64,000 nt of DNA. It comes from Usitatibacteraceae bacterium. GTDB lineage: Bacteria > Pseudomonadota > Gammaproteobacteria > Burkholderiales > Usitatibacteraceae. The stretch spans positions 1,105 through 65,104 of the forward strand of contig JBCKPN010000001.1 of NCBI GenBank assembly GCA_038901695.1. Direction: 5' to 3'. Positions 1 through 64,000 of the stretch are shown one piece after another; the first letter of the stretch is position 1; every line of letters starts with the position of its first letter. Below the pieces are notes generated by a model. The model did not search any database. It was not told where the DNA came from and was given only the letters and a program-made list of their open reading frames with translations. A program made the translations under genes and the position numbers.

Positions 1-557
1 ACGGCGATAAACCGACCATTGACGGCGATCACCGGTGTGCTGCTCGCTTTGTAGAGCCCTGGCAATTGACGACCGCGCTTGATTTTGGAATCCACGGAAA
101 ACGATTTTTCAACCGATTCATATTGCTTAGGATCGACGCCTTGTTTTTCCAGCCACTTCAGCAGCGTGGCCTTGTTGCCAAGCATCACGCGCTCGTTAAA
201 CACGGCGGCAAACAGTTTTTTGTGGAGGCTGTCGAGTTTGCCCATGGCTTCGAGCGTGTAAAAAATCGGAATGCTGTCGATGCCGCCGGAATTGAATCCG
301 GCCGGGGCGCGCTTGAACTTGACATCAGGCGGCAGCTTCGCGACCCACGCCTCGAGCGCCGGCTCAAGGTTCGCACAATGAATACACCCGTAGTCAAAGA
401 ATTCCATGACTTCGATGGTGCCGTCATTCGGGGTTGGCTGTGGTGGATTAATCGGTGTCACGTCCCTCGGCCCTTGCGCCGCCGCAAGGCTGACGAACGC
501 GACCGCCGCGAGGCTGGTCAACGTGCGAATGAAAGAACTGCGAGAGAGCGTTTGCAT
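1..557 (-). CDS. dsbA: thiol:disulfide interchange protein DsbA (3' end cut by window edge)
   Basis: It is absent from the ORF track because it runs off the window. Reverse-complement translation from the ATG (complement of 555-557) reads MQTLSRSSFIRTLTSLAAVAFVSLAAAQG... This gives a signal peptide and the thioredoxin-fold motif FFDYGCIHC. The + strand ORF 66..608 is its antisense shadow. Confidence 0.8.
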   Translation of the reverse strand, partial: MQTLSRSSFIRTLTSLAAVAFVSLAAAQGPRDVTPINPPQPTPNDGTIEVMEFFDYGCIHCANLEPALEAWVAKLPPDVKFKRAPAGFNSGGIDSIPIFYTLEAMGKLDSLHKKLFAAVFNERVMLGNKATLLKWLEKQGVDPKQYESVEKSFSVDSKIKRGRQLPGLYKASSTPVIAVNGRFIA

Positions 558-604
558 TGCGAATTCCTGATCTGTAGAAATGCGGGAGCGGATGCGGTGA
601 ACGG

Positions 605-1198
605 TTAGTCGGGCTTGACGACGGCAGCGTTGATGCCATTTTGTGACAGCACACTTTTGATTCTGTTCACTTCTTCCTGACTTTTATACGGGCCTAGGCG
701 CACCCGATACAACGCGCCTTTGGCGGCAACGTTGACCGGCTTGACGTTGGCTTCAAATCCGGCGAAGGCAATTTTGGCCTTCAGATTTTCGGCTTCCAGC
801 TCGTTCTGAAACGCGCCGGCCTGCAAGAAAAGCGTTTCGTTTAACGACTTGAGTGGCACAGACTCCTTGGCCGCATCTTTGACCGGCTCGGCGGGCTTTT
901 TCGTTGCCACGTCCTTTTCACCGGGCAGCAGTTGATAGAACTCGAAGCGCGGTTTGTCCGGATTCGCCGGGTCAGTCTTGGCGGCTGTTGCGGGAGCCTG
1001 TGCCTTGATGGTCGGCAATGAATCGACCGGTTTGGTTTTTTCGACGAACGGGTTGGCGGTGCGGTTTAACCAGGTTGCTACGCCGAGTGCCAAGAAAATT
1101 CCCAATAACAGGCCGATGATGATGCCTGCGAACAGCGGGTTCATACCCGGTTTGCCACCGCCTCGCGGGGGCGCTTTTGGTTTCACGTCCATTGGCAT
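605..1198 (-). CDS. SPOR domain-containing membrane protein (cell-division/peptidoglycan binding)
   Basis: It has an N-terminal TM helix (LFAGIIIGLLLGIFLALGVATWL) and a Pro/Ala/Lys linker. The C-terminal SPOR-like segment reads LFLQAGAFQNELEAENLKAKIAFAGFEANV...YRVRLGPYKSQEEVNRIKSVL. Confidence 0.75.
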   Translation of the reverse strand: MPMDVKPKAPPRGGGKPGMNPLFAGIIIGLLLGIFLALGVATWLNRTANPFVEKTKPVDSLPTIKAQAPATAAKTDPANPDKPRFEFYQLLPGEKDVATKKPAEPVKDAAKESVPLKSLNETLFLQAGAFQNELEAENLKAKIAFAGFEANVKPVNVAAKGALYRVRLGPYKSQEEVNRIKSVLSQNGINAAVVKPD

Positions 1199-1200
1199 GG

Positions 1201-2865
1201 CTACATTCTCTCCGGCGCAGATACACCCAACACAGCAAGACCGTTGCGGATGACTTGACGCACTGCAACGATCAATGACAGTCGTGCCAGCTTCAGTGCT
1301 TCATCGTCAAGCAAGAAGCGCTCGGCATTGTAGTACGTATGCAATTTCGCGGCGAGTTCGCCCAAGTAATTGGTGACGATATGCGGCGACAGTTCGCGCG
1401 TGGCCAGGCTCAGCGTTTCCGGGAAATTGGCGATGGCTTGCAACAACGCGGATTCGTAGGGGGAAGTCAGCGACGACAAATCGACCGTCGCCAGCGTTGC
1501 CACGTCGCCACCCCACTGTTCGAGCACGCGACAAATCCGGGCATGCGCATACTGTACGTAATAGACCGGGTTGTCTTCAGAGTGACTCTTGGCAAGGTCG
1601 ATGTCGAACGTCAATTGCGAATCGGATTTACGCATGATGAAAAAGTAGCGCGTGGCATCACGGCCCACTTCGTCGATTAAGTCTCGCAAGGTCACGTAGC
1701 TGCCGGCACGCTTGGAAATTTTGACTTCTTCGCCGCCGCGCATGACGGTAATCATCTGGTGCAGCACGTAGTCGGGATAGCCTTGCGGCACGCCGATTTC
1801 CATTGCCTGTAGTCCCGCTTTGACGCGCATGAGAGAGCCATGATGGTCGGCACCGAGCTCGGTGATGGCGCGCGTAAATCCACGCTGCCATTTGCTGACG
1901 TGATAGGCAATATCCGGCACAAAGTAGGTGTAGGTGCCGTCGGATTTTTTCATGACGCGATCTTTGTCGTCACCAAAATCCGTGGTCTTGAGCCACAGTG
2001 CGCCGCCTTCTTCAAACGTATGGCCGTTTTTCTGCAGTTGCTCGACCGTTTTTTCAACGAGGCCGTCGGTGTAAATCGACGACTCGAGAAAGTGCACATC
2101 GAAGTGAACATCGAACGCTTTTAGGTCGAGGTCTTGCTCGTGCCGTAACGCGGCCACGGCAAACTTGCGTACGGTGTCGACATCATCGCCCAACGTATCG
2201 GCCGGAAATTCGCTCGCATAGCGCTCGGCAATTTCGACGATGTAATCACCGCGGTAACCGTCTTCCGGAAACGGCGCATCGACACCCGCGCGTTGTTTTA
2301 ACCGCGCCGCCACGGATGCGGCCAAGTTGTTGATTTGTGCGCCCGCGTCGTTGTAATAAAACTCGCGGCTGACGTTGTAGCCTTGCGAGCTCAACAAGCG
2401 CGCCAAGGTATCGCCGATGGCAGCGCCGCGTCCGTGGCCGACGTGCAGTGGTCCGGTCGGGTTGGCCGACACAAATTCGACCATTACCTTTTCGTGTTTG
2501 CCGTCGCTGGTGTGACCGAACGTTTTGCCTTGCGCCACGAGGGCTGCCACGATGCGCGTCTGCGCTTCCTGTGACAATCGTACGTTGATAAAGCCAGGCC
2601 CGGCGATTTCTGGCGCCGCCGCCAGCAGCGACGACGATGGTAGCGCAGCGACAATCGCCTCGGCGATTTCGCGCGGTTTCTTCCCCAACTGCTTGGCCAG
2701 ATGCAGCGCAATGTTGACGGCGAAGTGGCCGTGTTCGGGTTTTTTTGGTTTTTCGACCGCGATGGTGAACGGCGGGGACGCCAGCTTGAGTGCCGGATAC
2801 GCGGCCCACAGCGCTTGCTGAAACAATTCGGCTACGGCAGTTTTATTGTCTAAAGACGTCGTCAT
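1201..2865 (-). CDS. argS: arginine--tRNA ligase
   Basis: The class I HIGH-type motif [19 protein letters not shown] is present and the overall length fits. I prefer the start at MTTSLDNK (2865); the upstream in-frame ATG at 2892 is also possible. Confidence 0.93.
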
Positions 2866-2942
2866 GGCAAGGCACAAAACAGAATCGGCCATTATATCGG
2901 CTGCGACCCACGCGACCCTAGTGCTAAATGAAAATTCGCTGT

Positions 2943-3010
2943 GAAAGTCGTTTATTGGCGCGCTGTTTCACAGCATTTTGCTTCAAACAGCGCGCCAGTA
3001 AACGACTTTC
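2943..3010. repeat. long hairpin/palindrome (26-bp arms, one mismatch, 16-nt loop) in the priA-argS spacer
   Basis: The left arm gaaagtcgtttattggcgcgctgttt (2943-2968) pairs with aaacagcgcgccagtaaacgactttc (2985-3010). Confidence 0.85.
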
Positions 3011-3023
3011 AATATTTACAATG

Positions 3024-3148
3024 CTAGCCTGCATATTTCACGGTAGACCCAGTGCTGATCGAAGACCAAATTGGCTCGTTCAGATAAAGCCCTTATTCAT
3101 CACAGCAACCGTCGTGAACGGGGTCGACCCGTGAAATATGCAGGCTAG
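3024..3148. repeat. perfect 20-bp inverted repeat pair flanking about 85 bp (REP/MITE-like)
   Basis: ctagcctgcatatttcacgg (3024-3043) is the exact reverse complement of ccgtgaaatatgcaggctag (3129-3148). The right arm covers the priA stop codon. Confidence 0.8.
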
Positions 3149-5466
3149 ATGTCGATCGGGTCGACATCTAGCAGCCACCTCACTGCGCGCGCGTCTGCGG
3201 CGCGCAGTTGCGCAATCCAGACGCCGAGGAATTGTTGTAACGCGCGGCGCGTATCCGCCTGCACCATCAGTTGCTTGCGCACATAGCCGGCCTTGCGTTC
3301 GAGTGTGGCGAGCACCGGCTCCCACACGCGCACGGCGTCGCCAGTGTCGAGGCGTTGCGCGAGCGATTGCGCGGTGACCATAAACGCGTCGAGCTTCGCG
3401 CCGTCGCGCGACTCGCCGCGCAGCAGCGCGAGGTACGAATAGGGCGGCAAGCGCATCGACTCGCGCTCGGTCAGCGCAGCGCTGACGAACGCCGCGTAGT
3501 CATGCGTGGCGACCGCTTGATAGACCGGATGATCGACAAATCGGGTTTGAATCAACACCCGCCCGGGCAACTGCGCGCGTCCAGCGCGCCCTGCGACTTG
3601 CATGAGTTGCTGCGCCATGCGCTCGGCGGCACGAAAGTCAGCAGAAAACACCGCGCCATCGGCGTTGACCACACCGACCAGTGTCAGTTTTGGAAAGTCA
3701 TGCCCCTTGGTGAGCATTTGCGTGCCGACCAGAATGTCGATCTCGCCTTTCTCGGCGGCCGCAAAAATCTTTTCCGCGCTGCCACGTTTGCGCGTCGAAT
3801 CGCGGTCCACGCGTGCGATGCGTCGATCCGGAAATGCCGCGATGAGCGCGTCCTCAATACGCTCGCTGCCTTGCCCGGCCGCGTGAAGATCCGTCGCGCC
3901 GCATTCGCCGCAGGCACTGGGTGCGCGCGCTTCGCTGCCGCAGTGGTGGCACTTGAGACGTCTGGCGGCGCGATGAAACACCATGCGCGCACTGCAACGG
4001 TGGCATTCGGGCATCCAGCCGCAACTGGTGCACACCAGCGCGGGCGCATAACCGCGCCGATTGATGAATACCATTGCTTGCTCGCCGCGCTTGACCGTCT
4101 CATCGATGGCGCGAAGCAGTGACGGCGTGAGGCCGTCCGCGGCCTTCTCAGCGTCTAGATTGATGAACCCGACCATTGGCAACTCGGCGGACGCGACGGC
4201 GCGATCATTGAGCACCAATCGTGTGAAGCGACCGCGCGCGGCGTTGTCGAGCGTCTCGATGGATGGTGTCGCCGAGCCGAGCACCACCGGGCACTTGGCG
4301 ATGCTGGCGCGAAACACCGCAACGTCACGCGCCGAATAACGGATGCCGTCTTGCTGTTTGAACGACGCGTCGTGCTCTTCATCGACGACGATCAGCCCGA
4401 GTCGCGGCATTGGTGTAAACACGGCCAATCGTGTGCCGACGACAATATCGGCACGGCCATCGTGTGCGCGACGCCAAGCGCTGTAACGCGCAAGATTGGC
4501 CATGCCACTGTGTGCAGCGGCCACCTGATGTGCCGGAAATCGTGCCCGCACGTGTCGCAGAAAGGCCGGCGTCAAGTTAATTTCAGGCACCAACACCAGC
4601 GCTTGCCGCCCGGCTGCCAGTGCCAGCGCAATCGCTGCCAGATATACCTCAGTCTTGCCGCTGCCGGTGATGCCATCGATGACAAACGCCTGATAGCGGC
4701 CGCGCGGCGCGCAATGCGCATTGCCGACCGCATCGCCAATCGCCGCGACGGCTGCGCGTTGTTCAACGTTCAGCGTCGGCGCCAGCGATTGGACGACCTG
4801 CGCGGGGAATTGCGCAGCGTTTGCAACGTCTCCCGGTGTCGCGACGGGGCCGGCCGCGGCAAGCATCTCAATCCAGCCCTGATCGCGCAGCCGTCGCAGT
4901 GTCGCCATTGCAGTGGGGTGGCGTTGGCGCACGGCTACTGTAGTTTGCGGCGCGGCATCGAGCCACTGCAAGATGGCACGCTGCGTGGCACCACGCGCAC
5001 GCGCCTCAGCTAGTGCGAGACGACCTGCTGCGGTGATGCTGACCAACAACGGCACTGGGTCGGCGTCGGGCAAATCTTTAACGCCTCGTAGTACCGGCGG
5101 CAGCGCGTTAAGCGCGATCTGTCCGAGTGCAGCGTGATAGTAGTTCGCACAAAACTGAAACACGGCGAGGATTTCGGCCGACAGTGGCGGCAGATTTGAT
5201 TTCACCGATTCGATGGAACGCAATTTGTTCGGCTCGATGTCAGAGGCGTCGATGACTGCGATGACCATGCCGACCAAGCGTCGCGCGCCGAACGGCACCA
5301 CCACCAGCGAGCCGACCTCGGCGTGCAGATGCGCGGGCAGCAAGAAGTCAAACGCGTTGGCAAGCGGCAGGTCTAGGCCGACTTGCACGATGCGATGGCG
5401 CGGCGGATCCGCTGCCGGTGGCACAGCATCGCGCGTCACAGGGGTGGGCGGGGCGATCAGCGACAT
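3145..5466 (-). CDS. priA: primosomal protein N' (replication restart helicase PriA)
   Basis: It carries Walker A DGITGSGKTEVY, the DEAH-type box VVDEEHD, and the Cys-rich zinc region CTSCGWMPECHRCSARMVFH...CHHCGSE...CGECG. The start is placed at MSLIAPP (5466); the track ORF extends to 5583. Confidence 0.9.
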   Translation of the reverse strand: MSLIAPPTPVTRDAVPPAADPPRHRIVQVGLDLPLANAFDFLLPAHLHAEVGSLVVVPFGARRLVGMVIAVIDASDIEPNKLRSIESVKSNLPPLSAEILAVFQFCANYYHAALGQIALNALPPVLRGVKDLPDADPVPLLVSITAAGRLALAEARARGATQRAILQWLDAAPQTTVAVRQRHPTAMATLRRLRDQGWIEMLAAAGPVATPGDVANAAQFPAQVVQSLAPTLNVEQRAAVAAIGDAVGNAHCAPRGRYQAFVIDGITGSGKTEVYLAAIALALAAGRQALVLVPEINLTPAFLRHVRARFPAHQVAAAHSGMANLARYSAWRRAHDGRADIVVGTRLAVFTPMPRLGLIVVDEEHDASFKQQDGIRYSARDVAVFRASIAKCPVVLGSATPSIETLDNAARGRFTRLVLNDRAVASAELPMVGFINLDAEKAADGLTPSLLRAIDETVKRGEQAMVFINRRGYAPALVCTSCGWMPECHRCSARMVFHRAARRLKCHHCGSEARAPSACGECGATDLHAAGQGSERIEDALIAAFPDRRIARVDRDSTRKRGSAEKIFAAAEKGEIDILVGTQMLTKGHDFPKLTLVGVVNADGAVFSADFRAAERMAQQLMQVAGRAGRAQLPGRVLIQTRFVDHPVYQAVATHDYAAFVSAALTERESMRLPPYSYLALLRGESRDGAKLDAFMVTAQSLAQRLDTGDAVRVWEPVLATLERKAGYVRKQLMVQADTRRALQQFLGVWIAQLRAADARAVRWLLDVDPIDI

Positions 5467-5766
5467 GATTGCGGCACTAGCAAGACGTGTTTTCACGCGG
5501 GTTCCGCGCCAGTGGTGGAGGGCTGGTCGGCCTGTGGATAACTTTGTGCATACTTCCGTCCTAGTGGCGCTCGACAGCGACACACGCTGCGTTTTTTAAT
5601 CGATTGCGCGCCGCAACAACATAAATAAACTATTTAATTCAACCACTTGGCGCGGGTTCTTCATCAAGCAAAAGAAAATTGGCGAAAACGGGTAGATAGA
5701 GGTTGCTGTGCATAAGCAAGGACAAAAATTGCCAAGCCACAAAAAAAATTGCTTGACTTGGGCGTT

Positions 5767-6834
5767 TCAGGCATCCCTAGCACTGGCGCGGTGTACCGCG
5801 TGAACGAGTGCTTCCACATGGGTTGGATCGGTGAACTGTGAAATGCCGTGGCCGAGGTTGAAAACGTGGCCATTGGCGTTGCCGTCGGCGGCAAATTCGC
5901 GTAGTACCCGCTCGGCGTGCTGCTCAATGACCGCAGTGGGCGCAAACAGGGTAGATGGATCGAGGTTACCTTGCAGGCACACCTTGCCGCCCACCCGCCG
6001 CTTGGCGTCGCCCAAGTCGATGGTCCAATCGAGACCGAGTGCATCGGCACCGCAATCGGCCATGGTTTCAAGCCACAAGCCGCCGCCTTTGGTAAAAAAG
6101 ATGCGCGGTACCACGCGCCCGTCGTTGGAACGCTTCAACCCCGCCATGATCGTCTTTACGTAGGCCAGCGAAAACTCGCGATACGCCGCGTGCGACAGCA
6201 TGCCGCCCCAAGTGTCGAACAACATTACCGCCTGCGCACCGGCGTCGATCTGTGCATTCAGATAGGCGATGACGCTCTGCGTGTTCTTCTGCAGGATGTT
6301 GTGCAGCAAATCGGGGCGCTGATAGAGCATGGTCTTGGTCAATCGATAATCGTCCGAGCCGCCACCTTCGATCATGTAACAGGCGAGCGTAAACGGGCTT
6401 CCGGAAAAACCGATGAGCGGTACGCGGCCGTCGAGGGTGCGGCGAATCTGGGACACGGCATCAAACACGTACTGCAACGATGACATTTCGGCCACGGCTA
6501 AGCGCGCAACGTCGGCTTCATTGCGAATTGGGCGCTCAAATTTCGGCCCCTCGCCCTCGACAAAGTAGAGCCCCAAGCCCATCGCATCTGGAACCGTGAG
6601 AATGTCCGAAAACAAAATGGCGGCGTCGAGCGGAAATCGATCCAACGGCTGGATGGTGACTTGCGTGCAGTAGTCGGGATTTTTTGCCAGCCCTAAAAAG
6701 CTCCCCGCTTGCTTGCGCGTGGCGCGGTATTCCGGCAGATAGCGCCCGGCCTGTCGCATGATCCAAATCGGCGTGTAGGGCGTCGGTTCGCGCATCAACG
6801 CGCGCAAAAATACATCGTTTTTCAGAGAGGACAT
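5767..6834 (-). CDS. hemE: uroporphyrinogen decarboxylase
   Basis: The N-terminal signature [16 protein letters not shown] is present and the 355-aa length fits. Confidence 0.93.
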
Positions 6835-6951
6835 GGAAAAAACGCGGCAACAAAATGAGAAAGGCGCAATCGATTGACCGCGCCGTCACATTATCGCACT
6901 CACTCTGGCCACATCACGGCGGGGGAATGTCGCCGCGACGTGCATCGCCGC

Positions 6952-8391
6952 TTATCGCGGCAGTTCGCTGGTTCCCATCAGGAATTCGTCGACGGATCGC
7001 GCGCATTGGCGGCCCTCACGAATCGCCCACACGACCAGCGATTGGCCGCGCCGCATATCGCCTGCGGCAAACACCTTCGGGTTGGTCGTCTGATACGCCA
7101 TCGTGCCCTCAGTGGCGGCCTTGACGTTGTGACGCTGATCTTGCTCGACGCCCAACGCCGAAAACTGTTCGAGTAAACCAGCTTGAACGGGCGAGACAAA
7201 ACCCATCGCCAGCAGGATCAGATCGGCCTTCATTTCAAATTCGGAGCCCGGCACTTCTTGCATCTTGCCGTTCACCAACTCGACGCGGGATGCGACCAGT
7301 TTTTCGACTTTGCCGTTGCGACCAACGAAGCGCGTGGTTGCGACCGACCAATCACGTGCGCAGCCCTCCTCGTGTGACGACGAGGTACGCAACTTCACCG
7401 GCCAGTACGGCCACACTAGGGGCTTGTCTTCGTGTTCAGGCGGCATCGGCAGCAACTCGAACTGCACTACCGACGCGGCACCCTGCCGATTCGACGTGCC
7501 GACGCAATCGCTACCGGTGTCGCCGCCACCGATGACCACCACGTGTTTGCCGCGCGCACTGATTTGATTCGACACTTTGTCGCCTGCGACTATCTTGTTT
7601 TGCTGCGGCAAGAAATCCATCGCGAAATGCACGCCGTCGAGTTCGCGCCCCGGCACCGGCAATTCGCGCGGACATTCCGCGCCGCCGGCCAATATCACCG
7701 CATCAAGATCGGCCATCAGCGCCGAGGCCGGCGTGTCGACACCGATGTGTTGATTGACGCGAAACTGCACGCCCTCGGCCGTCATTTGTGTGATGCGTCG
7801 ATCGATGTGCGACTTTTCCATTTTGAAATCAGGAATGCCGTAACGCAACAGCCCGCCCACGCGATCACTTTTTTCAAACACGATCACGTCGTGGCCGACG
7901 CGTGCGAGTTGCTGCGCCGCGGCGAGCCCGGCCGGGCCGGAACCAACAATGGCGACGCGCTTGCCAGATTTGCGTTTGGGCGGCTGTGGAACAACCCAGC
8001 TCATCTCCCAACCCTTGTCGATGATGGCGTGTTCAATCGACTTGATGCCCACCGCATCGTCGTTGATGTTCAGGGTGCACGCCGCTTCGCAGGGCGCGGG
8101 ACACACGCGTCCGGTGAACTCCGGAAAGTTGTTGGTGGAATGCAGCGTGGTGAGCGCTTCTTGCCAATTCTGGCGAAACACCAGATCGTTGAAGTCGGGA
8201 ATGATGTTGTTGACCGGGCAGCCGGTCTGGCAAAACGGGATACCGCAATCCATGCAGCGTGCGCCTTCTTGCACCGCATCGCCGTCCGATAAATGCAGCA
8301 CAAATTCCTGGTAATTCTTGACGCGTTCGGCAACGGGCAGCGCCGGCTCGTTGAGGCGAGCAATTTCCTTGAACCCGGTGATTTTTCCCAT
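6952..8391 (-). CDS. gltD: glutamate synthase small subunit
   Basis: It has the N-terminal Fe-S cysteines CMDCGIPFC...GCP and [11 protein letters not shown], plus dinucleotide folds [14 protein letters not shown] and [13 protein letters not shown]. Confidence 0.93.
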
Positions 8392-8580
8392 GCTGTGTAT
8401 CCGATTGGAATGACTAAAAGCTTGCTTGGAACCGCAGATGAACGCGGATAAAACTCTAGGAATGGCGGGCAGTTCCAGCCCATTTTGCTCGAAACTGCGC
8501 GCCCTTAAAGGACTTTGCGTTTTTATTCGCGCTCATCTGCGCTCATCTGCGTTGGGCCGCGGCGAAAGTTTTATTCGAAC

Positions 8581-11500
8581 TCATGCCGCTGCCTTTTGCG
8601 GCACCGTGGCACCGTGCTGCGCTGACAATTCTTTCAACGCCCGCCGATATTCGGTCGGCATCACTTTGACAAACTTCGGTAACCACACCGCCCAGTTGGC
8701 GACGATCGTTTTCGCGCGCTCACTCCCGCTGTAGCGTGCATGGCGCTCAATCAGCGACAACACAATATCGGTGTCGGCTTTGCCCAAGTGGCTATCGACA
8801 GTTGCCTTGTCTTGCAGCGCTTCGATGCTTACCATCGCTGTATTGCAACGATGGACGAATTGGCCGTCATCGTCCAACACGTAGGCGACGCCGCCCGACA
8901 TACCAGCTGCGAAATTGCGGCCCGTGGCACCGAGCACCACCACCGTGCCACCGGTCATGTATTCGCAGCCGTGATCTCCCAAACCTTCAACGACGGCCGA
9001 GGCGCCGGAATTACGCACGCAAAAGCGCTCGCCGGCGACGCCGCGAAAGTAGCCTTCGCCCGCCGTTGCACCATACATGACGGTGTTGCCGACGATGATG
9101 TTTTCGATCGGGTCGCCCTTGAACGCCGCGTTAGGCCTGACCACGATCTTGCCGCCACTTAAACCCTTGCCGACGTAGTCATTCGCTTGCCCGGTCAAAT
9201 CGAGTGTCACGCCGCGCGCCAGAAACGCACCGAAACTTTGACCCGCAGTGCCGTTGAGGTTGACCGTGATGGTGTCGTCGGCGAGTCCGGCGTTGCCATA
9301 GCGTCGCGCGACTTCGCCCGACAACATCGTACCGACCGTGCGGTTCTGATTGCGAACCTCCGATGCGATGAGAACTTTTTGCCGATGTTCGAGCGCAGGC
9401 ATGGCCTCGATCAGCAACTTGTTGTCGAGCGCACCGTCGAGACCGTGGTCTTGGGTTTCGTTGTGGTAGCGCGAGACCGCTTTGGGCATCGCCGGCAAGT
9501 GAAAGATGCGCGAAAAATCGAGGCCCTTGGCTTTCCAGTGAACGATGCCCTTCGCGGTGTCGAGCAAGTCCGCGCGACCGATGAGTTCAACGAACGACCG
9601 AACGCCAAGACTCGCCATGATTTCGCGCACTTCTTCAGCAACAAAGAAAAAATAGTTCACCACGTGTTCGGGTTGGCCGGAAAATTTCTTGCGCAACTCA
9701 GGATCTTGCGTCGCCACGCCGACCGGACAGGTGTTGAGATGGCACTTGCGCATCATGATGCAGCCCTCAACCACCAACGGCGCGGTGGCAAAGCCAAACT
9801 CGTCGGCACCGAGCAGCGCGCCAATCACCACATCACGCCCGGTCTTGATCTGACCATCGACCTGCACTGCAATGCGACCGCGCAAGCGATTCAACACCAG
9901 CGTCTGCTGGGTTTCGGCTAGCCCCAGTTCCCACGGCGTTCCTGCGTGCTTGATCGACGACACGGGTGAGGCACCGGTGCCGCCGTCGTGGCCGGCAATG
10001 GTGACGTGATCGGCCTTTGCCTTGGCCACCCCTGCCGCGACTGTGCCGACACCGACCTCGGAGACCAGCTTGACCGAAATTGACGCGCGTGGATTGGCGT
10101 TTTTCAAATCGTGAATGAGTTGCGCCAAATCTTCGATCGAATAAATATCGTGATGTGGCGGCGGCGAAATCAACTCCACACCAGGTGTTGAAAAACGCAA
10201 CTTGCCGATGTAGGCCGACACCTTGTGTCCGGGCAGTTGCCCGCCTTCACCTGGCTTGGCACCCTGCGCCATCTTGATTTGCAACTGATCCGCTGATTGC
10301 AAATATTCCGCGGTGACGCCGAAGCGTGCCGAGGCGACTTGTTTGATGCGCGAGCGCAACGAGTCGCCTTTTCTGAGTGCGATGTCGGTCACGACCGCGT
10401 CGCCTAATTTGCTCTTCAGCGTCTCGCCGTCATTTTCGACCGGAATAAATCGCTTCGGATCTTCGCCTCCTTCACCGGTATTCGATTTGCCGCCGATGCG
10501 ATTCATGGCAATCGCAAGTGTGGCGTGCGCTTCGGTCGAAATGGAGCCCAACGACATGGCACCGGTGGCAAATCGTTTGATGATGTTCTTCGCGGACTCC
10601 ACTTCATTGATTGCTACTGGCGGGCCGAGCGGCTTGAGCTCAAACAATCCACGCAGTGTCATATGCCGACGGGTTTGGTCATTGATGAGTTGCGCGTATT
10701 CTTTGTATGTGTCGTAGGAATTCTTGCGCGTGGCGTGCTGCAGCTTGGCGATGACATCCGGCGTCCACATGTGTTCTTCGCCGCGCACCCGATAGGCGTA
10801 TTCGCCACCGGCATCGAGCTGTGTTTGCAATACCGGATCGTCGCCGAAGGCTTTTTTGTGCAAACGCATCGCCTCTTCGGCAATCTCAAAAATGCCGATG
10901 CCCTCGATGTTGGACGCGGTGCCGGTGAAGTACTGTTTGATGAACGCTGATGACAAGCCCACCGCCTCAAAGATTTGTGCACCACAGTAGCTTTGATAGG
11001 TCGAGATGCCCATTTTTGACATGACCTTCAAAAGACCCTTCGACAGCGCCTTGATGTATTTTTTCTCGGCGTCCACCGCGTCGTAGTCGCCGAGGTAGTT
11101 GTGCATGTGATGCAAGGTTTCCAGCGCCAGGTAGGGATGTACTGCGGCCGCACCGAACCCACCGAGCAGTGCGAAATGGTGCACTTCACGCGCCGACCCG
11201 GTTTCGACGACCAGGCCGGTTGAGGTACGCAACCCCTTTCGCACCAAGTGTTGGTGTATGCCCGCGACGGCGAGCAACGCCGGAATCGCGACGCGCTCGG
11301 CGTTGATTTTTCGATCCGAGACGATCATGACGTTAAAGCCCAATCGAATCACGTCTTCGGCGTGCGCGCACAGGCTCGCCATCGCCGCTTCGATGCCTTC
11401 CGGCCCCCACGATGATGGATAGGTGATGTCGAGTTCTTCACTTCTGAGAAAGCCACCCGTGAACAATCCGATATGCCGGATTTTTTCCATGTCTGAGGTA

Positions 11501-13227
11501 GTCAAAATCGGTTGCGCGACTTCCAGCCAGCGGCCCGGGTCAGTGTGATGAATGTCCAGTAGGTTCGGACGTGGCCCGATGGTGATCGCGAGCGACATCA
11601 CCAGCTCTTCGCGAATCGGATCAATCGGCGGATTGGTGACCTGTGCGAACAGCTGTTTGAAATAGTGATAGAGATTGCGCGGCTTGTCCGACATGATGGC
11701 GAGCGGCGAATCATCGCCCATCGAGCCGGTTGCCTCGATGCCGCTTTGCGCCATCGGTGCCATGATGACTTTCAAATCTTCTTGCGTGTAGCCGAACGCT
11801 TGTTGCCGATCGAGCAATGCAACGTTTGACGATTCTGCGGGCGCGGGCTCGGGTAGTTCGTCGAGGCGGATGCGGGCTTGCTTGACCCAATCGCGGTACG
11901 GCTTGGCGGTGGCGAGCTCTCGCTTCAAATCGTTGTCGTCAATGATCTTGCCGCGCTCGAGGTCGACCAAAAACATCTTGCCGGGCTGCAGTCGCCACTT
12001 CTTGACGATTTTTTCTTCCGGGATGTCGAGCACACCCGCTTCTGAGGCGAGCACCACCATATCGTCGTCGGTCAGAATGTAGCGTGCCGGGCGCAGCCCG
12101 TTGCGATCGAGCGTTGCGCCGATCTGGCGGCCGTCGGTAAATGCCATCGCAGCGGGGCCATCCCACGCTTCCATCAATGTCGCGTGATATTCGTAGAACG
12201 CCTTGCGGTCTTCGTCCATCAGCTTGTGGCCACTCCACGCTTCCGGAATCATCATCATCATCGCGTGGGCCAACGAATAGCCGCCCATCACCAGCATTTC
12301 CAGACAGTTATCGAACGACGCGGAGTCCGATTGGCCGTCGTAAATCAACGGCCAGATTTTTTTCAAGTCGTCCTTGAGAATGGGCGAGGCGATCGCTTGT
12401 TGGCGTGCGCGAATCCAGTTCACATTGCCGCGCAGGGTGTTGATTTCGCCGTTGTGCGCGACCATGCGAAACGGATGCGCCAGATCCCAAGTCGGAAAGG
12501 TGTTGGTGGAAAAGCGCTGGTGCACGAGAGCCAGTGCGGTGATCATTGCTGGGTCTTGCAAATCGGTGTAGTACTTGCCGACCTGGTCGGCAAGCAACAT
12601 GCCCTTGTAGACGATGGTGCGCGACGAACACGACGGCACGTAAAACTCCTTGCCATGGCGCAGATTGAGCGCCTGAATCGCGTGGCCGGAACGTTTGCGA
12701 ATGATGTAGAGCTTGCGCTCAAGGTCGTCTTGCGACATCTCGGCGCCGCCGCGCCCGACGAATACTTGACGAATGACTGGCTCGACGGCGATGGTGGCGG
12801 ATGAAAGCCCCTGATTATTGGTCGGCACATCGCGCCAGCCCAACAAAATTTGTCCTTCGGCCTGAATGGCGCGCTCAATCTCCTGTTCGCACGCCATCCG
12901 TGAGGCGGGCTCTTGCGGCAAAAACACCATGCCGACCCCATAGTGGCCGATGGCTGGCAACGTGATGCCCTGTTTGCCACACGCACGTCTCAAGTGCAAA
13001 TCAGGCAACTGAATCAGGATCCCGGCACCGTCGCCGAGCAGCGGATCGTAGCCGGTCGCGCCGCGGTGTGACAGATTTTCCAGAATCTTCAGCCCTTGCG
13101 CGACTAACGCGTGCGACTTATTGCCCTTGATATTGGCAATGAATCCGACGCCGCAAGCGTCGTGCTCGTGGGTTGGGTTGTACAGGCCCTGCGCGAGTGG
13201 AGGATGGTTGGCGTTTTCGAGGGACAT
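8581..13227 (-). CDS. gltB: glutamate synthase large subunit
   Basis: It is 1548 aa with the Ntn amidotransferase start ...HDACGVGF. The FMN/3Fe-4S region and the C-terminal GXGXG-type repeats are readable. Confidence 0.95.
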
Positions 13228-13819
13228 TAGCGAATTTCTCCTGACAGGGCGCGCCGATTTTCATCGCGCAGTTTCCACTGCAAGATGGATGCCAAAACAA
13301 CACCCATCTCTAGTAACAAGGGTACCGAATGTACGACTTTTCCGGGGAGAAATCGGCTTTTGACCGAGTGCGGATCCAATCCACTCGCGACGCTCGTTGG
13401 GCGTGCAGTGGCAACATACAAATATGGCCGTCCCGGCATCATAGCGCCCCTTTTGGTGCGCCGCAATAAATCTGTACGGCTGCGAACCGACCCGCCACGG
13501 CGCAATCTGCCGATATTAATGCTTGGGCCGAGCGGATTCGCGCACCGGATCGAGGGAGGTGCCCGGTTGCAAAAATGGCACATAATCGCTTGCAACCAAG
13601 TGAAAGTTGCGCTTTAATAAAGCGAGATAACTTCATAATTTGTAAGCAGTTTGCAGTTGTAAGAAGATCTGTGTGAGTCTTGGTAGGCAATTCTGCTGGT
13701 GCCTGTTGTGATCAAGTGACTCCTCGTTTTTCCATCGATTGATGACACTAGAGGGACGAGCCGTGGCTAACCAAAATATTTTCGGCAGCATCACAGGGTG
13801 GCGTGGGTTGCAAACTCGT

Positions 13820-14965
13820 GTGAACCATGCAGCGAGAACAGCGGTGGCGACCGCCATGCTGGCCTTGGTTGCAGCTTGTGGCGGAAGCGGGGTGTCTGCG
13901 CCAGCTATCGTCGGTGGCGACCTTTCGATCACGCCCAACGCGTTTACGTGGACCGGCGCCTTCAAGGATGGCTGCGTTAGTGGCGGTTTGACCTCGCATC
14001 TCATCACCGGTGGAACGCCTCCTTATGCAGTTGGACAATCGATTCCTGCCGCGGCCATCCTGACCGGGTCGCCACCCGGGCCACCCGGACAGGTCGTTCC
14101 GGCCGAAACGGTGACCACTGTCGGTCGGAATTTCGGCTCGCTGCTGGTGATGGTCACGGGCGCGGTGTGCAGTACCGGCGCTGCCGGCAACCTCATCACC
14201 GTGACCGACTCCATCGGACGCGTCGCGACGCTCACCATGGGCAACACGCTCGGCACGGCGGATCCGCCCGCACCGGGGGCGGCGATGACACTGCCAGTGC
14301 CGACGCTGATGCCGAGCACGTTCACGGGTCTCGGGTGTGGTGTCTCGACTTCGTTCTTTGTGGTGCAGAACATTCCGGCAGGCTACACTGGCACACCACC
14401 CGTGTTGTCCGTGGTGCCGCTCGAGCCACAGCGAATCACGGCGAATCTCAGCAATGGCATCACGACCGTGACGCGTAGCAACACCGATCCAGGTGGTGGA
14501 CAGACCACACTGGTGCGCGTATCGAACGGTGTAAATTTCGCCGACTTCACCATTGGCATGGCTGGTGTGGCACCCTTTGCGTGTGCGGTCGGAAGTGCAA
14601 CGCCGATTACGGACACGACCGGGATACCTCTCTCGCTCAAAGTGGGGGTCGCCCCAGTGCCGGCGTGCACGACGTGCACGCCGGCCACGTCGGCCACGTC
14701 GGGCACGCCGGGCACGACTGTATCGCGCGCCTTTGATGGTGGCACTGGCCCTTACACGATCACCTCGGCTGCAGCGGGTATCGCAGTGGTGAGCAACGAC
14801 GGCGCGACCTTTGCCGCCACGATCACGGTGGCTCTCGGCGCACCGAAAGTGTTCTTTGCGCGCACACCGGTCGGCACCCTCGCCGGGGCGGGCAGCTTCA
14901 TCACCGTCAGCGATTCGTCTGTCCCGCAGCAGACGTTGATTATTGTTGTGACCACGATTCCATAA
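13820..14965 (+). CDS. Thr/Gly/Pro-rich putative lipoprotein, function unknown
   Basis: The in-frame GTG at 13820 gives MNHAARTAVATAMLALVAACGGSG, a signal peptide plus lipobox. The rest is low-complexity and T/G/A/V/P rich. The track ORF starts at 13739. Confidence 0.6.
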   Translation: MNHAARTAVATAMLALVAACGGSGVSAPAIVGGDLSITPNAFTWTGAFKDGCVSGGLTSHLITGGTPPYAVGQSIPAAAILTGSPPGPPGQVVPAETVTTVGRNFGSLLVMVTGAVCSTGAAGNLITVTDSIGRVATLTMGNTLGTADPPAPGAAMTLPVPTLMPSTFTGLGCGVSTSFFVVQNIPAGYTGTPPVLSVVPLEPQRITANLSNGITTVTRSNTDPGGGQTTLVRVSNGVNFADFTIGMAGVAPFACAVGSATPITDTTGIPLSLKVGVAPVPACTTCTPATSATSGTPGTTVSRAFDGGTGPYTITSAAAGIAVVSNDGATFAATITVALGAPKVFFARTPVGTLAGAGSFITVSDSSVPQQTLIIVVTTIP

Positions 14966-14982
14966 GCACTCAATGAAGAAAG

Positions 14983-15009
14983 ACGGGCACCGCGTGGTGC
15001 CCGTTTTTC
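14983..15009 (+). terminator. rho-independent terminator
   Basis: The stem acgggcacc/ggtgcccgt is followed by TTTTT, 18 nt after the stop of the lipoprotein gene. Confidence 0.7.
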
Positions 15010-15025
15010 ATTCTGGCTGACGAAA

Positions 15026-16138
15026 TTGACACCCATCCTGATCTTTTTGGCGAGCGCTGCCGCTACCGCGCTGGGTGTTTTATTGTTGTTGAAAACACCG
15101 GTCGGCAATTTTTTTCTCGACACGACGGATAAGCCTAACGCGATGCACGCCGCCCCTGTCCCGCGCATTGGTGGCTTGTCGATCGCACTGTGCGTGACGG
15201 TAACGGCCTGGTGGGTGACGACACTTCGCATCGATGCGAGTCTCGTGGCCGCCGTCACCGCCGCGTCGGTTCTCGCGCTGATTTCGCTGATTGATGACAG
15301 ATTCGGGCTTCCCGCGCTGCTGCGATTGGCGGCACACGCCGCAGCCGCAGTGGCGGTCGTCTCGCTTATCACCGACAACGACACGCCTGCGGCCATCGGC
15401 GCATATTCGTACGCGTGGGGCGCAATCTGGTGCATGGTTCTTGCGACCGTTGGCGTGGTGTGGATGACCAATCTGTACAACTTCATGGACGGTGCCAACG
15501 GCATGGCCGGATTCATGGGGCTGATCGGTTTCGGCGCACTCGCTCTCGCCGCGACCATGCCACTCGACGCCGCGCGTGCGCATGAATTTAGCAATATTGC
15601 GTTGTTGTGCGCATCAACCAGCGGTGCGTGTGGCGGATTTCTGGTGTTCAATTTTCCGGCAGGCCGCGTGTTCATGGGCGATGTGGGCGCAGTGTTTCTC
15701 GGCTTTCTGGCGGGGTCAGTCGGCTTGCTAGGCGCGGCGCAGCTGGTGTGGCCTTGGTGGCTTCCGCTATTGGTGTTTTCGCCCTTCGTCGTCGACGCGA
15801 CCGTCACGCTGCTGCGTCGTGCGTGGTGCCGTGAAAAGGTGTGGCTCGCCCACCGTGAGCACACCTACCAACGCTTGATCGTCGTGTGCGGTTGGTCACA
15901 CCAACGCACGGCAATCGTCTACGCAACGCTGATGGCGTTGACCGCCGCGCACGGACTGGTGTGGCTTTTCTACAAATCCAGCGAAAAAAATGCCGCCGAC
16001 AGTGCGCCGCCGCTTTCTATCGCGCTGACCTGGATGTTAATATATGCAGCGTTGCTCGCAGTGGCAGAGCGGCAAATTCGGCAGCAAGAACTAACAAAAA
16101 CAAACATGTCGGCAAAAGAAGATCAAGGAGCCAGATGA
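15026..16138 (+). CDS. glycosyltransferase family 4 (WecA/WbpL-like polyprenyl-phosphate sugar-1-phosphate transferase)
   Basis: It is a polytopic membrane protein with the family motif NLYNFMDGANGMAG and VFMGDVG. The start codon is TTG. Confidence 0.8.
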   Translation: MTPILIFLASAAATALGVLLLLKTPVGNFFLDTTDKPNAMHAAPVPRIGGLSIALCVTVTAWWVTTLRIDASLVAAVTAASVLALISLIDDRFGLPALLRLAAHAAAAVAVVSLITDNDTPAAIGAYSYAWGAIWCMVLATVGVVWMTNLYNFMDGANGMAGFMGLIGFGALALAATMPLDAARAHEFSNIALLCASTSGACGGFLVFNFPAGRVFMGDVGAVFLGFLAGSVGLLGAAQLVWPWWLPLLVFSPFVVDATVTLLRRAWCREKVWLAHREHTYQRLIVVCGWSHQRTAIVYATLMALTAAHGLVWLFYKSSEKNAADSAPPLSIALTWMLIYAALLAVAERQIRQQELTKTNMSAKEDQGAR

Positions 16139-18036
16139 CGTCTTTTTCAGTCAATGAGCGCGCAATCCTTGCGTTCTTTCATGACGTTGTCATGCTGTGC
16201 ATATCCTGGGGGGCGGTGATGCTCCTGTTCAGGATAGCAGGCAATTCAGACGCGGAAACGCTGTCGTTGACCACCCTGCAAGTGCTGCTCGTGGCGATTC
16301 CTGTTCAGGCGCTGGTCGCAACTATCTTCGGAATGTATCAGGCGCTGTGGCGCTACGCGAGCCTGCCGGACGTGCAGCGCATCGTTTCGAGTGTCGTCGC
16401 CGGCACGATCGCAGTGGCCGCCACGCTTTGGGCAGGCGATTGGTTGGGTGCGCTGTCGTTCTCACACTTTTTTGTGCAGGCGTTGTTGCTGGTCGTGTTC
16501 ATGGCCGGTAGCCGCATCACCTACCGTTCATGGAAAGAATGGATGCTGTACGGCAAACCCGATGATCAAGGGGTGCCCGTCATCATCCTTGGCGCGGGTG
16601 ACGCTGCGGTCGGATTGTTGAAAGAATTACTGCGCAGTCGCGACTGGCGCGTGATTGGATTGCTCGACGATGATGCGAACAAGCAGAATCGGCTGATTCA
16701 CGGCGTGCGCGTGATCGGTGCACTCGATGAGTTGCCACATATTGCGCGCACACTGAAGGTCAAGCACGTCATTATCGCGATGCCGTCTGTGGCGTATCAG
16801 AAGCGTCGCCAGATCATCGAAATCTGTAACCGCGCACGCGTCACCGTGATGACGGTACCCAAATTTTGGGAATTACCGCCGGACACTGCCGTGCCCGGGA
16901 AGACGCCGACGCCGAAGTTTCGCCGACTGTCGTTCGAAGATTTGGTTAAACGCGAACCAGTAACACTCGACGATGCCGGATTACACGATCTGCTGACCGA
17001 CAAGGTAGTGATGGTGACCGGCGCGGGTGGTTCCATTGGTTCGGAACTGTGCCGTCAGATTGCCGCCTACCAGCCATCGATGCTGGTGCTGTTCGAACAA
17101 AACGAATACGCGCAGTACAAGATCGAGCAATCGCTTCGCGACGAATTCGAGAACCTGCCGATAGCGAGCGTAATTGGCGATATCAAAAATACCCGGCGCG
17201 TGAATCAGGCGATGCATCAGTACTCGCCAGCGATTGTTTTCCACGCCGCTGCATACAAGCATGTGCCGCTGATGGAAGAAAGCAACGCATGGGAAGCGGT
17301 GCAGAACAATGTGCTCGGCACGCTCGTCATGGCGCGTGCGGCGATTGAGTACAACGTCAAAAAATTTGTGTTTATTTCTACGGACAAAGCGGTCAACCCC
17401 ACTAACGTCATGGGCGCGACCAAGCGGCTTTCCGAGATGGTGTGCCAAGCGTTGCAGCACAAGGGCGATACGCGCTTTGAGATGGTGCGGTTTGGCAACG
17501 TGCTTGGTAGCGCCGGCAGCGTGATCACGCGCTTTGAAGAGCAAATCGCCAAAGGTGGTCCGGTGACGGTGACCCACCCGGAAATGGTGCGTTACTTCAT
17601 GTCCATTCCGGAAGCCGCGCAATTGGTGTTGCAAGCCGGCGCAATGGGACTGGGAGGGGAAATTTTTGTCATGGACATGGGCGAGCCAATTCGCATCGTC
17701 GATCTCGCGCACGACATGATCCGCCTTTCAGAAGCCACAGAAGACGAAATCAAAGTTATCTACACGGGGCTGAGACCGGGCGAGAAGCTGTTTGAAGAAC
17801 TGCTCACCGACGATGAGCACACCCGTGCGACGCCACACCCGAAGCTGCGCGTCGCGAAAGCCAGGGATGTCACGATCGAGTTGGTGGACAATCTGGCGCT
17901 GTGGTTGAATCAGGAGAAGCTACCGGAGGACTCGGATGTCAGGCGCGACCTGAAGCGCTGGGTACCGGAGTATGTTGCGCAGATTCGGCCAAAGCTGAAG
18001 TCCATTTCAAGTACCGCCGGACGCAAATCTGCTTAG
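16135..18036 (+). CDS. polysaccharide biosynthesis protein, CapD/WbpM/PglF-like NDP-sugar 4,6-dehydratase
   Basis: N-terminal TM helices are followed by two Rossmann folds, ILGAGDAAVGL and VMVTGAGGSIGSELCRQ. Its ATG overlaps the upstream stop (ATGA at 16135-16138). The track ORF 15886.. is the same frame run upstream. Confidence 0.85.
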   Translation: MTSFSVNERAILAFFHDVVMLCISWGAVMLLFRIAGNSDAETLSLTTLQVLLVAIPVQALVATIFGMYQALWRYASLPDVQRIVSSVVAGTIAVAATLWAGDWLGALSFSHFFVQALLLVVFMAGSRITYRSWKEWMLYGKPDDQGVPVIILGAGDAAVGLLKELLRSRDWRVIGLLDDDANKQNRLIHGVRVIGALDELPHIARTLKVKHVIIAMPSVAYQKRRQIIEICNRARVTVMTVPKFWELPPDTAVPGKTPTPKFRRLSFEDLVKREPVTLDDAGLHDLLTDKVVMVTGAGGSIGSELCRQIAAYQPSMLVLFEQNEYAQYKIEQSLRDEFENLPIASVIGDIKNTRRVNQAMHQYSPAIVFHAAAYKHVPLMEESNAWEAVQNNVLGTLVMARAAIEYNVKKFVFISTDKAVNPTNVMGATKRLSEMVCQALQHKGDTRFEMVRFGNVLGSAGSVITRFEEQIAKGGPVTVTHPEMVRYFMSIPEAAQLVLQAGAMGLGGEIFVMDMGEPIRIVDLAHDMIRLSEATEDEIKVIYTGLRPGEKLFEELLTDDEHTRATPHPKLRVAKARDVTIELVDNLALWLNQEKLPEDSDVRRDLKRWVPEYVAQIRPKLKSISSTAGRKSA

Positions 18037-18052
18037 GCGAAAGCCCGCAAAC

Positions 18053-18084
18053 AAAAAGCCGCACGAACGTGCGGCTTTTTGTTT
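18053..18084. terminator. bidirectional rho-independent terminator between convergent genes
   Basis: aaaaagccgcacgaacgtgcggcttttt is a perfect 8-bp stem flanked by A and T runs. Confidence 0.8.
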
Positions 18085-18186
18085 GGCGACTGCTCGAGCG
18101 AGCGAACCGGCCAATCACCCTGCGGCAATACCGTTCAATCTCGCATGTAGCCGATGGGAGTGCCGACGCCAACCGCTGGCAAGCGT

Positions 18187-19632
18187 CTAGTCGGTCACCG
18201 GAATCGAGAACGTGGATAGGGTTCCACTCGGCGCTTTGACCGTCGCTGTCAATGTGCCGACAGGTCTTGTGTTCTCACAGGAAAATGGCGGCCCCGACAA
18301 ACTCTGTGCCGCGTCGCTCTCAACGGTCACGGCGAATGTCCTCACGCCGTCGGCACCCGGCGACGGGCTGATGGACGCGTTGGAGCTAGGGACAGTAAAG
18401 GTCTCCGGCGATGAAATAATTCTTCCATTGGTCGCCGCAAACGCGACGGTGGTACCGGCAGGCATGACGTTGCCGTTGGCGTCACGAACCGTAAACAGTG
18501 CAGTGGCGGACGTTCTGACGAACGGAACTGTCGTACTGCATGGTGCTAATGCAATTGCCGTGGGAATGGTGGTGATGGTCGCGACGGAGCCGGAAAAAAC
18601 CACCACCGTGTTGCCGCGAACGTGGACGCTCTTCGGTGTGCCGCACGAGCCTGGCACGCTGCGACCCGGGACAAGGTCGTCGCAACTGACACCGTTGAAC
18701 TTGCCATCGGGGTCATCGTAGCGGCCATTGTTGTTGAAGTCGATGAACGGCTCGTTCGCGTCGCGAACACCGTTTTCGTTTACATCAAGCCAGGCTTCAG
18801 GCAAATCGGTTGACCTGCCGTTCAAATCCATCAATTCACTGACGGGCGCGATATCAAACCAGCCATTGCCATTGCGATCCGTAAAGGACTCCTCGCCGAT
18901 GGCGTAGGCGAGTATCGCCACACGCCCGTTAGTGGGTCGGAAGTTTTGACTGGTCATCGTCGAAGAACAAGCACCAGCGACTGTCGTGCACGAGCTGACG
19001 ATCGAACCACCGGCGGCCATAAAGTTAACGGCGGTACCGTCCGGCACCGGGTTGCTGAATCTATCAGCGAGTCGCGCGGTGACTTGCGTGGTCACGCCAT
19101 CGATATTGCCGCCTTCGATATTGAAAGTTGACACCGACAGGGAAAATCCGCCTTGCGATGGCACGCCTGTCGGAGACGCGGGTGGCGCAACCGCGGCGGC
19201 GGTGTATGAAATTGAATTCGTATACGTGGTCGGCGAGGTGGCACCGGAAAGCGTCGTTTGCCCGCTGGCGGTGACGGTGCCCGCCCCAGATGCCGTGGAG
19301 GAATTCAAGATTACCGAAGCGACGCCGGTGGCATCGGTCAAGGCGGTACCGGTGGTTGGATTAAACACGCCAAGTGTTGAGTCGGTTGTGAAGGTGATGA
19401 CGGCACCAACGATGGGGTTGCCGCGTGAGGTCTTGAAGGTTACGCTGACCTTGGCGGGACTGCCGAAGGCGATGCCGGTACGCGCGGCCGCACTATTCAC
19501 CTCGGTTAATGTCACGACCAACGTTGCCGGCCCGGTATCAGGCAGCGAGGAACTTGATACGGCACCGCTGCAGCCGCCGAGCGTTGCGCCGAGTGAAAGC
19601 AGCAGCGCTAGACCAACCAACTGCTTCATCAT
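18187..19632 (-). CDS. lipoprotein with bacterial Ig-like (Big_1-type) repeats and Asp/Asn-rich loops
   Basis: MMKQLVGLALLLSLGATLGGCSG is a lipobox signal peptide. Repeats resemble Big_1, for example KTSRGNPIVGAVITFTTD...TDATGVASVILNS...GTVTASG. The Asp/Asn-rich stretch is DRNGNGWFD...DVNENGVRDANEPFIDFNNNGRYDDPDG. Confidence 0.65.
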   Translation of the reverse strand: MMKQLVGLALLLSLGATLGGCSGAVSSSSLPDTGPATLVVTLTEVNSAAARTGIAFGSPAKVSVTFKTSRGNPIVGAVITFTTDSTLGVFNPTTGTALTDATGVASVILNSSTASGAGTVTASGQTTLSGATSPTTYTNSISYTAAAVAPPASPTGVPSQGGFSLSVSTFNIEGGNIDGVTTQVTARLADRFSNPVPDGTAVNFMAAGGSIVSSCTTVAGACSSTMTSQNFRPTNGRVAILAYAIGEESFTDRNGNGWFDIAPVSELMDLNGRSTDLPEAWLDVNENGVRDANEPFIDFNNNGRYDDPDGKFNGVSCDDLVPGRSVPGSCGTPKSVHVRGNTVVVFSGSVATITTIPTAIALAPCSTTVPFVRTSATALFTVRDANGNVMPAGTTVAFAATNGRIISSPETFTVPSSNASISPSPGADGVRTFAVTVESDAAQSLSGPPFSCENTRPVGTLTATVKAPSGTLSTFSIPVTD

Positions 19633-19892
19633 GTCCTTAAACCCGCAAGAGAAATTGCTCATTGACTAGACCGTATGTTTTTGTTGGCGATGTTAGAAGT
19701 GTCGTGCGGGTGGCGGTGGTTAGAACCACTGGCAATTTTCCTGCGAAACAAACCAGAGGCGCAACCGGTGTAGGTCGTTCCCGCAGGCAAATATTTTCAA
19801 GGCTCGATAGTGGCTCTGATCGGGGCGACCAGCATCCAATGACGCTGCACCGTATCTTCGTCTGACGCAGCATGAATGCTGAGTTTTAAAAC

Positions 19893-19969
19893 TGGCGCGC
19901 CCGACACGATTCGAACGTGCGACTTCTACCTTCGGAGGGTAGCACTCTATCCATCTGAGCTACGGGCGC
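19893..19969 (-). tRNA. tRNA-Arg (anticodon CCG)
   Basis: The reverse complement folds as a cloverleaf. The acceptor stem is GCGCCCG/CGGGCGC, the anticodon stem CTACC/GGTAG with loop CTCCGAA, and the T-loop TTCGAAT. CCA is encoded. Confidence 0.92.
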
Positions 19970-20188
19970 TTGGGGCAAGTTTACCATTTTGGTAGCGGCC
20001 GCCAGCTTGGGACTGTCTGGCAAGTGCGCGGTGTGGGCTGGCCCTTTGCAGGCGTTTGAGCAGGGCGCGGGAGAACGATACAATGTTGACAGTGTGTGTT
20101 TGCCAACGCGAAGACGAGTCAGGGTCGCGTCGACATCACACCGATTGCCGCAACCTCCAATTGACTCAGACCAGCCGCGGGAGCGCAC

Positions 20189-20764
20189 ATGATTGATCTT
20201 TTACTCGTTGCGATACGTGATGGAGACGCCGACAAAATGAATGTGCTATTGGCCGCCGGCGCCGATTGCAATGCAGTCGACGCCGAAGGCGTCAGCGCGC
20301 TAATGCATGCTGCACATTCGGGCAATCTTGCCGTCGTCAATAGATTGATCGGCGCTGGCGCTGATGTTAATTCGACCGATGCAACCGGTTGGAACGCGCT
20401 AGTGAAAGCAGCTTACAACGCGGATCGGAATTGTGGTTTCCCAAGTGTAGTGCAGGCGCTTATCGATGCCGGCGCAAACCTGGAAGCACCTATTGCGTAT
20501 GGCGTCAGGCCGTTGATGCTCGCCGCCGCCTACGGCGAAACGGCGGTAGTGGAAGTGCTCTTACAGGCTGGTGCGGACGTGCTGGCGCGCAATCATGGCG
20601 GCCTGACGGCGCTGATGATGGTCAAGGAAAAACACTACGTCGATGTGATCAACATGTTGCACGAAGCCGAGCGTGATGCGGGCGTCGGCGAGGGGAGCTG
20701 TTCGACCAAAAATCCACCCGGCTCTCAGGTGGTGACATTTTTAAAGCGCGCCCCCAAAGCCTGA
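20189..20764 (+). CDS. ankyrin repeat protein
   Basis: It has four to five ankyrin repeats, such as LLAAGADCNAVDAEGVSALMHAAHSGNLAVVNRLIGAGADVN. Confidence 0.8.
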   Translation: MIDLLLVAIRDGDADKMNVLLAAGADCNAVDAEGVSALMHAAHSGNLAVVNRLIGAGADVNSTDATGWNALVKAAYNADRNCGFPSVVQALIDAGANLEAPIAYGVRPLMLAAAYGETAVVEVLLQAGADVLARNHGGLTALMMVKEKHYVDVINMLHEAERDAGVGEGSCSTKNPPGSQVVTFLKRAPKA

Positions 20765-20871
20765 AGGGGCGCTAACGATTTCGTTGTCGCTTGGTACTGG
20801 CGCCGTAATTGAAGCCAGTGATCGCGACTTCGCGCCCACCTTGGCTTTGGCTCTGGAGTTGCTCGCGGGAC

Positions 20872-21228
20872 TCACCAAAAAGCAAGTACGCGGCCGTTGG
20901 CGGCTTTCGAATCCAGCCGTGTGAGCGGCGTATTCCCGTTCTTGATACAAGCCCCGCTCGCAACGTCAAACGCCCATTGATGCTTTGGGCAGGTCAGCGC
21001 CCCCGCTTGCAGCGCAAGCTCAGGAATGTCCATCTCCAGAATGATGTCCACCGCCAAAATGATTTTGGCTAAACCCAAAGCTGGAAATGCCATGAGCAGC
21101 GCGTCCTGAATTTCGGCTGGTGTACATCCTTCACGCCATGCTCTACTGAGGTACTGCCTGAACCCACGATCCGTCTGCGCATGCACTTTGGTAATCACTG
21201 AGGTAAGGCACTGTAGTCTTGGGGTCAA
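20872..21228 (-). pseudogene. possible chimeric remnant: AhpD/CMD-like fragment joined to a Rieske/NirD-like C-terminal fragment
   Basis: The N-terminal half (GCTPAEIQDALLMAFPALGLAKIILAV) resembles carboxymuconolactone-decarboxylase-like proteins. The C-terminal half (CPKHQWAFDVASGACIKNGNTPL) resembles the second half of a Rieske motif, without the first CxH. The start codon is non-ATG. Confidence 0.3.
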
Positions 21229-21308
21229 GATGCTTTCCGGTATCCTTTAGAAAGGCAAAATAGTGTCCGAGCGCGTCAGGACGTGCTTTGAGTAGTTAGT
21301 TCAATGCG

Positions 21309-23156
21309 TCACTCATTTGAATCTGTCCTTGGTGTGGATACGATTGAGAATTGTGGCTTCAGCGTAAGTTCGTCGGGCTGTCGCGCTGAGCCGTCGGGCA
21401 AGTGAGTCTGGCATTCCTGAAACACGCGGTGGGGACAGCGGCGACAGATGTCACTATCGAGCAGGCCGTAGGCTGCGCGCAGCGCCTCCCCTTTATGTGC
21501 GATGACCCGTTCTGCACCCAGTTCGGCGATTTGACCGCCGCGCTCCAGAAACTGTTGCACAACAGGCTGTACGCCGACCAACAGCAGCCCGCCCCCCAGC
21601 AATTTTCGCCGTCTCGCTTCGTGCACCAGTAACTCTGCGCCGGCAAGATCAATGAAACTGACCCCTCGCGCAAGCAGCAATACCCATTTGCGATTTGGTT
21701 GGGACTCGTCTACCTTGCGCAGGTGGTCGCGCACTTGTTCCACCGCGCCAAAGTAGATTGCGCCCGTCACTTTCAACATCGCCATTTGCGGACAAACGGG
21801 AATGTCCGGCGTCGCTGGTACCAGCTTGCGCGAAACGTTCGCCAGCTCGCCGGCTGGCGGCGCACGCTCCTCAATCGATGGTTGCGAGGTACGGTGCAAA
21901 TAGTAGACGAGGGACAGTACGATGCCCAGAAAAAGCCCCTTCTCAATGTCGACGAGTGTCCCGATGAACGTGACAACGAGGATAAATCGCTCTTGCGGCT
22001 GGCGCCTGAGTATCTGACCGATCTGTTTGAAGTCGATCAATGACCAAGCGACAATGAACAAGATCGCCGAGACGGACGCCACAGGCAAAAATGACACTAA
22101 TGGCGCGGCAAAGTATGCGATCGCCAGCAGGAACAGTGCAGACATCGCTGCTGCCAACGGGGTTTTGGCGCCGGATGCAAAATTCACGCCGCTACGATTG
22201 AACGAACCGCTCGCCGTATACGACGAAAAAAATCCGCCCGCGATATTGGAAAGTCCCTGCCCCACGAACTCTTGGTTGCTATCAATGCGCTGGCCTGAAT
22301 GGAGTGCAATCGAGCGCGAAATAGTGAGAGCTTCGGTCAGCGCCAGCAGCGCCACGATGAATGCCGGAAAGAGCGTCGACGTAATAGCCGTATAGGAAAA
22401 ATCCGGCAGTGAAAGAGGCGGGAACGTCGCCTGAATGGTGCCGATGGTTTCTATGCCGGCTTTGTCTGCGCCAATCAGCAGGTTAAACAATAACGCGAGT
22501 AGGCTGCCGGCTACCATGGCGACGATCATGTACGGCAGCTTTGGCGCGTAACGTTTCGCAAGCAAGCCACACGTTAGTGTCAGCACGCCGACCGAGATCA
22601 CCCATACGTGTGTTTCACCGATGTGGTCCAACGCAAACAAAATAGTCTGGTGAAAGTGCAGCCCGCGCGGCACGGCCAATCCTAAAACGTTTCCAATCTG
22701 GCCGGCGAAAATGAGGCAGGCAGCTCCCGCCGTGAAGCCGAGTACGACCGTATGTGAAATAAAGTTCATCAGCGTGCCCAGGCGCGCCAGACCCATTGCC
22801 AGTTGAATGATCCCCGCCAACAACGTGAGCGTGAGGACCAAGCCGATGTAATGGTCGCCTCCGGGTTCCGCCATGGTGCTGACCGACGTAAAGACAATGA
22901 TCGAAATCGCCGTGGTCGGACCGGAGACCATATGCCAGCTGGAACCCCACAATGCTGCCACCACCGCTGGCACCATGGCCGTATACAGGCCGTATGCCGG
23001 TGGCAGGCCGGCAATGCTGGCGAACGCAATCGCCTGCGGCAGCACGATAACGGCACCGGTGATGGCTGCGATCATATCCAGCCTGAACTTGTCTGGGGTG
23101 ACGTGCGGCCAAGCGAGAAACGGCAGCCACCGCGTTAGCGATCCCCGGCTAATCAT
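21309..23156 (-). CDS. SulP family anion transporter with C-terminal STAS domain
   Basis: The typical SulP N-terminus is present (DMIAAITGAVIVLPQAIAFASIAGLPPAYGLY). The STAS-like region reads ...LKVTGAIYFGAVEQV...LLLARGVSFIDLAGAELL. A Cys/His-containing tail follows. Confidence 0.85.
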   Translation of the reverse strand: MISRGSLTRWLPFLAWPHVTPDKFRLDMIAAITGAVIVLPQAIAFASIAGLPPAYGLYTAMVPAVVAALWGSSWHMVSGPTTAISIIVFTSVSTMAEPGGDHYIGLVLTLTLLAGIIQLAMGLARLGTLMNFISHTVVLGFTAGAACLIFAGQIGNVLGLAVPRGLHFHQTILFALDHIGETHVWVISVGVLTLTCGLLAKRYAPKLPYMIVAMVAGSLLALLFNLLIGADKAGIETIGTIQATFPPLSLPDFSYTAITSTLFPAFIVALLALTEALTISRSIALHSGQRIDSNQEFVGQGLSNIAGGFFSSYTASGSFNRSGVNFASGAKTPLAAAMSALFLLAIAYFAAPLVSFLPVASVSAILFIVAWSLIDFKQIGQILRRQPQERFILVVTFIGTLVDIEKGLFLGIVLSLVYYLHRTSQPSIEERAPPAGELANVSRKLVPATPDIPVCPQMAMLKVTGAIYFGAVEQVRDHLRKVDESQPNRKWVLLLARGVSFIDLAGAELLVHEARRRKLLGGGLLLVGVQPVVQQFLERGGQIAELGAERVIAHKGEALRAAYGLLDSDICRRCPHRVFQECQTHLPDGSARQPDELTLKPQFSIVSTPRTDSNE

Positions 23157-25318
23157 GCTGTCGCTGTAGGCGGTTTATCGGCCGGGTCGGTCAGCGGCAC
23201 ATTTGCAGGCGTCAGCAACTCGTGCCGGGCCTCGTTGCCCAACCATCGGTAAATCGCTTCTAGCGCCGTGTCCTCACTTGGGAAAATCTTATCCGCACCA
23301 ATCACGTCATAAAGGCCAGTGTTGTGCAGCACATCCAATACTTGTCTTTTTAAGCCGCAAAATACTAATGTGACCCCGCTCGCTTCCAACCTTTGCACCA
23401 GATGGCGAACGACCTCTTCACCGGTTGCGTCGATCTGATTGATGCCACCCGCCACAACCAGAAGATATTTGGTCTTCGGTTGCTCGGCAATCGCGCCCAA
23501 GATCGCGTCTTCAAAAAATGGGGCATTGGCAAAGTACAGCGAATCGTCAAACCGGAACGCGATCACGTTGTCGCTGGTTGGCAGATTCGGATAGATGAGC
23601 ACATCGCGCAACGTACCATCGGGGTGCCGACCAAGCAGTGCAACCCTAGGGCGCATAGTGCGATACAGATACAGCAGGATCGCAAGCGCGACACCCGCTA
23701 AAATACCTTTGTCGAGATGCGGAGCGGACACCAACGTGACGAAGAAAGTGGCCCCCGCCACCACGCCGTCCGACCGCCTTGCCCGCCACGCGTGCAACAT
23801 GGCTGGAAGTGAAACTAGGCTCGTGATCGCCAGCAGAATGATCACGGCGAGCGTCGCTTTAGGAAGGTGGTACAAATAAGGCGTGAAGAACAATAGCGCG
23901 ATGACGACAAACAGCCCGTTGAACACCATCGCAAATCCGGTCTTGGCTCCCGCATCCAGATTAATGGCCGAGCCAGTGAATGAACCTGATACCGGATACG
24001 ATTGAAAAAAAGATCCACTGAGATTGGCCATGCCTTGGCCGATCAGTTCCTGATTCGGATTGATGCGCTGTTTGGTACGTGCCGCAAGCGCTTTGGCCAT
24101 CGCCATCGACTCCATCAGCGCCACCAGCGCGATGACCATGGCGACTGAGAGGAGCGAAAGTAGGCCATCTAACGTGATGCTGGGTGGTCGAAACGAAGGC
24201 AGGCCGGGTGAAATTTTCCCGACTACCTCGCCGCCACCTACTAGATGCAGCTGATCGCCCTCGATTTTCCGGATGCGCCATGGGCGAGCGTCCGTAATTA
24301 TCCCTTCGGGTACCCGACCTGCAACGTATAAAATGTCGTCGTCCGGCTGACTCACCATGTAGAAAAGCGTCTGGCCAATGGCTTGCAAGCGCTGCTTGTT
24401 TTCGGTCGTGAGGTCGGCAGCATCAAGTTGACCTAGATGCAACTGGTGGCGTTGCTCGGCGGCATCTCTAGCGTTGGTCGACTCTAGTTTGCGTACGGTG
24501 GCTGCTTTCGCCGGTAATTGCGTACCAAGCTCTTGTATCCGCTTGTCCGCTTCCGCGTAGGCAGAAACGGTGCTGCGTGTCTCGTTGTCAGCAATGCGGG
24601 CCGTCTGGCTGCTGGCCGTCCGTTCGAAGTTGAATGCGTAACTCGCGACGATGGTGACGGCGACCGCGATCAGCACGCTTAGATTGGCGAGCCATGGTAT
24701 TTTTCTGAGAACCAAAATCATCGTTAGTGCAAACAACGACATCAGTACGGTCGGCCAGTGGGCCTGCGTCAAAACGATGCGCATCTCCCAGATGTCGCTC
24801 AAAAAAGAGTCGCTGCGACCTTTCGGGATGCCCAGCAGCACATCAATTTGAGACAGGGCGATGATGATGGCGGCGGCGTTTACAAAACCCAGCAAGACCG
24901 GATGCGAAACAAAGTTGATGATGGCGCCGAGTTTTAGCGTGCCCAGTGCGAACTGAATCAAACCGACCATCAGCGTCAGCAGCAACGCAAGTTCAACGTA
25001 CTCGCGTGAAAACGGCGCCGCCAACGGCGTCAGCGCCGCGGCAGTCATTATCGAAATAATCGCGACGGGACCGGTAGCCAGTTGCCGCGAGGATCCCCAC
25101 AGTGCCCCGAAGATGGCGGGAACAAATGCGGCATACAGACCAAAGTGCACTGGCATGCCGGCCAAATGCGCATAGGCCATCGCTTTTGGAACCAGCACGA
25201 GGGCACCCGTAAAACCTGCAATCAGGTCGCTGCGCAGCACGATCTGCGTTACCGGAAACCAAGATAAAAACGGCAACAGTCGCAGCGCCCATTGCCAGAT
25301 TGGCGAGTGAATTTTCAT
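23153..25318 (-). CDS. SulP family anion transporter with STAS domain and a roughly 145-aa internal insertion
   Basis: The SulP core (DLIAGFTGALVLVPKAMAYAHLAGMPVHFGLY) and a STAS domain are present. Its stop overlaps the downstream SulP start by 4 nt. The insertion lies at about 24185-24625. The start is placed at MKIHSP (25318). Confidence 0.85.
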   Translation of the reverse strand: MKIHSPIWQWALRLLPFLSWFPVTQIVLRSDLIAGFTGALVLVPKAMAYAHLAGMPVHFGLYAAFVPAIFGALWGSSRQLATGPVAIISIMTAAALTPLAAPFSREYVELALLLTLMVGLIQFALGTLKLGAIINFVSHPVLLGFVNAAAIIIALSQIDVLLGIPKGRSDSFLSDIWEMRIVLTQAHWPTVLMSLFALTMILVLRKIPWLANLSVLIAVAVTIVASYAFNFERTASSQTARIADNETRSTVSAYAEADKRIQELGTQLPAKAATVRKLESTNARDAAEQRHQLHLGQLDAADLTTENKQRLQAIGQTLFYMVSQPDDDILYVAGRVPEGIITDARPWRIRKIEGDQLHLVGGGEVVGKISPGLPSFRPPSITLDGLLSLLSVAMVIALVALMESMAMAKALAARTKQRINPNQELIGQGMANLSGSFFQSYPVSGSFTGSAINLDAGAKTGFAMVFNGLFVVIALLFFTPYLYHLPKATLAVIILLAITSLVSLPAMLHAWRARRSDGVVAGATFFVTLVSAPHLDKGILAGVALAILLYLYRTMRPRVALLGRHPDGTLRDVLIYPNLPTSDNVIAFRFDDSLYFANAPFFEDAILGAIAEQPKTKYLLVVAGGINQIDATGEEVVRHLVQRLEASGVTLVFCGLKRQVLDVLHNTGLYDVIGADKIFPSEDTALEAIYRWLGNEARHELLTPANVPLTDPADKPPTATA

Positions 25319-25735
25319 TTTGCCGTCCGAATCCGACCCGCAGACCGCGTAGATCTTCCGCATCGCGGATGCACCCCGTGCCCGTTACGCTTAAGAAACG
25401 CCGACGGCAGATGTCGACTGGCGTCCATGGTGGATCTCAACGCGCGAGACTCAACATTCCGGAGATTGCGCCAATTGGTGCTTTGTTGATGCTGGGCCCA
25501 CACTGGTTTTTCTCACTCACGAAATGGTCTGGTAGTAGAGGTTTTGCGGATGATTGGCTTGCGCGAAAAAAACCAGCGCTCCGCAATCAGCTAGCTGAGT
25601 CTGTGTTGTGACCGGGTCAGCGATCCAGATTGCGTGGATTTTCGACCCTGTTAATTCCAGCGTCTGCACTACGATGCGGGATAGTGCTGTACAGTGAAGT
25701 ATATCCGCCTTACAAACGCTGCATAGAGGGAATCC

Positions 25736-25936
25736 ATGGCCACGGGCAAGACCAGCACGCTGACCTTTCGCATCGAGCCAAATCTGAAGGAAGCGCTGCG
25801 TGCCGCGGCCACGCGCGAACACAGGTCCATCGCAAATATGGTCGCGGTATTGATTCGGGACTACTGCGGGCGCGAGGGTATTGGCATTCCAGAGCAGGGC
25901 ACGGTGTCAGTCAAAGGCCGGAAAAAGAAAAAATGA
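25736..25936 (+). CDS. ribbon-helix-helix (CopG/Arc-type) protein
   Basis: The 66-aa product starts MATGKTSTLTFRIEPNLKEALRAAATREHRSIANMVAVLIRDY, the classic RHH pattern. Its stop overlaps the next ATG (ATGA at 25933-25936). Confidence 0.7.
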   Translation: MATGKTSTLTFRIEPNLKEALRAAATREHRSIANMVAVLIRDYCGREGIGIPEQGTVSVKGRKKKK

Positions 25937-26319
25937 TCACCCTCGGATCCATCACACCCGGTCTTTCGCTCACCGGTCTTGACCCCACTGGTATTGGGAG
26001 CGTAATTGCCGTTGTGCCAATTGCCGACGGTGCGGTGCAAGTCCTTTACAAAACGCCCGACGGCGCACTCAAGGAACGTCTGCTCAATCGGGGAGATGAA
26101 CCCAACATCTCTATTGCCACCACCGAGCGTCCCTGGTCTTTCGATGGCGATGGCGAGGCGTTCAAGCTCACCGTCGAGGCCAAGCGCATTGATCTCGCCT
26201 TTCTGTTCGACCCGATGATGGACTGGGCTTCATGTCACCCCTCGAAGCCCGTTAGGCATATAGTCTACAAAAGGCGGCCTGAGTTGCAAAACCGTGTCCA
26301 GAGCGAGCCGGTACATTAA
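25933..26319 (+). pseudogene. N-terminal fragment of a large SNF2/DEAD-like helicase (truncated)
   Basis: ...RPWSFDGDGEAFKLTVEAKRIDLAFLFDP matches, from memory, the conserved N-terminal region of large helicases found in restriction/defence loci. The similarity stops near 26215 and no helicase motifs follow. Confidence 0.45.
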
Positions 26320-26633
26320 GTGGTGGTGTTGAATGGCATCGGACAAATTTCGGCTTTAATTACTTGCACTTGCAATCCTGAATTCACGGGAAAAAAAGGA
26401 GACTTATGAGCGAGCAAAAACCCATTACCAAAGTTCCTGACGGCCATACGCGTTTTTTTACAACGCGTCAGATGGCACCAAACGAAAAGGGGTTTGTTGG
26501 TTACGAAACCGTCTGGAAACCACTCCAGAAGGAAGTTGAATACAAGACGCCGAAAAAGCCGTAGGCGTAATGCCGTAGCATCGATGAGCCGGATCGCGCG
26601 GCTAGGATGCGGACCCATAAAGGGAATTGCCTC
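26316..26633 (+). repeat. inverted-repeat module, copy 1 (leader + 52-aa ORF + conserved stem-loop)
   Basis: It aligns with the reverse complement of 34074-34392, with about 25 differences in about 318 bp by manual alignment. Confidence 0.9.
26406..26564 (+). CDS. small basic protein, 52 aa, unknown function (copy 1)
   Basis: The product is MSEQKPITKVPDGHTRFFTTRQMAPNEKGFVGYETVWKPLQKEVEYKTPKKP. A strong SD (AAAGGAG) lies 5 nt upstream. A paralog lies at 34144-34302, with 3 synonymous and 4 non-synonymous codon differences. Confidence 0.6.
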   Translation: MSEQKPITKVPDGHTRFFTTRQMAPNEKGFVGYETVWKPLQKEVEYKTPKKP

Positions 26634-26800
26634 CTGAAAATACCGGCTGCGCGGGGCTATGGCTGCGTCGTGCGTTGCTCGTGACCTCGCCTAACTACTA
26701 ACTACATGGTTATGTCTCGGTCCCTGCGCTCCGTGCTCCTTGCCCTCGCGCCGCTCGCGACGGTTTTTCAGCGGTTTCCTGAAGCCTCCGCGTTGTCAAT

Positions 26801-26831
26801 AAAAAAGCCGCTTTAACAGGCGGCTTTTTTT
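26801..26831. terminator. bidirectional rho-independent terminator (small ORF / sat convergent)
   Basis: aaaaaagccgctttaacaggcggcttttttt forms the stem-loop with flanking A and T runs. Confidence 0.8.
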
Positions 26832-26865
26832 ATGGGGCAGGCAGGTTGTTAAACCCGCAAGGTTG

Positions 26866-28083
26866 TCAGCGTGCGGAATGGCCGGAGAGCTTGACCTCGA
26901 CCTTGTCTTTGGCATCGATGCTGGCGTAGTACTCACGGAGAATTTCCAGTACCTCAGGCCGCGAGAATTCCGCGGGCACCGCATCGCCATCGGAGAGCCA
27001 TTTGCGCAGTTTGGTCCCTGACACCAGCAGGCGATCTTTTTCATCGTGCGGGCAGGTGCGCGCGGAGGCCATGCCGCCGCACTGGTAACACCAGAAGGTC
27101 CAGTCGATTTTCAGCGGTTTGGTTTCCAGGGCACCGGCTGGTATCTCATCAAAAATGTGATGCGCATCGAAGGGGCCGTAATAGCTGCCGACACCGGCAT
27201 GGTCGCGGCCAACGATCTGGTGCGAGCAGCCGTAATTCTGGCGGAACAGTGCATGCAGCAGTGCTTCGCGCGGCCCGGCATAACGCATGTCCAGCGGATA
27301 GCCGGATTGCACGACGGTGTTGGGTGCGAAATACTTGTCGATCAGCACTGCGATGGATTGGGTGCGTACGTCGGCAGGGATGTCGCCGGCCTTCAGGTTG
27401 CCGAGCAGGGAGTGCACCAGTACGCCGTCACAGACTTCGATGGCGACCTTGGCCAGATATTCGTGCGAGCGGTGCATCGGATTGCGCGTCTGGAAGGCGG
27501 CGACCGTGGTCCAGCCATTGGCTTCGAACGCCGCGCGAGTCTGCGCCGGGGTCATGTACATTGCGCCATATTTTTCCGGGAATCCGCCTTGTGACAGCAC
27601 TTTTACCGGACCGGCAAGGTTGATGTCGCTCTGTGACATCACCATTTGGACGCCAGGATGCTCAAGATCGGTAGTCTTGAACACCATCGCACATTCCTGC
27701 GTCTTGTCGATGGTGTATTTCTCCGTGACCTTCATGGTGGCGAGTATTTCGCCGGTGTCGGGATTGGTGAGCGCAATTTCAGCGTTGATTTTCAGCGCGT
27801 CAGCATGTGCCTTGGTTGCAGATAGTGTGATTGGTATTGGCCAGAATAAGTCATTGGCCAGCGTGCAGTGGTCACAGACACTGCGCCAGTCGGCCTCAGT
27901 CATAAAGCCGTCCAAAGGCGTGAATCCACCGATGCCCAACATCAGCAGATCACCTTTTTCTCGGGAAGTGACCGGAATCTTCGCGAATGATTGTGCTCGC
28001 TTTAGTTCTTCTCGCCGCGGTGCGTCATTCAATAACAGCGGCTTTAAAGAGCCACCCCCATGTGGTTTTACCAGTTTTGTCAT
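26866..28083 (-). CDS. sat: sulfate adenylyltransferase (ATP sulfurylase), homo-oligomeric type
   Basis: The signatures [12 protein letters not shown] and GRDHAGVG are present and the length is 405 aa. Confidence 0.93.
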
Positions 28084-28286
28084 CGCAGTTTTTGTAACCT
28101 GTTTTGTTTAGTAAGGGCCACGACTTTGTGCGTTTATAGCTTTTGAGAAGGCAGGTATTGGCGCCGGATGAATTTTGACCACCTGTGCCGGTTCAATATT
28201 GATCAGGGGCTTTTGCTGACGTGAATCCAGTCAGCTATGAATAACTATATCGTTTCTGTGATCGTAGTGACTCCTTTTTTCATCGT

Positions 28287-28470
28287 TGTTAGCGCAAAGC
28301 CTAATGTCCGGTTTCTCCAAAGCAGTAATGTCCGCATTTGGCAATTTATGTGGAGATTTTGCGATGGAGGTCACGACGGGTGTAAAAGCGGCGAAGCGGT
28401 TAGAAATAGTGCTGTGCGTAGAGAAGGGAATGCTGAGTTGTGCAGAGGGCGAGAAGCGGCTAGACTGGCC
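28287..28470 (+). mobile_element. solo end remnant of the same IS family as 39365-40870
   Basis: tgttagcgcaaagcctaatgtccggtttctccaaagcagtaatgtccgcatttggcaa... parallels the right end of the full IS, read in reverse complement. It includes the terminal repeat, the internal repeat copy and the first ~45 codons of the transposase. Similarity is lost after about 28470. Confidence 0.75.
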
Positions 28471-28515
28471 TTTTCAGATATTTCGGTTTACTGTGGCGTC
28501 CGCCGCTGGTCTTAT

Positions 28516-28656
28516 GGGCATCTCTAAAAATCCAAACTTCGTCGCGATGCGTTGTTGCTCAAAAAATTTTATCCCTTACATATCAGGTATATGCTGCGGG
28601 CTAAAATTTTTCTCGCGCCTAGCCTCGCTTAGAATTTTGAATTTTTAGAGGTGCCC
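28516..28656. repeat. MITE-like element, diverged copy C
   Basis: The termini gggcatctctaaaaatcc ... tgaatttttagaggtgccc match the family at 62103-62245 and 63569-63759. The interior is related in the opposite orientation. Confidence 0.65.
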
Positions 28657-28678
28657 TTATAAACATAGGAGAAATACC

Positions 28679-29155
28679 ATGCACACCATCAAGCAGGCAC
28701 TCATCACCCTTGTCAGCTCCGGATTTCTGGTTGCCAGCGGCGGCGCATTCGCGCAGGCGCCGCCTGAAACCCCAGCCAAAGTGCCTGCCGGCATCAACGT
28801 CAAGCTGATAGGTGCAAAAGAAGTGCAGGATCTGCAGGCGAAAGGCGCCGTCCTCGTTGACACCCGCAGGGCTAACGAGTTTGCCGAAAAAAGCATCAAA
28901 GGCGCGATCTCCGTTCCCTATGATCCTGAGAAAAGCGCCAAGACACCGGATGGCATCTTCGATCCGTCGTTAGACCAGTTCGACTTGACTAAGTTTAAGG
29001 ATAAAAATGCCCATCTCGTGATGTTCTGCAATTCCGGTATCTGCTTCAAGTCATATAAAGCGGCGGTTGTGGCGGCTAAAGCCGGTTACAAGAACGTCTA
29101 TTGGTACCGTGATGGCTTGCCTGACTGGACAGCACGCAAGCTCCCGACGGAATAA
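28679..29155 (+). CDS. periplasmic rhodanese-domain sulfurtransferase
   Basis: It has a signal peptide (MHTIKQALITLVSSGFLVASGGAFA) and the PspE-like active-site loop FCNSGICFKS. A good SD is present. Confidence 0.75.
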   Translation: MHTIKQALITLVSSGFLVASGGAFAQAPPETPAKVPAGINVKLIGAKEVQDLQAKGAVLVDTRRANEFAEKSIKGAISVPYDPEKSAKTPDGIFDPSLDQFDLTKFKDKNAHLVMFCNSGICFKSYKAAVVAAKAGYKNVYWYRDGLPDWTARKLPTE

Positions 29156-29254
29156 CGCTATCATTTGAAATCAAAGCTGCGGCCTGCCAATAGTGTGGGC
29201 CGTGCTTGTTTAATTGATTGCGGAAGTTCAATACACCAACAGGGGGAGTAAAAA

Positions 29255-31018
29255 ATGATCTACACCATAAAATCACCCGCCTTGCTCATCATCGGCATAC
29301 TCATGCTGGTCTGGGGAGGCTTGAATACAAGCGGTGCCTTGGACGGCGTGCAATCCTATCTGCAAAAAAGTGCCTACGGCAACCACATGACCGTCAAAGC
29401 GAAGTTTGATTTCGAGGCGCGTGCGGCTACTGAAATCGCAGCAGCCGAAGGCAAGCCAGCACCGGCGGTAATGAAAATGCCGGCCTCGAGCTTCGACGCC
29501 GCAAAGGCCGATCAGGCCAGAATAGTGAATATGTTTGGCGGCACCTTTCTTCTGATAGGTCTGTTCACCCTGCTGTGGAAGCCCAAGCAGGGCGATCTCG
29601 ACTACTTTATTTCGGTAGTTCCGGGAATCGCCTTTATCCTGCTTATTGTAGTTGTTGTGCGATGGGTTCTTGATCCGATTTTTGGCAACTTGGGCAGGGC
29701 GGTTCAGGATGCAGGCATCCTGTCGTGGAACTTTGCCAGGATATTTAACCTAAACCATATAGTGCTGGGGATATTGGCCGGCATAATTGCAGCTAACGTG
29801 TTCAAGATTCCCGCATGGGCCGGCAATGGCGTGCGCACCGCGCGTTTAGGTCTCAAGACCGGCGTGATTCTGCTGGGTACCCTTTACAGCGCGAAAGAAC
29901 TGGCGCAATTGGGCGTGCTGTCCGTGGTCATGATCGGCATCTTCGTGCTGGGCTCGGTATGGCTGGTGCTCATCATGGGCAAGCGCATGCAGTGCACCAA
30001 TTCGATGACGGGCGTACTGTCGGCGGGAATAGGGGTGTGCGGGGTGTCGGCCGCGGTGGCAGCGGCTCCTGTAGTCAAGGCCACGGCCGAGGAGATCGCG
30101 TACACCATCGGCACCGTCCTGATCTGGGGCGTGGGCTGTATGTTCCTGTTCCCTACTGTCGGGCATCTCCTCGAGATGGGTCCGGTACAGTTTGGCGCAT
30201 GGGCCGGAACCGGTATTTTGAACTCCGCACAGGTGGCGGGCGCGGCTTTGGCGTTCGATCCGAATGGCATTGAAACCCTCAAGGTGGCGGAGATTTTCAA
30301 CATCACCCGCGTGCTGTTTCTGCCTCTCATCGTGTTGTGGCTTGCTGCCTGGTATATGAAACATGAAGTGGGTGCGGAGAAAATAAACCTGACACAGGTC
30401 GTTATCTCCAAATTTCCGTTATTCGTGCTCGGTTTTATTGGCATGTTCGCGATGAGCACAATGGGTGTCTTTGCACCAGCCGACCACTATCAGGGCAAAT
30501 ACTTCAGCAGCGCGGAAGTCAAGCAAGACAAACTGCTCAGTGGCAAGGCATTGAGAGCCTTGGATGGCGAGCTGACACGTCTGCGCGGGGCGGAAGATGC
30601 GCAAGTGCTGAGCAAGTTTCTGGTGGAGAAGACTGTGGTGATTGAGAGTCACAGGGTAACGTCGGAAGAAGTCTACAAGGCGTTCGTTGAGTTGATTGCC
30701 AACAAGAAGATGATGACGCGCGACCAGAGTTATATTCTGTTTGCCGTGAGCAAGATGGAGGGGCTGGATCCCGGTGCAAAGGGTGCGATTGACAACGCCA
30801 AAAAGGCAGCAGAATTCGACTCCAAGGTCATCACGGCTTACCGCGACTGGCTTGTATGGCTGTTCGGTTTTGGTCTGGTCGGTCTGGGCATGCAGATTAC
30901 CGGCAAATCGCTTAAGCAGGCGGGTGGTATGCCATTGATCATCGGAGGCACAGTAGGTACGGTGAAAGCTGTCGGTTCCCTGATTGTGGTGATGTTATTT
31001 GTCAAAGAGTTTATTTAA
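29255..31018 (+). CDS. YeiH/UPF0324 (putative sulfate exporter family) membrane protein, enlarged
   Basis: The core reads NHIVLGILAGIIAANVF...KTGVILLGTLYS...GVCGVSAAVAAAPV...GAWAGTGILNSAQVAGAALAF. At 587 aa it carries an extra N-terminal segment and a soluble insert of about 130 aa before the last TM helices. Confidence 0.7.
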   Translation: MIYTIKSPALLIIGILMLVWGGLNTSGALDGVQSYLQKSAYGNHMTVKAKFDFEARAATEIAAAEGKPAPAVMKMPASSFDAAKADQARIVNMFGGTFLLIGLFTLLWKPKQGDLDYFISVVPGIAFILLIVVVVRWVLDPIFGNLGRAVQDAGILSWNFARIFNLNHIVLGILAGIIAANVFKIPAWAGNGVRTARLGLKTGVILLGTLYSAKELAQLGVLSVVMIGIFVLGSVWLVLIMGKRMQCTNSMTGVLSAGIGVCGVSAAVAAAPVVKATAEEIAYTIGTVLIWGVGCMFLFPTVGHLLEMGPVQFGAWAGTGILNSAQVAGAALAFDPNGIETLKVAEIFNITRVLFLPLIVLWLAAWYMKHEVGAEKINLTQVVISKFPLFVLGFIGMFAMSTMGVFAPADHYQGKYFSSAEVKQDKLLSGKALRALDGELTRLRGAEDAQVLSKFLVEKTVVIESHRVTSEEVYKAFVELIANKKMMTRDQSYILFAVSKMEGLDPGAKGAIDNAKKAAEFDSKVITAYRDWLVWLFGFGLVGLGMQITGKSLKQAGGMPLIIGGTVGTVKAVGSLIVVMLFVKEFI

Positions 31019-31029
31019 AGGAGAATATT

Positions 31030-31152
31030 ATGTCAAAACAAAATTTTGAACGCGGTAGCAGCTTGTCAATTTTTGTAAGCGACCGGCGCGAAGACTTAAC
31101 TGCACTGATCTTTGCATTCGCCATTGCTTTCGGCGTTATGCTGACGGTTTAA
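31030..31152 (+). CDS. small membrane protein, 40 aa
   Basis: The product is MSKQNFERGSSLSIFVSDRREDLTALIFAFAIAFGVMLTV. A strong SD (AAAGGAG) lies upstream, the ORF starts 11 nt after the exporter stop, and a terminator follows. It is below the ORF-track size cut-off. Confidence 0.5.
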   Translation: MSKQNFERGSSLSIFVSDRREDLTALIFAFAIAFGVMLTV

Positions 31153-31166
31153 GGTAGTTTAACCAA

Positions 31167-31209
31167 GCGCGGGTGCCCTGCGAGAGCAGGGTTCCCGCGC
31201 TTTTTTTTT
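31167..31209 (+). terminator. rho-independent terminator
   Basis: gcgcgggtgccctgcgagagcagggttcccgcgc is followed by T9. Confidence 0.85.
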
Positions 31210-31240
31210 GGTATTTCACTATGTTTTTTGGTATTTCACT

Positions 31241-31711
31241 ATGCGGAATATAAAAACATTATTACTTGCCCATCACGGCACAACTGGGGCCGCGCTGGCG
31301 GAGACATTGGCGCTGGAGATTGCAACACCTGGCCAGACCAGAATCGTACACCTGCTGGTCGTGCCCGATTTATGGGCAGGCATGCAGGGGGACGACTGGC
31401 TGAACAACGCATCCACACGGGATGCATTCGGCGACTATGTGGAAGGCATTCTAGAGGCGGAAGCCAAGAAACAGCTACGCGCAGTGGAAGGGCGCTGCAG
31501 CGAACGCGGTATCGACTACAAGGCTGTGATGCGTCTGGGTGACCCGGCAGAATGTCTGCTGGAAATAGCGGCACAGGAAAGCGTGACTATGGTCGTGATC
31601 GGCCCGCCCCGCCCCAAGGGTGTAACAGGCCTGCGTTCGCGCATGGATATGGAGAAACTGGCGCGCGGTTTGTCGGTGCCGCTGCTGATGGCTGCACGAA
31701 CTGCTTCATGA
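31241..31711 (+). CDS. universal stress protein family (UspA-like)
   Basis: It starts MRNIKTLLLAHHGTTGA... and shows a typical USP fold pattern with LGDPAECLLEIAAQESVTMVVIG. The start lies in the second copy of a 20-bp tandem duplication. Confidence 0.7.
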   Translation: MRNIKTLLLAHHGTTGAALAETLALEIATPGQTRIVHLLVVPDLWAGMQGDDWLNNASTRDAFGDYVEGILEAEAKKQLRAVEGRCSERGIDYKAVMRLGDPAECLLEIAAQESVTMVVIGPPRPKGVTGLRSRMDMEKLARGLSVPLLMAARTAS

Positions 31712-32355
31712 TGGGAAAACCCCCCGACCAGAGCGGAGAAGATTTTGCCTTGATCAGTGTCGATTTGCCGCTGTCGACGGGCGAACTCTATGCATTTATT
31801 CAGCAGACAGAACGGCTGTTCAGGCTCAATCCCCACCTTGAAATTAAATCTTGGCAGGAGGATGCGCCGGGTAAAATTTTTGCGGGCAAGCAGATTCGCG
31901 TCAATTGCATGAATGAGATGAATGGCCTGACGCAGAGCATGACGCTGAGTGTGAGTGATGTGCAGCCGGAGGTGTCGTTCACGCTCAATTATGACAGCGG
32001 CCTGAAGAAAGCCACTATTTTTACCGTGCAGCCTGTTGGTTCGGCATCAAGCAAACTGGTGGTGAAGGAGCTGTATCCGGACGAGCTCAGCACCGCTGAG
32101 AGGGAGAAGCGATTGAACGAGGTGGACAACTCTCTGCTGCCGTGGGGTGCGGCTATCCACAGCTATTTCAAGCGCAAGTCGCGTTGGGGGTGGCTGCCCT
32201 TTTACAGTTGGCTGCAGAATTCATGCTGGCTGGGTATGATGCCACGCCATCGGCGCATCAGCCGCTTGATTATCTGGACGACGGTGTTGGAGTTTGTGGT
32301 GTTTTTGTTTGTGTTCGCTATTTACTGGTCGGAACTGGGGCGTGCGAATGCATAA
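31708..32355 (+). CDS. hypothetical protein with C-terminal membrane anchor (paralog 1)
   Basis: Its ATG overlaps the USP stop. The C-terminus RRISRLIIWTTVLEFVVFLFVFAIYW is a TM helix. I recognise no family. Confidence 0.6.
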   Translation: MMGKPPDQSGEDFALISVDLPLSTGELYAFIQQTERLFRLNPHLEIKSWQEDAPGKIFAGKQIRVNCMNEMNGLTQSMTLSVSDVQPEVSFTLNYDSGLKKATIFTVQPVGSASSKLVVKELYPDELSTAEREKRLNEVDNSLLPWGAAIHSYFKRKSRWGWLPFYSWLQNSCWLGMMPRHRRISRLIIWTTVLEFVVFLFVFAIYWSELGRANA

Positions 32356-32366
32356 ACAAGCTGAGC

Positions 32367-32477
32367 ATGTCTCCCCGCCAGCGTCGCATCAGCCGTCTCC
32401 TGATCTGGATTGTGGCGCTCGAATTTATCGTGTTCCTGTTCGTGTTTATCATTTACTGGCTGGAATTCTTGCGCTAG
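32367..32477 (+). pseudogene. tail-only partial duplicate of the preceding gene (36 codons)
   Basis: MSPRQRRISRLLIWIVALEFIVFLFVFIIYWLEFLR mirrors the last ~35 residues of 31708-32355. Confidence 0.5.
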
Positions 32478-32519
32478 TGTCGTGAATCGGAAATACGAAT
32501 AGGAACTCCAAGCGCATGA

Positions 32520-33235
32520 GCCCAAGTATCGCACCGTAACGCCGCCCCGGAAAACGCGGTTCGGCGCAGCATCGACGAGGCATCGTCAATCAGATCCAGG
32601 ATTTTTCGCCCCACTGCGCACAGGGGTGCGTATACGAGCCCAGCGCAGGAAGATTACGCCCGCGCCCAGACCCCCCATATCCCGATCGGCCCCGATGCCT
32701 TGTTCGAGTTCGTTGCGGACATTGGGTGCCTGTTGCGTATCAATCCCCATCTCGACATCGAGATCTGGCAGCGCATGCCCGACGGTGTACGATTGGCCGC
32801 GCTCAACGAGACGACAGGGCGACGCATCGAACGGCGGTCCGCGTCGAGACGATCCGGGCGACACGCACCATCGTCCTGAGCTACGAGGCCGACTTCAAGC
32901 GCGCAACCAAGCTTACGGTCGAGGACGGCGATGACCACGGCAGTCGCCTCGTCGTTACCGAGCACTACCCGGTCATCGGGGACGACAAGGATCCGCGCGT
33001 CGCCGAGGTCGATCGCAGCCTGATTCCCTGGGTCGATGCCATCCGCCGCCATCTGCTCGGCCGCGAACGCTGGGGCTGGTTGCCAGGTTGGCGCTGGTGG
33101 AACGAGAGATTCCTGCCCGGCATGGTGCTGCGGCAACGCCGCATCGTGCGCATGATCGTCTGGGTCAGCCTGATCGAATTTGTGGTATTTCTCTTCGTCG
33201 CCGCAATATTCTGGCTGGAACGCCAGCGCGGCTGA
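32520..33235 (+). pseudogene. second paralog of 31708-32355, apparently frameshifted and lacking a start codon
   Basis: The N-terminal homology (AQEDYARAQTPHIPIGPDALFEFVADIGCLLRINPHLDIEIWQ...LNETTGRRIE) is in one frame. The continuation (TAVRVETIRATRTIVLSYEADFKRATKLTV...RWGWLPGW...RRIVRMIVWVSLIEFVVFLFVAAIFW) is in another. The switch is at about 32828, consistent with a 1-nt loss. Confidence 0.6.
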
Positions 33236-33324
33236 TTTTCATGGCGTCAATCCGCGTCATAGCACCCTTCCACCGTGCGCATGCTGGCGTTCCGCGCATT
33301 ACTCCGGTAAACGCCCGGCAAGAA

Positions 33325-33936
33325 TCACTTCTTCGCCGCAATCTCCTGCAACTTCGTCGGCTGAATGATGTGCCCGTCCAGCCCCGCCTCCTTGACTGTG
33401 CCGCCGTAGGCCACGGTCATGAGCTGCGAGTAGTAGAGCACCGGCATGTTGAGCTTGGTGCCCTGCTTGCGGTTGATCTCGGACTGGTAAATCTCGACAT
33501 TGGCTTGGCACAGTGGACAGGGTGTGACAATCATCTTGGCGCCGTGATCGTAGGCCGACTCCATGATGTCACGAATCTGCTTCTGGCTCTTTTCCGGTTC
33601 TGAAAAGGCCAGCGCCCCGCCACAGCAGGTCACCTTCTGGTCATAGGCTGCAATCACCTCGCCGCCCACGGTTTCAACCAGCTTGTCGAGATAGACCGGA
33701 TTCTCGAACGACTCGCCATCAATGCTAAATGGCCGGTTGGTCTGGCAGCCCACGTAGCCGGCAAACTTGATCCCTTCGAGCGATTTGACCACCGGCTTTT
33801 TCAGTTCGTCGTAACCAAAATCGGCGTGGTTCAAAATCGGGTAACACTTTTTCGGGTGGCCATCGGTTGAGTCATAGGCAAACCATCCAAAATTCACATT
33901 GTCCGTGTTACCCAAAAACGTTACTTTTTGAACCAC
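33325..33936 (-). CDS. HdrB-like CCG-domain protein, possibly 5'-truncated
   Basis: It has a single CCG-type cysteine motif set (GCQTNRP...TCCGG...TPCPLCQ). The start is GTG, 4 nt after a terminator. HdrB-type proteins normally carry two CCG domains. Confidence 0.55.
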   Translation of the reverse strand: MVQKVTFLGNTDNVNFGWFAYDSTDGHPKKCYPILNHADFGYDELKKPVVKSLEGIKFAGYVGCQTNRPFSIDGESFENPVYLDKLVETVGGEVIAAYDQKVTCCGGALAFSEPEKSQKQIRDIMESAYDHGAKMIVTPCPLCQANVEIYQSEINRKQGTKLNMPVLYYSQLMTVAYGGTVKEAGLDGHIIQPTKLQEIAAKK

Positions 33937-33939
33937 GCC

Positions 33940-33969
33940 AAAAAAGCCGCCTGTAAAGGCGGCTTTTTT
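33940..33969 (-). terminator. rho-independent terminator after small ORF copy 2
   Basis: aaaaaagccgcctgtaaaggcggctttttt forms the stem-loop with flanking A and T runs. Confidence 0.8.
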
Positions 33970-34073
33970 GTCAGCGTCCGAAGTCCGGCATCAGTCGATG
34001 ATGTGGTAAACCGGTGCCTTCTCCATATCCCACTTGAGAACTTGTGTGCGGTGCCGCCAATGGTATCGCCGCT

Positions 34074-34392
34074 GAGGCGATTCCCTTTATGGACTCGCAT
34101 CCTAGCCGCGCGATCCGGCTCATCGATGCTACGGGTATTACGCCTACGGCTTTTTCGGCGTCTTGTATTCGACTTCCTTCTGGAACGGTTTCCAGACGGT
34201 TTCGTAACCAAAAAACCCCTTTTCGTTTGGCGCCATCTGACGCGTTGTAAAAAAACGCGTGAGGCCGTCAGGAACTTTGGTGGGGGGTTTTTGCTCGCTC
34301 ATAAATCACCTTTTTTTGCCGTGAAGTCAGGATTGTAAGTGCAAGTAACTAAATCCGAAATTTGTCCGGTGCCATTCAAAACCACCACTTAA
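34074..34392 (-). repeat. inverted-repeat module, copy 2
   Basis: It is the reverse-complement match to 26316-26633. Confidence 0.9.
34144..34302 (-). CDS. small basic protein, 52 aa, unknown function (copy 2)
   Basis: The product is MSEQKPPTKVPDGLTRFFTTRQMAPNEKGFFGYETVWKPFQKEVEYKTPKKP. An SD (AAAGGTGA) lies upstream. Confidence 0.6.
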   Translation of the reverse strand: MSEQKPPTKVPDGLTRFFTTRQMAPNEKGFFGYETVWKPFQKEVEYKTPKKP

Positions 34393-34898
34393 ACAGGCCT
34401 CATGAGTGACGGGTCGATATCCGCGCCCGCAATGATCGCCTCGCCCACTCTGGTCTCTTCATCAGTTGCATCGCGCACGGTCAGTATCTCGAGTGTAAAG
34501 ACGACCGCTCTGCCGCAAAGCGGATTGTTGCCATCGACAGTCAGTTTCTCGTCGTCCATCTGCGTCACGATAAAGCTGCGAGGCTGGCCCTTGTCGTTTT
34601 CCATGAGGATGGAGCCGCCGATTTGCCGATACGCCTCGGGGACATTCTCAATGTGATCGGTAAAAACCAACGACTCGTCTCTGGGGCCGAAGATCTGATT
34701 GCCATCGATTGGCACTTCGATCACGTCGCCAACGCACTTGCCCTCCAGCTCCTGATGGACGGAAGGCGCCAGAATTTCATTGTACCCATGGACATAGCCC
34801 AACGGGAAATCGACCCCGGAGAGAACATGCCCCGATTTCTTGTCGGTCACCTTGTAGGTTAATTCGACGAACTTGCCGTCTTGGATGGTTTCACTCAT
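34389..34898 (-). CDS. FKBP-type peptidyl-prolyl cis-trans isomerase (SlyD/FkpB-like)
   Basis: It starts MSETIQDGKFVELTYKVTDKKSGHVLS... and contains ...NNPLCGRAVVFTLEILTVRDAT, the typical FKBP/IF-domain pattern. Confidence 0.75.
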   Translation of the reverse strand: MSETIQDGKFVELTYKVTDKKSGHVLSGVDFPLGYVHGYNEILAPSVHQELEGKCVGDVIEVPIDGNQIFGPRDESLVFTDHIENVPEAYRQIGGSILMENDKGQPRSFIVTQMDDEKLTVDGNNPLCGRAVVFTLEILTVRDATDEETRVGEAIIAGADIDPSLMRPV

Positions 34899-34918
34899 GT
34901 CGAATCCGAACGAACTGC

Positions 34919-35326
34919 TCAAAAGATGGATGCACCAAAAATCTTGACCTCTTCATTTTCATAGCCGAGGACAAGTCTGCCAAGCCATTCGCCTTGCTTT
35001 TTAGTGCTCCGCTGCCGGTAAAGAACCGTCACATGCTCGCCCCGGCGGATAATGCCGAGCGAGTCGACGTCATCAGACAGATTTCTCGCCAGTTCACTAT
35101 TCGCGAACTGATGGCCCGCCACAACATGATTCAAGGCAAGCGCCATGGGAGTGGAAAAATTCTTTACAAATTCTCCGTATTGGCCTTCGTTCGAATGTTT
35201 GACGAGGTCGCGCCACAGGGGATCGGCGATGGCCAGAATCTCTTCATCGGTTTTTCCAATAATGTTCACGCGAGGGTCTTGGCTACCGGAAGAGACCCGC
35301 TCTATAGGGCTCACAACACTCGACAT
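34919..35326 (-). CDS. hypothetical protein, 135 aa, downstream of aprA
   Basis: The ORF starts at MSSVVSPIERV, 26 nt after the aprA stop. The longer track ORF (to 35701) overlaps aprA and is not credible. I recognise no family. Confidence 0.55.
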   Translation of the reverse strand: MSSVVSPIERVSSGSQDPRVNIIGKTDEEILAIADPLWRDLVKHSNEGQYGEFVKNFSTPMALALNHVVAGHQFANSELARNLSDDVDSLGIIRRGEHVTVLYRQRSTKKQGEWLGRLVLGYENEEVKIFGASIF

Positions 35327-35352
35327 GCTGGTCTCTTCTGCCTGGGATATTG

Positions 35353-37221
35353 CTACTCGCCATCCGTAACCAAGTGATACAAAGGCGCCTTCTCCATGGT
35401 GTATTCGCCGGTTTCCGGATCGCGACGCGAAACTGTCAGCACGTGCCAACTTTCGTCGTCCAGCTTCATGAAGTCGCCTCGGTAGTAGTAACCCGGCCAA
35501 CGGGTCTCCTTGCGGAACAGCGTGTGCTGCGTAACGCACTCTGCAGCGCGATGACGGTGCATCAATTCCCACGCACGCAGCAACTCGTGGATATCCGCTG
35601 CGGCCAAGCTCTGAAGGTCTTCCTCCATGATCTCGAGCTTCTTGAGACCGATATTCAGGAGCTTCTCGTTGGTCATGTAGTTGACGGTCACTCCGCCGCA
35701 ATACTCGTCCATCAGTTTCTGTAGACGGTCTAGGCCCTGCTTGGGATTGATGTAGTGCGGGTTGACATCGCCCGCCACGATCGCATTGCGGTACATCTTG
35801 TAATGCTCCAGTGGCTTGTAGATCTCTTTCTTGCGACGGTTGATCTGCTCATCGGATACGACGATGCCTTCGGCCTTTCCGTCGTCGATGTATTTGCAGG
35901 CAGCCTTCGCGGCGAGACGACCTTCGGTGAACGAGCCGGCGGAGAATTTGTGCGGCGTGCCGCCGACTGCGTCACCGGCGCCGAACAGACCATCGATCGT
36001 CGTCATGCGGTTGTAACCCCAGAAATACTCGGGAGGGGAAAGGTCCTCGGGACCCGAGCACCAAGCACCAGAGCCAGTCGCGTGCGAGCCCATGACGTAG
36101 GGCTCGGATGTGGTCAGCTCGGGATTCTCGTGCTTGGGATCCACGTCGGTGGCGGCCCACAGAACCGCCTGGCCGACGGTCATGCCGAGGAAGTTTTCCC
36201 AACCGACCTCTTCCAAATGAGGATCCTGGAAGGCTTGCATGGTCACCATGTGAATGGGACCGCGGCCGGCGTTGACTTCGCTGATAATTGCATGGTTGCG
36301 CAAGCAGGTCGGGATTGGCCGATGGGTCAAGTGCGACGCTTCCGGATCGAGATATTCCTTGCCAACCATTTTCTGTAGTTCGGGGAACCATTTGGATTCG
36401 TACTCTTCGCCCAGGCAGTTCTGCGTATAGGTCTTCAGGTGCAGGAAGTAGGCGCCAACCGGGCCATAACCGTCCTTGAAACGTGCCAGCACGATGCGAT
36501 TTTCCATCTGCGTCATTTTGGCGCCAGCGTCGATCATGAGCCCATAGGCAGACGCGGACGACCAGGGCGCATACCAAGTGCGGCCGGCACCTTCGCCCAC
36601 TGAACGCGGTTTAAAGATGTTGGAGGCGCCGCCCGCAGCGCAGATCACGGTCTTGGATTTGAAGACGTGGTAGTTGCCTGTGCGGACGTTGAAGCCAACG
36701 GCACCGGCAATCCGGTTCTCCTTGCTGTCGTCCATCAGCAGGTGGGTGACGCAGATGCGGTTGAAGATCTTGTCCGCCGATTTTTTGGCGGCCTCGGCCA
36801 CGATGGGCTTGTAGGACTCGCCGTGAATCATGATCTGCCATCGCCCTTCACGCAGATAGCGCCCGGTTTTCGGGTCCTTCATGATGGGCAGGCCCCAATC
36901 TTCGAACTGATGCACCGTGGAGTCAACGTGACGGGCCATATCGAACAGCAGGTCTTCCCGCAGCATCCCCATCAGGTCGATGCGGGCGTAGCGGACATGA
37001 TCCTCCGGCTTATTTTCGCCCCAGCGGGTGCCCATATAGCAGTTGATAGCGTACAGCCCCTGGGCGACCGCACCGGAGCGATCAATATTGGCCTTCTCGG
37101 CAATGACAATATTCTTGTCTTGACCCCAGAATCGGGCCTCCCATGCGGCACCAGTGCCGCCAAGGCCTCCACCGACGACTAGAACATCAATGCCTTCTTC
37201 AACGATCGTTTCGTAAGCCAT
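35353..37221 (-). CDS. aprA: adenylylsulfate (APS) reductase alpha subunit
   Basis: The FAD fold VLVVGGGLGGTGAA is present. The length is 622 aa with AprA-typical sequence throughout, and it sits immediately after aprB. Confidence 0.93.
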   Translation of the reverse strand: MAYETIVEEGIDVLVVGGGLGGTGAAWEARFWGQDKNIVIAEKANIDRSGAVAQGLYAINCYMGTRWGENKPEDHVRYARIDLMGMLREDLLFDMARHVDSTVHQFEDWGLPIMKDPKTGRYLREGRWQIMIHGESYKPIVAEAAKKSADKIFNRICVTHLLMDDSKENRIAGAVGFNVRTGNYHVFKSKTVICAAGGASNIFKPRSVGEGAGRTWYAPWSSASAYGLMIDAGAKMTQMENRIVLARFKDGYGPVGAYFLHLKTYTQNCLGEEYESKWFPELQKMVGKEYLDPEASHLTHRPIPTCLRNHAIISEVNAGRGPIHMVTMQAFQDPHLEEVGWENFLGMTVGQAVLWAATDVDPKHENPELTTSEPYVMGSHATGSGAWCSGPEDLSPPEYFWGYNRMTTIDGLFGAGDAVGGTPHKFSAGSFTEGRLAAKAACKYIDDGKAEGIVVSDEQINRRKKEIYKPLEHYKMYRNAIVAGDVNPHYINPKQGLDRLQKLMDEYCGGVTVNYMTNEKLLNIGLKKLEIMEEDLQSLAAADIHELLRAWELMHRHRAAECVTQHTLFRKETRWPGYYYRGDFMKLDDESWHVLTVSRRDPETGEYTMEKAPLYHLVTDGE

Positions 37222-37700
37222 CAGTAGTACACCCCTGTCTTTAGCGTGAGACCGTTGGACTTAAGCGTATGTAAACCGCCATCATCCATGCGGATATATT
37301 TCGGCTCGCTGTACAACAACTCGCTGTCGCGCATTTCCTGGCTGGGCCCGGAAACATCCGCGAGCTTAGGGATCGCCGTCCCCCAGGGCTTGGTGGTAAT
37401 GGGCGACAGGAAGTTCTTTTCCGTACCATTCCGGAATTTGATCTTCCAGGCGATCGTGCCTTTCGCTTCGTCTCGGTCGACACGAACGCTGTGACCGAGC
37501 GGGGCAAAGTCGGCATATCCGCGCACATCGATCGCATTCTGCGGACAAGCCTTGACGCATGAGTAGCACTCCCAGCACATGCTAGGCTCGATGTTGTAGG
37601 CACGGCGATAGGTCTTATCGATGTGCATGATGTCCGAGGGGCAGATGTCGACGCAATGTCCGCATCCGTCGCACTTTGTCATATAAACAAAGGTAGGCAT
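37221..37700 (-). CDS. aprB: adenylylsulfate reductase beta subunit
   Basis: It has two [4Fe-4S] motifs, CDGCGHCVDICP and CWECYSCVKACP. Its stop overlaps the aprA start by 1 nt. Confidence 0.93.
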   Translation of the reverse strand: MPTFVYMTKCDGCGHCVDICPSDIMHIDKTYRRAYNIEPSMCWECYSCVKACPQNAIDVRGYADFAPLGHSVRVDRDEAKGTIAWKIKFRNGTEKNFLSPITTKPWGTAIPKLADVSGPSQEMRDSELLYSEPKYIRMDDGGLHTLKSNGLTLKTGVYY

Positions 37701-37744
37701 AAGTCGGTTCCTCGATCTGTTCTTATAGAATTTGCGGGCTGTTT

Positions 37745-38584
37745 TTAATAGTGACGGGGCGCTTCGCGCTTGATGCCAAGTCCCATGTCCGCCGGAGCGT
37801 CTCGCAACAGTTCCATAGAGTGTCTTTTCTGTTGTTCGGGATCGTCACGGGTCAGCGTCGGCAAATTATCGACCGTACCATTTGCCTTGGATACCCTTTT
37901 CTCGAAGGCCGCTGCGGGCTTGAAGAACATGTGCGCAAACTTGGACCAGGGCACCGATCCGAACAACACCGTGGTGGCGATGATGTACAGGCCGAAGAAC
38001 ACGTCGGCGCCGGCGTTGCCCTTCGCTTGCAGGAAAGCCCAGATCAGCCCCAGCGTGACGCTGGCCAGCAGCGAAAGGATGAACAGATCCGCGCGCATTA
38101 GCCGAAACGGCGATTTGCCCTCGGCGGCGACATCGACGCGGATGAAGAACCAGAACCAGTATCCGCCGACGCAGATCATCAGCCCGCCGATCCACCACAG
38201 TTGCGGCAGTATGGTGGGCGTAGCCGTCGCGGTCGTCGGATAGCAGAAAATCATGAGTGCTGTGGTGACCACATAGATCACGAACCCATACATAGTCAGC
38301 AGATGGGCAATCCGGCGCCGTGCGTTGCAGAACTCCCCGGACAGCAACACATCGACCAGACCAGTCTTGACGGCAATCGACACCATTTCGCCGCCATCGA
38401 CCTCTTTCACGCCTTTGCTTCTGGACTTGCGCCAGTTTTCGAAAAAATACTTGGCACTGCCCTTGTGGATAGTGTCGAACAGAGTCCCTGCCGCAACCAG
38501 CAGGATCATGACAATGACAAAAGTCTGCATGACTGCGGACGGTACGGACGCCGAAAGTTCGGCAAACGGATTAACGTTAATCAT
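37745..38584 (-). CDS. aprM: AprM-like membrane anchor (NarI/HdrE/DsrM-related)
   Basis: It is a polytopic membrane protein directly upstream of aprBA. It has a conserved His-containing helix (ARRRIAHLLTMYGF). The start is placed at MINVNPF. Confidence 0.6.
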   Translation of the reverse strand: MINVNPFAELSASVPSAVMQTFVIVMILLVAAGTLFDTIHKGSAKYFFENWRKSRSKGVKEVDGGEMVSIAVKTGLVDVLLSGEFCNARRRIAHLLTMYGFVIYVVTTALMIFCYPTTATATPTILPQLWWIGGLMICVGGYWFWFFIRVDVAAEGKSPFRLMRADLFILSLLASVTLGLIWAFLQAKGNAGADVFFGLYIIATTVLFGSVPWSKFAHMFFKPAAAFEKRVSKANGTVDNLPTLTRDDPEQQKRHSMELLRDAPADMGLGIKREAPRHY

Positions 38585-38741
38585 CAAACCCCCATTTTTT
38601 ACTGCGGTAATTTTAACCCAGATAGGGCACATCTAAAAGTTCAGTGCATTTTTGATAAATTCTGGTACACGGAGATTAAGCCTGTGCGGCCATAGAAAAA
38701 ACTTGGTGCGGCATCGGGTACAATGCGCGCCGAGGTGTCGA

Positions 38742-39266
38742 TTGAAAATATGCATTGTTTCTGACAGTCACGATCATCGTGAACCCTTTGCCATGGCCGT
38801 CGCCGAAGCCAAAGGGCTCGGTGCACAAGCCGTACTGCATTGCGGCGATTTAATAGCACCGTCCACATTGCATGCCGTCGTCGGACTGGGGCTGCCGATC
38901 CACTTGGTTCATGGCAACAATACGGGTGATCTGTACTTCCTGTCCAAATGGGCGCACGAACCCAAGAACCGCCTGCACTACTACGGCCAAGACGGTTCGC
39001 TGGTGCTGGCTGAGCGGCGAATCTTCATCGTGCACTACCCGCATTACGCAAAAGCCATGGCGCTCACCGGCGACTATGACCTAGTCTGCAACGGTCATGA
39101 GCACCGCGCCGTCATTGAGCGAATCCGGAATATCAAGGGCGGCGATACGTTGCGCATCGATCCCGGCACCGTCGCCGGCGTGAGCGCGCCCGCAACCTAC
39201 GTATTCGGCGACCTGCAGACCCTAGAATTCGAGATCCGGCCGGTTCCCACGCCAATGAAAAATTAA
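38742..39266 (+). CDS. metallophosphoesterase (YfcE/MJ0936 family)
   Basis: The motifs KICIVSDSHD, HCGDL and VHGNNTGD ... NGHEH are present. The start is uncertain, either TTG at 38742 or ATG at 38652. Confidence 0.7.
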   Translation: MKICIVSDSHDHREPFAMAVAEAKGLGAQAVLHCGDLIAPSTLHAVVGLGLPIHLVHGNNTGDLYFLSKWAHEPKNRLHYYGQDGSLVLAERRIFIVHYPHYAKAMALTGDYDLVCNGHEHRAVIERIRNIKGGDTLRIDPGTVAGVSAPATYVFGDLQTLEFEIRPVPTPMKN

Positions 39267-39364
39267 TAATTATTAAATTAAAACAATTAGTTATGATGTA
39301 ACCCGCGCATCGAGGGTACATGCTCTACCATGTTCCGCTGAACGAGTAACTTCCAAGTCTTGTC

Positions 39365-40870
39365 TGTCAACGCAAAGCAGTAATGTCCGCTGTTGCACTG
39401 TGATGCAGCGGATAAGGCATCGCAGTTTGGTTTAGTGTTGCTGTTGCTGGCAGGAGCGCGTCGTGAAAGGCGCAGGGCGTTAGCCCGACGCCTGAAACGA
39501 CGCTTTCCTGCCAGCGGCGTCCCTTTTTGGAGCCGGGTCGGGGTCTTGCCAGCGCGCCCACGGATGTTCGGCTGCAGGCTTGTGGCCGCGGCGCTGGCGG
39601 CTGAGGTCGTCAAGTCTCACGTCCAGATACTTGCGCCCGATGACGATCGCCGCTTTGGGCTGCTTTTCCACCACCGTGTAGGGCAATACCGCACCCTGTC
39701 GACGCACCTCTATGCGCCCGTCAAAGTGCCAGTGAATCTGCACCTTCATCCCGCGCAGCCCGCGCCCACTCCCCGATGGGTTCAATTGCAGCAGTTGACC
39801 TTCAACGCTACACGTCAAATTCTTCGACAGTCGGCGATCTTCCTGAATCGACAAAATCGCCGTCAACGTCTCTACGCTGTCGGTATAGGCGACATGTCCA
39901 TTCTCGGGTTCACGCGGCACGCAACCAAAGCGACCATTGTATTTTGCGGTGTAGTCACGAAGCATCGCATTGCCCTGCTCAGGCGTGTTGATGCCCATCA
40001 GACGCAATTCTTTGACGAGCCGATCCTGTAGCGTCTGATTGACGCGCTCGACGCGCCCCTTGGCCTGCGGCGAGTTGGCGCAGATCAATTCAATGCCCAG
40101 TGCCGATACCGCCCGGCCAAATTGCGTTTCACTGTCCACGTCCTTCGCGTTGACCCGAAATACGCTGTGCTTGTCGCTGTAGAGCGCCATCGGCAACCGT
40201 GCGTGTCGATGTAGCGGCTCAGCGCTTGCATGTAGCTCAACGTGCTTTCCGAGGGAACAAAGGCGAGGTGCATCAGTTGCCCGGTGGCGTCGTCGATGAA
40301 GACAAGGAGGGTACAGGCGGGTTGTGCTTCACCAAACCAGTGGTGCGGTGATCCGTCGATCTGACTCAGTTCGCCGTAGCGTGCCCGTCGCTGACGCTGC
40401 GGATGCAGCACCACTTTTTTGCCTCGCTTGGCCGTCCACAGTCCCTCTAGGATCATGAGTTGCCGCACGCTTTCTATCGAGACATTGATCGCATGTTGTT
40501 CGCCCAGCTTCTCCTGTACCAGCGTGGGACCAAAGCCTTGGTAGTGTTGCGCCACCAAGCCGCTCACGCTGCGCCTGAGCTCCTCGGCCATGCGGTTTCT
40601 GGCGGGCAGCCCTTTGCGTTTGCTGACCAGCCCGCCAATGCCTTCTGTGCCGTAGCGTTTCCGGATTCGCCGCAGCTGTCTCTCGGTCACCCCCAGCCGC
40701 CTCGCGCCCTCCGCGTGGCTCACCGTTCGATCCTCTACCCGCAGCACGATTTCTAACCGCTTTGCTTCCTTTGCCCCCACCTTCACCTCCATCGCAGCAT
40801 CCCCGCTTGATTTGCCAAATGCGGACATTACTGCTTTGGAGAAACCGGACATTACTGCTTTGCGTTGACA
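39365..40870 (-). mobile_element. insertion sequence with perfect 25-bp terminal inverted repeats
   Basis: tgtcaacgcaaagcagtaatgtccg (39365-39389) is the exact reverse complement of 40846-40870. A second, internal copy of most of the repeat lies at 40822-40838. Confidence 0.85.
39480..40792 (-). pseudogene. DDE (rve-type) transposase split by a frameshift
   Basis: The N-terminal ORF (40085-40792) carries an HTH (RLGVTERQLRRIRKRYGTEGIGGLVSKRKGLPARN) and the start of the catalytic core. It ends ...YIDTHG, then runs out of frame. The second ORF (39480-40196) resumes with PMALYSDKHSVFRVN...ANSPQAKGRVER. The junction is at about 40190-40200. Confidence 0.75.
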
Positions 40871-41031
40871 ATAATGCACCTTCTTAATAGCAGCAATTCT
40901 GGAAATGATAAATTACGACTTCATTGGGTGGAACGCACGCACGCGCAATTTGATTGCCAAGACGCCCTCCGGCGACAGCGGGCGCTTTCACGGTTCTGGG
41001 ATTGTGACGCAGCAGATTCGAAGGATGCACC

Positions 41032-42246
41032 GTGAAAATTCTGGAGCGTGGCGTGACTGACTGCGCTGACATTAAACATCGTGCGGGGGGGGAAGACGTC
41101 GGGGAAGCGCTGGCCGAGATTACCGCGAGCCTCTCGGCAGAGGCTGATGTCGACACCGTGCTGGCGCGATTTCTTGGCGCAATCGTCAAGCTCACTGGTG
41201 CGGATGCTGCTGCTGTTCAGATGCTAACCGAAGATGGACTGCGGCTGCGTGTGACCGCTTCAATCGGTCTGCCGGCGGAAGTATTGAAACGAGAACAATC
41301 CGTCAGCGCGACTTGCGGCGTCTGCGGCGAAGCGGTTCAGAAAATCTTCGCGCATGACAGCAAGGAGTTGTTGGCCGACTGCAATGGCTGCTGTCGCTTT
41401 TTCGGGCTCGGCTTTCACAATGCGGTTGCGATTCCAATCCCGTTTCAGGGCAAAGTGCTCGGAATATACAGCCTGTTTTTGGCAGAAGGCCAGACGATCC
41501 CGGACACCGTGTGGAATCTTCTGCGCTCGATCGGTGAACTGCTCGGCATGGCGTTTCAAAACGCGAGACTGATGGCTGAGAACCTGCGGGTGGGTTTGCT
41601 TCGGGAGCGCCAATCGATCGCAAGTGATGTTCACGATTCACTGGCGCAGACACTTTCGTACATGAAAATGCGCATGAGCTTGTTGCAGGACGCATTGCGG
41701 CAAAATGATTCTGCGCAATCGCAGCAATACGCACTAGAAATCAACGAGACCCTCGGCAGCGCCTACTCGAGTCTCAGGCAGTTGCTCACAAATTTTCGCA
41801 ATCCGGTCGATCCCGAAGGTTTGTTGTTTGCGCTGCAACAAGTGAAAGTGAAGTTTTGTCGAACGACCGGAATACGCGTAGATCTCACGAATAATGCGTC
41901 AGACTTGAATCTCTGTGCGGATCAGGCGTCCCAAGTGTTTTATATCGTGCAGGAGGCGCTGAATAACATCGCCAAACACGCCAATGCAACCTGCGTCAAG
42001 CTGACGCTGGACAGGAAAGATGGATGGGTCGAAATCTGCGTCGAGGACAATGGCGCAGGGATGTCGGCAAACGGCACTCCGGCGAATGCGGGCGATGCGG
42101 AGACCGCACACCTTGGACTCGATATCATGAGGGAACGGGCTCGCCATCTGCGAGGGCAACTTAAAATCGAAAGTGCCAGCGGGCGCGGTACCCGCGTACA
42201 CTTAAGGTTTCGCGGTACCTTTGCGACGGACAAGGATTTGGCATGA
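41032..42246 (+). CDS. GAF-domain sensor histidine kinase (HisKA_3/NarX-type), cytoplasmic
   Basis: It has a GAF-like N-terminus with five cysteines (CGVCGE ... CNGCC). The H-box is SDVHDSLAQTLSYMKM and the ATPase N-box is QEALNNIAKHANA. No TM helix is present. The start is GTG. Confidence 0.8.
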   Translation: MKILERGVTDCADIKHRAGGEDVGEALAEITASLSAEADVDTVLARFLGAIVKLTGADAAAVQMLTEDGLRLRVTASIGLPAEVLKREQSVSATCGVCGEAVQKIFAHDSKELLADCNGCCRFFGLGFHNAVAIPIPFQGKVLGIYSLFLAEGQTIPDTVWNLLRSIGELLGMAFQNARLMAENLRVGLLRERQSIASDVHDSLAQTLSYMKMRMSLLQDALRQNDSAQSQQYALEINETLGSAYSSLRQLLTNFRNPVDPEGLLFALQQVKVKFCRTTGIRVDLTNNASDLNLCADQASQVFYIVQEALNNIAKHANATCVKLTLDRKDGWVEICVEDNGAGMSANGTPANAGDAETAHLGLDIMRERARHLRGQLKIESASGRGTRVHLRFRGTFATDKDLA

Positions 42247-42908
42247 ATGCCCCCATACGAGTCGTACTAATCGACGACCATGCGTTATGCCGTAAGGGCT
42301 TATCGGAGATGTTGGAGAAGCGCGCGGGAATGCAAGTGGTCGGGCTGACGGCCAGTCCGGATGAAGCGCTCAGCATGCTAATGGAGCTTAAGCCCGATCT
42401 GGCGGTCATGGATTTGCGCATGCCCCAGATGGATGGACTCAGCCTGCTCCGCCGTTTTAGAACGGAGGGCTGCAATACACCGGTGCTGATTCTGACTGTG
42501 AGTGATGCGCAGGAAGATCTGGCCAATGCATTGGCTGCTGGCGCAAGGGGGTATCTGCTGAAGGACATGGAGCCGGACGATGTGGTTGAGGCGATCCAGC
42601 GGGCAGCGAAGGGCGAGTTGGTGCTGGCACCTGCCATGACGGTGAAGCTGGCACGCATGTTGCAAGTTGCGCAAAAAGGTTGCGGTACCGACGACTTGTT
42701 TAATCTGTTAACTGAACGCGAGCGGGAAATTCTTGAACATCTTGCGCACGGAAAAACAAACAAGGCGATTGCGAAGGAACTCGGCATTAGCAACGATACC
42801 GTCAAGCTGCATGTGAGCCGCATTCTCGCGAAGCTGCATTTGACATCAAGAGTGGAAGCCGCTGTATTTGCGGTTGAACATCGAGCCAATCCCACGCGTT
42901 CGATGTAA
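42243..42908 (+). CDS. NarL/LuxR-family response regulator
   Basis: The receiver domain shows VVLIDDH and DLRMPQMDG. The LuxR HTH reads LTEREREILEHLAHGKTNKAIAKELGISNDTVKLHVSRIL. Its ATG overlaps the kinase stop. Confidence 0.88.
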   Translation: MNAPIRVVLIDDHALCRKGLSEMLEKRAGMQVVGLTASPDEALSMLMELKPDLAVMDLRMPQMDGLSLLRRFRTEGCNTPVLILTVSDAQEDLANALAAGARGYLLKDMEPDDVVEAIQRAAKGELVLAPAMTVKLARMLQVAQKGCGTDDLFNLLTEREREILEHLAHGKTNKAIAKELGISNDTVKLHVSRILAKLHLTSRVEAAVFAVEHRANPTRSM

Positions 42909-42922
42909 CTTGGCGAGTCTTT

Positions 42923-44356
42923 TCAATTAGAGGCAAACGCGCCGGCTGGCTCATCTGCCGCATGTGAACCGCCGCCCGGCTCGTACCATGCAAGCTTCTC
43001 GTGCAGTTTGACCACTTCGCCCACAATAATGAGTGTCGGCGGCTTAAGTTTTGCGGCGGCAGCGAGCGCGGGCAGGGTCTGCAACGTTCCGGTTATCACC
43101 CGTTGGTGTTCGGTGGTGCCTTGTTGAACGATGGCGATCGGTGTCGACGCGGGTAGGCCGTGTGCGACCAGTTCGCGACATACTACCGGCAGACCCATCA
43201 AGCCCATGTAAACCACCACGGTTTGCCGTGGTTGTGCGAGAGCTTTCCAGTTCAGATCCATGCTGCCATCTTTGAGATGGCCGGCCACAAACACGCACGA
43301 TTGCGAGTAATCCCGATGAGTCAAGGGGATACCTGCGTAGGCCGCAACGCCACTCGCCGCCGTGATTCCCGGAACGACTTGGAAGGGGATTCCGAAGCTG
43401 GATAAGGCTTCGATTTCTTCTCCGCCCCGTCCAAAAATGAACGGATCTCCACCCTTGAGTCTTAGAACGCGTTTTCCTTCCTGCGCCAGTCGCACCAGCA
43501 AGTCATTGATTTCCTCTTGTGCGAGCGCATGATTTTCCCGTTGCTTGCCAACATAGATAAGCTCTGCGTCGCGTCGGACCAAATCGAGAATGGCTGGCGT
43601 GACTAGGTTATCGTGCAGTACGACGTCGGCCTGTTGCATTAGCCGGAGTGCGCGCAATGTGAGCAGATCAGGGTTGCCGGGGCCAGCACCGACCAAATAC
43701 ACCTCGCCCTGCGGCGCACTATTGGGCTCTGCCCGAAGCGCCTCGTTGAGATACTTTCTAGCGGCGCCGTCTTGACCGGCGAAAACCATCTCGGCAAATG
43801 GTCCGCGCAAGGTGGTTTCCCAAAAGATACGACGCTTTTCCGTGTGCGTAAAATGCGCCTTCACTCGACTGCGGAATTCCTCGGCCAGCGCCGCAAGGCG
43901 GCCATAGGCGGCAGGAATCATGGTTTCCAGCCGTTCACGTAGCTGACGCGCCAGCACCGGCGAAGCGCCCCCCGTGGAAACGGCGACCACCACCGGCGAG
44001 CGGTCAACGATTGACGGAAGGATGAACGAGCATAACGCCGGGGTATCCACCACATTGACCGGCAGCCGCGCCTGTCTTGCCGCCGTAGCCACCTCGCGGT
44101 TCACCTGATTGTCATCAGTCGCGGCGATGACCAATTCCATATCTTGCAAGTGTTGCGGCGCAAAACGTTCGGCCAGGTGGGTGATGCCGCCAAGCCGCAT
44201 GCTTAAGCGCAACTTATCATCAATCTCCGGCGATACCACCGTGACAAGCGCACCACATTTACGCAGTAAATCAATCTTGCGCGCCGCCACCTCACCACCG
44301 CCAACGACTAAACAGTGTCGGTCCTTAATCTTCACAAATATCGGTAAGAAATCCAC
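42923..44356 (-). CDS. cysG: siroheme synthase (multifunctional CysG)
   Basis: The N-terminal dehydrogenase/chelatase fold is LVVGGGEVAARK. The SUMT domain shows VYLVGAGPGNPDLLTLRA and LKGGDPFIFGRGGEE. Confidence 0.92.
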   Translation of the reverse strand: MDFLPIFVKIKDRHCLVVGGGEVAARKIDLLRKCGALVTVVSPEIDDKLRLSMRLGGITHLAERFAPQHLQDMELVIAATDDNQVNREVATAARQARLPVNVVDTPALCSFILPSIVDRSPVVVAVSTGGASPVLARQLRERLETMIPAAYGRLAALAEEFRSRVKAHFTHTEKRRIFWETTLRGPFAEMVFAGQDGAARKYLNEALRAEPNSAPQGEVYLVGAGPGNPDLLTLRALRLMQQADVVLHDNLVTPAILDLVRRDAELIYVGKQRENHALAQEEINDLLVRLAQEGKRVLRLKGGDPFIFGRGGEEIEALSSFGIPFQVVPGITAASGVAAYAGIPLTHRDYSQSCVFVAGHLKDGSMDLNWKALAQPRQTVVVYMGLMGLPVVCRELVAHGLPASTPIAIVQQGTTEHQRVITGTLQTLPALAAAAKLKPPTLIIVGEVVKLHEKLAWYEPGGGSHAADEPAGAFASN

Positions 44357-44408
44357 GCTTTAGGCCTGATGAAGATTGATTTGCGGGGCGCCCAACGTCA
44401 TCCAGCGC

Positions 44409-44774
44409 CTACTCGTTAGGGACGTCTGACTGCTTGCTGGCGGACACTCTATTGGTTGGGTCAGATGTTTGCCCGGCAGACGCGGCCGCATCGTTCGGGT
44501 TGATGAAAATGAACTCGAACGTACCAGGGGTAAGTTCGACATAGTCAACCACCAAGCCCTCAAGTAGCGATTTGCTGTGCGGTGAAACCAGCACCGTCAA
44601 ACCTTCGGTAAATATCTCGATGTCGTTGGCACGTTCGGCGTCGAAGCCCATGCCATACTCGATCGAGCCATCGGGCGCCCGCTTGGCCGCGACGCGTAAC
44701 CCCATTTTGTCAGCGCCACTCGACGCGGTCGCATTACGTATTTGTTGCGCCGCTTCTTTTGTCACTTTTAGCAT
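44409..44774 (-). CDS. dsrR: DsrR, IscA/HesB-like protein lacking the Fe-S ligand cysteines
   Basis: The A-type carrier fold is present (MLKVTKEAAQQIRN...GLRVAAKRAPDGSIEYGMGFD) but it has no cysteines. It sits directly after dsrN. Confidence 0.75.
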   Translation of the reverse strand: MLKVTKEAAQQIRNATASSGADKMGLRVAAKRAPDGSIEYGMGFDAERANDIEIFTEGLTVLVSPHSKSLLEGLVVDYVELTPGTFEFIFINPNDAAASAGQTSDPTNRVSASKQSDVPNE

Positions 44775-44777
44775 TGG

Positions 44778-46265
44778 TCAGTCCCCAAGGCGCGAGCCAT
44801 CTATCGCGCCGGTTGTGTGTTTATCGGCTGTCACTGCTCGTACTGTTGCCTGGGTGTCGGTAGCTTGTTCTGCTTGAGAACGTATGGTGTCGCGCACAAA
44901 CGCCACAAAACGCGCGACCCAGTTATTCGACCTGCCGTTGCGAAGGTGCGCATAGGACGCCATTACGTTGCGAAATACGATTCCGTCATGTTTGCCATCG
45001 ACACCATGGCCGCGCTGGACGCCGTAGGCGAACTTTACTTCAGGCGAAAGGTTTTCCAGCGTGGAATAGTGAAATTCGTGAGCATACAGATCCGCGGATT
45101 CGCCCGCAGTCTGGCTATCAGCGTGCTGCCACAGAGCATTGTTTGTTTCCCGCAGTCGTACATAGCCACGTCCAACCGGCTTGTCACGCATCACAACGTC
45201 GCCTTGCAGTGCGCCTACCATTTGTGCGGTTCGACCTTGCCAAGAAAGCGTGCTGGCGAGATACATCAGGCCGCCGCATTCAGCATAGACCGGCAATCCC
45301 GCGTCGATGGAGTGGCGAATATCCTCACGCAGAGAAACATTAGCCTCCAGCTCGGCAAGAAAAACTTCCGGGAAACCTCCGCCGATGAATACGCCGTCGA
45401 CAGCAGGCAATCGCTGATCCGACAGCGTATCAAAGGGGATCAAATCCGCCCCCGCCGCGGAAAATGCGTCGAGATCATCAGCGTAATAAAAACCGAACGC
45501 CTTGTCTCGAGCAATGCCAATGCGAATTTGGCACTCCTGCTTGTTTGCGATGATCGCCGGAGCTGCCTGCGGAGCAAGCGGAGTCACATTGGCGGCGGCC
45601 ACGACGAGACGGTCAAGATCTACCTGATCGGCAATCATGTTCGCGATAATCGCGATTCGTTGCCGTTCATCGTCCAATTCGCGGCCAGGCGTCAGCCCGA
45701 GGTGACGCTCGATCAAACATAGTTTGGAGTCACTCTGCACAGCGCCCAGCACCGGCACATCGGTGTAGTGTTCGATCACCGCCCGCAATTTTTCCTCGTG
45801 GCGTGAGCCGCCAACGTTGTTTAGGATCACCCCGGCGATCCGCACCTTGCTGTCAAATGCCTGATAGCCAAGAATCAGCGGTGCCGCACCGCGCGTCATG
45901 CCGCGCGTGTCGAGCACCAGCACCACCGGAAGCGCCAAAAGGTGAGCTAACGCAGCATTACTGTTGCTGCCATCGAGTGCGAGACCGTCGTACAAACCCT
46001 TGTTTCCTTCCACCAGACTGATGTCCGCGGTAGCTGCGTGGCGACTGAAAAGCGCAGTAATCTCGTCGTGCGCCATCATATAAGGATCAAGGTTGTAGCA
46101 GGGGCGGCCACATGCCGCGCTTAGCCACATGGGGTCGATGTAATCGGGACCTTTCTTGAATGGCTGCACGATCATTCCGCGTCGCTGCAGCGCTGCCCCC
46201 AGACCGACGCTGATGGTGGTCTTGCCGGAGGACTTGTGTGCCGCTGAAATGAGCAGACGAGACAT
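44778..46265 (-). CDS. dsrN: DsrN, cobyrinic acid a,c-diamide synthase-like (siroheme amidase)
   Basis: It has a CobB/CbiA-type N-terminus (LLISAAHKSSGKTTISVGL) and a glutamine amidotransferase-like C-terminal domain with YAECGGLMYL. Confidence 0.88.
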   Translation of the reverse strand: MSRLLISAAHKSSGKTTISVGLGAALQRRGMIVQPFKKGPDYIDPMWLSAACGRPCYNLDPYMMAHDEITALFSRHAATADISLVEGNKGLYDGLALDGSNSNAALAHLLALPVVLVLDTRGMTRGAAPLILGYQAFDSKVRIAGVILNNVGGSRHEEKLRAVIEHYTDVPVLGAVQSDSKLCLIERHLGLTPGRELDDERQRIAIIANMIADQVDLDRLVVAAANVTPLAPQAAPAIIANKQECQIRIGIARDKAFGFYYADDLDAFSAAGADLIPFDTLSDQRLPAVDGVFIGGGFPEVFLAELEANVSLREDIRHSIDAGLPVYAECGGLMYLASTLSWQGRTAQMVGALQGDVVMRDKPVGRGYVRLRETNNALWQHADSQTAGESADLYAHEFHYSTLENLSPEVKFAYGVQRGHGVDGKHDGIVFRNVMASYAHLRNGRSNNWVARFVAFVRDTIRSQAEQATDTQATVRAVTADKHTTGAIDGSRLGD

Positions 46266-46337
46266 AATCAGGCTGCTGGTAACCGTATGTCGCGCGATTT
46301 GCGTAATTTATTCGTCAACTTGTTCACGCCCACTACC

Positions 46338-47534
46338 CTAATTTCTTGCAACTACATCGTCGCCCAAGCTCGTCGGTAGAAAATCCAATAGCTTCACGCC
46401 CGCCACGACCAAGAGCCCGGCAATCGCGACACCGCCGAGGCCGAGCAATATTTCCGGCATGCTGGGAATGTAGGCGTGGATGAGACCGTCGCCATAGCTG
46501 CTTGATACCTGTGCGCCGGGGAACAACTCTATAGGGTATGCTTGCCCGCCAATGATGGTGACATACATTTGCGCCACGCCTCCAACCAACACCAGCGCGG
46601 CGGCGAAAGCGATGCCCCGGTTAGCCTTGCCAAGGCGAGGATGAAACAAGATTAGCAGCGGTAATACGCTGCCCAACACGACTTGGCCTAGCCAAAACAT
46701 CAGGGTGTAAATGCCGCCATCAAGCAGCGCAAATCGCTCGAAGCCGTGGCTCTTTGTGAAATACAAATTCGTGAGGTGGAAGACGGCGACAAAATAGAGG
46801 GCTGCGCCTATAAATATTGCCAGCAGCTGCTTGAGCCGCAGCATGATTGCTTCGCCGAGCGGACGCTGTGTCCAGCGACACACGGCCATCAACACCAACA
46901 AGTAGATGGCAAGCCCGTAGGAAAGCGAGAGGGCAATGAACATGGGGGCGAGCAATGCTGACCCATAGGCCTCACGCCCCACCAGAAACCCGAAGATAGA
47001 CCCAGTGCCGGTCGTTAGCAAAATGCGCCAAACAAAGGCAAATGTGCCTATTGCTTTTGTGTAGGTGCCCATGTGATGTTCCATCATCGACCAAAGATAG
47101 GCGGCGACAATGGCAATAAAGCCGGTGTAAAGAAAAACATTCCACGCAAAAATGGATTTGAAGTTGAAGTGGGTCATCGCCACAATCAGACGATCTGGTC
47201 GTCCTAGGTCGAGCAACAAGATGCACAGACCGCCAATCAATAACGCAATGGCCAGCAGCCCGGACAAGGGCGCCAACGGTTTATAAATTGCTTGACCAAA
47301 CACCGACGCAATCGAGGCCACATTCAGCGCACCTGACGCCGCCACGATCAAAAATACTGCGAACACATGTGGTGTGCCCCAAACAATGTGATTGTTCATG
47401 CCCGTGACGATGTGGCCGAAGTGATCCATGTAATAAGCCGAGCCGAGACCGGCAGTCAACATGACGACCAATAAGGCCAGCAGTCCGTAGTAACGTGCGC
47501 CGCTCTCTTCGACACGTCGAAAAACGATCTCCAT
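46338..47534 (-). CDS. dsrP: DsrP, NrfD/PsrC-like integral membrane subunit
   Basis: It is a ten-helix type membrane protein following dsrO. Confidence 0.85.
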   Translation of the reverse strand: MEIVFRRVEESGARYYGLLALLVVMLTAGLGSAYYMDHFGHIVTGMNNHIVWGTPHVFAVFLIVAASGALNVASIASVFGQAIYKPLAPLSGLLAIALLIGGLCILLLDLGRPDRLIVAMTHFNFKSIFAWNVFLYTGFIAIVAAYLWSMMEHHMGTYTKAIGTFAFVWRILLTTGTGSIFGFLVGREAYGSALLAPMFIALSLSYGLAIYLLVLMAVCRWTQRPLGEAIMLRLKQLLAIFIGAALYFVAVFHLTNLYFTKSHGFERFALLDGGIYTLMFWLGQVVLGSVLPLLILFHPRLGKANRGIAFAAALVLVGGVAQMYVTIIGGQAYPIELFPGAQVSSSYGDGLIHAYIPSMPEILLGLGGVAIAGLLVVAGVKLLDFLPTSLGDDVVARN

Positions 47535-47537
47535 CGC

Positions 47538-48290
47538 CTATATGCCCTGGTACCGTATGCCGGTGTTCAATCCGAGATCGGCGCGCACTTGTGAGCTGGC
47601 AACACTCGCGATGCGCTTTGAAATTTTGCTGTGGGGATCATTCAGGTCGCCGAAAATCATCGCGTTATGGCCGGCTTCGGAACACGCGTCAGCGCAAGCC
47701 GGCGTCAGGTCGTTGTCGACGCGATGTACGCACATGGTGCAGGCTTCCACGCAACCTTTGCCGCGCGGTACATCGGGTTTTTGATCGGTGAGTGGCTCGT
47801 GCACAAACGAACGCGCCCCATAGGGGCAGGCTAATACGCAATAGCGGCAGCCTATGCAGGAATGCATGTCCACCAGCACGATTCCGTCGGCTCGTTTGAA
47901 TGATGCACCGGTGGGGCACACATCCACGCACGGTGGGTCTGCGCAGTGTTGGCACAACATCGGCAAGGATGTCACCTTGCCTACCTGGCTTTTCATTTCG
48001 ATCTTACGAATCCATTGCGAATCAGTCGGCAAGGTGCCGCCTGAAAGGCCATTCTCGGTATTGCAGGCAGTCACGCAGGTAGTACATCCGCTATCGCAGG
48101 TGTTGGTGTCGATCAACATGCCCCAGCGCACCTGACTCGACGCGGCGACTTCGCCGGGCTGTGCAGCTGCCAACGCAATAAGCTGCACGCCGGGTGCGAT
48201 CATCAATCCAGCGATGGCGGCAACGGACGTGCCGAGGAATTGGCGCCGGCCTTCCTGATGCGGTTTGCCCTCCTGCTTTTCTTCGTTCAT
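47538..48290 (-). CDS. dsrO: DsrO, periplasmic 4Fe-4S ferredoxin-like subunit (Tat signal)
   Basis: The twin-arginine signal is GRRQFLGTSVAAIAG. Several CxxCxxCxxxCP motifs are present, for example CIGCRYCVLACP. Its start overlaps the dsrJ stop (ATGA). Confidence 0.88.
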   Translation of the reverse strand: MNEEKQEGKPHQEGRRQFLGTSVAAIAGLMIAPGVQLIALAAAQPGEVAASSQVRWGMLIDTNTCDSGCTTCVTACNTENGLSGGTLPTDSQWIRKIEMKSQVGKVTSLPMLCQHCADPPCVDVCPTGASFKRADGIVLVDMHSCIGCRYCVLACPYGARSFVHEPLTDQKPDVPRGKGCVEACTMCVHRVDNDLTPACADACSEAGHNAMIFGDLNDPHSKISKRIASVASSQVRADLGLNTGIRYQGI

Positions 48291-48751
48291 CGCGGCTTGT
48301 CCTTTGTAGTTGCAATTAACGGAGCTGACGCCGACTCGTCCCCCGATTGACGGCGCGGTGCAGTAACAGTGGTCGCTTTGGGTTTGGTCGCGTGGCATTC
48401 AAAGCAATCGATTTTGACAGCAGCGTAACTATGGCAACTTTGGCAGAAATTTTCGTTGCTGCCTACCACGCTATTTGTTGTCACGCTGGCATGACAGTCG
48501 ATACAATTCTTCAAACTATGCTTCTTGGTTCGAATTCCTGCGTGAACCGTCTTGTCGCGTTGATGGTTCAACAAATGCATATGGTTCTTGCGCATGAAAT
48601 CTGTTTCTTCCACGCATTGCCCGCCACTCGCGGCTTCAATGAAAGGTCTTGGAACACCCGTAGCCTTGCTTTTGTCGCCAGATCCGGCAAGCGCGGATGT
48701 TGTCAACAGGAGCAAGGCGGCGACTATCCGCACCCTCATCATGTGCGTCAT
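48287..48751 (-). CDS. dsrJ: DsrJ, periplasmic triheme cytochrome c
   Basis: It has a signal peptide and three CxxCH motifs (CIDCH, CQSCH, CFECH). Confidence 0.88.
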   Translation of the reverse strand: MTHMMRVRIVAALLLLTTSALAGSGDKSKATGVPRPFIEAASGGQCVEETDFMRKNHMHLLNHQRDKTVHAGIRTKKHSLKNCIDCHASVTTNSVVGSNENFCQSCHSYAAVKIDCFECHATKPKATTVTAPRRQSGDESASAPLIATTKDKPR

Positions 48752-48754
48752 CCG

Positions 48755-50710
48755 CTAGTCCAGACCCATCTGGATATAACCTGTTGGACATACTTCCGCG
48801 CAGATGTGACAGCCGATGCACTTGTCGTAGTCGGTATCGACGTAGCGACCCATGGTCGATTTGGATTTTGGCACTTTGAATACGGCGATCTGTGGACAAT
48901 ACACGACGCAATTGTCACATTCGAAACACATGCCGCAACTCATGCAACGCTTGGCCTCCTCCACAGCCTTTGCTTCGGTCAGTGCTTGCAGTCGCTCCTC
49001 AAAATTGCCGAGCGCCTGCTCTGCCGTCAGTTGGGTGACACCCCGCACGTTGCGTGGTGTGTAATTAAAGTGACCAAGATATAGTTTGTCGTGTGGGATG
49101 ACGTAGCGTTCGGAGCGATTGTCAAAATTGTGGATGGCAGCAGTGGTGCTGTCGGTGCCCCAAATAGGTTCATGCACCTCGGTGATGGTCAACCCTTTTT
49201 CCAGCATTTTTCGATGTAAATCGAAATAGTGCACATCAATCTTCGGGCGCTTGCCTTGTTCTTCGCCTTTCATATGGCGGTCGATTCCTTCAGCCGCAAT
49301 CGCGCCATGGCCAATCGCAGTGGTCAGCAGGTGCGGCTTGATCAGGTCACCGCCAACAAATACGCCAGGCATGCCGACGACTTGATAGCTGCGGTTGGCG
49401 CTAATGCCGCCCTTGCCGTTGTTGAACATCTCCATGCCGGTAAAGTCAACCGCCTGGCCGATGGCGGACACGATCAAATCTGCCGGAATGTCCTCCTCGG
49501 ATCCTTCGATGTTTTTGATTTCCAGCTTGTCGCCTACCATCTTTGCCTCGCACTTTGCCACGCGTAATGCCACCGCGCGCCCGTCGTCGCCCAGCACGAC
49601 GCAAACTGGTGACAGTCCGCCGCGAATGGCAATGCCCTCGCCAAGCGCGTGATCAATCTCGTGCTTGTTGGCCTGCATTTTGTCGATCGCGAAAATCGAC
49701 GTCAACGTCACTTCGGCACCCTGCTTGGCGGAAATTTCCGCCACGTCATGGGCGGCGTACCCACCGATGACATGCTCTGGGCGATCCTTTTCGCTGACTT
49801 TATCGATGTGTCCCAAACGGCGCGCAACGGTCGCCACGTCAATCGAGGTGTCACCGCCGCCGATGACCACCACGCGTCTACCCACGTGGCGCATGCGACC
49901 GTCGTTGAAGGCGCGTAGGAATGAAGTAGCCGTCACGCAGTTCGGCGCATTGGTGCCTGGCACCGGCAACGCTCTGCCCGCTTGGGCGCCCATGCCAAGG
50001 AACACGGCATGAAACGCGGCGTTGATTTCCTCCATGCTGATGTCGGTGCCTACGCGACAGTTCATGTGCGTTTTGATACCGAGATCGAGGATTCGCTGAA
50101 TTTCTGCGTCGAGTACCTCGCGGGGTGTGCGAAATCCCGGAATGCCGTAGCGCATCATGCCGCCCAGTTCGGCGTGGTCATCAAAAACGGTGACCTCATG
50201 CCCCATTTTGGCTAACTGAAAAGCGCATGAAAGACTCGCGGGGCCGCCACCGATCACCGCGACGCGCTTGCCGGTACTCGCGCGCGGCGCATTGTAGGCG
50301 ATCTTGTTTTGAATGCCATAGTCGCCGAGAAAATGTTCGACAGAGTTGATACCAACGGTGTCGTCCACCTGATTTCGATTGCAGCCGGATTCGCAAGGGG
50401 CGGGACAGACGCGACCCATCACGGAGGGGAATGGGTTGGCGTCGGTGAGGCGCCGGAATGCGTATTCTTGCCAGCCCATGCCAACGGGCGGTTTTTCAAT
50501 ACCGCGCACGATATTGAGGTAACCGCGAATATCCTCCCCTGCGGGACAACTACCCTGACACGGTGGCGTGCTCTGAATGTAGGTGGGACACTTGCCTGAT
50601 GTGTCCTCGTTGAAAATTTTCTGCTGCCACGGTAATGGTGCGCTATCGTCATCCTTGTAGCGGCGGAAGGTAAGCGGCGTGGGCGTGGTTAGGTCCGTTG
50701 TGGCTGACAT
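48755..50710 (-). CDS. dsrL: DsrL, GltD-like NAD(P)H:acceptor oxidoreductase with C-terminal ferredoxin domain
   Basis: It has a GltD-like N-terminus ([38 protein letters not shown]). The C-terminus carries CMSCGMCFECDNCVVYCP and CIGCHICAEVCP. Confidence 0.88.
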   Translation of the reverse strand: MSATTDLTTPTPLTFRRYKDDDSAPLPWQQKIFNEDTSGKCPTYIQSTPPCQGSCPAGEDIRGYLNIVRGIEKPPVGMGWQEYAFRRLTDANPFPSVMGRVCPAPCESGCNRNQVDDTVGINSVEHFLGDYGIQNKIAYNAPRASTGKRVAVIGGGPASLSCAFQLAKMGHEVTVFDDHAELGGMMRYGIPGFRTPREVLDAEIQRILDLGIKTHMNCRVGTDISMEEINAAFHAVFLGMGAQAGRALPVPGTNAPNCVTATSFLRAFNDGRMRHVGRRVVVIGGGDTSIDVATVARRLGHIDKVSEKDRPEHVIGGYAAHDVAEISAKQGAEVTLTSIFAIDKMQANKHEIDHALGEGIAIRGGLSPVCVVLGDDGRAVALRVAKCEAKMVGDKLEIKNIEGSEEDIPADLIVSAIGQAVDFTGMEMFNNGKGGISANRSYQVVGMPGVFVGGDLIKPHLLTTAIGHGAIAAEGIDRHMKGEEQGKRPKIDVHYFDLHRKMLEKGLTITEVHEPIWGTDSTTAAIHNFDNRSERYVIPHDKLYLGHFNYTPRNVRGVTQLTAEQALGNFEERLQALTEAKAVEEAKRCMSCGMCFECDNCVVYCPQIAVFKVPKSKSTMGRYVDTDYDKCIGCHICAEVCPTGYIQMGLD

Positions 50711-50727
50711 TACATTTGTCCTTGCGG

Positions 50728-52260
50728 TTATGCTTGAGTCGAAGCCGACTTGAGGGACTCGGCCTGTTTACTGCCGTCGAGCACAATGGCAGTGCTGACC
50801 AGTTGGTGTACGCCACCCATCATGTTCATGTCGAACCCGTAATACGGCAGCACCTTGGTAAACTGCGCTTTGCAAATTGCACATATTGCGGCCATGAAAT
50901 TGACCTTTCGCTGTTTCACCAGTGTGTTCAGCGCTTCCATGCGCGGCAATGCACCTTTGACGCGAATCTCCATTAGGTCGTCGGTCAATAAGCCGCCGCC
51001 AGCGCCGCAACAGAATGTAGCCTCGCCGATCGTGTCCGGCGCCATATCGTAGAAATGGTTGGCTACGGCCTTGATGATTTCTCGCGGGATAACGAACTGA
51101 CCGCCGGGCATGTCGCCCATGCGCGATGCCCGCGCGACGTTGCAGGAATCATGATACGTAATGACGCGGTCGTCGTTGGCGGCCTTGTCCAGCGTGAGGA
51201 CGTTGCGCTTAATCAGGTCAAAGGTGAATTCGCATATGTGCTGCGGCACTGGATAGCGTTGATCCAGATAATCAAAGGGTCCAATCAGCGTGTGCCAGAA
51301 ATTGTATGCAACCCGCCAGGCATGGCCGCATTCACCCACGACGATGCGTTTTACGCCCAACGCCAGCGATGCTTCACGCACGCGCATGGAAATATCTTTC
51401 ATCTGCTGATAGTTGCCAATGAACAGGCCGAAATTGCCGGCCTCGGAGGCATGCGAACTCAAGGTCCAGCTTATGCCGGCGGCGTGAAATACTTTGGCGT
51501 ATCCGATCAGGCTTTCTACATGCGGCTCGGAAAAGAAATCTGCAGAAGGTGTGATCAACAAGACTTCGGCACCCGGCATATCGAGGGGAAATTTGACTGC
51601 AACCCCCGTCTCCTCGAGCACGTCTTCTTCCAGCCCCTCCAGCGTGTTCTTCAGTGCTGGTCCGGGCAGGCCAAGATTGTTGCCGATGCGATGAACCTTG
51701 CCGATAATTTCGTTGGTATATTTCTGACCATAGCCTACCGTGTCGAGAATCTCTTTGGCCGCCATGGTGACTTCTGCCGTATCGATGCCATACGGGCAGA
51801 ACACTGAACAGCGGCGACACTGCGAACACTGGTTGTAGTACGTGTACCAGTCATCCAACACTTCCCTGGTCAAATCCTTGGCGCCGACCAGTTTTGGAAA
51901 ATATTTGCCGGCGATGGTGAAATTTCGTCGATAGACCTGCCGCATGAGGTCTTGCCTCGCCACCGGCATATTCTTTGGGTCGCCCGTGCCGAGAAAGTAG
52001 TGGCATTTGTCGGAGCAGGCGCCGCAGTGCACACAGGTATCCATGAACACGCGCAACGAGCGGTTTTTGTCGAGCAACTCGCCCATCTTGTCGATGGCCT
52101 TGTCGTGCCAATCCTCTACCAACTCGCCGGGGAATCCCAGCGCTTCTTGAATCGGCGCGGCGGCAACGAAAGGCTTGCTGTGCGCCATTGACCCGATCGC
52201 AACGATGGGGATGACCGGATAGTCATTGAGGACGGGAGTGTCGAATTTGAAGGCGGCCAA
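50728..52260 (-). CDS. dsrK: DsrK, HdrD-like catalytic subunit
   Basis: The motifs CVHCGACSDKCHYF and CSQCRRCSVFCPYG are present. The CCG domains include FCCGAGGG. Confidence 0.9.
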   Translation of the reverse strand: MAAFKFDTPVLNDYPVIPIVAIGSMAHSKPFVAAAPIQEALGFPGELVEDWHDKAIDKMGELLDKNRSLRVFMDTCVHCGACSDKCHYFLGTGDPKNMPVARQDLMRQVYRRNFTIAGKYFPKLVGAKDLTREVLDDWYTYYNQCSQCRRCSVFCPYGIDTAEVTMAAKEILDTVGYGQKYTNEIIGKVHRIGNNLGLPGPALKNTLEGLEEDVLEETGVAVKFPLDMPGAEVLLITPSADFFSEPHVESLIGYAKVFHAAGISWTLSSHASEAGNFGLFIGNYQQMKDISMRVREASLALGVKRIVVGECGHAWRVAYNFWHTLIGPFDYLDQRYPVPQHICEFTFDLIKRNVLTLDKAANDDRVITYHDSCNVARASRMGDMPGGQFVIPREIIKAVANHFYDMAPDTIGEATFCCGAGGGLLTDDLMEIRVKGALPRMEALNTLVKQRKVNFMAAICAICKAQFTKVLPYYGFDMNMMGGVHQLVSTAIVLDGSKQAESLKSASTQA

Positions 52261-52272
52261 GTTGGTCTCGCG

Positions 52273-52998
52273 CTACTTTTGTGAGGCGGCCCAAGCGGCA
52301 ACGTGTTGTCTTTCACGCGCGTTGTCGGCTTGATTGCGGGTGGGGCTGAAAAATAGTCCCGGCGCATGCAGCAATTTGCTGATCGGAAAGATCAGCATGA
52401 GTGAAGCAACTAGAAATAGGTGCAGCAACAGAATTGGGTCAGCCGGTAACGGCTGCCAGTCAAACGCCATCAGGCCGAGCATAAACGCCTTGACGGCGAC
52501 GATATCGGTCGGCGCGACATACTTCATCGCAAGTCCGCTGAGGGCAATCGCCAAAATTAGCAACAGCATGAGGTGATCAGACGGTGTCGAGATATAGCGC
52601 ACACGATCGACAAAAAAACGGCGCGCAGATAGACCGATGAGGCCCGCGACCATACCAAACGCCGCATACAAGCCAAACGGTTGAATCATCTCAACCATCG
52701 GCCAGACAGGCTGCGTGAAATAGCGAAGATGCCGCAGCAACACGAGCAGCAGCGTAAAGTGAAACAGCCAACCGAACAGCCATGTCCATTTGCTGGCTTT
52801 AAACAGGCTTTCAAAGAATACGACCTCGCGGGTCATACGCAGAACCACCCCCGACGTCGTTGTCGGCGCAGGCGTGATGGGAATTTTTAACGGGGATGGC
52901 GTGCGCGTGTAGCCGTAGATTTTGTGCGCGGTTCCGAATACCAGCACGCACGTGGCAGCGTAAAAAAGCAATGCGAAGACGATGGTCAGCGCCGACAT
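52273..52998 (-). CDS. dsrM: DsrM, NarI-like dihaem b membrane subunit
   Basis: It is a five-helix membrane protein with conserved His-containing helices, directly upstream of dsrK. Confidence 0.85.
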   Translation of the reverse strand: MSALTIVFALLFYAATCVLVFGTAHKIYGYTRTPSPLKIPITPAPTTTSGVVLRMTREVVFFESLFKASKWTWLFGWLFHFTLLLVLLRHLRYFTQPVWPMVEMIQPFGLYAAFGMVAGLIGLSARRFFVDRVRYISTPSDHLMLLLILAIALSGLAMKYVAPTDIVAVKAFMLGLMAFDWQPLPADPILLLHLFLVASLMLIFPISKLLHAPGLFFSPTRNQADNARERQHVAAWAASQK

Positions 52999-53073
52999 GA
53001 TTTGGCCTTGCAGGCGCGGATCGCCTTCGCTTTGAACGATCGATCCGCATCAATATGAAAAGGTGGAAATTCG

Positions 53074-53406
53074 CTAAATACATCCGGTCGGTTTTGGCAG
53101 GCCGGCAATTTTGCACGCTTGTTTCGCCGGGCCATAGGGGAAAAGTTCATACAGATATTTGCTGGTACCCTTGTCCGCGCCGAGTTTTTTACCAATGGAT
53201 TTTGTCAACACGCGAACGGCCGGTGCAACTTGATACTCGGCGTAGTACTCCCGCAAGAAGTTCACCACTTCCCAGTGGTTTTCGTTCATGTCGATTTTTT
53301 CCTCCACCGCGAGGTGCTTGGCGGCGTCTTCGGTCCACTCCGCCAAATTCAATAGATAGCCTTCTTCGTCAGTTTCATAGGTCTTCCCGTTTATTTCGAA
53401 TGCCAT
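53074..53406 (-). CDS. dsrC: DsrC, sulfur-carrier protein with both redox-active cysteines
   Basis: It starts MAFEINGKTYETDEEGYLLNL and contains ...HWEVVNFLREYY... The C-terminal arm is PAKQACKIAGLPKPTGCI, with Cys-x10-Cys and a penultimate-region Cys. Confidence 0.92.
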   Translation of the reverse strand: MAFEINGKTYETDEEGYLLNLAEWTEDAAKHLAVEEKIDMNENHWEVVNFLREYYAEYQVAPAVRVLTKSIGKKLGADKGTSKYLYELFPYGPAKQACKIAGLPKPTGCI

Positions 53407-53461
53407 CTTGTTCTCCAGCTCATTGATAAGAAAGTGCTCAGGCCCTGCTGTTTATATTCTC

Positions 53462-53761
53462 TTACAACCACGAGTGGACGGCATGGTGTTGCGCGACCAA
53501 TTCAACAAAGCCGCCGTAATTGACCAACTCCACGCCCTCAGTTAACGCGCCCGTCATTCCGCGCGCTTCCAAGTCGGGTGCTAGCGCGTAGACTTTTAGC
53601 GAGGGCATCGCGTTGCGAATTTTTGATTCCCCGGGGCTGCCCTTGGTCGCAGCGTAGACCGCATCCTCGATCAGCAGCAAGGCATTCCCCGCGCCGGCCA
53701 CACGCAGGCAACTATCCAGTGAAGTGTTTTCGGTCGGCGATTTGTTTACGATGTGTAGCAT
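53462..53761 (-). CDS. dsrH: DsrH
   Basis: It is a 99-aa DsrH/TusB-like protein positioned after dsrF. Confidence 0.85.
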   Translation of the reverse strand: MLHIVNKSPTENTSLDSCLRVAGAGNALLLIEDAVYAATKGSPGESKIRNAMPSLKVYALAPDLEARGMTGALTEGVELVNYGGFVELVAQHHAVHSWL

Positions 53762-53774
53762 GGTGAAATCCTAA

Positions 53775-54188
53775 TCAAAAACTGATGATGACATCTTGTT
53801 CGGCCATCAACGCGCCCATCTGCGCCGAGGTCAATACTTCAACTGGAACGAGCAGTTGTTCCTCGCTTAGTCCCCTCACGTCGAGAGACTCTTTCTCGAC
53901 GTAAAGTTTTTCGATGTCATAACCTTCGAGTGCCCGATAGGTGGGCGAAAAATTCTTCATGCCAATGGCCTTGGCCTGCTGACCTTTGATGATCTCGTAT
54001 ACCCCATCGTCCAGGAAGACCATGCTCACGTCTTGATCGAATGCCGCGCTGATCAGCACCACTTCGAGCCCTTCAAGCGCGTACACCGTCCCATATGGGG
54101 CTTTACGGTTGACGAACATGAATTTTTTGATGGTGCCAGATTCCTGGCCGTCAGTTTCGATGTCTTCAGCCATGCGTTCCTCGGTCAA
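53775..54188 (-). CDS. dsrF: DsrF
   Basis: It is a DsrF/TusC-like protein. Its start overlaps the dsrE stop by 4 nt. Confidence 0.85.
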   Translation of the reverse strand: MTEERMAEDIETDGQESGTIKKFMFVNRKAPYGTVYALEGLEVVLISAAFDQDVSMVFLDDGVYEIIKGQQAKAIGMKNFSPTYRALEGYDIEKLYVEKESLDVRGLSEEQLLVPVEVLTSAQMGALMAEQDVIISF

Positions 54189-54544
54189 TCGCCAAACACC
54201 ATTAGTCGGTCGGCTTGAATGCCGAGTTCAACCAACTGTCCCAATCCGGAAATACGAAACCCATCGGCGAGAATTTCCTCGGTGATTCCTCGACGCAACG
54301 CAGCCGCAACGCAAACAACCAAATCTACCCCGTGGTCTGCCGCGAGCTTGGACCAGCGATTGACGATGTGCCGATCGTCTTGCGGCGGCTCAGTCAATTT
54401 AGTCGCGTTGTTGACGCCGTCATGATAGAAAAAAATACGGTTTACCTGATGTCCATTTTCAAGTGCCGCGGTTGCAAAGTGAAACGCCGTGTCCGATGCC
54501 TGATGGGTGTAAGGCCCCTCGCTGACGAGTATTCCGAATACCAT
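54185..54544 (-). CDS. dsrE: DsrE
   Basis: It starts MVFGILVSEGPYTHQAS... and contains ...DLVVCVAAALRRGI (DsrE/TusD fold with the active-site Cys). The start is trimmed from the track ORF, which overlaps dsrB. Confidence 0.85.
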   Translation of the reverse strand: MVFGILVSEGPYTHQASDTAFHFATAALENGHQVNRIFFYHDGVNNATKLTEPPQDDRHIVNRWSKLAADHGVDLVVCVAAALRRGITEEILADGFRISGLGQLVELGIQADRLMVFGD

Positions 54545-54557
54545 GATCCTCCTCGAA

Positions 54558-55631
54558 TCAGAATCGAATGTGCGTGGAGGCGTTGAGGCTGGCCCGCGAG
54601 CCGCGCCAGTCGTCAATCAAATACTTTGTGAAAGGCAACCCGGTTTTTTCAAAGAATCGCGGCCAGCCGATCCGCTCCACCCAGTCCGCCGTGCGCTCCC
54701 ATGGCCGGGCGTCTGCCTTGTAGGTGTAGAGAATTTTCTTGACCACTTCCGATACCTCAGGCCAGCGCGGCGGATTGTTTGGCAAGCCTGATGCAACCAA
54801 CTTCATAAACGTTGGTTTGCCGCGCGCGTTGGAATTCTTGCCACCAACCCAAATGGCAAGTTTGGAATGCTCCGGATCATTGATTTGCATTGGCGGGCAG
54901 GGCGGATAACAGGCGCCGCAGCAGATGCATTTCTTCTCGTCCACTTCCAATGAAGGCTTGCCGTTCACCAGCGCCGGACGAATCGCCGCAACCGGGCAAC
55001 GCGCGACGACAGCGGGTCGCTCGCATACGTTGGCGACCAGCGCATGATTGATTTTTGGTGGCTTGGTGTGCTGCACGACGATGGCAATATCGGCTTGTCC
55101 GCCGCAATTGATTTCGCAACAGGACGTAGATAGGTGCACGCGATTCGGCATCTCCTCCTTGATGAACTCTTCGTATAGGTCATCCATCAAGGCCTTTACT
55201 ACGCCTGATGCATCAGTTCCGGGAATATCACAATGGAGCCAGCCCTGTGTGTGGGCAATCGCGGATACCGAGTTGCCGGTGCCGCCAACCGGGAAGCCAT
55301 GTTTGGTCAACGCCTCAATCAGCGGCGCGACTTTGCTCTGATCCGCGACCATGAATTCAATATTGCTGCGGATGGTAAAACGCACGTGGCCGTCGGCGAA
55401 CTGGTCGCCAATGTCACAAAGCGTGCGAATGGTAAACAAGTCCATCTGCCGCTGGGTGCCTGCGCGCACGGTCCAGATTTCCTCGCCGATATGGGAAACG
55501 TGGTGCAGGACGCCGGGGCGCGGCCGGTCATGGTATTTCCAGTTGCCGTAGTTTTTCAACATCACAGGGTGCATGTACTGCTTGTTGTCCGGCACACCGC
55601 TCTCTATTGGCGCTCGCATTTCACCCATCAT
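54558..55631 (-). CDS. dsrB: dissimilatory sulfite reductase beta subunit (reverse/oxidative type by context)
   Basis: It carries siroheme/Fe-S cysteines and the ferredoxin insert CPVAAIRP...KCICCGACYPPCP. The length is 357 aa. Confidence 0.93.
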   Translation of the reverse strand: MMGEMRAPIESGVPDNKQYMHPVMLKNYGNWKYHDRPRPGVLHHVSHIGEEIWTVRAGTQRQMDLFTIRTLCDIGDQFADGHVRFTIRSNIEFMVADQSKVAPLIEALTKHGFPVGGTGNSVSAIAHTQGWLHCDIPGTDASGVVKALMDDLYEEFIKEEMPNRVHLSTSCCEINCGGQADIAIVVQHTKPPKINHALVANVCERPAVVARCPVAAIRPALVNGKPSLEVDEKKCICCGACYPPCPPMQINDPEHSKLAIWVGGKNSNARGKPTFMKLVASGLPNNPPRWPEVSEVVKKILYTYKADARPWERTADWVERIGWPRFFEKTGLPFTKYLIDDWRGSRASLNASTHIRF

Positions 55632-55678
55632 CTTCTCCTGGCAATTCTTTCGTGGAACATGGTGTTTCGAATCGGAAC

Positions 55679-56959
55679 CTATGCCGCCACTTTTTTGGCG
55701 TTGATCTTGGCGACTTCGTCGTCCCAGCCGTCCATCCGGACATACGGATTCGTACGCGGTGCTGTCACCATGTTTACATCAATTTCGACGCCGATGCCTT
55801 CTAGGAAATTTACCAGCCCAATGCGTTCGATCATCTCGCCGGTGCGCTCGTGCTCGAGCGCATTTTCAGCAAAGAAATCAATGACCTTTTGGCCGAGCTC
55901 AACCAACTTTTCGTAGTCTTCCTCGGTGTCGAGCTTCAGGAACGGAACGATCACCGTCCCCATCAAGTCGCCGATTTTTAGGGTCCGCTTGCCGCCAATC
56001 AGAATTGTTGCACCTTTATCAGTGCCGGTGGCCAACGCACCGGTCATCACGTTGATGCAATGCATACAACGCACACAGTTGCTGTTGTCAATCTCAAGAG
56101 ACTGGGTGTCGTTGATCGCGACACTGGATATCTTTTCACCCTTGGCGACATTCTTGGTTTCCTTGAGCATGATGGTTTTCGTCGGACAGCGACTGATCAC
56201 GTCATTGACCAATTCGTCCATGCCATGCTTTGCAAACCACTTTTTTGCCAGCACTTCGTCGGTCCGCATATTGTCGCGCCACGTGCCGATGACCGCCATA
56301 TCCGAGCGCTGAATGGAATTCATGCAGTCGTTGGGGCAACCTGAAAATTTGAATTTGAATTTGTAAGGCAGTGCCGGGCGATGAATGTCGTCAATAAACG
56401 TGTTCAGCACCTTGCGATGGGCTTTGGCTTCGTCGTAACAGGATTGCTCGCAGCGTGCGGCGCCAACGCAGGACATCGACGTACGTACCGCCGGGCCTGC
56501 TCCACCCAGATCGAATCCCAGTTCGTTGATCGCATTGAATGCGTCCTGTACTTTTGCAGAGGAAGCGCCCTGAAACATGATGTCACCGCTCTGGCCGTGG
56601 AACGCGATCAGGCCGGAGCCGTGTTCTCCCCAAGCGTCGCAAAGTTTGCGCAGAATGTCAGTGCTGTAGTGCATACCCGGCGGCGGTTGCACGCGCAAGG
56701 TGTGAAACTCTGCCGATTCGGGAAACATGCTGGCGACTTCAGAAAACCGCGGAATAATCCCGCCGCCATAACCAAACACGCCGACCGTGCCGCCCTTCCA
56801 GTAGCCTTTTCTGGTTTTGTACGAATGCTCCAGTTGACCCAGCAGGTCAACCATGTAGTCCTTTTCCTTGGCAAGACGCTTCAAGCCGGTGACGAAACTG
56901 GGCCACGGGCCGCTCTCGAGTTGGTCGAGCATTGGGGTGTCATATATTTTCTTTGCCAT
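55679..56959 (-). CDS. dsrA: dissimilatory sulfite reductase alpha subunit (reverse/oxidative type by context)
   Basis: The motifs MSCVGAARCEQSC and FSGCPNDC are present. The ferredoxin insert reads CPTKTI...CVRCMHCINVM. The length is 426 aa. Confidence 0.93.
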   Translation of the reverse strand: MAKKIYDTPMLDQLESGPWPSFVTGLKRLAKEKDYMVDLLGQLEHSYKTRKGYWKGGTVGVFGYGGGIIPRFSEVASMFPESAEFHTLRVQPPPGMHYSTDILRKLCDAWGEHGSGLIAFHGQSGDIMFQGASSAKVQDAFNAINELGFDLGGAGPAVRTSMSCVGAARCEQSCYDEAKAHRKVLNTFIDDIHRPALPYKFKFKFSGCPNDCMNSIQRSDMAVIGTWRDNMRTDEVLAKKWFAKHGMDELVNDVISRCPTKTIMLKETKNVAKGEKISSVAINDTQSLEIDNSNCVRCMHCINVMTGALATGTDKGATILIGGKRTLKIGDLMGTVIVPFLKLDTEEDYEKLVELGQKVIDFFAENALEHERTGEMIERIGLVNFLEGIGVEIDVNMVTAPRTNPYVRMDGWDDEVAKINAKKVAA

Positions 56960-57317
56960 GGCGCCTTCTCCTGTGAGAACTATTTACCTTGCGACAATCA
57001 TATTCCGGTCGCTATGACGACTCGTTGTTTTGTGCTGCATGCCGAAACGGTGCGGAATGCTGGTGTCCATATCCACCCGCGTAACAAGTGTAAACCAGTA
57101 CACTCTTTGCATGGTGGAACAGTACCATTGTGTTCGCGGCGTAACGATAGACCTGTTAGGGGGGGGGTGGCCATTACCCATATGGGGTATGCGCAATCCC
57201 CCGTCGTGGCTATAGACTGGGGTAGGGGCAATTCTGCCCAATGCTAGCCTGTGCGCAGTCGTCGCCCGCGCACGTTATAGGGCTACAAGGTGTCGGTATT
57301 TCGCGCGCAATCTTAGG
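56960..57317. promoter_or_regulatory. divergent promoter/regulatory region between dsrA and the Cas6-like operon
   Basis: The spacer is about 358 bp, non-coding, and lies between divergently oriented first genes. It contains a G9 tract (57159-57167) and the near-palindrome tacccatatggggta. No promoter boxes were assigned with confidence. Confidence 0.5.
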
Positions 57318-57602
57318 GTGAGATTCGCATTAACGTTGGGGCGACGCGGATTTGGCGCTCGCATGGTGCTGGAGCATGGCATGACCACAATTGTCCCGCT
57401 AGAAAAATTTCACGTGCCGTTGGGTGGGCAGGATATTGAACTGCAGCAAATTGATTACGCGGGCGGCGGAATGAGTCTGTTGCGTATCCGAATACGCGAG
57501 GGCAGCCGGTTTACAATTTTCGACATCGACCCCGTTACGGCTGCGCAAATTGCTGGTGCCATTCAAACTTGGGCGGACGCGCAATTACGGGACGTCGTAT
57601 GA
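57318..57602 (+). CDS. small hypothetical protein, first gene of the divergent operon
   Basis: The ORF is translationally coupled to the next gene (ATGA at 57599-57602). The start is uncertain: GTG 57318, ATG 57363 or ATG 57381. I recognise no family. Confidence 0.45.
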   Translation: MRFALTLGRRGFGARMVLEHGMTTIVPLEKFHVPLGGQDIELQQIDYAGGGMSLLRIRIREGSRFTIFDIDPVTAAQIAGAIQTWADAQLRDVV

Positions 57603-58216
57603 CAGAGCCAGATCGACAATCGACGTTCGTGGACGTTTTGTTTGCGTTGGAGGGCAGCGCATTGCCGAAAGACTACCGATTTCTGCTCATGCGAGAGATT
57701 GGCCGCCACCTGCCTTGGTTCGAGTCGGATGACTCGGTCGGCATGCACCCGATTAAGGCGTCCAAAACAGATTATGGAATGGTGCTGTTGCCGCGACGCG
57801 CCAAACTGATTCTGCGTATGCCGCAGACGCGCGTCGCAGAAGTTCGCGTGTTGATTGGGGCGGTACTCGATATTGCGGGTCATACGCTGCGTGTTGGCGA
57901 GTTCACCGTGCGCCCAATTCAACCATATGGCACTCTTTATGCGTACTTTGTCGTTGACGACACCGGAGACGAGTTGGCCTTTATACGGCGCATCGAAGCG
58001 CAGCTTGATGCACTTTCGGTTCCATGCAGCGTCGTCTGCGGGCAGCACGGCGCGCTACAGGGGGACGGGCGCGAGTTGGAGGGCTACAGCCTGATGTTGC
58101 ACGGTCTTGCAGCACCACACTCGGTCAGGTTGCAGGAAACAGGTTTGGGGAGCGATCGCAATCTCGGTTGTGGCATGCTCGTACCGCATAAATCAGTGGT
58201 GGCGGTAGGGTTTTAG
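57599..58216 (+). CDS. orphan Cas6/Cmx6-like RAMP-family protein
   Basis: The C-terminal glycine-rich loop LQETGLGSDRNLGCGMLVPHKS is typical of Cas6/RAMP proteins. The N-terminus FVDVLFALEGSALPKDYRFLLMREIGRHLPWF...GMHPIK resembles the Cas6/Cmx6 (type I-MYXAN) family as I remember it. The length of 205 aa fits. Confidence 0.55.
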   Translation: MTEPDRQSTFVDVLFALEGSALPKDYRFLLMREIGRHLPWFESDDSVGMHPIKASKTDYGMVLLPRRAKLILRMPQTRVAEVRVLIGAVLDIAGHTLRVGEFTVRPIQPYGTLYAYFVVDDTGDELAFIRRIEAQLDALSVPCSVVCGQHGALQGDGRELEGYSLMLHGLAAPHSVRLQETGLGSDRNLGCGMLVPHKSVVAVGF

Positions 58217-58265
58217 CTGCTTGAGATGGGTTGGCGGCAATTTTGATCTGGAAAGGATGGGCGAA

Positions 58266-58595
58266 ATGGCTTACTTGATCGACGGCGTTGAACGTGAAAC
58301 TGATGACTTGGGATACTTGCTGGAACCAGACTACGGCGCGGATGTACCGCCGGTGATTGCCGCCGCCGAGGGCATCACCCTGACCGATGCGCACTGGGAG
58401 GTCATCAACTACTTGCGGGAGGAATTCAAAGAACATGGACACACACCCAACTTTCGTAATTTGATGAAAGGGATGGAAACAATTCGCGATGGCGTGGACA
58501 GTAAATATCTGTACAACTTGTTTCCAATGGGGCCGGCCAAACAGGCCGCCAAGGTTGCCGGACTGCCCCAGCCGCTGGGTAAGGGTGGGTACTAG
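58266..58595 (+). CDS. DsrC/TusE-family protein lacking both conserved cysteines
   Basis: MAYLIDGVERETDDLGYLLEP...HWEVINYLREEF... parallels DsrC residue by residue. The C-terminal arm is PAKQAAKVAGLPQPLGKGGY, whereas DsrC has PAKQACKIAGLPKPTGCI. Confidence 0.75.
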   Translation: MAYLIDGVERETDDLGYLLEPDYGADVPPVIAAAEGITLTDAHWEVINYLREEFKEHGHTPNFRNLMKGMETIRDGVDSKYLYNLFPMGPAKQAAKVAGLPQPLGKGGY

Positions 58596-58642
58596 CAATC
58601 ATGCGTGCGGTTTCTTGCAGGTTTAGAAGGCGGGATTGAGCA

Positions 58643-59254
58643 ATGTGTGCAATGCGATTAAAGAGTCACTGGTTCAAGGCAGACAAACCCAAGACCATGA
58701 AACAAATGGCGGGCGCGATGGCGTTTATCACCTGGAGGGTCACCGACAATGCTCTCAAGCAACTGCGGACGGCCAAGTTCGACATCGACGCTGGCCCGCA
58801 GTATTTCGCTTTCACCAGAGAATTTCTGGTGTTTCTGATCCAGATCGCGGACCGCATCGCCTATGAACGCTTGCAACCACAAGAGCGCGTCGAATTTACA
58901 ACCGAGCTGGTGATCCGGCTGTCGGAAATTTTGGAAGAAAACGAAGATCGATTGCTTGAGCCGCCGCTGAACCAAAGTTACAGAAGCCGATTCATTGACT
59001 TATTCAACGAGCTTTCGGATCATTACGCGGAATTCAAATATGTGGACAACAATCCGGACTTCGCGTTCGTGCGCTATTTGGGTAGTCGAGTCACCGAACT
59101 CATGGTGGCGAAGGATCGCACTTGGGTGATGGATCAGATCATGGCCATTGAGGCACCCGACGCGATCAAATTTCTGCAGCAGAGTATGACGGACCTGTTC
59201 CATACGGGACCGCGCGAACGCTCGAAGCGGCCGGCGCGTGCTAGCGGCGATTGA
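58643..59254 (+). CDS. hypothetical protein, 203 aa
   Basis: The ORF has ordinary, non-repetitive amino-acid composition, unlike the shadow ORFs nearby. Its stop abuts the next ATG. I recognise no family. Confidence 0.5.
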   Translation: MCAMRLKSHWFKADKPKTMKQMAGAMAFITWRVTDNALKQLRTAKFDIDAGPQYFAFTREFLVFLIQIADRIAYERLQPQERVEFTTELVIRLSEILEENEDRLLEPPLNQSYRSRFIDLFNELSDHYAEFKYVDNNPDFAFVRYLGSRVTELMVAKDRTWVMDQIMAIEAPDAIKFLQQSMTDLFHTGPRERSKRPARASGD

Positions 59255-60172
59255 ATGGCAACCGTAATGGCCACGGCGTGCACGGCAACACGACGCGATA
59301 GTCCGTTCGAGCTCGGCAATGACGATGCTTATCGACGCTGGCGTGATGAAAAGCTGCTTGACTATCCAGCGCGAGTCGACGAACTCGTGGTCGACGTTGT
59401 CGATCCGCGCGCGCTCACGTCGGCTGAAAAGGCGGCGATACTGGCGCGTGTCCGCAAGACCAATATGGCGCTATACGCAAGCAAGGTGCGTGACGCTGAC
59501 AAGAACATTTTGCGCCTGCTCGGCGGGCAATTTGGCCTTCTGCGCCTCGATCAAAACATGCTTGCCGACGACGATGGCATTACGCAAGTTAGGGTCGCCG
59601 ACGCCAATGCGGGCGCAGCGCAGCGCTATATCCCCTATACCAACCGCCCGCTCAATTGGCACACCGACGGCTACTACAATTCTCCTGCGCGACGAATCCA
59701 GGCGATGCTGTTGCACTGTGTTTGCGACAGCGTTTCCGGAGGTGAAAATGCGTTCATGGACCACGAAATTGCTTATCTATTTCTACGCGATGAAAACCCT
59801 GATTACGTGCGTGCGCTCATGCATCCGGATGCCATGACGATTCCTGCGCGCGAAGACGACGATGGCGTTGCACGTGGCGCGCAGTCTGGCCCGGTGTTTG
59901 CGATCGATCCGCATAGTGGCGCGCTGCACATGCGCTACACGGCGCGAACGCGTAGTATCGAATGGCGACAAGATGCGAGCACTCAGGCAGCAGTAGCAAC
60001 GCTCGCCCAGCTACTCAACGCCGGCTCGCCCTATATTTTCCGCATGGCATTCAAGCCGGGAATGGGTATCATAAGCAACAACGTACTGCACGATCGCACC
60101 GGTTTTTCTGATGACGTTACCCATCGTCGATTGCTCTACCGTGCCCGTTACCTTGATCGGGTGGAACCATAG
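59255..60172 (+). CDS. TauD/TfdA-family Fe(II)/2-oxoglutarate-dependent dioxygenase-like protein
   Basis: The HxD motif is present in PLNWHTDGYY and the distal His in NNVLHDRTGF. The length is 305 aa. Confidence 0.6.
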   Translation: MATVMATACTATRRDSPFELGNDDAYRRWRDEKLLDYPARVDELVVDVVDPRALTSAEKAAILARVRKTNMALYASKVRDADKNILRLLGGQFGLLRLDQNMLADDDGITQVRVADANAGAAQRYIPYTNRPLNWHTDGYYNSPARRIQAMLLHCVCDSVSGGENAFMDHEIAYLFLRDENPDYVRALMHPDAMTIPAREDDDGVARGAQSGPVFAIDPHSGALHMRYTARTRSIEWRQDASTQAAVATLAQLLNAGSPYIFRMAFKPGMGIISNNVLHDRTGFSDDVTHRRLLYRARYLDRVEP

Positions 60173-60260
60173 TGACGTCGATGGCGACGCACTTAGAGAT
60201 GAGCGATTTTCCGGTGAGCCGCAGCAGTCGCCGCGCTTGGTGCGCTATTGAAGGGTATTC

Positions 60261-61745
60261 ATGACGCAATGGCTAACATTATGGCGAGCCGCGCACTTGA
60301 TCGGGGTGTCGCGAAGTGTGCTGCAACAAAAAATCCGGGTCGGGGAGTTGCAAACGACCGAGGGGACTATTTCGACCGAGGAATTGTTAAGGGTGTACCC
60401 GCAGGTTCAGTTGGAAGAGTCGGGAGCCTTTGAGCGCGTCTCGAAAATCAAGGAACAGGCGTTCGGGCGTCGCGTGCGTGAACATGTGCTCCCCAGCCAG
60501 GAGGTATTGGCACAACGCCTGTTCGCGCAGAGCGAGGAACTGACCGACTTGCGTCGTCACTTGCAGCGTTATCACAATCTGGTGGTCGCCCTGCAATCGG
60601 GGATTCACGATGTCGCGACGGCATCGAACATAGATGCACTAAACAGTCTTGAATTATTTGCCGAGAAGGGACTTGCGGATGTACTCGCCACTGAAGCCGC
60701 CGATGTGTTGGATATCATGAACGACGCGTTAAAGGTCATGTTCGCCCAAGTGACCATCCGACCAAGCGGACGCGAGTTTACGGTCGAAGGTCACGATACA
60801 TTGCTGCAGGCGGGGTTGCGTGCAGGGCTTCGGCTCAACTACGGCTGCGGCAATGGCACGTGCGGCCTCTGCAAAGCTAGGGTGATTTCCGGTGCTGTGA
60901 CGCGGACGCAGCCGAGCGACTATCCGCTTTCAGAAGCCGAAAAATTGCAGGGCTACACGCTGTTGTGTTCGCATACGGCGGCGTCTAGCGAAGTCGTCAT
61001 CGAAACTTTGGAGGCGCGCGGCTCGCAGGACATTCCACCGCAGCAAATCGTCGCCCGCGTACGCGCTGTCACGCCGTTGGCGAAGGACACGCTATTGCTC
61101 CACTTGCAGACGCCACGGACTAATCGCCTGCGTTTTCTTGCCGGGCAAAGCGTCACACTCGGCACCGCCACCAACGGCGACGATGAGCACGCCGATTATT
61201 CAATTGCGAGTTGCCCATGCGATGACCGCAACGTGCAGTTCTACATTCCGCGAAATGCGAAAGACCTATTTGCCCAACGGCTGTTTGAAGGCGCGGTGAA
61301 AGTTGGCGATAGCGTGAGTATCTGGGGGCCGCAAGGAAACTTTATTCTTGCGGAGACTCAGCGCCCGTTGGTTTTTATCGCGTGCGACACGGGATTTGCC
61401 CCGGTAAAAAGTTTGATCGAGCATGCCATGGCGGTGGACGCGGCGGAATCGTTGTCGCTCTATTGGCTGGCTACGCGTGCTGACGGACATTTTTTGGCAA
61501 ACCAATGCCGCGCATGGGGGGAAGCGCTGGACAATTTCGACTATTCGCTGCATACCGACAGCGATGTTGCCGCCGGCGCGCGACATTTTCTGCCCGCGAT
61601 TCGGGCGGATCTTTTTGTTACCCAATGCGAATACTATCTTGCAGGCTCCGCCGAGTTTACCCAGACTATGTCTGACGAGTTGCGCATGGCAGGCGTGCCG
61701 CAGCGACAGATATTTGCGTTGGAAATGCGGGAATCACATTCATGA
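60261..61745 (+). CDS. fusion protein: N-terminal HTH + coiled region + plant-type [2Fe-2S] ferredoxin + FNR-like FAD/NAD(P) reductase
   Basis: The HTH-like start is MTQWLTLWRAAHLIGVSRSVLQQKIRVGEL. The ferredoxin motif is CGNGTCGLCKARV...LLCSH. The reductase part shows RFLAGQSV, YSIAS and LVFIACDTGFAPVKSL. Confidence 0.7.
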   Translation: MTQWLTLWRAAHLIGVSRSVLQQKIRVGELQTTEGTISTEELLRVYPQVQLEESGAFERVSKIKEQAFGRRVREHVLPSQEVLAQRLFAQSEELTDLRRHLQRYHNLVVALQSGIHDVATASNIDALNSLELFAEKGLADVLATEAADVLDIMNDALKVMFAQVTIRPSGREFTVEGHDTLLQAGLRAGLRLNYGCGNGTCGLCKARVISGAVTRTQPSDYPLSEAEKLQGYTLLCSHTAASSEVVIETLEARGSQDIPPQQIVARVRAVTPLAKDTLLLHLQTPRTNRLRFLAGQSVTLGTATNGDDEHADYSIASCPCDDRNVQFYIPRNAKDLFAQRLFEGAVKVGDSVSIWGPQGNFILAETQRPLVFIACDTGFAPVKSLIEHAMAVDAAESLSLYWLATRADGHFLANQCRAWGEALDNFDYSLHTDSDVAAGARHFLPAIRADLFVTQCEYYLAGSAEFTQTMSDELRMAGVPQRQIFALEMRESHS

Positions 61746-62104
61746 TTGCAAATCAGGAGGCGCCACAACCACCAGCATCACTGATGGCTGTAGACAGTAA
61801 TTGTGCGGGCGGTGAATCGTTTGCGCTGATGGTGTTGGGCACGAGCATGGAGCCTGAATTCGTTGAGGGTGAAGTCATCGTCATTGAGCCGGATGGCCTC
61901 GCGACGGATGGTGCCTACGTATTGGCGTTTCTCGCCGAAGAGTGGACCATGCGGCAGCTGGTGCGGCGTGGCGACTTGTGGGTATTGCATGCCTTGAACG
62001 CAGCGTTTCCGGATGTGTCGATCCCCGACCTCGCGCCCGTCAAAGGCGTCATTATTCAAAAGTCCAAACCCGGGCGACGGCGGGCTTCCAAGCGATATGT
62101 TTAG
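61742..62104 (+). CDS. stand-alone S24 (LexA/UmuD-like) peptidase domain protein
   Basis: The Ser motif is LMVLGTSMEPEF with a beta-rich S24-like fold pattern, and no DNA-binding domain. Its ATG overlaps the upstream stop (ATGA). Confidence 0.6.
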   Translation: MIANQEAPQPPASLMAVDSNCAGGESFALMVLGTSMEPEFVEGEVIVIEPDGLATDGAYVLAFLAEEWTMRQLVRRGDLWVLHALNAAFPDVSIPDLAPVKGVIIQKSKPGRRRASKRYV

Positions 62105-62245
62105 GGCACCTCTAAAAATTCAATCAAGCCGATGATGGCAAGGCGCAAAGTCGCGAAAAAGCGCCGTGTACACATAGTACATGAGCATTTTGAGCGGCTT
62201 TGCAACGCCGCCAGCGCGGCTTCAGTGAATTTTTAGAGGTGCCCT
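62103..62245. repeat. MITE-like element, copy A
   Basis: The terminal inverted repeats are agggcacctctaaaaattca ... tgaatttttagaggtgccct. The left end overlaps the stop codon of the S24 gene. Confidence 0.8.
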
Positions 62246-62330
62246 TTAGTTGGTGGGCGCGTGCGGCAAACGTCGATCGTCGGCGCGTTCATATGCAATA
62301 TCAGATCAACTTGAGATGAAAGGTTTCACC

Positions 62331-62723
62331 ATGGAAAACCGCTACGGCTTCGGCAAACGGGTGGCAATGACATTTGACGCTGCAATTGACAAGGTGACGA
62401 AGGAGCTACAAGTAGAAGGATTCGGCATCCTCACCGAAATTGATGTGGCAGCCACACTGAAAAAGAAGTTGGACCACGACATTCCCCCGTATCGAATACT
62501 GGGTGCCTGCAACCCGCCGCTCGCCAAGCGCGCGTTGACCGCTGAACCGACTGTCGGTCTGCTGTTGCCGTGCAACGTGGTTGTGAGGCAGGACGCAGCG
62601 GGAGACGTACACGTTGAATGCATGGATCCAGCCATCATGAGCGAACTATCCGCCAACGCAGATGTGGGCCAAGTGGCGGCCGAGGTGCGCGAAAAATTGG
62701 TGCGTGTAATGAACGCACTGTAG
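62331..62723 (+). CDS. DUF302 domain protein
   Basis: MENRYGFGKRV...GFGILTEIDVAATLKKKL...YRILGACNPPLA is the typical DUF302 pattern. An alternative ATG lies at 62316. Confidence 0.75.
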   Translation: MENRYGFGKRVAMTFDAAIDKVTKELQVEGFGILTEIDVAATLKKKLDHDIPPYRILGACNPPLAKRALTAEPTVGLLLPCNVVVRQDAAGDVHVECMDPAIMSELSANADVGQVAAEVREKLVRVMNAL

Positions 62724-62768
62724 GCTGGTAGCAATTCAGGAATTATCAAAATATTCAATCTGGGGTCA

Positions 62769-62996
62769 GTGTTGCCTTACTATATTTATCAAGTATTCAA
62801 GTTCAAGCGGCTCGAAAAGGTGGCCGAGTACGCATCCTTCAAGGACGCATCAGCGCAAGTGAAGGCGTTGCGTGTCGCGCCCGACCTGCCACTGGAATGC
62901 ACGGTGAAGATGATCTTCGCGGAAAGCGAATGGCAGGCCGAGGACCTGCTGTCGGAAATTCGCAAGCGCGAGCGAGGGTTGGCCGGTGACGAATGA
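62769..62996 (+). CDS. small hypothetical protein, 75 aa
   Basis: The ORF has a GTG start and no recognisable motif. Confidence 0.35.
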   Translation: MLPYYIYQVFKFKRLEKVAEYASFKDASAQVKALRVAPDLPLECTVKMIFAESEWQAEDLLSEIRKRERGLAGDE

Positions 62997-63032
62997 ACAG
63001 GGCTGCCGCCCGCCAGATCCTACAAACGACGC

Positions 63033-63479
63033 GTGAGCGGGATCCGATTTCAAACGGCTGACGGCCGCATAAACCGAATACCGTGCGTATTCGAGAAGGC
63101 CGTGTTGTCTGGTTGCGTAACCTGTGAACTTGCATTGAGCCGCACTCAGGGCGAACGCGAGTCGATGGTGTGTGATTCGCAGGTCGCGCGCAACAATTGC
63201 GCGACATTGTTTGAACTGTTGCGCGAGCGGTCGACCTTTCCGCTCAGGCTACCCATATCGGATGAACCGATCACGCACGCCATGATCATGAAATTGCAGT
63301 GTGGCGGGCTGGTCGCGCTGCAGAAATCGCTGAGCCATGATTCGTCAGATGTTCACCGTTCCGTTATCAGCGCGCAAGCCCGTTGGGGCAGCTTACTGGA
63401 GTTGCCGTGGCCTGCCATCGTGGAGGGGGTAACGGGGTGGCAAGGACGGCCGCGCCGCGCGAGGCCAAAGACACCGTAG
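63033..63479 (+). CDS. hypothetical Cys-containing protein, 148 aa
   Basis: The ORF has a GTG start and several cysteines (CVFEKAVLSGCVTC, C..C). I recognise no family. Confidence 0.35.
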   Translation: MSGIRFQTADGRINRIPCVFEKAVLSGCVTCELALSRTQGERESMVCDSQVARNNCATLFELLRERSTFPLRLPISDEPITHAMIMKLQCGGLVALQKSLSHDSSDVHRSVISAQARWGSLLELPWPAIVEGVTGWQGRPRRARPKTP

Positions 63480-63568
63480 CAAGGGAGCGCGCCCGCGCCT
63501 CCGTCAGTATTGAAAACGTCGCAATTGCCCCCATCGGATATTGGCGGCGCAAATTCCGAGCCGAATGT

Positions 63569-63759
63569 AGGGCACCTCTAAAAATTCAATCAAGTCGATG
63601 ATGGCAAGGCGCAAAGTCGTGAAGGCGTGAAGGCGTGAAGGCGTGAAGGCGCGAAGGCGCGAAGGCGCGAAAAAGCGCCGTGTACACGTAGTACATGAGC
63701 ATTTTGAGCGGCTTTGCAACGCCGCCAGCGCGGCTTCAGTGAATTTTTAGAGGTGCCCT
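63569..63759. repeat. MITE-like element, copy B (with internal microsatellite expansion)
   Basis: The termini and interior match copy A, plus 48 extra bp. Confidence 0.8.
63619..63666. repeat. 8-bp tandem repeat, six units (gtgaaggc x3, gcgaaggc x3)
   Basis: Copy A has only gtcgcgaaaaagc at the corresponding place. Confidence 0.85.
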
Positions 63760-63878
63760 GTAGTCGAAATAGTGCTGGTGGCTGACAACGCCAACACGCA
63801 TGCATGAGCCCCGGAGTCGAAAATGATCCATTGGAAAGGTAAGGCGAGATATTCGTGTTGACCGCGCCACATGCCAAA

Positions 63879-64000
63879 ATGGTAATGGTAATGGTAAATG
63901 GCCGAGAAGTCCCCACCGACTCAGAGGGCTATCTCAAAAATCTCGAGGAATGGTCGGAAGAGTTCGCGCGCGTGTTGGCAGCGCAAGAGCAACTGGAGCT
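63879..64000 (+). CDS. TusE/DsrC-family protein (5' part only, cut by window edge)
   Basis: MVMVMVNGREVPTDSEGYLKNLEEWSEEFARVLAAQEQLEL follows the family N-terminal pattern (xxGxxxxTDxEGYLxxxxxW). The C-terminal cysteines cannot be assessed. Confidence 0.65.
   Translation, partial: MVMVMVNGREVPTDSEGYLKNLEEWSEEFARVLAAQEQLE

Follow-up and report, generated by a model that had tools for sequence, protein, structure and literature searches.

In the 64,000-nt stretch of an Usitatibacteraceae contig analysed here (the window), two inverted copies of a sequence of about 318 bp bracket 7.4 kb of DNA carrying sat, close to the apr genes for sulfite oxidation. Does such a pair of arms mark a segment that flips, the ends of an acquired cassette, or something else? 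The first two readings had been put forward in an earlier note on this DNA. The arms are inverted paralogous duplicates of a small gene, s52, and we consider it probable that they represent a passive scar, not a switch, in a hotspot of rearrangement where remnants of IS and MITEs abound.

The repeat itself was recovered as first described (about 318 bp, about 92% identity and about 25 differences) by repeat search, blastn and MAFFT. In blastn, arm L and the reverse complement of arm R are 92.16% identical over 319 columns (E ~1e-131), and their MAFFT alignment contains 24 substitutions and one 1-nt indel. The repeat search returned two arm pairs, 26316-26574/34134-34392 (259 nt, 92%) and 26573-26633/34074-34134 (61 nt, 93%), which belong to a single repeat, the match being split at the 1-nt indel. 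The longest identical tracts measure 39, 34 and 29 nt. The alignment also bears out the abrupt loss of similarity at both ends. No third copy was found by blastn within the window, where the next best match of the arm has an E value of 0.69, so that exactly two copies are present there, far beyond chance expectation. Both arms are complete gene modules, each made up of a 90-nt leader, an intact 52-aa ORF (s52) with a strong ribosome-binding site and a 69-nt tail (table 1).

Table 1. Features of the window around the two s52 modules
Feature	Positions	Strand	Basis or remark
up84, 84-nt stretch upstream of arm L	26232..26315	+	left-boundary alignment of L009, L010/11, L012-18, L020
Arm L, paralogous s52 module (leader, CDS, tail)	26316..26633	+	repeat search, alignment, blastn
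s52_L CDS (52 aa plus stop)	26406..26564	+	AAGGAG RBS 7 nt upstream; translation
sp167, spacer specific to L-type units	26634..26800	+	blast
hp_L, bidirectional terminator-like hairpin between s52_L and sat	26801..26830		repeat search; folding
sat (ATP sulfurylase, 405 aa), convergent with s52_L	26866..28083	-	PF01747, PF14306
sat upstream region	28084..28155	-	in L009/L020 joined via ~16-25 nt to y stop codon
IS fragment, 5' part of transposase gene, abutting sat unit	28286..28461	+	blastn
Segment B (rhodanese through ORF 31552-32355)	28679..32355	+	Pfam
Rhodanese	28679..29155	+	Pfam
PF03601/YeiH-like gene (YeiH-type exporter)	29255..31018	+	Pfam
USP	31208..31711	+	Pfam
ORF 31552-32355, last gene of segment B	31552..32355	+	
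Decayed, incomplete copies of ORF 31552-32355 (its 3' part)	32361..33229	+	tblastx, 48-68% aa identity
HdrB/SdhE-like remnant, C-terminal half only	33325..33822	-	PF02754 (CCG-domain)
MITE-like element, 117 nt, perfect 14-nt terminal inverted repeats (GGCGTGGTTCAAAA)	33823..33939		
hp_R (33940-33969) and sp104, ancestral spacer with bidirectional terminator-like hairpin, downstream of resident s52	33940..34073	-	
Arm R, resident (orthologous) s52 module, 3' end of apr operon	34074..34392	-	repeat search, alignment, blastn
s52_R CDS (52 aa plus stop)	34144..34302	-	translation; alignment
y, SlyD-like FKBP-type peptidyl-prolyl isomerase, 169 aa	34389..34898	-	translation; NCBIfam NF008008
x, conserved 135-aa protein between aprA and y	34919..35326	-	translation
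aprA-aprB-aprM span	35353..38632	-	
aprA	35353..37221	-	Pfam
aprB	37221..37700	-	Pfam
aprM	37745..38632	-	Pfam; weak QmoC-like matches

The s52 gene encodes a real, uncharacterised protein family. Its homologues fall into 446 clusters at 90% identity and 65 clusters at 50% identity, and are spread over at least 582 species-representative genomes or loci. Nucleotide diversity at codon positions 1, 2 and 3 is 0.079, 0.085 and 0.295, respectively, third positions being ~3.5 times more diverse than the others, which indicates purifying selection on the protein. At 72 of the 75 testable genome loci, s52 lies directly 3' of y, as the last gene in the order aprM-aprB-aprA-x-y(SlyD-like)-s52, and it is the conserved terminal gene of the apr operon in sulfur-oxidising Beta- and Alphaproteobacteria of soil and fresh water. 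Its product, we infer, is probably a small beta-hairpin protein that would serve the AprMBA/Sat module of sulfite oxidation as an accessory.

The resident copy is arm R, which keeps the ancestral position and is still joined to y and to the ancestral spacer and hairpin. The stop codon of y forms the first bases of arm R, and the placement of y directly upstream of s52 is conserved across relatives. On the other side, the spacer is homologous to the post-s52 spacer of canonical copies, namely those of L031 (97 nt, 82%), L023, L080 and L030, and its hairpin has folding energies of -23.5 and -23.0 kcal/mol. Further into the block, positions 32629-33350 are 93.5% identical to the DNA directly after s52 in L039. 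The statement that aprMBA continues beyond this arm holds in so far as aprA, aprB and aprM are found there, but x and y intervene between aprA and the arm. The match of y to NCBIfam NF008008 (E 7e-18) lies below the curated cut-off; x has no match in Pfam or NCBIfam, and its position is occupied by genes of 103-135 aa in L002-L008 and L108-L111.

In Allochromatium vinosum, according to the consulted part of Parey et al. (2013; PMC3779200), sat lies upstream of aprMBA and is co-transcribed with it. As described there, that system resembles the window in combining a membrane-anchored APS reductase (AprM, AprB, AprA) with a dissimilatory ATP sulfurylase for sulfite oxidation, and in a sat-apr linkage that varies between species. 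Unlike it, the operon of the window has three additional conserved genes after aprA (x, the SlyD-like y and s52), which find no mention in the same part of that paper, and its sat is located downstream of apr, in an orientation and position that vary even among relatives at least 94% identical.

Arm L is an s52 paralog that travels with sat as a unit of ~1.9 kb (26232-28155). Besides the convergent sat, this unit contains a new spacer and a hairpin similar to that of arm R (-17.7 and -15.9 kcal/mol, z -5.5 and -4.8, on the two strands). Arm L shares 96-98% identity with copies of its own type (L-type) in L009-L020 and 92% with arm R. The up84 stretch is common to all L-type copies and missing from arm R and the canonical copies, and no homologue of sp167 was found outside L-type copies. 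The L-type module stands beside at least four different left neighbours across related contigs, and to this extent only does it behave as the dispersed element contemplated in the earlier note. The two encoded proteins differ at four residues, including V31F at a nearly invariant position. In a neighbor-joining tree, arm R and the L-type clade are sisters and both fall inside the L029-L031 group, indicating a duplication within the lineage.

A comparison of the sat/apr order among relatives, as had been suggested, supports an inversion of the sat/s52 unit. In relatives at 87-90% identity sat is convergent with the apr operon, whereas in the window and its closest relatives it runs in the same direction as apr. 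At some stage, then, the sat/s52 unit has been inverted relative to apr. The convergent s52/sat arrangement is present in L005-L008, in 14 genome loci within 1.5 kb and in all seven JGI loci that include sat. In the closest relatives (L009 and L020), y is followed by ~16-25 nt of the s52 module and then by the sat upstream region; both share a 2-nt deletion at this junction, and both lack window positions 28156-34375/34381 (6.2 kb, including arm R). Moreover, segment B (28750-32361, 94-97%; rhodanese-YeiH-USP-ORF31552) stands in L020/L112 on the opposite side of the sat unit, from which an IS-end remnant separates it. The gene order is circularly permuted: sat unit, IS and segment B in the window; segment B, IS and sat unit in L020/L112. 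The junctions among sat unit, IS remnant and segment B (28156-28750) and the join of hdrB remnant, MITE and hp_R were found only in the window; the contigs of these close relatives come from metagenomes or MAGs and could themselves contain misassemblies at repeats.

We infer from these comparisons an order of events in which the ancestor would have had apr through y-s52, then a hairpin, then a convergent sat. The s52(-hairpin-sat) end may have been duplicated in this lineage, with the sat-bearing copy coming to lie in inverted orientation to apr. Insertions, shifts and deletions of DNA between the two s52 copies would later have followed through the activity of IS and MITEs, and the sister lineages L009 and L020 presumably deleted the resident copy, leaving ~16 nt of it. 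A simple duplication does not account for the sharp outer edge of arm L, which falls exactly at the y stop codon.

The arm L/sat unit might instead have arrived from a related strain, carried on DNA flanked by IS and landing inverted near apr, with subsequent loss of the native sat, a history that we regard as rather improbable. The L-type unit is 97-98% identical between contigs whose flanking genes share only 82-84%, for which lateral spread offers a better fit than a purely vertical duplication within the genome. In the window, L020 and L010/11 the unit borders directly on IS ends or fragments, its spacer and upstream stretch are novel, and the mosaic identity of apr among the window, L020 and L039 indicates frequent recombination between strains. 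However, outside the L-type clade the L-type module has arm R itself as its nearest relative (92.2%), the canonical copies of L030 and L031 being 89.6-89.7% identical, and no donor lineage was found.

The content previously reported for the enclosed block (sat, rhodanese, PF03601/YeiH-type exporter, USP, a truncated HdrB-like gene, an IS fragment, a MITE-like element and decayed copies) was confirmed. The supposed helicase fragment beyond arm L has no Pfam or NCBIfam match even at E <= 1 and was not upheld. The IS fragment is 79.7% identical in blastn to 40871-40695 (opposite strand), which belongs to an intact-looking copy with HTH transposase domains (ORF 40085-40879). The HdrB-like protein is truncated, since only the C-terminal half of the HdrB/SdhE models is covered (positions ~126-290 of the NCBIfam profile), and the listed start of its ORF (33936) falls within the MITE, an identical copy of which (100%) lies upstream of aprM in L039.

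These mobile remnants, together with a GC content that dips to 0.49-0.51 around 27.5-29.5 kb and the lack of 28156 to ~34375/34381 in L009 and L020, would suit arms that are terminal inverted repeats of an acquired transposon-like cassette bringing sat, rhodanese, exporter and USP. We find this unlikely. Arm R is the chromosomal gene expected after y and retains its ancestral downstream spacer; the block contains no intact transposase; its outer ends show no target-site duplication (GGTACA/TTAAGTGG versus CCACTTAA/ACAGGCC); and relatives have segment B and the sat unit in other orders, so that the 7.4 kb cannot be a single moving element. The rearranged region is indeed bounded by the repeats, but these are conserved chromosomal gene copies and not element ends or switch sites. 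The locus resembles IS-mediated hotspots and composite or translocatable units in its permuted gene order and in the IS fragments abutting the sat/s52_L unit in three genomes. It differs in having neither an intact flanking IS pair nor detectable target duplications, and a defined mobile unit is therefore not demonstrated.

An actively invertible segment, in which RecA acting on the 318-bp arms or a site-specific invertase would toggle sat between co-directional and convergent relative to apr, is very unlikely, and the proposal that the present order is one of two isomers found no support, although a minority of flipped isomers could exist in the source population. The arms, with the identical tracts given above, are long enough for homologous recombination, and both orientations of sat relative to apr occur in nature. 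Nevertheless, flipped junctions were found in none of about 20 closely related assembled contigs, and no invertase or integrase gene lies in or beside the block. A crossover after the arms diverged would have left chimeric arms, and none are present at the 25 diagnostic sites: arm L is of the L type at 24 of 25, and arm R agrees with the canonical L039 copy at 20 of 21 comparable sites, including the P7 and L14 codons. An 8% divergence and the lack of mosaicism argue against ongoing flipping. One site at arm position ~270 (GCATC), common to both arms of the window and not found in other L-type copies, could represent a short patch of gene conversion.

Inverted paralogs that recombine actively stay nearly identical through gene conversion. 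In Salmonella and E. coli, inverted paralogs such as tufA/tufB and the rrn operons allow RecA-dependent inversion of the chromosome as well as gene conversion; frequent conversion keeps the copies ~99% identical, and inversions are observed. The arms are like them in bracketing a segment whose inversion would disrupt no gene, and unlike them in being 92% identical, non-mosaic and only 318 bp long, with no inverted isomer seen. Site-specific invertible switches (Hin/Gin/Cin, fimS, shufflons) rely on short repeats of tens of bp and on a dedicated recombinase whose gene lies in the segment or next to it. There too, inverted repeats flank a segment whose orientation could alter gene context, but the repeats of the window are whole gene copies and no recombinase accompanies them.

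A chimeric contig or a false join at the repeat, the inverted arrangement existing in no cell, is hardly credible: the sequence is probably of MAG or draft-assembly origin, the ends of related contigs often lie close to s52 copies and the L013 MEGAHIT contig has a suspicious palindromic pair of them, but the 25 differences allow assemblers to separate the arms, the left junction (up84-s52_L-sp167-sat) was independently assembled in L009, L010, L020 and L112, and L039, likewise assembled independently, has s52_R joined to y and adjacent to 32629-33350.

The inverted pair of s52 modules is best seen as a passive by-product of rearrangement beside the apr operon and not as a switch. It is a possible, though unproven, substrate for rare RecA-mediated inversion, and such an event between the arms would restore the ancestral convergent s52/sat arrangement beside apr.

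The inverted repeat that brackets the 7.4-kb sat-to-hdrB-like block is a gene duplicated in inverted orientation within a region scrambled by IS elements, and structurally it is ordinary. The repeat search returned it as two adjoining pairs (26316-26574/34134-34392 and 26573-26633/34074-34134), which count as one repeat because a 1-nt indel splits it. The earlier note had described copies about 92% identical, with about 25 differences, a 1-nt indel and sharp ends, and this description was borne out: blastn aligned the left copy (arm L) with the right copy (arm R) over 319 columns at 92.16% identity (E about 1e-131), MAFFT counted 24 substitutions and one indel, and the aligned similarity stops abruptly at either end. 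No third copy was found by blastn in the 64-kb window, the next match having E = 0.69. Each arm contains a 52-codon ORF, here called s52, preceded by AAGGAG or AAGGTG and lying on the strand that points into the block. Its 90-nt leader and 69-nt tail are conserved in related species, showing that the 318 bp make up a whole gene module; the repeat consists of copies of this module diverged by 8%, not of short crossover sites.

Coordinates of the two arms and of the genes and elements related to them
Feature	Position	Strand	Description
arm L	26316-26633	+	left copy of the repeat
arm R	34074-34392	-	right copy of the repeat
s52_L CDS	26406-26564	+	
s52_R CDS	34302-34144	-	
y	34898-34389	-	169 aa, SlyD-like FKBP; NCBIfam PPIase match at 7e-18, under the curated cut-off
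x	35326-34919	-	conserved 135-aa protein between aprA and y
MITE-like element	33823-33939		117 nt, perfect 14-nt terminal inverted repeats GGCGTGGTTCAAAA
IS ORF	40085-40879	-	HTH transposase domains

A scan of one genome per species located s52 at 582 loci at least, of which 80 species-representative loci were fetched. The homologues form 446 clusters at 90% identity, nearly all of them 52-53 aa long and labelled 'hypothetical'. An exhaustive profile search revealed a narrow family, without informative domain fusions, that comprises only 65 clusters when grouped at 50% identity, and sequence searches of Pfam, NCBIfam and PDB returned no relatives. Exact-protein look-ups for s52_R, the hdrB-like ORF, y as a 177-aa ORF and the rhodanese likewise gave no record. 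Among 75 distinct coding sequences, the mean pairwise diversity at codon positions 1, 2 and 3 was 0.079, 0.085 and 0.295, from which we conclude that s52 is a translated gene under purifying selection. Twelve residues are invariant (P6, P11, G13, T20, K28, G29, G32, W37, Y46, T48, P49 and P52), and all are present in both arm ORFs. By our own count from the alignment, s52_L and s52_R differ by 7 nonsynonymous and 3 synonymous changes, and s52_R carries V31F at a nearly invariant position, suggesting that constraint between the two copies was relaxed through redundancy. The AlphaFold2 model predicts, with moderate confidence, a two-stranded beta hairpin (pLDDT 68.6).

Other readings of the module were discarded. 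One was a 100-aa ORF encoded opposite to s52 in arm L (26316-26618), which does not survive the indel in arm R; the codon statistics agree with the frame of s52. A conserved RNA structure in the tail found no support, as alifold across species yielded about -0.3 kcal/mol, though single sequences fold to -23 kcal/mol, and an Rfam scan of the whole window for known RNA families matched only a tRNA. Across species the leader (26316-26405 and 34303-34392; canonical copies in L022-L080) shows roughly the same degree of conservation as the coding sequence; it holds a CTTGCA-CTTGCA direct repeat and may be a regulatory site. A scan for sigma-70-like promoters found none in either arm or in the 84-nt stretch upstream of arm L.

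The normal place of s52 is at the end of the apr operon. The order aprM-aprB-aprA-x-y-s52 is kept in nearly all the fetched loci, and s52 directly follows y in 72 of the 75 with enough upstream sequence. None of the three genes x, y and s52 reaches the cut-off of a Pfam or NCBIfam family, and for x these databases offered no family at all. The first bases of arm R are the stop codon of y, s52_R lying directly downstream on the same strand, and therefore arm R is the resident copy. It agrees with the canonical copy of the related contig L039 at the P7 and L14 codons and at 20 of the 21 diagnostic sites (the positions that differ between the arms) that can be compared. The 134 nt beyond arm R, comprising a spacer and a hairpin (33940-33969), are homologous to the DNA that follows canonical s52 in four related loci (L031, L023, L080 and L030). 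On a Usitatibacter MAG contig (L071, 1073-4492) two direct s52 copies occur (aprA...s52 ... y-s52), so that s52 duplication is not unique to the window. One MAG has two apr-s52 loci (L093 and L094), and a MEGAHIT contig (L013, 1-641) has two convergent s52 copies separated by 122 nt, which are either a genuine palindromic duplication or a hairpin artefact of assembly.

Arm L has a different setting. It is preceded not by y but by an unrelated 84-nt stretch (26232-26315), and it belongs to a unit, here called L-type, made up of this stretch, the s52 module, a 167-nt spacer that occurs nowhere else, a bidirectional terminator-like hairpin (26801-26830) similar to the one beside arm R, and convergent sat. 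Other contigs carry L-type copies that match arm L at 96-98% identity, and what lies on their left varies: small ORFs and SulP genes in the window and L009, an IS3-type fragment in L010/11, a Rieske gene in L012-18, and USP with ORF31552 in L020/L112. In L009 a DmsC-family gene (313 aa, 4493-5434) separates the SulP genes from the small ORFs upstream of s52_L; its absence from the window (near 25590) marks another indel of this neighbourhood.

The earlier note had proposed establishing the ancestral order of sat from related genomes. Relatives at 85-91% identity gave an order, namely apr...y-s52 followed by a hairpin and convergent sat; it is seen in L005-L008, in 14 genome loci with sat within 1.5 kb, and in every one of the seven JGI loci that include sat. 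In the closest relatives sat is co-directional with apr. In two of them, L009 and L020, about 16-25 nt of the s52 module separate the y stop codon from the sat upstream region (window 28155 downward), and both have the same 2-nt deletion at the y/sat junction; window 28156-34375/34381, arm R included, is missing. The remnant of the module shows that both derive from a state with s52 after y. In L020 and L112, the rhodanese-YeiH-USP-ORF31552 segment (window 28750-32361, 94-97%) is on the other side of the sat unit, separated from it by 575 bp that contain an IS-end remnant, a 49-nt piece in L020, while in the window an IS fragment (28286-28461) sits between the sat unit and this segment. In L039, window 33350-32629 comes directly after s52. 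Taken together, these variants amount to at least three gene orders among strains at least 94% identical, and a simple block flip is not among them. Along the apr region (34393-38650), identity among the window, L020 and L039 forms a mosaic when compared in 300-nt windows (for 37950-38249, 94% to L039 vs 87% to L020), and this switching between relatives indicates that homologous exchange is frequent within the operon.

A neighbour-joining tree places arm R as the sister of the L-type clade, with both nested in the canonical copies of L029-L031, which points to a probable duplication within this lineage. Since arm R and L039 have derived sites in common, the duplication would be older than the split between the window and L039. 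In the most likely history, which starts from an ancestor with the convergent s52/sat arrangement, the s52-hairpin(-sat) end would have been duplicated, and the copy bearing sat would have come to lie in inverted orientation to apr and acquired a new spacer. Insertion and permutation of the rhodanese-YeiH-USP-ORF31552 segment and the hdrB remnant, through IS and MITE activity, would have followed, and the resident copy would have been deleted in L009/L020. A single inversion between the arms from the ancestral arrangement fails as an explanation, since the spacer and hairpin of the ancestral order are still beside arm R and did not move with sat. No remnant of a second sat was found beside the arm R hairpin. 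A serious alternative is that the sat unit originated by lateral import. In L012-L018 the L-type unit (window 26232-26700) is 97-98% identical to that of the window, whereas the flanking Ank and Rieske genes (window 20065-21354) are only 82-84% identical, a disparity suggesting that the unit may have spread laterally or recombined recently.

The suggestion that the block is invertible, its present order being one of two isomers, is now very unlikely: the arms are not chimeric, no related contig carries flipped junctions, and Pfam and NCBIfam searches (all ORFs of 150 aa or more between 21 and 53 kb, plus smaller block ORFs) detected no domain of a resolvase or an integrase inside the block or near it. 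Of 25 diagnostic sites, 24 have the L-type state in arm L; arm R has the R-type state at 20 of 21, and one ambiguous site is common to both. Neither these sites nor the related contigs gave any sign of exchange between arms or of an alternative isomer, so that apparently no crossover has taken place inside the arms since their divergence. Relatives found in a JGI metagenome scan with a 29-nt pattern were at 85-91% only, too distant to test isomers. The GC skew, positive over 29-32.5 kb, was rejected as a date for an inversion, as skew follows gene strand. The minimal processing segment of RecA is about 25-30 nt, and the arms, being homologous inverted copies, have identical tracts at or above this size (39, 34, 29 and 25 nt); at 8% divergence, the tracts of 39, 34 and 29 nt allow only inefficient RecA recombination. 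One could imagine s52 as an unrecognised obligatory subunit or assembly factor of AprMBA/Sat, the duplicate having travelled with sat because selection keeps a copy beside both apr and sat, and the inverted pair then giving rare RecA-mediated flips of the block with two viable isomers within populations; we regard this as improbable. That the repeats are the ends of an acquired cassette is unlikely, given that the block contains no intact transposase between the arms (only the 176-nt transposase fragment 28286-28461) and no DDE or rve domains by Pfam, the outer flanks (GGTACA before arm L, ACAGGCC after arm R) have no direct repeat in common as a target-site duplication, and only the arm-L/sat sub-unit, not the whole, is found in other contexts, arm R being fixed after y.

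Mobile and decayed sequences are frequent around the arms. The IS fragment in the block is 80% identical to 40695-40871, the 5' part of what looks like a fuller IS copy (about 39.4-40.9 kb), and the 49-nt piece in L020 belongs to the same IS end. The MITE-like element, which provides the truncated hdrB-like ORF with its apparent start codon, has a 100% identical copy at a different locus (L039, 4946-5062, with flanks about 93% identical), upstream of aprM and cutting an FAD-protein gene; in these two copies, the only ones seen, no target duplication was recognised. The MITE of the earlier note may instead be a 38-nt inverted pair (28513-28550/28622-28659), 79% complementary, 71 nt apart and just upstream of the rhodanese gene. 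Its decaying paralog series was recovered by tblastx as two or three decayed partial copies (32361-33229) of the 3' part of ORF 31552-32355, at 48-68% aa identity. Elsewhere in the window, direct repeats of 52 and 111 nt (62102-62250 vs 63568-63764; 96-98%) lie about 1.5 kb apart near a DUF302 gene, one of them being partly palindromic (62103-62245 self-inverted), and self-blast detected palindromic stretches at 2942-3011 (70 nt, 87%) and 18048-18085 (38 nt, 95% self-complementary).

The window also contains two SulP transporters (Pfam) and, at 42923-56959, a reverse-dsr-type cluster with dsrAB (two NIR_SIR subunits), dsrMK, dsrL, dsrOP and dsrN, its products including a sirohaem synthase, a DsrN-like amidase, NrfD/DsrP, a 4Fe-4S DsrO-like protein, a DsrL-like oxidoreductase and DsrK-like and DsrM-like proteins. 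The presence of this cluster places the apr/sat locus in a sulfur-oxidation island, and the host is a betaproteobacterium that oxidises sulfur and is closely related to Usitatibacteraceae MAGs. In Allochromatium vinosum, sat precedes aprMBA and is transcribed together with it, and sat-apr linkage varies among Chromatiaceae (PMC3779200).

As a repeat, the pair is a further instance of an already known type of feature, and the most interesting element is the aprMBA-x-y-s52 gene set. What matters is the content of the repeat, a 52-aa gene that is tightly conserved yet lacks annotation. Alongside x and the SlyD-like y, it stands last in the aprMBA operon of hundreds of uncultured Beta- and Alphaproteobacteria from soil and freshwater. 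The locus shows how quickly sat-apr linkage is reshuffled between closely related strains and, should s52 belong to the APS-reductase machinery, the indirect sulfite-oxidation pathway would have one component more than is now known.

Follow-up and report, generated by a model that had tools for sequence, protein, structure and literature searches.

Sulfite is oxidised to sulfate via APS by the products of the sat-aprMBA genes, a standard marker for sulfur oxidisers in soils, sediments, symbioses and oxygen-minimum zones. In Allochromatium vinosum, the sat-aprMBA locus (Alvin_1118-1121) encodes an oxidative APS reductase of the AprM type and its published description ends at aprA (PMC3779200). 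To date, the coupling of AprBA to the membrane via AprM has only been postulated. QmoABC-linked APS reductases are found in sulfate reducers, green sulfur bacteria and some sulfur oxidisers (PMC3333476). These share the same catalytic AprBA and likewise possess a membrane module that couples the enzyme to quinones, with AprM resembling the membrane part of QmoC.

Here, we describe the analysis of a 64,000 nucleotide stretch of DNA (the window) from a metagenome-assembled genome (MAG) of a Usitatibacteraceae bacterium (2.1 Mb, 176 contigs, 70% complete). The window has the same core genes as A. vinosum in the same order (aprM, aprB and aprA, with sat nearby), all encoded on the minus strand: aprM (37745-38632), the QmoC-like membrane anchor, with partial matches to the NCBIfam qmoC and TcuB families; aprB (37221-37700; Pfam APS-reductase_C, 7e-33); and aprA (35353-37221; Pfam FAD_binding_2 and Succ_DH_flav_C). 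Three further genes follow on the same strand. X (34919-35323) encodes a protein of ~134 amino acids that has no family match and is described as NTF2-like, Y (34389-34922) encodes a SlyD-like FKBP-type peptidyl-prolyl isomerase whose matches to NCBIfam NF008008 (8e-18) and NF011676 (2e-10) both fall under the family cut-offs, and Z (34144-34302) is an ORF of 52 codons. A second copy of Z lies 7.4 kb away.

The description of the A. vinosum locus makes no mention of X, Y or Z. Alvin_1122, numbered directly after aprA and probably X by its position, appears only in one transcriptome table, as a "conserved hypothetical protein" that declines along with dsr genes. An A. vinosum Z was not found by name or with one degenerate DNA pattern. 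Z homologues are present beside sat-aprMBA-type loci in A. warmingii, A. humboldtianum, A. palmeri, Thiocystis, Thiorhodococcus and Thioalkalivibrio. In what follows, we set out an account that we regard, taken as a whole, as reasonably probable: that Z is a real protein and an accessory partner of the AprM-type APS reductase, and that its second copy in the window is a duplicate displaced by an insertion sequence (IS).

A compact and highly conserved protein family

The Z protein (6.1 kDa, pI 9.6, GRAVY -1.1) is hydrophilic, mildly basic, rich in proline and lysine and devoid of cysteine. A word-indexed search identified 446 clusters of Z sequences at 90% identity, nearly all 52-53 amino acids in length and 77-92% identical, that are called "hypothetical protein" wherever any name is given; the RefSeq entries, such as TK90_0068 and ThidrDRAFT_1501, are likewise hypothetical proteins. 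Homologues of 52-55 amino acids occur in more than 1000 species genomes, and two scans of one-genome-per-species contigs confirmed more than 583 and more than 423 loci, respectively. The carriers include Burkholderiales-type soil MAGs (Usitatibacteraceae, Casimicrobiaceae), Alphaproteobacteria and Magnetococcales, together with cultured sulfur oxidisers (Allochromatium warmingii, A. humboldtianum, A. palmeri, Thiocystis violacea and members of Thiorhodococcus, Thioalkalivibrio and Thiohalophilus). Across the alpha-, beta- and gammaproteobacteria, Z identity ranges from 50 to 90%. No description of the protein was found in full-text searches of the literature.

The original prediction had taken the short sense ORF, rather than longer antisense ORFs, to be the coding frame and had not recognised its product; on both counts the wider comparison agrees. 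Hundreds of homologues, in sulfur oxidisers among others, keep both the length and the frame of the ORF, which is thus not a chance one. Across 71 distinct 52-codon Z genes, mean dN is 0.097 and mean dS 0.756 (ratio 0.13), and entropy at the three codon positions is 0.28, 0.27 and 0.89, the third position varying about three times more than the others. The invariant or nearly invariant residues extend over the length of the protein, from V10, P11, G13, T20, R21, Q22, K28 and G29 in the first half, through V31, G32, Y33, W37, Q41, K42 and E43 in the second, to Y46, T48, P49, K50 and the terminal P52. The family motif is VP(D/E)G...T(R/K)Q...KG(F/Y)(V/I)GY..(I/V)W...QKE..Y.TPK.P, which is C-terminal in proteins of 52-55 amino acids. 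On these sequence patterns, we take Z to be a genuine protein gene of a compact, very conserved and unnamed family.

That the conserved unit is instead a non-coding RNA or cis-regulatory element, or an antisense gene, with the 52-codon frame incidental, is hardly credible. The leader and 3' flank of Z are conserved at the nucleotide level in near relatives, and the window has longer antisense ORFs, as such a reading would have it, but variation tracks the codon positions. Moreover, gamma- and betaproteobacterial Z proteins are still 52-60% identical, although the flanks of the gene cannot be aligned between the two groups. Neither repeat arm of the window (see below) has an Rfam match at E ≤1, and RNAalifold finds no consensus structure, with just three weak pairs in the 3' element and five in the leader. 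Judged from these comparisons and from the codon differences between the two copies in the window, the RNA or antisense reading is already contradicted.

Z could not be linked to any known family. There was no match in Pfam at E 0.01 or in NCBIfam at E 1, and the best PDB sequence-profile match (E 1.9) was not significant. When 1.84 billion representatives were searched exhaustively with a profile, only 67 were recovered, the genuine ones all being small proteins, and no link to any larger protein family emerged. Longer matches, considered as possible fusion proteins that might have offered Rosetta-stone hints, turned out to be frameshifted or mis-started artefacts. AlphaFold modelling from 73 sequences gave a low-confidence structure (pLDDT 69) with two short strands only, for which the best Foldseek match (E 3.7) was also not significant. 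Since the model is of low confidence, with little structure and no fold match, Z is likely to be partner-dependent: it looks like a peptide that would take up structure on a partner.

Linkage to the AprM-type APS reductase

Synteny was assessed by tblastn, using the window's own proteins against all fetched Z loci. At every locus with enough flanking sequence, Z is adjoined by aprM-aprB-aprA-X-Y, with both X and Y syntenic throughout. In beta- and alphaproteobacteria, Z comes sixth in a co-directional series of genes and is often followed by sat, either convergent or co-directional. In the Chromatiaceae and many other gammaproteobacteria, Z is found on the opposite strand, convergent with Y at a distance of 100-2000 bp, and in others it is co-directional.

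To map the distribution of Z, 399 genomes were drawn evenly from the same class, each with a completeness of 90% or more. Z was found in 42 of these, 41 of which also encode AprM. AprM itself is present in 57 of the 399, its strong homologues adjoining aprB in these 57 genomes, and AprB in 112. Not one of the approximately 55 genomes in the draw with AprB but without AprM, which are presumably of the Qmo type, has a Z; in this the QmoABC-linked system differs, and Z belongs to the AprM solution only. The Z family is therefore confined to genomes with an AprM-type dissimilatory APS reductase, its gene lying almost always beside aprM-aprB-aprA-X-Y.

The converse does not hold. Z is absent from 16 of the 57 AprM-positive genomes, most of those 16 being small, and inspection of four AprM-positive, Z-free genomes revealed X in all four and Y in three, with no Z within ~5 kb. 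Because some AprM lineages have none, Z is helpful rather than indispensable and is no obligatory subunit.

Two copies of Z in one genome

The two copies of Z in the window, Z1 (26406-26564, plus strand) and Z2 (34144-34302, minus strand), lie within an inverted repeat of ~320 nt and 92-93% identity with arms at 26316-26633 and 34074-34392 that show about 25 differences and were returned by the repeat search as two inverted pairs (26316-26574/34134-34392, 259 nt, 92%; and 26573-26633/34074-34134, 61 nt, 93%). A genome-wide search found no further copies in the source MAG, and every other Z-positive genome in the 399-genome draw has a single Z match.

Both ORFs begin with ATG, are uninterrupted and are preceded by a Shine-Dalgarno sequence (AGGAG/AGGTG). 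They differ at 10 nucleotides, affecting seven codons, three synonymously and four non-synonymously (I7P, H14L, V31F and L40F); read in the frame of the antisense ORF at 26316-26618, the same seven codons show one synonymous and six non-synonymous changes. These recomputed products and codon counts match exactly those of the original prediction, which had presented both copies as intact genes of 52 codons with strong Shine-Dalgarno sequences. Z1 and Z2 are 8% diverged (dS 0.18, dN/dS 0.23), and the two proteins align end to end with mutual E-values of 1e-33 and 1e-29.

Both copies have the length and motif of the family, the sole departure being the V31F substitution in Z2. The exact Z1 protein occurs on 28 contigs, and the substitution is unique to Z2: among 359 distinct family sequences, position 31 is valine in 343, isoleucine in 14, leucine in one and phenylalanine in one only, which is Z2. 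On sequence grounds, the operon copy may be under relaxed constraint now that it has a duplicate, or the change may be a private variant.

The surroundings of the two copies are distinct and are as first described, with one copy next to sat and the other next to the apr operon. Z2 directly follows Y, as is usual for the family, and ends the aprM-aprB-aprA-X-Y string as the canonical last gene of the apr operon. Z1 does not follow Y. Upstream of it are two SulP/STAS transporter genes (21309-25363, minus strand) and a gene-poor kilobase, and downstream it faces the convergent sat gene (26866-28083, minus strand), whose ATP sulfurylase product matches Pfam ATP-sulfurylase (2e-87) and PUA_2. Between the repeat arms are genes for a rhodanese, a YeiH-type membrane protein, a USP-domain protein and a protein with half an HdrB-like CCG domain, as well as unknown ORFs.

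Leader, promoters and terminators

The repeat extends beyond the ORF on both sides. The 90 bp leader (26316-26405, plus strand, in copy 1; 34303-34392, minus strand, in copy 2) was recounted to differ at nine positions between the copies, in line with the earlier estimate of about nine, from which it had been suggested that a promoter may travel with the ORF. That suggestion is not borne out. In copy 2, the leader is simply the Y-Z intergenic region, with the TAA stop codon of Y at its upstream end, and copy 1 corresponds to it. The leader aligns with the Y-Z spacers of 28 related loci (consensus ...GTGTnGAATGGCATCGGACAAATTTCGGCTTTGGTTACTTGCACTTGCAATCCTGACTTCACGGnAAAAAAGGTGACTTATG) and is thus an ordinary spacer, and consensus scanning and hexamer scoring at 16-18 nt spacing found no sigma-70 promoter wholly within 26316-26405. 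The best matches within 150 nt score 6/12 for Z1 and 8/12 for Z2. That the repeat starts at the Y stop codon is explained by an rve-type IS, which in copy 1 ends at exactly this point.

In relatives, a possible -35 element (ATGAGA) is located in the last codons of Y and is separated by an 18 nt spacer from a TAGAAT block in the leader; matches to this arrangement scoring 9/12 were seen at 11 of 81 loci, against 4 of 81 when shuffled. The window has a poorer counterpart of the TAGAAT block (TTGAAT) and the -35 half is missing from copy 1, such that the repeat carries a -10-like block at most, the putative -35 sitting in the 3' end of Y. Sigma-54 and ECF-like promoter readings of the leader were tried by eye and dropped, and an upstream mini-ORF in the leader (MASDKFRL...) was rejected on account of stops or a missing ATG in many relatives.

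Where Z is monocistronic in gammaproteobacteria, sigma-70 promoters are predicted upstream of it: TTGACA-17-GATAGT in the Chromatiaceae, some 60 nt before the ATG, and TGTTATTGATATAAT in another gammaproteobacterial group, with a 5' UTR of ~100 nt. Promoter scores of at least 10/12 were found upstream of Z at 15 of 74 gammaproteobacterial loci, compared to 2 of 74 shuffled. Going by these predictions, Z in the Chromatiaceae often forms a transcription unit by itself, convergent and with a strong sigma-70 promoter of its own. Such a strong and separate promoter would be as fitting for a regulator as for a subunit.

Downstream of the ORF, the repeat contains a conserved 3' untranslated element (26565-26633, plus strand, in copy 1; 34074-34143, minus strand, in copy 2), within which the original prediction had recognised a stem-loop at 26578-26610. 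The sequence of this segment is indeed identical in the two copies and is kept in about ten near relatives. Its proposed structure fares less well: 77% of cells in the alignment pair in the proposed stems, but covariation is under the shuffled mean, stability (z -0.9 and +0.35) is no better than after shuffling and the proposed stem is missing from the MFE fold of copy 1. Nor does it resemble an intrinsic terminator, there being no T run after it and no hit in the terminator scan. An ORF starting within the stem-loop (MSRIARLGC...) is open for 17-53 codons, has locus-specific ends and is interrupted in two relatives; it was rejected as a gene and probably reflects just conserved nucleotides.

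The real terminators are predicted to be a pair of A6-GCCGC...GCGGC-T6 hairpins, 87-93% alike, that satisfy the terminator criterion: a bidirectional one between Z1 and sat (26801-26830; AAAAAAGCCGC...GCGGCTTTTTT; MFE z -4.3) and one downstream of Z2 (33940-33969; MFE z -5.6). In the gammaproteobacteria, a hairpin follows the Z stop codon at 59% of loci (z < -2). The stem GGCCGCGCG...CGCGCGGCC recurs at 19 of 75 gammaproteobacterial loci, and some of the hairpins are textbook terminators.

Origin of the second copy

Z2 can be taken as the ancestral, canonical operon copy. Z1 bears the traces of a mobile element. Abutting leader copy 1 is the 3' remnant of an rve-type (IS3/IS481-like) transposase gene together with an IS terminus ending ...GGTACA (26222-26315, plus strand). 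This segment is 96% identical at the nucleotide level to positions 4983-5080 of contig L186 (and is found also in L187), where it forms the end of a longer ORF with Pfam rve_3/rve_2 matches that reads ...RMDHGTQYTS...ERFNRTLKEQ...LGFMSPIEARQAYSLQKAA; in the window, the transposase frame is shortened to ...GLGFMSPLEAR. The element ends in copy 1 at ...GGTACA|TTAAGTGG, which is the same point as the Y stop codon in copy 2. Its right terminus lies next to TTAA, and the left end is missing from every copy seen.

The Z1 segment recurs elsewhere. A module corresponding to 26232-26700 is present at 97% identity in at least four contexts among other assemblies, with the left boundaries of the common module in other contigs at 26222-26236. 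In the independent assembly L185, the context is that of the window (SulP-SulP...Z1 facing sat), in L186 and L187 the module follows a longer rve fragment, and in L188-L194 its neighbours are Ank and Rieske genes, a TA at position 26700 being the insertion point of an HTH_33 transposase-like gene. The operon side is also found in relatives: contigs L040, L027, L032 and L035 are 89-93% identical to the window over 34065/34131-38572. One close relative, G007, has a Z1-type copy only, between o267 and sat; there, sat is located directly downstream of Y and 16 nt of leader remain after the Y stop. The source genome differs from G007 by 4% over the apr operon and by 1.3% over the Z1-sat segment.

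These observations can be accommodated by a scheme in which an rve-type IS inserted exactly at the stop codon of Y, between Y and the Z leader, and an IS-linked rearrangement then separated the unit comprising leader, Z, 3' UTR and terminator, plus sat, from the operon. Z1 would then be a displaced duplicate of a unit that normally faces sat, and the repeat would hold the whole leader because the IS sat exactly between Y and the leader. Since relatives commonly have a convergent sat after Z, Z1 and sat look like the original right-hand end of the locus, since detached. No pseudogene remnants of Y, X or aprA were found upstream of Z1. A single-step inversion between the repeat arms was considered and rejected, as it fails to reproduce the arrangements seen in G007 or L040.

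The resemblance to displacement by known rve (DDE) elements lies in the abutment of copy 1 on a transposase 3' end, in the terminus ending in CA and in the recurrence of the module in several contexts beside IS fragments. The difference is that only a stump of ~94 bp is left, such that no intact element, left end or target duplication can be defined. Because Z1 and Z2 are 8% apart, against 4% between the source genome and G007 across the apr operon, copy 1 may have been imported rather than duplicated in place. The duplicate thus seems to be either old or imported, with the Z1-sat segment seemingly exchanged recently.

With a MAG in 176 contigs and 70% complete as the source, the second copy might also be an assembly artefact, the contig being a chimera of two strains in an organism with a single Z. 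G007, with its one copy, and the divergence between Z1 and Z2, which is about that between related species, would fit such a scenario, and another contig (L189) displays an obviously palindromic artefact. Against this, unique sequence flanks both sides of each copy within one contig, L185 independently repeats the whole SulP-SulP...Z1-facing-sat context and L040, L027 and L032 repeat that running from the operon to Z2. Neither context by itself needs a chimera, the assembly alone being what joins them on one molecule. We consider an artefact of this kind very unlikely, and return below to Z1 as a displaced duplicate.

What does Z do?

From its genomic context only, Z is most likely an accessory partner or assembly factor of the AprM-type APS reductase. 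Candidate roles are those of a small soluble subunit, an adaptor, an assembly factor or a regulatory factor. Z might act, alongside the NTF2-like X and the SlyD-like chaperone Y, either on AprBA itself or on the docking of AprBA to AprM. A protein-protein role is favoured because Z is restricted to AprM-type genomes, lies next to the operon almost without exception regardless of strand, is conserved from end to end and has no autonomous fold.

CydX of the cytochrome bd oxidase, a small accessory protein with a single transmembrane helix that is encoded at the end of its operon, offers a partial parallel. Like Z, it is very short, was long overlooked, is encoded by the last gene of its operon and is conserved with its enzyme. 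The two are not related in sequence, however, and Z is hydrophilic, basic, rich in proline and lysine and predicted to be mostly extended. SlyD-type FKBP chaperones, for their part, serve in metalloenzyme maturation (NCBIfam NF008008). The neighbouring Y is of this type, albeit under the family cut-off, and by analogy suggests that the X-Y-Z group might have a maturation role, whereas Z itself has no similarity to SlyD or to its known partners.

A narrower form of the partner reading, which we put forward tentatively and regard as somewhat doubtful, makes Z a stoichiometric third soluble component, a 6-kDa adaptor that would, with X, clamp AprBA onto the haem-containing AprM. If this were true, Z would replace the role played by QmoAB in the other lineage and would explain how electrons from sulfite oxidation reach the quinone pool without an Hdr-like subunit.

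Z could also be a regulator rather than part of the enzyme, a small basic protein that tunes the expression or activity of the sat/apr pathway, for example through nucleic acid binding or through conditional inhibition or activation of AprBA or Sat. The basic character of the protein, the strong predicted promoter and long 5' UTR of its own in many gammaproteobacteria, the recurring hairpin behind it and the frequency with which sat adjoins it would all be in keeping with this, as would its dispensability in the AprM-positive genomes that lack it; the loss of Z in some lineages and its independent strong promoter leave room for regulation. The Pfam, NCBIfam, PDB profile and Foldseek searches revealed no fold or motif for binding DNA or RNA, however, and in beta- and alphaproteobacteria Z is co-directional with, and tightly spaced after, the structural genes. 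Extreme conservation over the whole length, including the very C-terminus, better suits a fixed protein interface, and we consider a purely regulatory Z unlikely.

A role confined to maturation is less likely still. Here, Z would be a client or co-factor of Y, a proline-rich peptide needed for the maturation of AprBA alone (FAD and Fe-S insertion, folding) and not present in the finished enzyme. Y lies immediately upstream of Z at most loci, invariant prolines (P11, P49, P52 and others) are a feature of the family and the predicted structure is largely unfolded. But Y is kept without Z in three inspected genomes, the gene order is X-Z-Y in one genome and Z is on the other strand in many. We continue to favour Z as a partner or assembly factor of the AprM-type enzyme.

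Perspectives

The displaced duplicate Z1 is of lesser interest in itself, but shows that the unit can survive as an intact gene when detached from its operon. The 10 nucleotide differences between Z1 and Z2 provide natural sequence tags for telling which of the copies is expressed. Of wider significance is the family. Z is absent from all family libraries and genome annotation usually misses it or leaves it as "hypothetical". The family is widespread, though undescribed, and accompanies the oxidative APS reductase. For the AprM-type systems, Z is a candidate for the missing piece, whether as a subunit, an adaptor or a control element.

Sequences downstream of Z

Z, the gene for a 52-amino acid protein of apr operons, is trailed in 19 of 75 loci, from distant gammaproteobacterial genera, by a hairpin of near-identical stem sequence, GGCCGCGCG(A)...(T)CGCGCGGCC, located 5–25 nt past the Z stop codon (L107, L112, L127, L131, L145, L148, L163, L171, L175 and L179, among others). 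The sequences of terminator stems are not usually kept from genus to genus. The 3' element in the window also contains TCGCGCGGC, the 3' half of the gammaproteobacterial hairpin.

A reading frame opens within the stem-loop of the original prediction (26578–26610) and is found in the window at 26584–26637 and 33971–34123 (reverse strand), as well as downstream of Z in L027, L035 and L054, with the product (M/V)S(R/W)IAR(L/P/F)GCEP(I/T)KGIASAAIAWFTVC... The frame is open for 17–53 codons in a few near relatives, no two of which share its end point, and L024 and L032 have it interrupted. It is probably not a gene.

Beside Z2, the operon copy of Z (34144–34302, reverse strand), lies a CCG-domain ORF (33325–33936, reverse strand) that starts 4 nt past the Z2 terminator (33940–33969). 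Its profile match to HdrB/SdhE-type proteins is confined to the C-terminal half (profile positions 126–290), and alignment of the related locus L040 to the window shows that 33351–34130 is wholly absent there. The ORF looks like a truncated gene that arrived via rearrangement.

Displaced, doubled and reordered Z genes

On a JGI Botbay15 contig (L014, 8001–8159), an exact copy of P0096, a Z protein of another lineage, is encoded remote from apr genes, with an Exo_endo_phos gene, a 63-amino acid ORF and a 91-amino acid ORF as neighbours. The same protein is encoded by the last gene of the apr operon in L015 and L016, and displaced Z copies are therefore present in a second lineage too. Two short metagenome contigs each carry two Z copies: L189 (29–187, forward; 310–468, reverse), an almost perfect palindrome that is likely to be an assembler artefact, and L067 (at 1073 and 4334), where the gene order is X-Z...SulP...Y-Z, X and Y being the genes found between aprA and Z2 in the window. 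The alphaproteobacterial MAG MFD02923.bin.2.34 has two complete apr operons on separate contigs (L086 and L087); both have a Z of their own and, downstream of it, a sat gene in the same orientation. L177 (5516–6759), from a single genome, shows the arrangement aprA-X-Z-Y rather than X-Y-Z.

Insertion and possible exchange at the Z1 module

In L188–L194, a TA dinucleotide immediately past the module comprising Z1 (the displaced copy, 26406–26564, forward strand), its leader and its 3' element, just after the equivalent of window position 26700, is the insertion site of a gene with an HTH_33 (transposase-like) domain. Together with the rve-type transposase stump at 26222–26315, this insertion marks the Z1 module as an IS insertion hot spot.

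In the closest relative, G007, a 575 bp segment found in that genome only (L024, 1076–1650) separates the Z1 module from a nearby ORF, o267. Short stretches within it are 77–85% similar to window positions 40823–40870 and 39365–39391, and may represent a dispersed small repeat. Divergence between the window and G007 (L024/L104) is non-uniform along the sequence: identity is ~96% across the Usp/o267 region and 95.7% across the apr operon (34376–39267 compared) but reaches 98.7% in the Z1–sat segment (26234–28153), the most alike of the three. That Z1–sat is closer to G007 than either of the other regions suggests that the Z1–sat module was swapped recently between lineages.

Follow-up and report, generated by a model that had tools for sequence, protein, structure and literature searches.

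The closest described relatives of the operon reported here come from sulfur-relay proteins, from CRISPR-Cas and from the accessory proteins of DsrAB. Paralogues of DsrC that lack cysteines are said to have been named RspA, for 'regulatory sulfur-related proteins', and the DsrC of A. vinosum is itself reported to bind dsr promoter DNA. The RspA family name is in use in PMC8477390. DsrD, a winged-helix protein of dsr operons, is an allosteric activator of DsrAB and not a DNA-binding regulator (PMC8794893). Like the operon described below, it combines a small DNA-binding-like fold with genetic linkage to dsrAB, and its role concerns DsrAB. However, the gene products here are of a different fold family, and they are encoded by a divergent multi-gene operon and not by a gene inside dsrAB(D). 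Since oxidative-type organisms have no dsrD, its niche may be vacant in them. No earlier description of the operon was found in a full-text literature search, and it is apparently undescribed; the published transcriptome of Sideroxydans ES-1 covers dsr (Slit_1673-1686) and not the neighbouring genes.

In the window, i.e. the whole stretch of 64,000 nucleotides that was analysed, we found a conserved operon, presumably accessory to reverse-Dsr sulfur oxidation, which diverges from dsrA and shares a control region with it (Table 1). This dsrA, the first gene of a dsrABEFHCMKLJOPN(R) operon running leftwards to about 44409, presents a median identity of 82% to the DsrA of 73 related loci, and NIR_SIR domains were called on the homologous genes of annotated neighbourhoods. 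The ORF check reproduced the seven tightly packed plus-strand ORFs of the first-pass annotation at 57318-62104, together with all of its junctions: an ATGA overlap of genes 1 and 2 at 57599-57602, gaps of 49 nt (58217-58265) and 47 nt (58596-58642) on either side of gene 3, the stop of gene 4 (59252-59254) abutting the ATG of gene 5 at 59255, a gap of 88 nt (60173-60260) before gene 6, and an ATGA overlap of genes 6 and 7 at 61742-61745. The distance from the dsrA start to GTG 57318, on the opposite strand, is 358 nt. The most likely start of gene 1 is ATG 57381, since a GGAG lies 6 nt upstream and the homologues have 70-79 aa, and with this start the spacer to dsrA is 421 nt. Terminator-like matches were at the level of chance (8 observed vs 8.8 expected), with none in the inter-gene gaps of the operon, and we infer co-transcription of its genes.

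Table 1 Features of the dsrA-linked operon and its surroundings, in positions of the window.
Feature	Position	Strand	Remarks
dsrA	55679..56959	-	426-aa ORF; divergent partner of the Cas6-like/DsrC-like operon
Shared control region dsrA/gene 1	56960..57380	.	block of elements conserved across ~79 loci
Operator-like palindrome TACCCATATGGGGTA	57175..57189	.	window copy of the YACCC-N4/5-GGGTA inverted repeat (TACCC-N4/5-GGGTA type)
Promoter-like pair for gene 1: TAGACT, 18 nt, CCCAAT	57213..57242	+	consensus reading only
Gene 1, DUF6967, 73 aa	57381..57602	+	alternative starts 57363, 57318
Gene 2, Cas6/Cmx6-family RAMP protein, 205 aa	57599..58216	+	PF09559, TIGR02807
Gene 3, DsrC/TusE-family, 109 aa	58266..58595	+	PF04358; without both arm cysteines
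Gene 4, orphan all-alpha protein, 203 aa	58643..59254	+	no family match
Gene 5, TauD/BBOX-like Fe(II)/2-oxoglutarate dioxygenase, 305 aa	59255..60172	+	PF02668
Gene 6, [2Fe-2S]/FNR-like, 494 aa	60261..61745	+	Fer2, FAD_binding_6
Gene 7, S24-fold domain, 120 aa	61742..62104	+	PF00717
DUF302 gene	62250..62723	+	PF03625, 94 bits
Gene 9, 75 aa	62769..62996	+	conserved follower of gene 7; conserved residues among homologues
Gene X, 148 aa	63033..63479	+	conserved follower of gene 9; five conserved cysteines

A relative of the Cas6-like protein is encoded in 248 species-representative genomes, and the loci of the best 80 were inspected. Among these, a divergent dsrA was present within 3 kb at all 60 loci with enough upstream DNA. 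The order DUF6967, Cas6-like protein, Cys-less DsrC, orphan helical protein and TauD is nearly universal, with gene 1 found in 76/77 loci, gene 3 in 66/76, gene 4 in 67/67 and gene 5 in 60/64. Genes 6 (31/57) and 7 (28/55) occur in about half of the loci, while gene 9 (24/54) was found each time after gene 7, and gene X (14/52) each time after gene 9. The seven genes are not the evolutionary unit: the near-universal core is genes 1-5, and genes 6 and 7 travel with the 75-aa gene and the Cys-rich 148-aa gene, past 62104, as an optional, redox-type extension of the conserved string. The DUF302 gene lies outside this string, as an insertion belonging to the arrangement of this genome only; in the related loci it was seen once (L015), on the other strand and farther downstream.

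In a distant lineage of 46% GC, whose Cas6-like protein is only 34% identical, just the Cas6-like protein, the DsrC-like protein and the helical protein are kept, again opposite dsrA, and these three are the minimal invariant set. The conservation shows an ancient core made of a RAMP protein of the Cas6 family that was recruited from CRISPR, a Cys-free DsrC/TusE paralogue of the RspA type and an orphan helical protein, to which the Betaproteobacteria have added a PUR-repeat-like protein and a TauD-type dioxygenase. The median identities of the operon genes across loci range from 41% to 65%, which indicates that the genes are under selection, and all genes are intact. The first-pass annotation had named restriction to one strain, and accidental adjacency of housekeeping genes, as possible refutations of the link to dsrA; the adjacency recurs in every inspectable genome and in the distant lineage, and no operon gene was given a housekeeping ortholog assignment. 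A tandem TusA with two CPxP sites, its active cysteines kept, is inserted in the operon of L004, L006 and L090, an insertion of many lineages. Separately, a conserved TusA-DsrE2-FadL-SCP2 cluster was seen near the operon in L001, L004 and L090.

Gene 2 matched PF09559 (Cas6) with 177 bits and TIGR02807 (cas6_cmx6) with 144.5 bits, above the cut-off of 98.85, which bears out its earlier Cas6/Cmx6-like assignment. Its family profile aligned to the solved type I-B Cas6 8fcj_B with an E-value of 2.4e-27. The homology to type I-B/I-MYXAN Cas6 (TIGR02807 Cmx6; 8fcj_B) is therefore clear. The homologues show no variation in the G-rich loop or at R67, R73, E125 and H197, and the histidine of the GIHP motif is found in most members, the putative catalytic His50 being retained in 66/84 and lost in 18/84. 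Unlike those proteins, gene 2 is fixed beside dsrA and its partners are sulfur-relay look-alikes. No CRISPR array was found in 1.39 Mb of related DNA (91 sequences), no other cas gene was called in four annotated neighbourhoods, and no cognate repeat hairpin was detected in the neighbourhoods examined. No known defence system was matched, the PADLOC matches being Cas6 models only, in agreement with the first view of the locus as neither a CRISPR-Cas module, a canonical sulfur pathway nor a listed defence system. Gene 1, initially described as a small unknown protein, belongs to DUF6967 (PF22295, 97 bits), with 1312 homologues of 64-96% identity. Its high-confidence AF2 model (pLDDT 91.6) exhibits a beta-beta-beta-beta-alpha fold, and the top Foldseek matches were Pur-alpha repeats with probabilities of 0.95-0.99 and TM values of 0.61-0.71, but with E-values of 0.5-1 for this small fold. 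Gene 1 is thus predicted to fold like a PUR repeat, and PUR repeats bind single-stranded nucleic acids.

Gene 3 matched PF04358 (DsrC) with 108 bits, and its C-terminal arm contains no cysteine, as the first-pass annotation had noted. It shares the fold family of DsrC, TusE and RspA (PF04358, TIGR03342), it keeps the flexible C-terminal arm, and it shares 47% identity with the true DsrC of the window, whose gene lies 5 kb away, but has other residues at the cysteine positions. The chemistry that defines DsrC and TusE depends on the two redox cysteines, and without them the protein is neither of the two; its sequence fits the Cys-less RspA group. The literature that could be searched describes neither its tail AGLPQPxGKGGY, conserved among 73 homologues, nor its constant pairing with a Cas6 homologue. 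A weak LexA_DNA_bind-like stretch is also present. Gene 4, earlier listed as unknown, has no family match in Pfam, NCBIfam or PADLOC. Its AF2 model (pLDDT 80.7) contains six helices, and Foldseek against the PDB gave nothing better than an E-value of 0.3. At 50% identity the family falls into 438 clusters among 1.84 billion representatives, and its members are almost always stand-alone proteins of 180-205 aa.

The assignment of gene 5 as a TauD-type dioxygenase was upheld (PF02668, 73 bits), with TmpA 6npb as best solved relative (E 5e-6). Conservation across 71 homologues covers the segments WHTDGYYN, NNVLHDR and RLLYRARY, and the catalytic triad is intact, which suggests real chemistry. Six of the seven original domain calls were recovered in profile searches, the HTH of gene 6 giving sub-threshold matches only (HTH_8, E 0.05; NF038291, E 0.011). 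What remains of the proposed HTH-ferredoxin-FNR fusion is a Fer2 and a FAD_binding_6 match above cut-offs, a weak NAD_binding_1 match below it, and, at the N-terminus, a conserved HTH-like sequence pattern followed by a helical linker, a plant-type [2Fe-2S] domain with conserved cluster cysteines and a divergent FNR-like module. The domain order, plant-type [2Fe-2S] and then FAD- and NAD-binding-like domains, is that of the BenC/MmoC-type ferredoxin-NAD(P)H reductases, and among solved structures 5ogx and 1krh come closest. Nevertheless, the resemblance to BenC-type reductases reaches about 25% of their cut-offs, the N-terminus of 160 residues is extra, the usual flavin and pyridine-nucleotide motifs RxYS and GGTGxAP have given way to ASCPCDDRN and ACDTGFAP, which are conserved, and no reductase-dependent partner oxygenase lies near the gene. 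Gene 7 is a bare S24 domain as proposed (PF00717, Peptidase_S24, 52 bits), with the lambda cI C-terminal domain as best solved relative (E 4.6e-5) and a GxSM motif resembling GDSM. However, it is probably not the self-cleaving-type protease of the first-pass annotation, since 33/33 homologues have Arg in the position of the catalytic Lys, 25/33 keep the Ser and 8/33 have lost it, and the cleavage-site segment is absent. Unlike LexA, UmuD and lambda cI, it also has no DNA-binding domain, and it carries a conserved basic tail, PGRRRASK. Genes 9 and X had no family match in the Pfam and NCBIfam profile searches.

The shared control region contains a block visible in the alignment, with conserved k-mers in 20-35 of the 79 intergenic regions compared with a shuffle maximum of 3-11. 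Palindromes of the type listed in Table 1 numbered 94 in the 79 regions vs 0.4 in shuffles (more than 200-fold enriched), at 4.4 per kb of intergenic DNA vs 0.06 per kb in the loci overall. The sequence of the arms is conserved without covariation, which is what one would expect of a DNA site read by a protein, and RNAalifold gave no consensus structure in the block; the palindromes look like DNA operators and not structured RNA. The promoter-like pattern T[AG]GAC-N17-20-YCAAT/CATAKT occurs in 44/79 regions vs 0.28 in shuffles, 39-41 nt from the palindrome and at a median of 37.5 nt ahead of the gene 1 start. The operon spacers contain ribosome-binding sites only, with folding z-scores near 0, and no conserved hairpin was found downstream of dsrA, dsrB or dsrC.

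The operon probably controls or assists sulfur oxidation. The reading we favour, with a probability of roughly 35%, is a sulfur-status-responsive module with a nucleic-acid-binding output controlling dsr. The Cys-less DsrC look-alike, unable to carry sulfur, would dock on partners of the true DsrC, e.g. DsrEFH, TusA, DsrAB or DsrK, and would report the loading state of the sulfur relay. This state would be passed to the nucleic-acid-binding members, namely the Cas6-like protein, the PUR-like protein and the HTH-like motif of the look-alike itself, and their targets would be the TACCC-N4/5-GGGTA operators that lie between the divergent promoters, the dsr transcripts, or both, so that dsr expression is set, with an oxygen or redox input from the dioxygenase and the Fe-S/flavin-type protein. 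The 60/60 linkage to dsrA, the conserved order and the distant lineage speak for this regulator, as do the intact G-rich loop, the PUR-like model of gene 1, the LexA-like stretch of gene 3 and the enriched palindromes at fixed spacing from promoter-like hexamers. The close relationship of gene 3 to true DsrC, without both cysteines, and the tandem TusA of three loci would tie it to the sulfur relay. The binder of the palindromes may be one of the candidate proteins of the operon or one encoded elsewhere. On the other side, no RNA target of the Cas6-like protein was found in the intergenic block, the operon spacers or the regions downstream of dsrA, dsrB and dsrC, five to nine genes are many for a regulator, the intact dioxygenase triad suggests chemistry, and by analogy the DsrD precedent is a warning.

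In a somewhat less likely and doubtful alternative, the Cys-less DsrC would be a direct partner of the Dsr proteins and, by binding rDsrAB, DsrEFH or DsrMK, would serve as their gatekeeper or allosteric effector, as DsrD does for reductive DsrAB. The tandem TusA, the TauD protein and the Fe-S/flavin protein would then serve sulfur delivery or cofactor/carrier modification, and the Cas6 and PUR folds would be re-used for protein or small-molecule binding. Strict synteny with structural dsr genes, tandem TusA with active-site cysteines inside the operon of several lineages, the TauD triad, the nearby TusA-DsrE2-FadL-SCP2 cluster and a retained DsrC-like arm with its own conserved tail agree with such a partner, and DsrD is an example of an enzyme activator with a DNA-binding-like fold from dsr operons, one that oxidative-type organisms lack (PMC8794893). 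However, the RNA-binding hallmarks of Cas6 (G-rich loop, conserved Arg and His) are invariant, the gene in translational coupling with the Cas6-like gene encodes a second fold of nucleic-acid-binding type, and divergent genes with operators between them are a typical arrangement for a regulator and its target. An improbable explanation, drawn by analogy with the tRNA thiolation of TusA-TusBCD-TusE-MnmA, is an RNA-modification or processing pathway co-regulated with sulfur oxidation, in which the Cas6-like and PUR-like proteins would hold RNA, TusA and the DsrEFH (TusBCD homologue) of the facing operon would deliver sulfur, the TusE-like protein would be an adaptor, and the dioxygenase would hydroxylate RNA. 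Two RNA-binding-type folds do stand with TusA-like and TusE-like proteins in the cluster, and most Cas6 homologues keep the putative catalytic His, but a TusE-like protein without cysteine cannot relay sulfur, TusA is absent from the operon of this window, neither an MnmA-type PP-loop thiouridylase nor another RNA-modifying enzyme is present at any annotated locus, and the strict dsrA adjacency is left unexplained. Moreover, no TauD-family enzyme is known to modify RNA. The NCBI equivalog name of gene 2, 'type I-MYXAN CRISPR-associated Cas6/Cmx6', would fit a decaying CRISPR-Cas or mobile-element remnant that lies beside dsrA by chance and has no function in sulfur oxidation. This is extremely improbable, given the conserved order and position, the intact genes, the lack of arrays and repeats in the related DNA and of further cas genes in the four annotated neighbourhoods, and an ordinary GC of 0.54-0.57, similar to the remaining window; the conservation data refute it in practice.

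Sulfur oxidisers thus possess a conserved dsrA-linked operon whose centre is formed by an RNA-binding protein of CRISPR type, although no CRISPR lies nearby, and by a DsrC without cysteines.

The gene string that faces dsrA was examined in the window and in related loci. The open reading frame listing contains the seven forward-strand genes of the first-pass annotation (57318-62104), with the junctions it had described: ATGA overlaps at two junctions, gaps of 49, 47 and 88 nt, and one stop codon directly abutting the next start. The GTG at 57318, which it had taken as the start of gene 1, is less likely; translation probably begins at the ATG at 57381, because a GGAG lies 6 nt upstream of it and the homologues are 70-79 aa long. 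Genes 1-7 are present as claimed, but the conserved genes go on past the proposed end at 62104, with a 75-aa protein (gene 9) and a Cys-rich 148-aa protein (gene X). Terminator-like and promoter-like matches in the window occur at chance level and none falls in any inter-gene gap; the operon genes are likely to be co-transcribed. The GC content across the operon is 0.54-0.57, the same as in the remainder of the window. In this genome only, gene 7 and gene 9 are separated by a DUF302 gene (62250-62723); in the related locus L015 a DUF302 gene lies farther downstream, on the opposite strand. Directly after the last conserved gene, the octamer AAGGCGCG is repeated in tandem (63606-63671, 8.2 copies, 91% matches), and an exact tandem duplication of 20 nt, two copies of TTTTTTGGTATTTCACTATG, occupies 31204-31243.

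A complete oxidative sulfur island makes up the window; its features are collected in the table together with the occurrence of the operon genes in other genomes. Between cysG and aprBA, at 41032-42908, the window also encodes a histidine kinase (GAF-HisKA_3) and a response regulator of LuxR/NarL type, a candidate for a conventional regulator of the same island.

Features of the window and occurrence of the operon genes in related loci. Occurrence is counted, for each gene, only over loci with enough flanking sequence, among the best 80 of 248 genomes.
Feature	Position in window	Strand	Loci with gene	Remark
two SulP permeases	21309-25363			sulfur island
sat	26866-28083			sulfur island
rhodanese	28679-29155			sulfur island
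CCG-domain protein	33325-33936			sulfur island
aprBA	35353-37700			sulfur island
cysG	42923-44356			end of dsr operon; sulfur island
dsrA	55679-56959	-		first gene of full dsrABEFHCMKLJOPN(R) operon
conserved box GATAGACC	57146-57153			alignment A4 of dsrA-gene 1 spacers, 69 loci
near-perfect palindrome TACCCATATGGGGTA	57175-57189			copy of YACCC-N4/5-GGGTA in the window
conserved box GGCTATAGAC	57208-57217			alignment A4, 69 loci
promoter-like pair	57213-57242			
conserved box GCCCAATG	57236-57243			alignment A4, 69 loci
gene 1		+	76/77	
gene 3		+	66/76	
gene 4		+	67/67	
gene 5		+	60/64	
gene 6		+	31/57	
gene 7		+	28/55	
gene 9 (75 aa)	62769-62996		24/54	
gene X (Cys-rich, 148 aa)	63033-63479		14/52	

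An alignment of the Cas6-like protein (gene 2) was scanned against one genome per species and gave relatives in 248 genomes, of which the best 80, mostly metagenome-assembled genomes, were fetched and inspected. By their record titles nearly all of these best 80 are Betaproteobacteria (Burkholderiales/Rubrivivax-type, Gallionellaceae, Rhodocyclaceae, Sulfuricella, Thiobacillus, Sulfuritalea and Hydrogenophilales). The arrangement beside dsrA recurs: among them, dsrA is divergent and within 3 kb in 60 of the 60 loci with at least 1.9 kb of upstream sequence, and the gene order is invariably identical. The same layout is found on independent metagenome contigs, and the cluster is present in the complete genome of Ferriphaselus amnicola OYT1, where four inserted genes separate gene 1 from dsrA. 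The median identities of 41-65% across loci show every member to be under selection.

Lineage variants delimit the core of the operon. The Sterolibacterium-type loci keep only the DUF6967 protein (gene 1), the Cas6-like protein, TusA and the DsrC-like protein (gene 3), and some lineages have an insertion between gene 2 and gene 4, a tandem TusA whose two active sites are CPxP. In a distant lineage with a GC content of 46%, a DsrA identity of 65% and a Cas6-like identity of 34%, the order is an unrelated 236-aa gene, the Cas6-like protein, the Cys-less DsrC and a homologue of g4 (gene 4), divergent from dsrA. From this conservation across loci and lineage variants, the invariant unit is the Cas6-like protein, the Cys-less DsrC and g4, facing dsrA. 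Locus L088, which we considered as a dsr-free copy of the trio, was ruled out as such, as the N-terminus of DsrA is encoded in its first 180 nt. The tandem double-TusA, absent from the operon of the window, is about 160 aa long in L004 (11027-11515), L006 (10709-11188) and L090 (11213-11686) and contains two SCPxP sites as well as two (D/N)CPG motifs. Farther downstream, and on the strand opposite to the operon, genes for TusA, a DsrE2-like protein and a FadL/Toluene_X channel of the outer membrane recur (L001 15761-18821, L004 16704-19692, L090 17484-19599), joined by SCP2 in L001 and L004 only; this cluster, whose corresponding position lies beyond the end of the window, could serve to take up and carry hydrophobic sulfur.

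Gene 2 is unambiguously a Cas6/Cmx6 homologue by profile comparison, as the first reading had proposed (PF09559, 177 bits; TIGR02807, 144.5 bits against a cut-off of 98.85), and its family profile matches the solved type I-B Cas6 8fcj_B with an E value of 2.4e-27. Among 84 sequences, the glycines of the glycine-rich loop (G182, G184, G190 and G192) are invariant, as are R67, R73, E125 and H197. The His of the GIHP motif, which going by other Cas6 proteins would be the catalytic one, lines up with a His in 8fcj_B. Of the 84 sequences, 66 retain it and 18 have Leu, Ile, Gln or Ala instead. These proteins all bear the name 'type I-MYXAN CRISPR-associated Cas6/Cmx6' in an NCBI equivalog model and in the sources, a label that is misleading in a dsr context. 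A CRISPR module was rejected, in line with the initial statement that the operon is not a canonical one: array-like repeats are absent from the window and from 90 related loci (1.39 Mb in total), and no other Cas domain was called in the annotated neighbourhoods of the operon. The operon also does not belong to a known defence system, PADLOC matching Cas6 models only and giving nothing for the eight other proteins. Perfect tandem repeats of 81-82 nt with 99% identity were observed in L037 (4222-4711, 6.0 copies) and L079 (10971-11157, 2.3 copies), inside otherwise conserved dsr or operon spacers. They were ruled out as CRISPR arrays, having no spacers, and no other repeat match was found in the 1.39 Mb.

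Gene 3 is a paralog of DsrC/TusE (PF04358, 108 bits) with a Cys-free arm, as had been noticed at first sight. It shares 47% identity with the true DsrC of the window, in which the arm reads ACKIAGLPKPTGCV, whereas in gene 3 it reads AAKVAGLPQPLGKGGY, both arm cysteines being replaced. Across 73 homologues this Cys-free tail is preserved, and it ends in GKGGY. Gene 3 thus differs from DsrC, the sulfur-carrying substrate protein of DsrAB, in lacking its two C-terminal-arm cysteines, and from TusE in lacking the C-terminal Cys that accepts sulfur from TusBCD (NF008562, 81.5 against a cut-off of 191). By its DsrC fold without arm cysteines it fits the Cys-less DsrC paralogues of RspA type (family name as used in PMC8477390).

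The product of gene 1 is a DUF6967 protein of 73 aa. Its AlphaFold2 model, based on an alignment of 35 sequences, contains four strands and a helix (pLDDT 91.6), and its best structural neighbours are PUR repeats of Pur-alpha, with probabilities of 0.95-0.99 and TM scores of 0.61-0.71 but E values of 0.5-1. The modelled topology is that of the beta-beta-beta-beta-alpha repeat which, in the Pur-alpha/Whirly-like binders, pairs into a PUR domain. This model is a lead, not proof, that gene 1 may bind single-stranded nucleic acid. Profile searches assigned g4 to no family. It is modelled confidently as a bundle of six helices (pLDDT 80.7), for which the structure search gave nothing better than E 0.3. 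Relatives of g4, collected by an exhaustive profile search, fall into 438 clusters and are nearly all stand-alone. The one exception is P0323, a metagenome protein of 270 aa in which a partial DsrC domain (residues 3-67) precedes the N-terminal half of a homologue of g4 (119-227). Whether a true fusion or the product of a frameshift error, it was too fragmentary to be counted as a DsrC-g4 gene fusion.

Gene 5 is a TauD-type dioxygenase, as called (PF02668, 73 bits), and its segments WHTDGYYN, NNVLHDR and RLLYRARY are conserved among 71 homologues. It has both the HxD...H iron triad, which is intact, and the 2-oxoglutarate-binding Arg of the Fe(II)/2-oxoglutarate dioxygenases (TauD/BBOX), and its scores to TmpA, BBOX and TMLH are far under their cut-offs. 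In gene 6, which had been described as an HTH-ferredoxin-FNR fusion, the [2Fe-2S] domain and an FNR-like module were recovered, and the HTH-like head is conserved with profile support below threshold only. The ferredoxin:NAD(P)H reductases of BenC type combine Cx4Cx2C...C ligands with RxYS (FAD) and GGxGxxP (NAD) motifs, whereas gene 6 keeps the cluster cysteines and has the conserved ASCPCDDRN and ACDTGFAP in place of the FAD and NAD motifs; NAD_binding_1 is under its cut-off and the BenC score is 121 against 430. Gene 7 does have the S24 fold, that of the C-terminal domain of lambda cI. The proposed self-cleaving activity is improbable: unlike the Ser-Lys dyad of S24 proteins of LexA/UmuD type, gene 7 has Arg at the position of the catalytic Lys in 33 of 33 sequences, and Ser is present in 25 and absent in 8 of them. 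In those proteins, moreover, an Ala-Gly or Cys-Gly cleavage site lies about 35 residues before Ser, whereas gene 7 is too short, with only 34 residues before Ser, and its conserved C(S/A)GG, 12-14 residues ahead of Ser, is off the canonical distance. A LexA-type self-cleaving protease is unlikely on these residues.

The dsrA-gene 1 spacers of 79 loci have a block of elements in common. The inverted repeat YACCC-N4/5-GGGTA occurs at 94 sites in the 79 spacers against 0.4 in shuffles, with at most 3 per spacer, and at a density of 4.4 per kb in the spacers against 0.06 per kb over the loci as a whole; as the patterns were derived from the same sequences, these statistics measure conservation and not function. 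A promoter-like pair, T[AG]GAC-N17-20-YCAAT, comes after the palindrome at a constant 39-41 nt in 44 spacers, and its end lies a median of 37.5 nt ahead of gene 1. On the dsrA side, at the left edge of the block, our reading of the alignment shows a conserved TAnnAT-type hexamer on the reverse strand. Besides the three boxes of the table, alignment A4 contains in most other loci a further box, GCTATCACYCTCGTTGGGTA, itself a YACCC-N5-GGGTA repeat, and the related CTATCACTAAAGGGATA is present even in the distant lineage with 46% GC (L091, about 6862-6878). The TACCC...GGGTA half-sites presumably resemble operators of CsoR/CstR type, and no gene for such a regulator was seen among ten selected small open reading frames at 13-34 kb of the window. 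A loose form of the palindrome has three matches outside the dsrA spacer, at 24299, 28861 and 63264, one of them in the 5' part of the rhodanese gene and one within gene X; these three are probably due to chance.

That the palindrome forms an RNA hairpin to which the Cas6-like protein binds was also considered and is unsupported, with no covariation and no consensus fold. Its arms pair in 91.6% of cells with a single compensatory change, 169 of 500 shuffles being equally good, and RNAalifold predicts no pairs over the whole intergenic block. The palindrome is positioned upstream of the promoter-like hexamers. Because the arms are conserved in sequence and not by compensation, and no RNAalifold structure was obtained, we read the palindromes as putative DNA operators between two divergent promoters. 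Conserved structured RNA was likewise absent from the shared intergenic region, the operon spacers and the dsr spacers. The operon spacers show ribosome-binding sites (Shine-Dalgarno) only, with folding z-scores near 0, and no conserved hairpin was found downstream of dsrA or dsrB. The region 3' of dsrC has a weak general folding tendency (mean z of -1.05) with no motif in common, and an Rfam search of the window returned a tRNA only.

The linkage of the Cas6-like protein, the Cys-less DsrC and g4 to dsrA is strict and ancient, the divergent layout has conserved operator-like sites, and the operon encodes two nucleic-acid-binding-type folds next to sulfur-relay look-alikes, with a functional-looking TusA in some lineages. 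Our leading reading, tentative at a probability of roughly 35%, is that the operon senses the loading of the sulfur relay and controls dsr through its nucleic-acid binders. The Cys-less DsrC would dock onto the partners of true DsrC while being itself incapable of sulfur carriage, and would by this docking sense how loaded the relay is; the nucleic-acid binders would translate the state of the relay into dsr regulation by acting on the operators, on transcripts or on both, and the dioxygenase together with the Fe-S/flavin-type extension may supply an oxygen or redox input.

The main rival to such control of dsr is an operon that acts at the protein level, directly on the Dsr enzymes. It has a precedent in DsrD, a winged-helix protein that is an allosteric activator of DsrAB, DsrD itself being missing from oxidative-type organisms (PMC8794893); we consider this direct action rather unlikely. 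A pathway that modifies RNA after the manner of the Tus relay is more improbable still, as the TusE-like protein has lost its cysteine and there is no modifying enzyme. The conservation rules out a decaying remnant of CRISPR.

The component families were already known, Cys-less DsrC paralogues as suspected regulators, and we class the cluster with the accessory or regulatory genes that accompany dsr operons. What appears to be new is that a Cys-less DsrC is constantly partnered by a Cas6 homologue free of CRISPR, by an orphan helical protein and by a PUR-like one; the divergent layout bearing operators and the breadth of its conservation also appear new. No description of the cluster was found in the openly accessible full text that we searched; an earlier mention of the DsrC-like gene near dsr is possible in the subscription literature (the RspA-naming paper and the T. 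denitrificans genome paper). The transcriptome supplement for Sideroxydans ES-1 does not list the genes neighbouring dsr.

Many environmental bacteria oxidise sulfur in the cytoplasm mainly through the reverse-Dsr pathway, and we know of essentially nothing on the regulation of this pathway outside Allochromatium. A gene set that stands beside dsrA in hundreds of species is an obvious place to seek this regulation. Cultured carriers offer targets for knockouts, in Sideroxydans ES-1 downstream of Slit_1686, its dsrA (PMC8788666), in Ferriphaselus OYT1 around OYT1_ch1921, and in Thiobacillus. The trio of DUF6967, Cas6-like protein and Cys-less DsrC could also serve as a metagenomic marker for oxidative-type dsr loci. 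To our knowledge, RAMP proteins are commonly seen as limited to CRISPR-Cas systems, and for CRISPR biology the family provides a clean and widespread example of a Cas6 homologue without CRISPR. An array-less Cas6 may even have been domesticated into core energy metabolism, forming with the Cys-less DsrC as a decoy and the orphan helical protein a ribonucleoprotein-type sensor of cytoplasmic sulfur-relay loading that sets the expression of dsr at the level of transcripts, promoters or both. We hold this to be doubtful; if true, such a sensor would define a new regulator class and give Cas6 its first housekeeping role.
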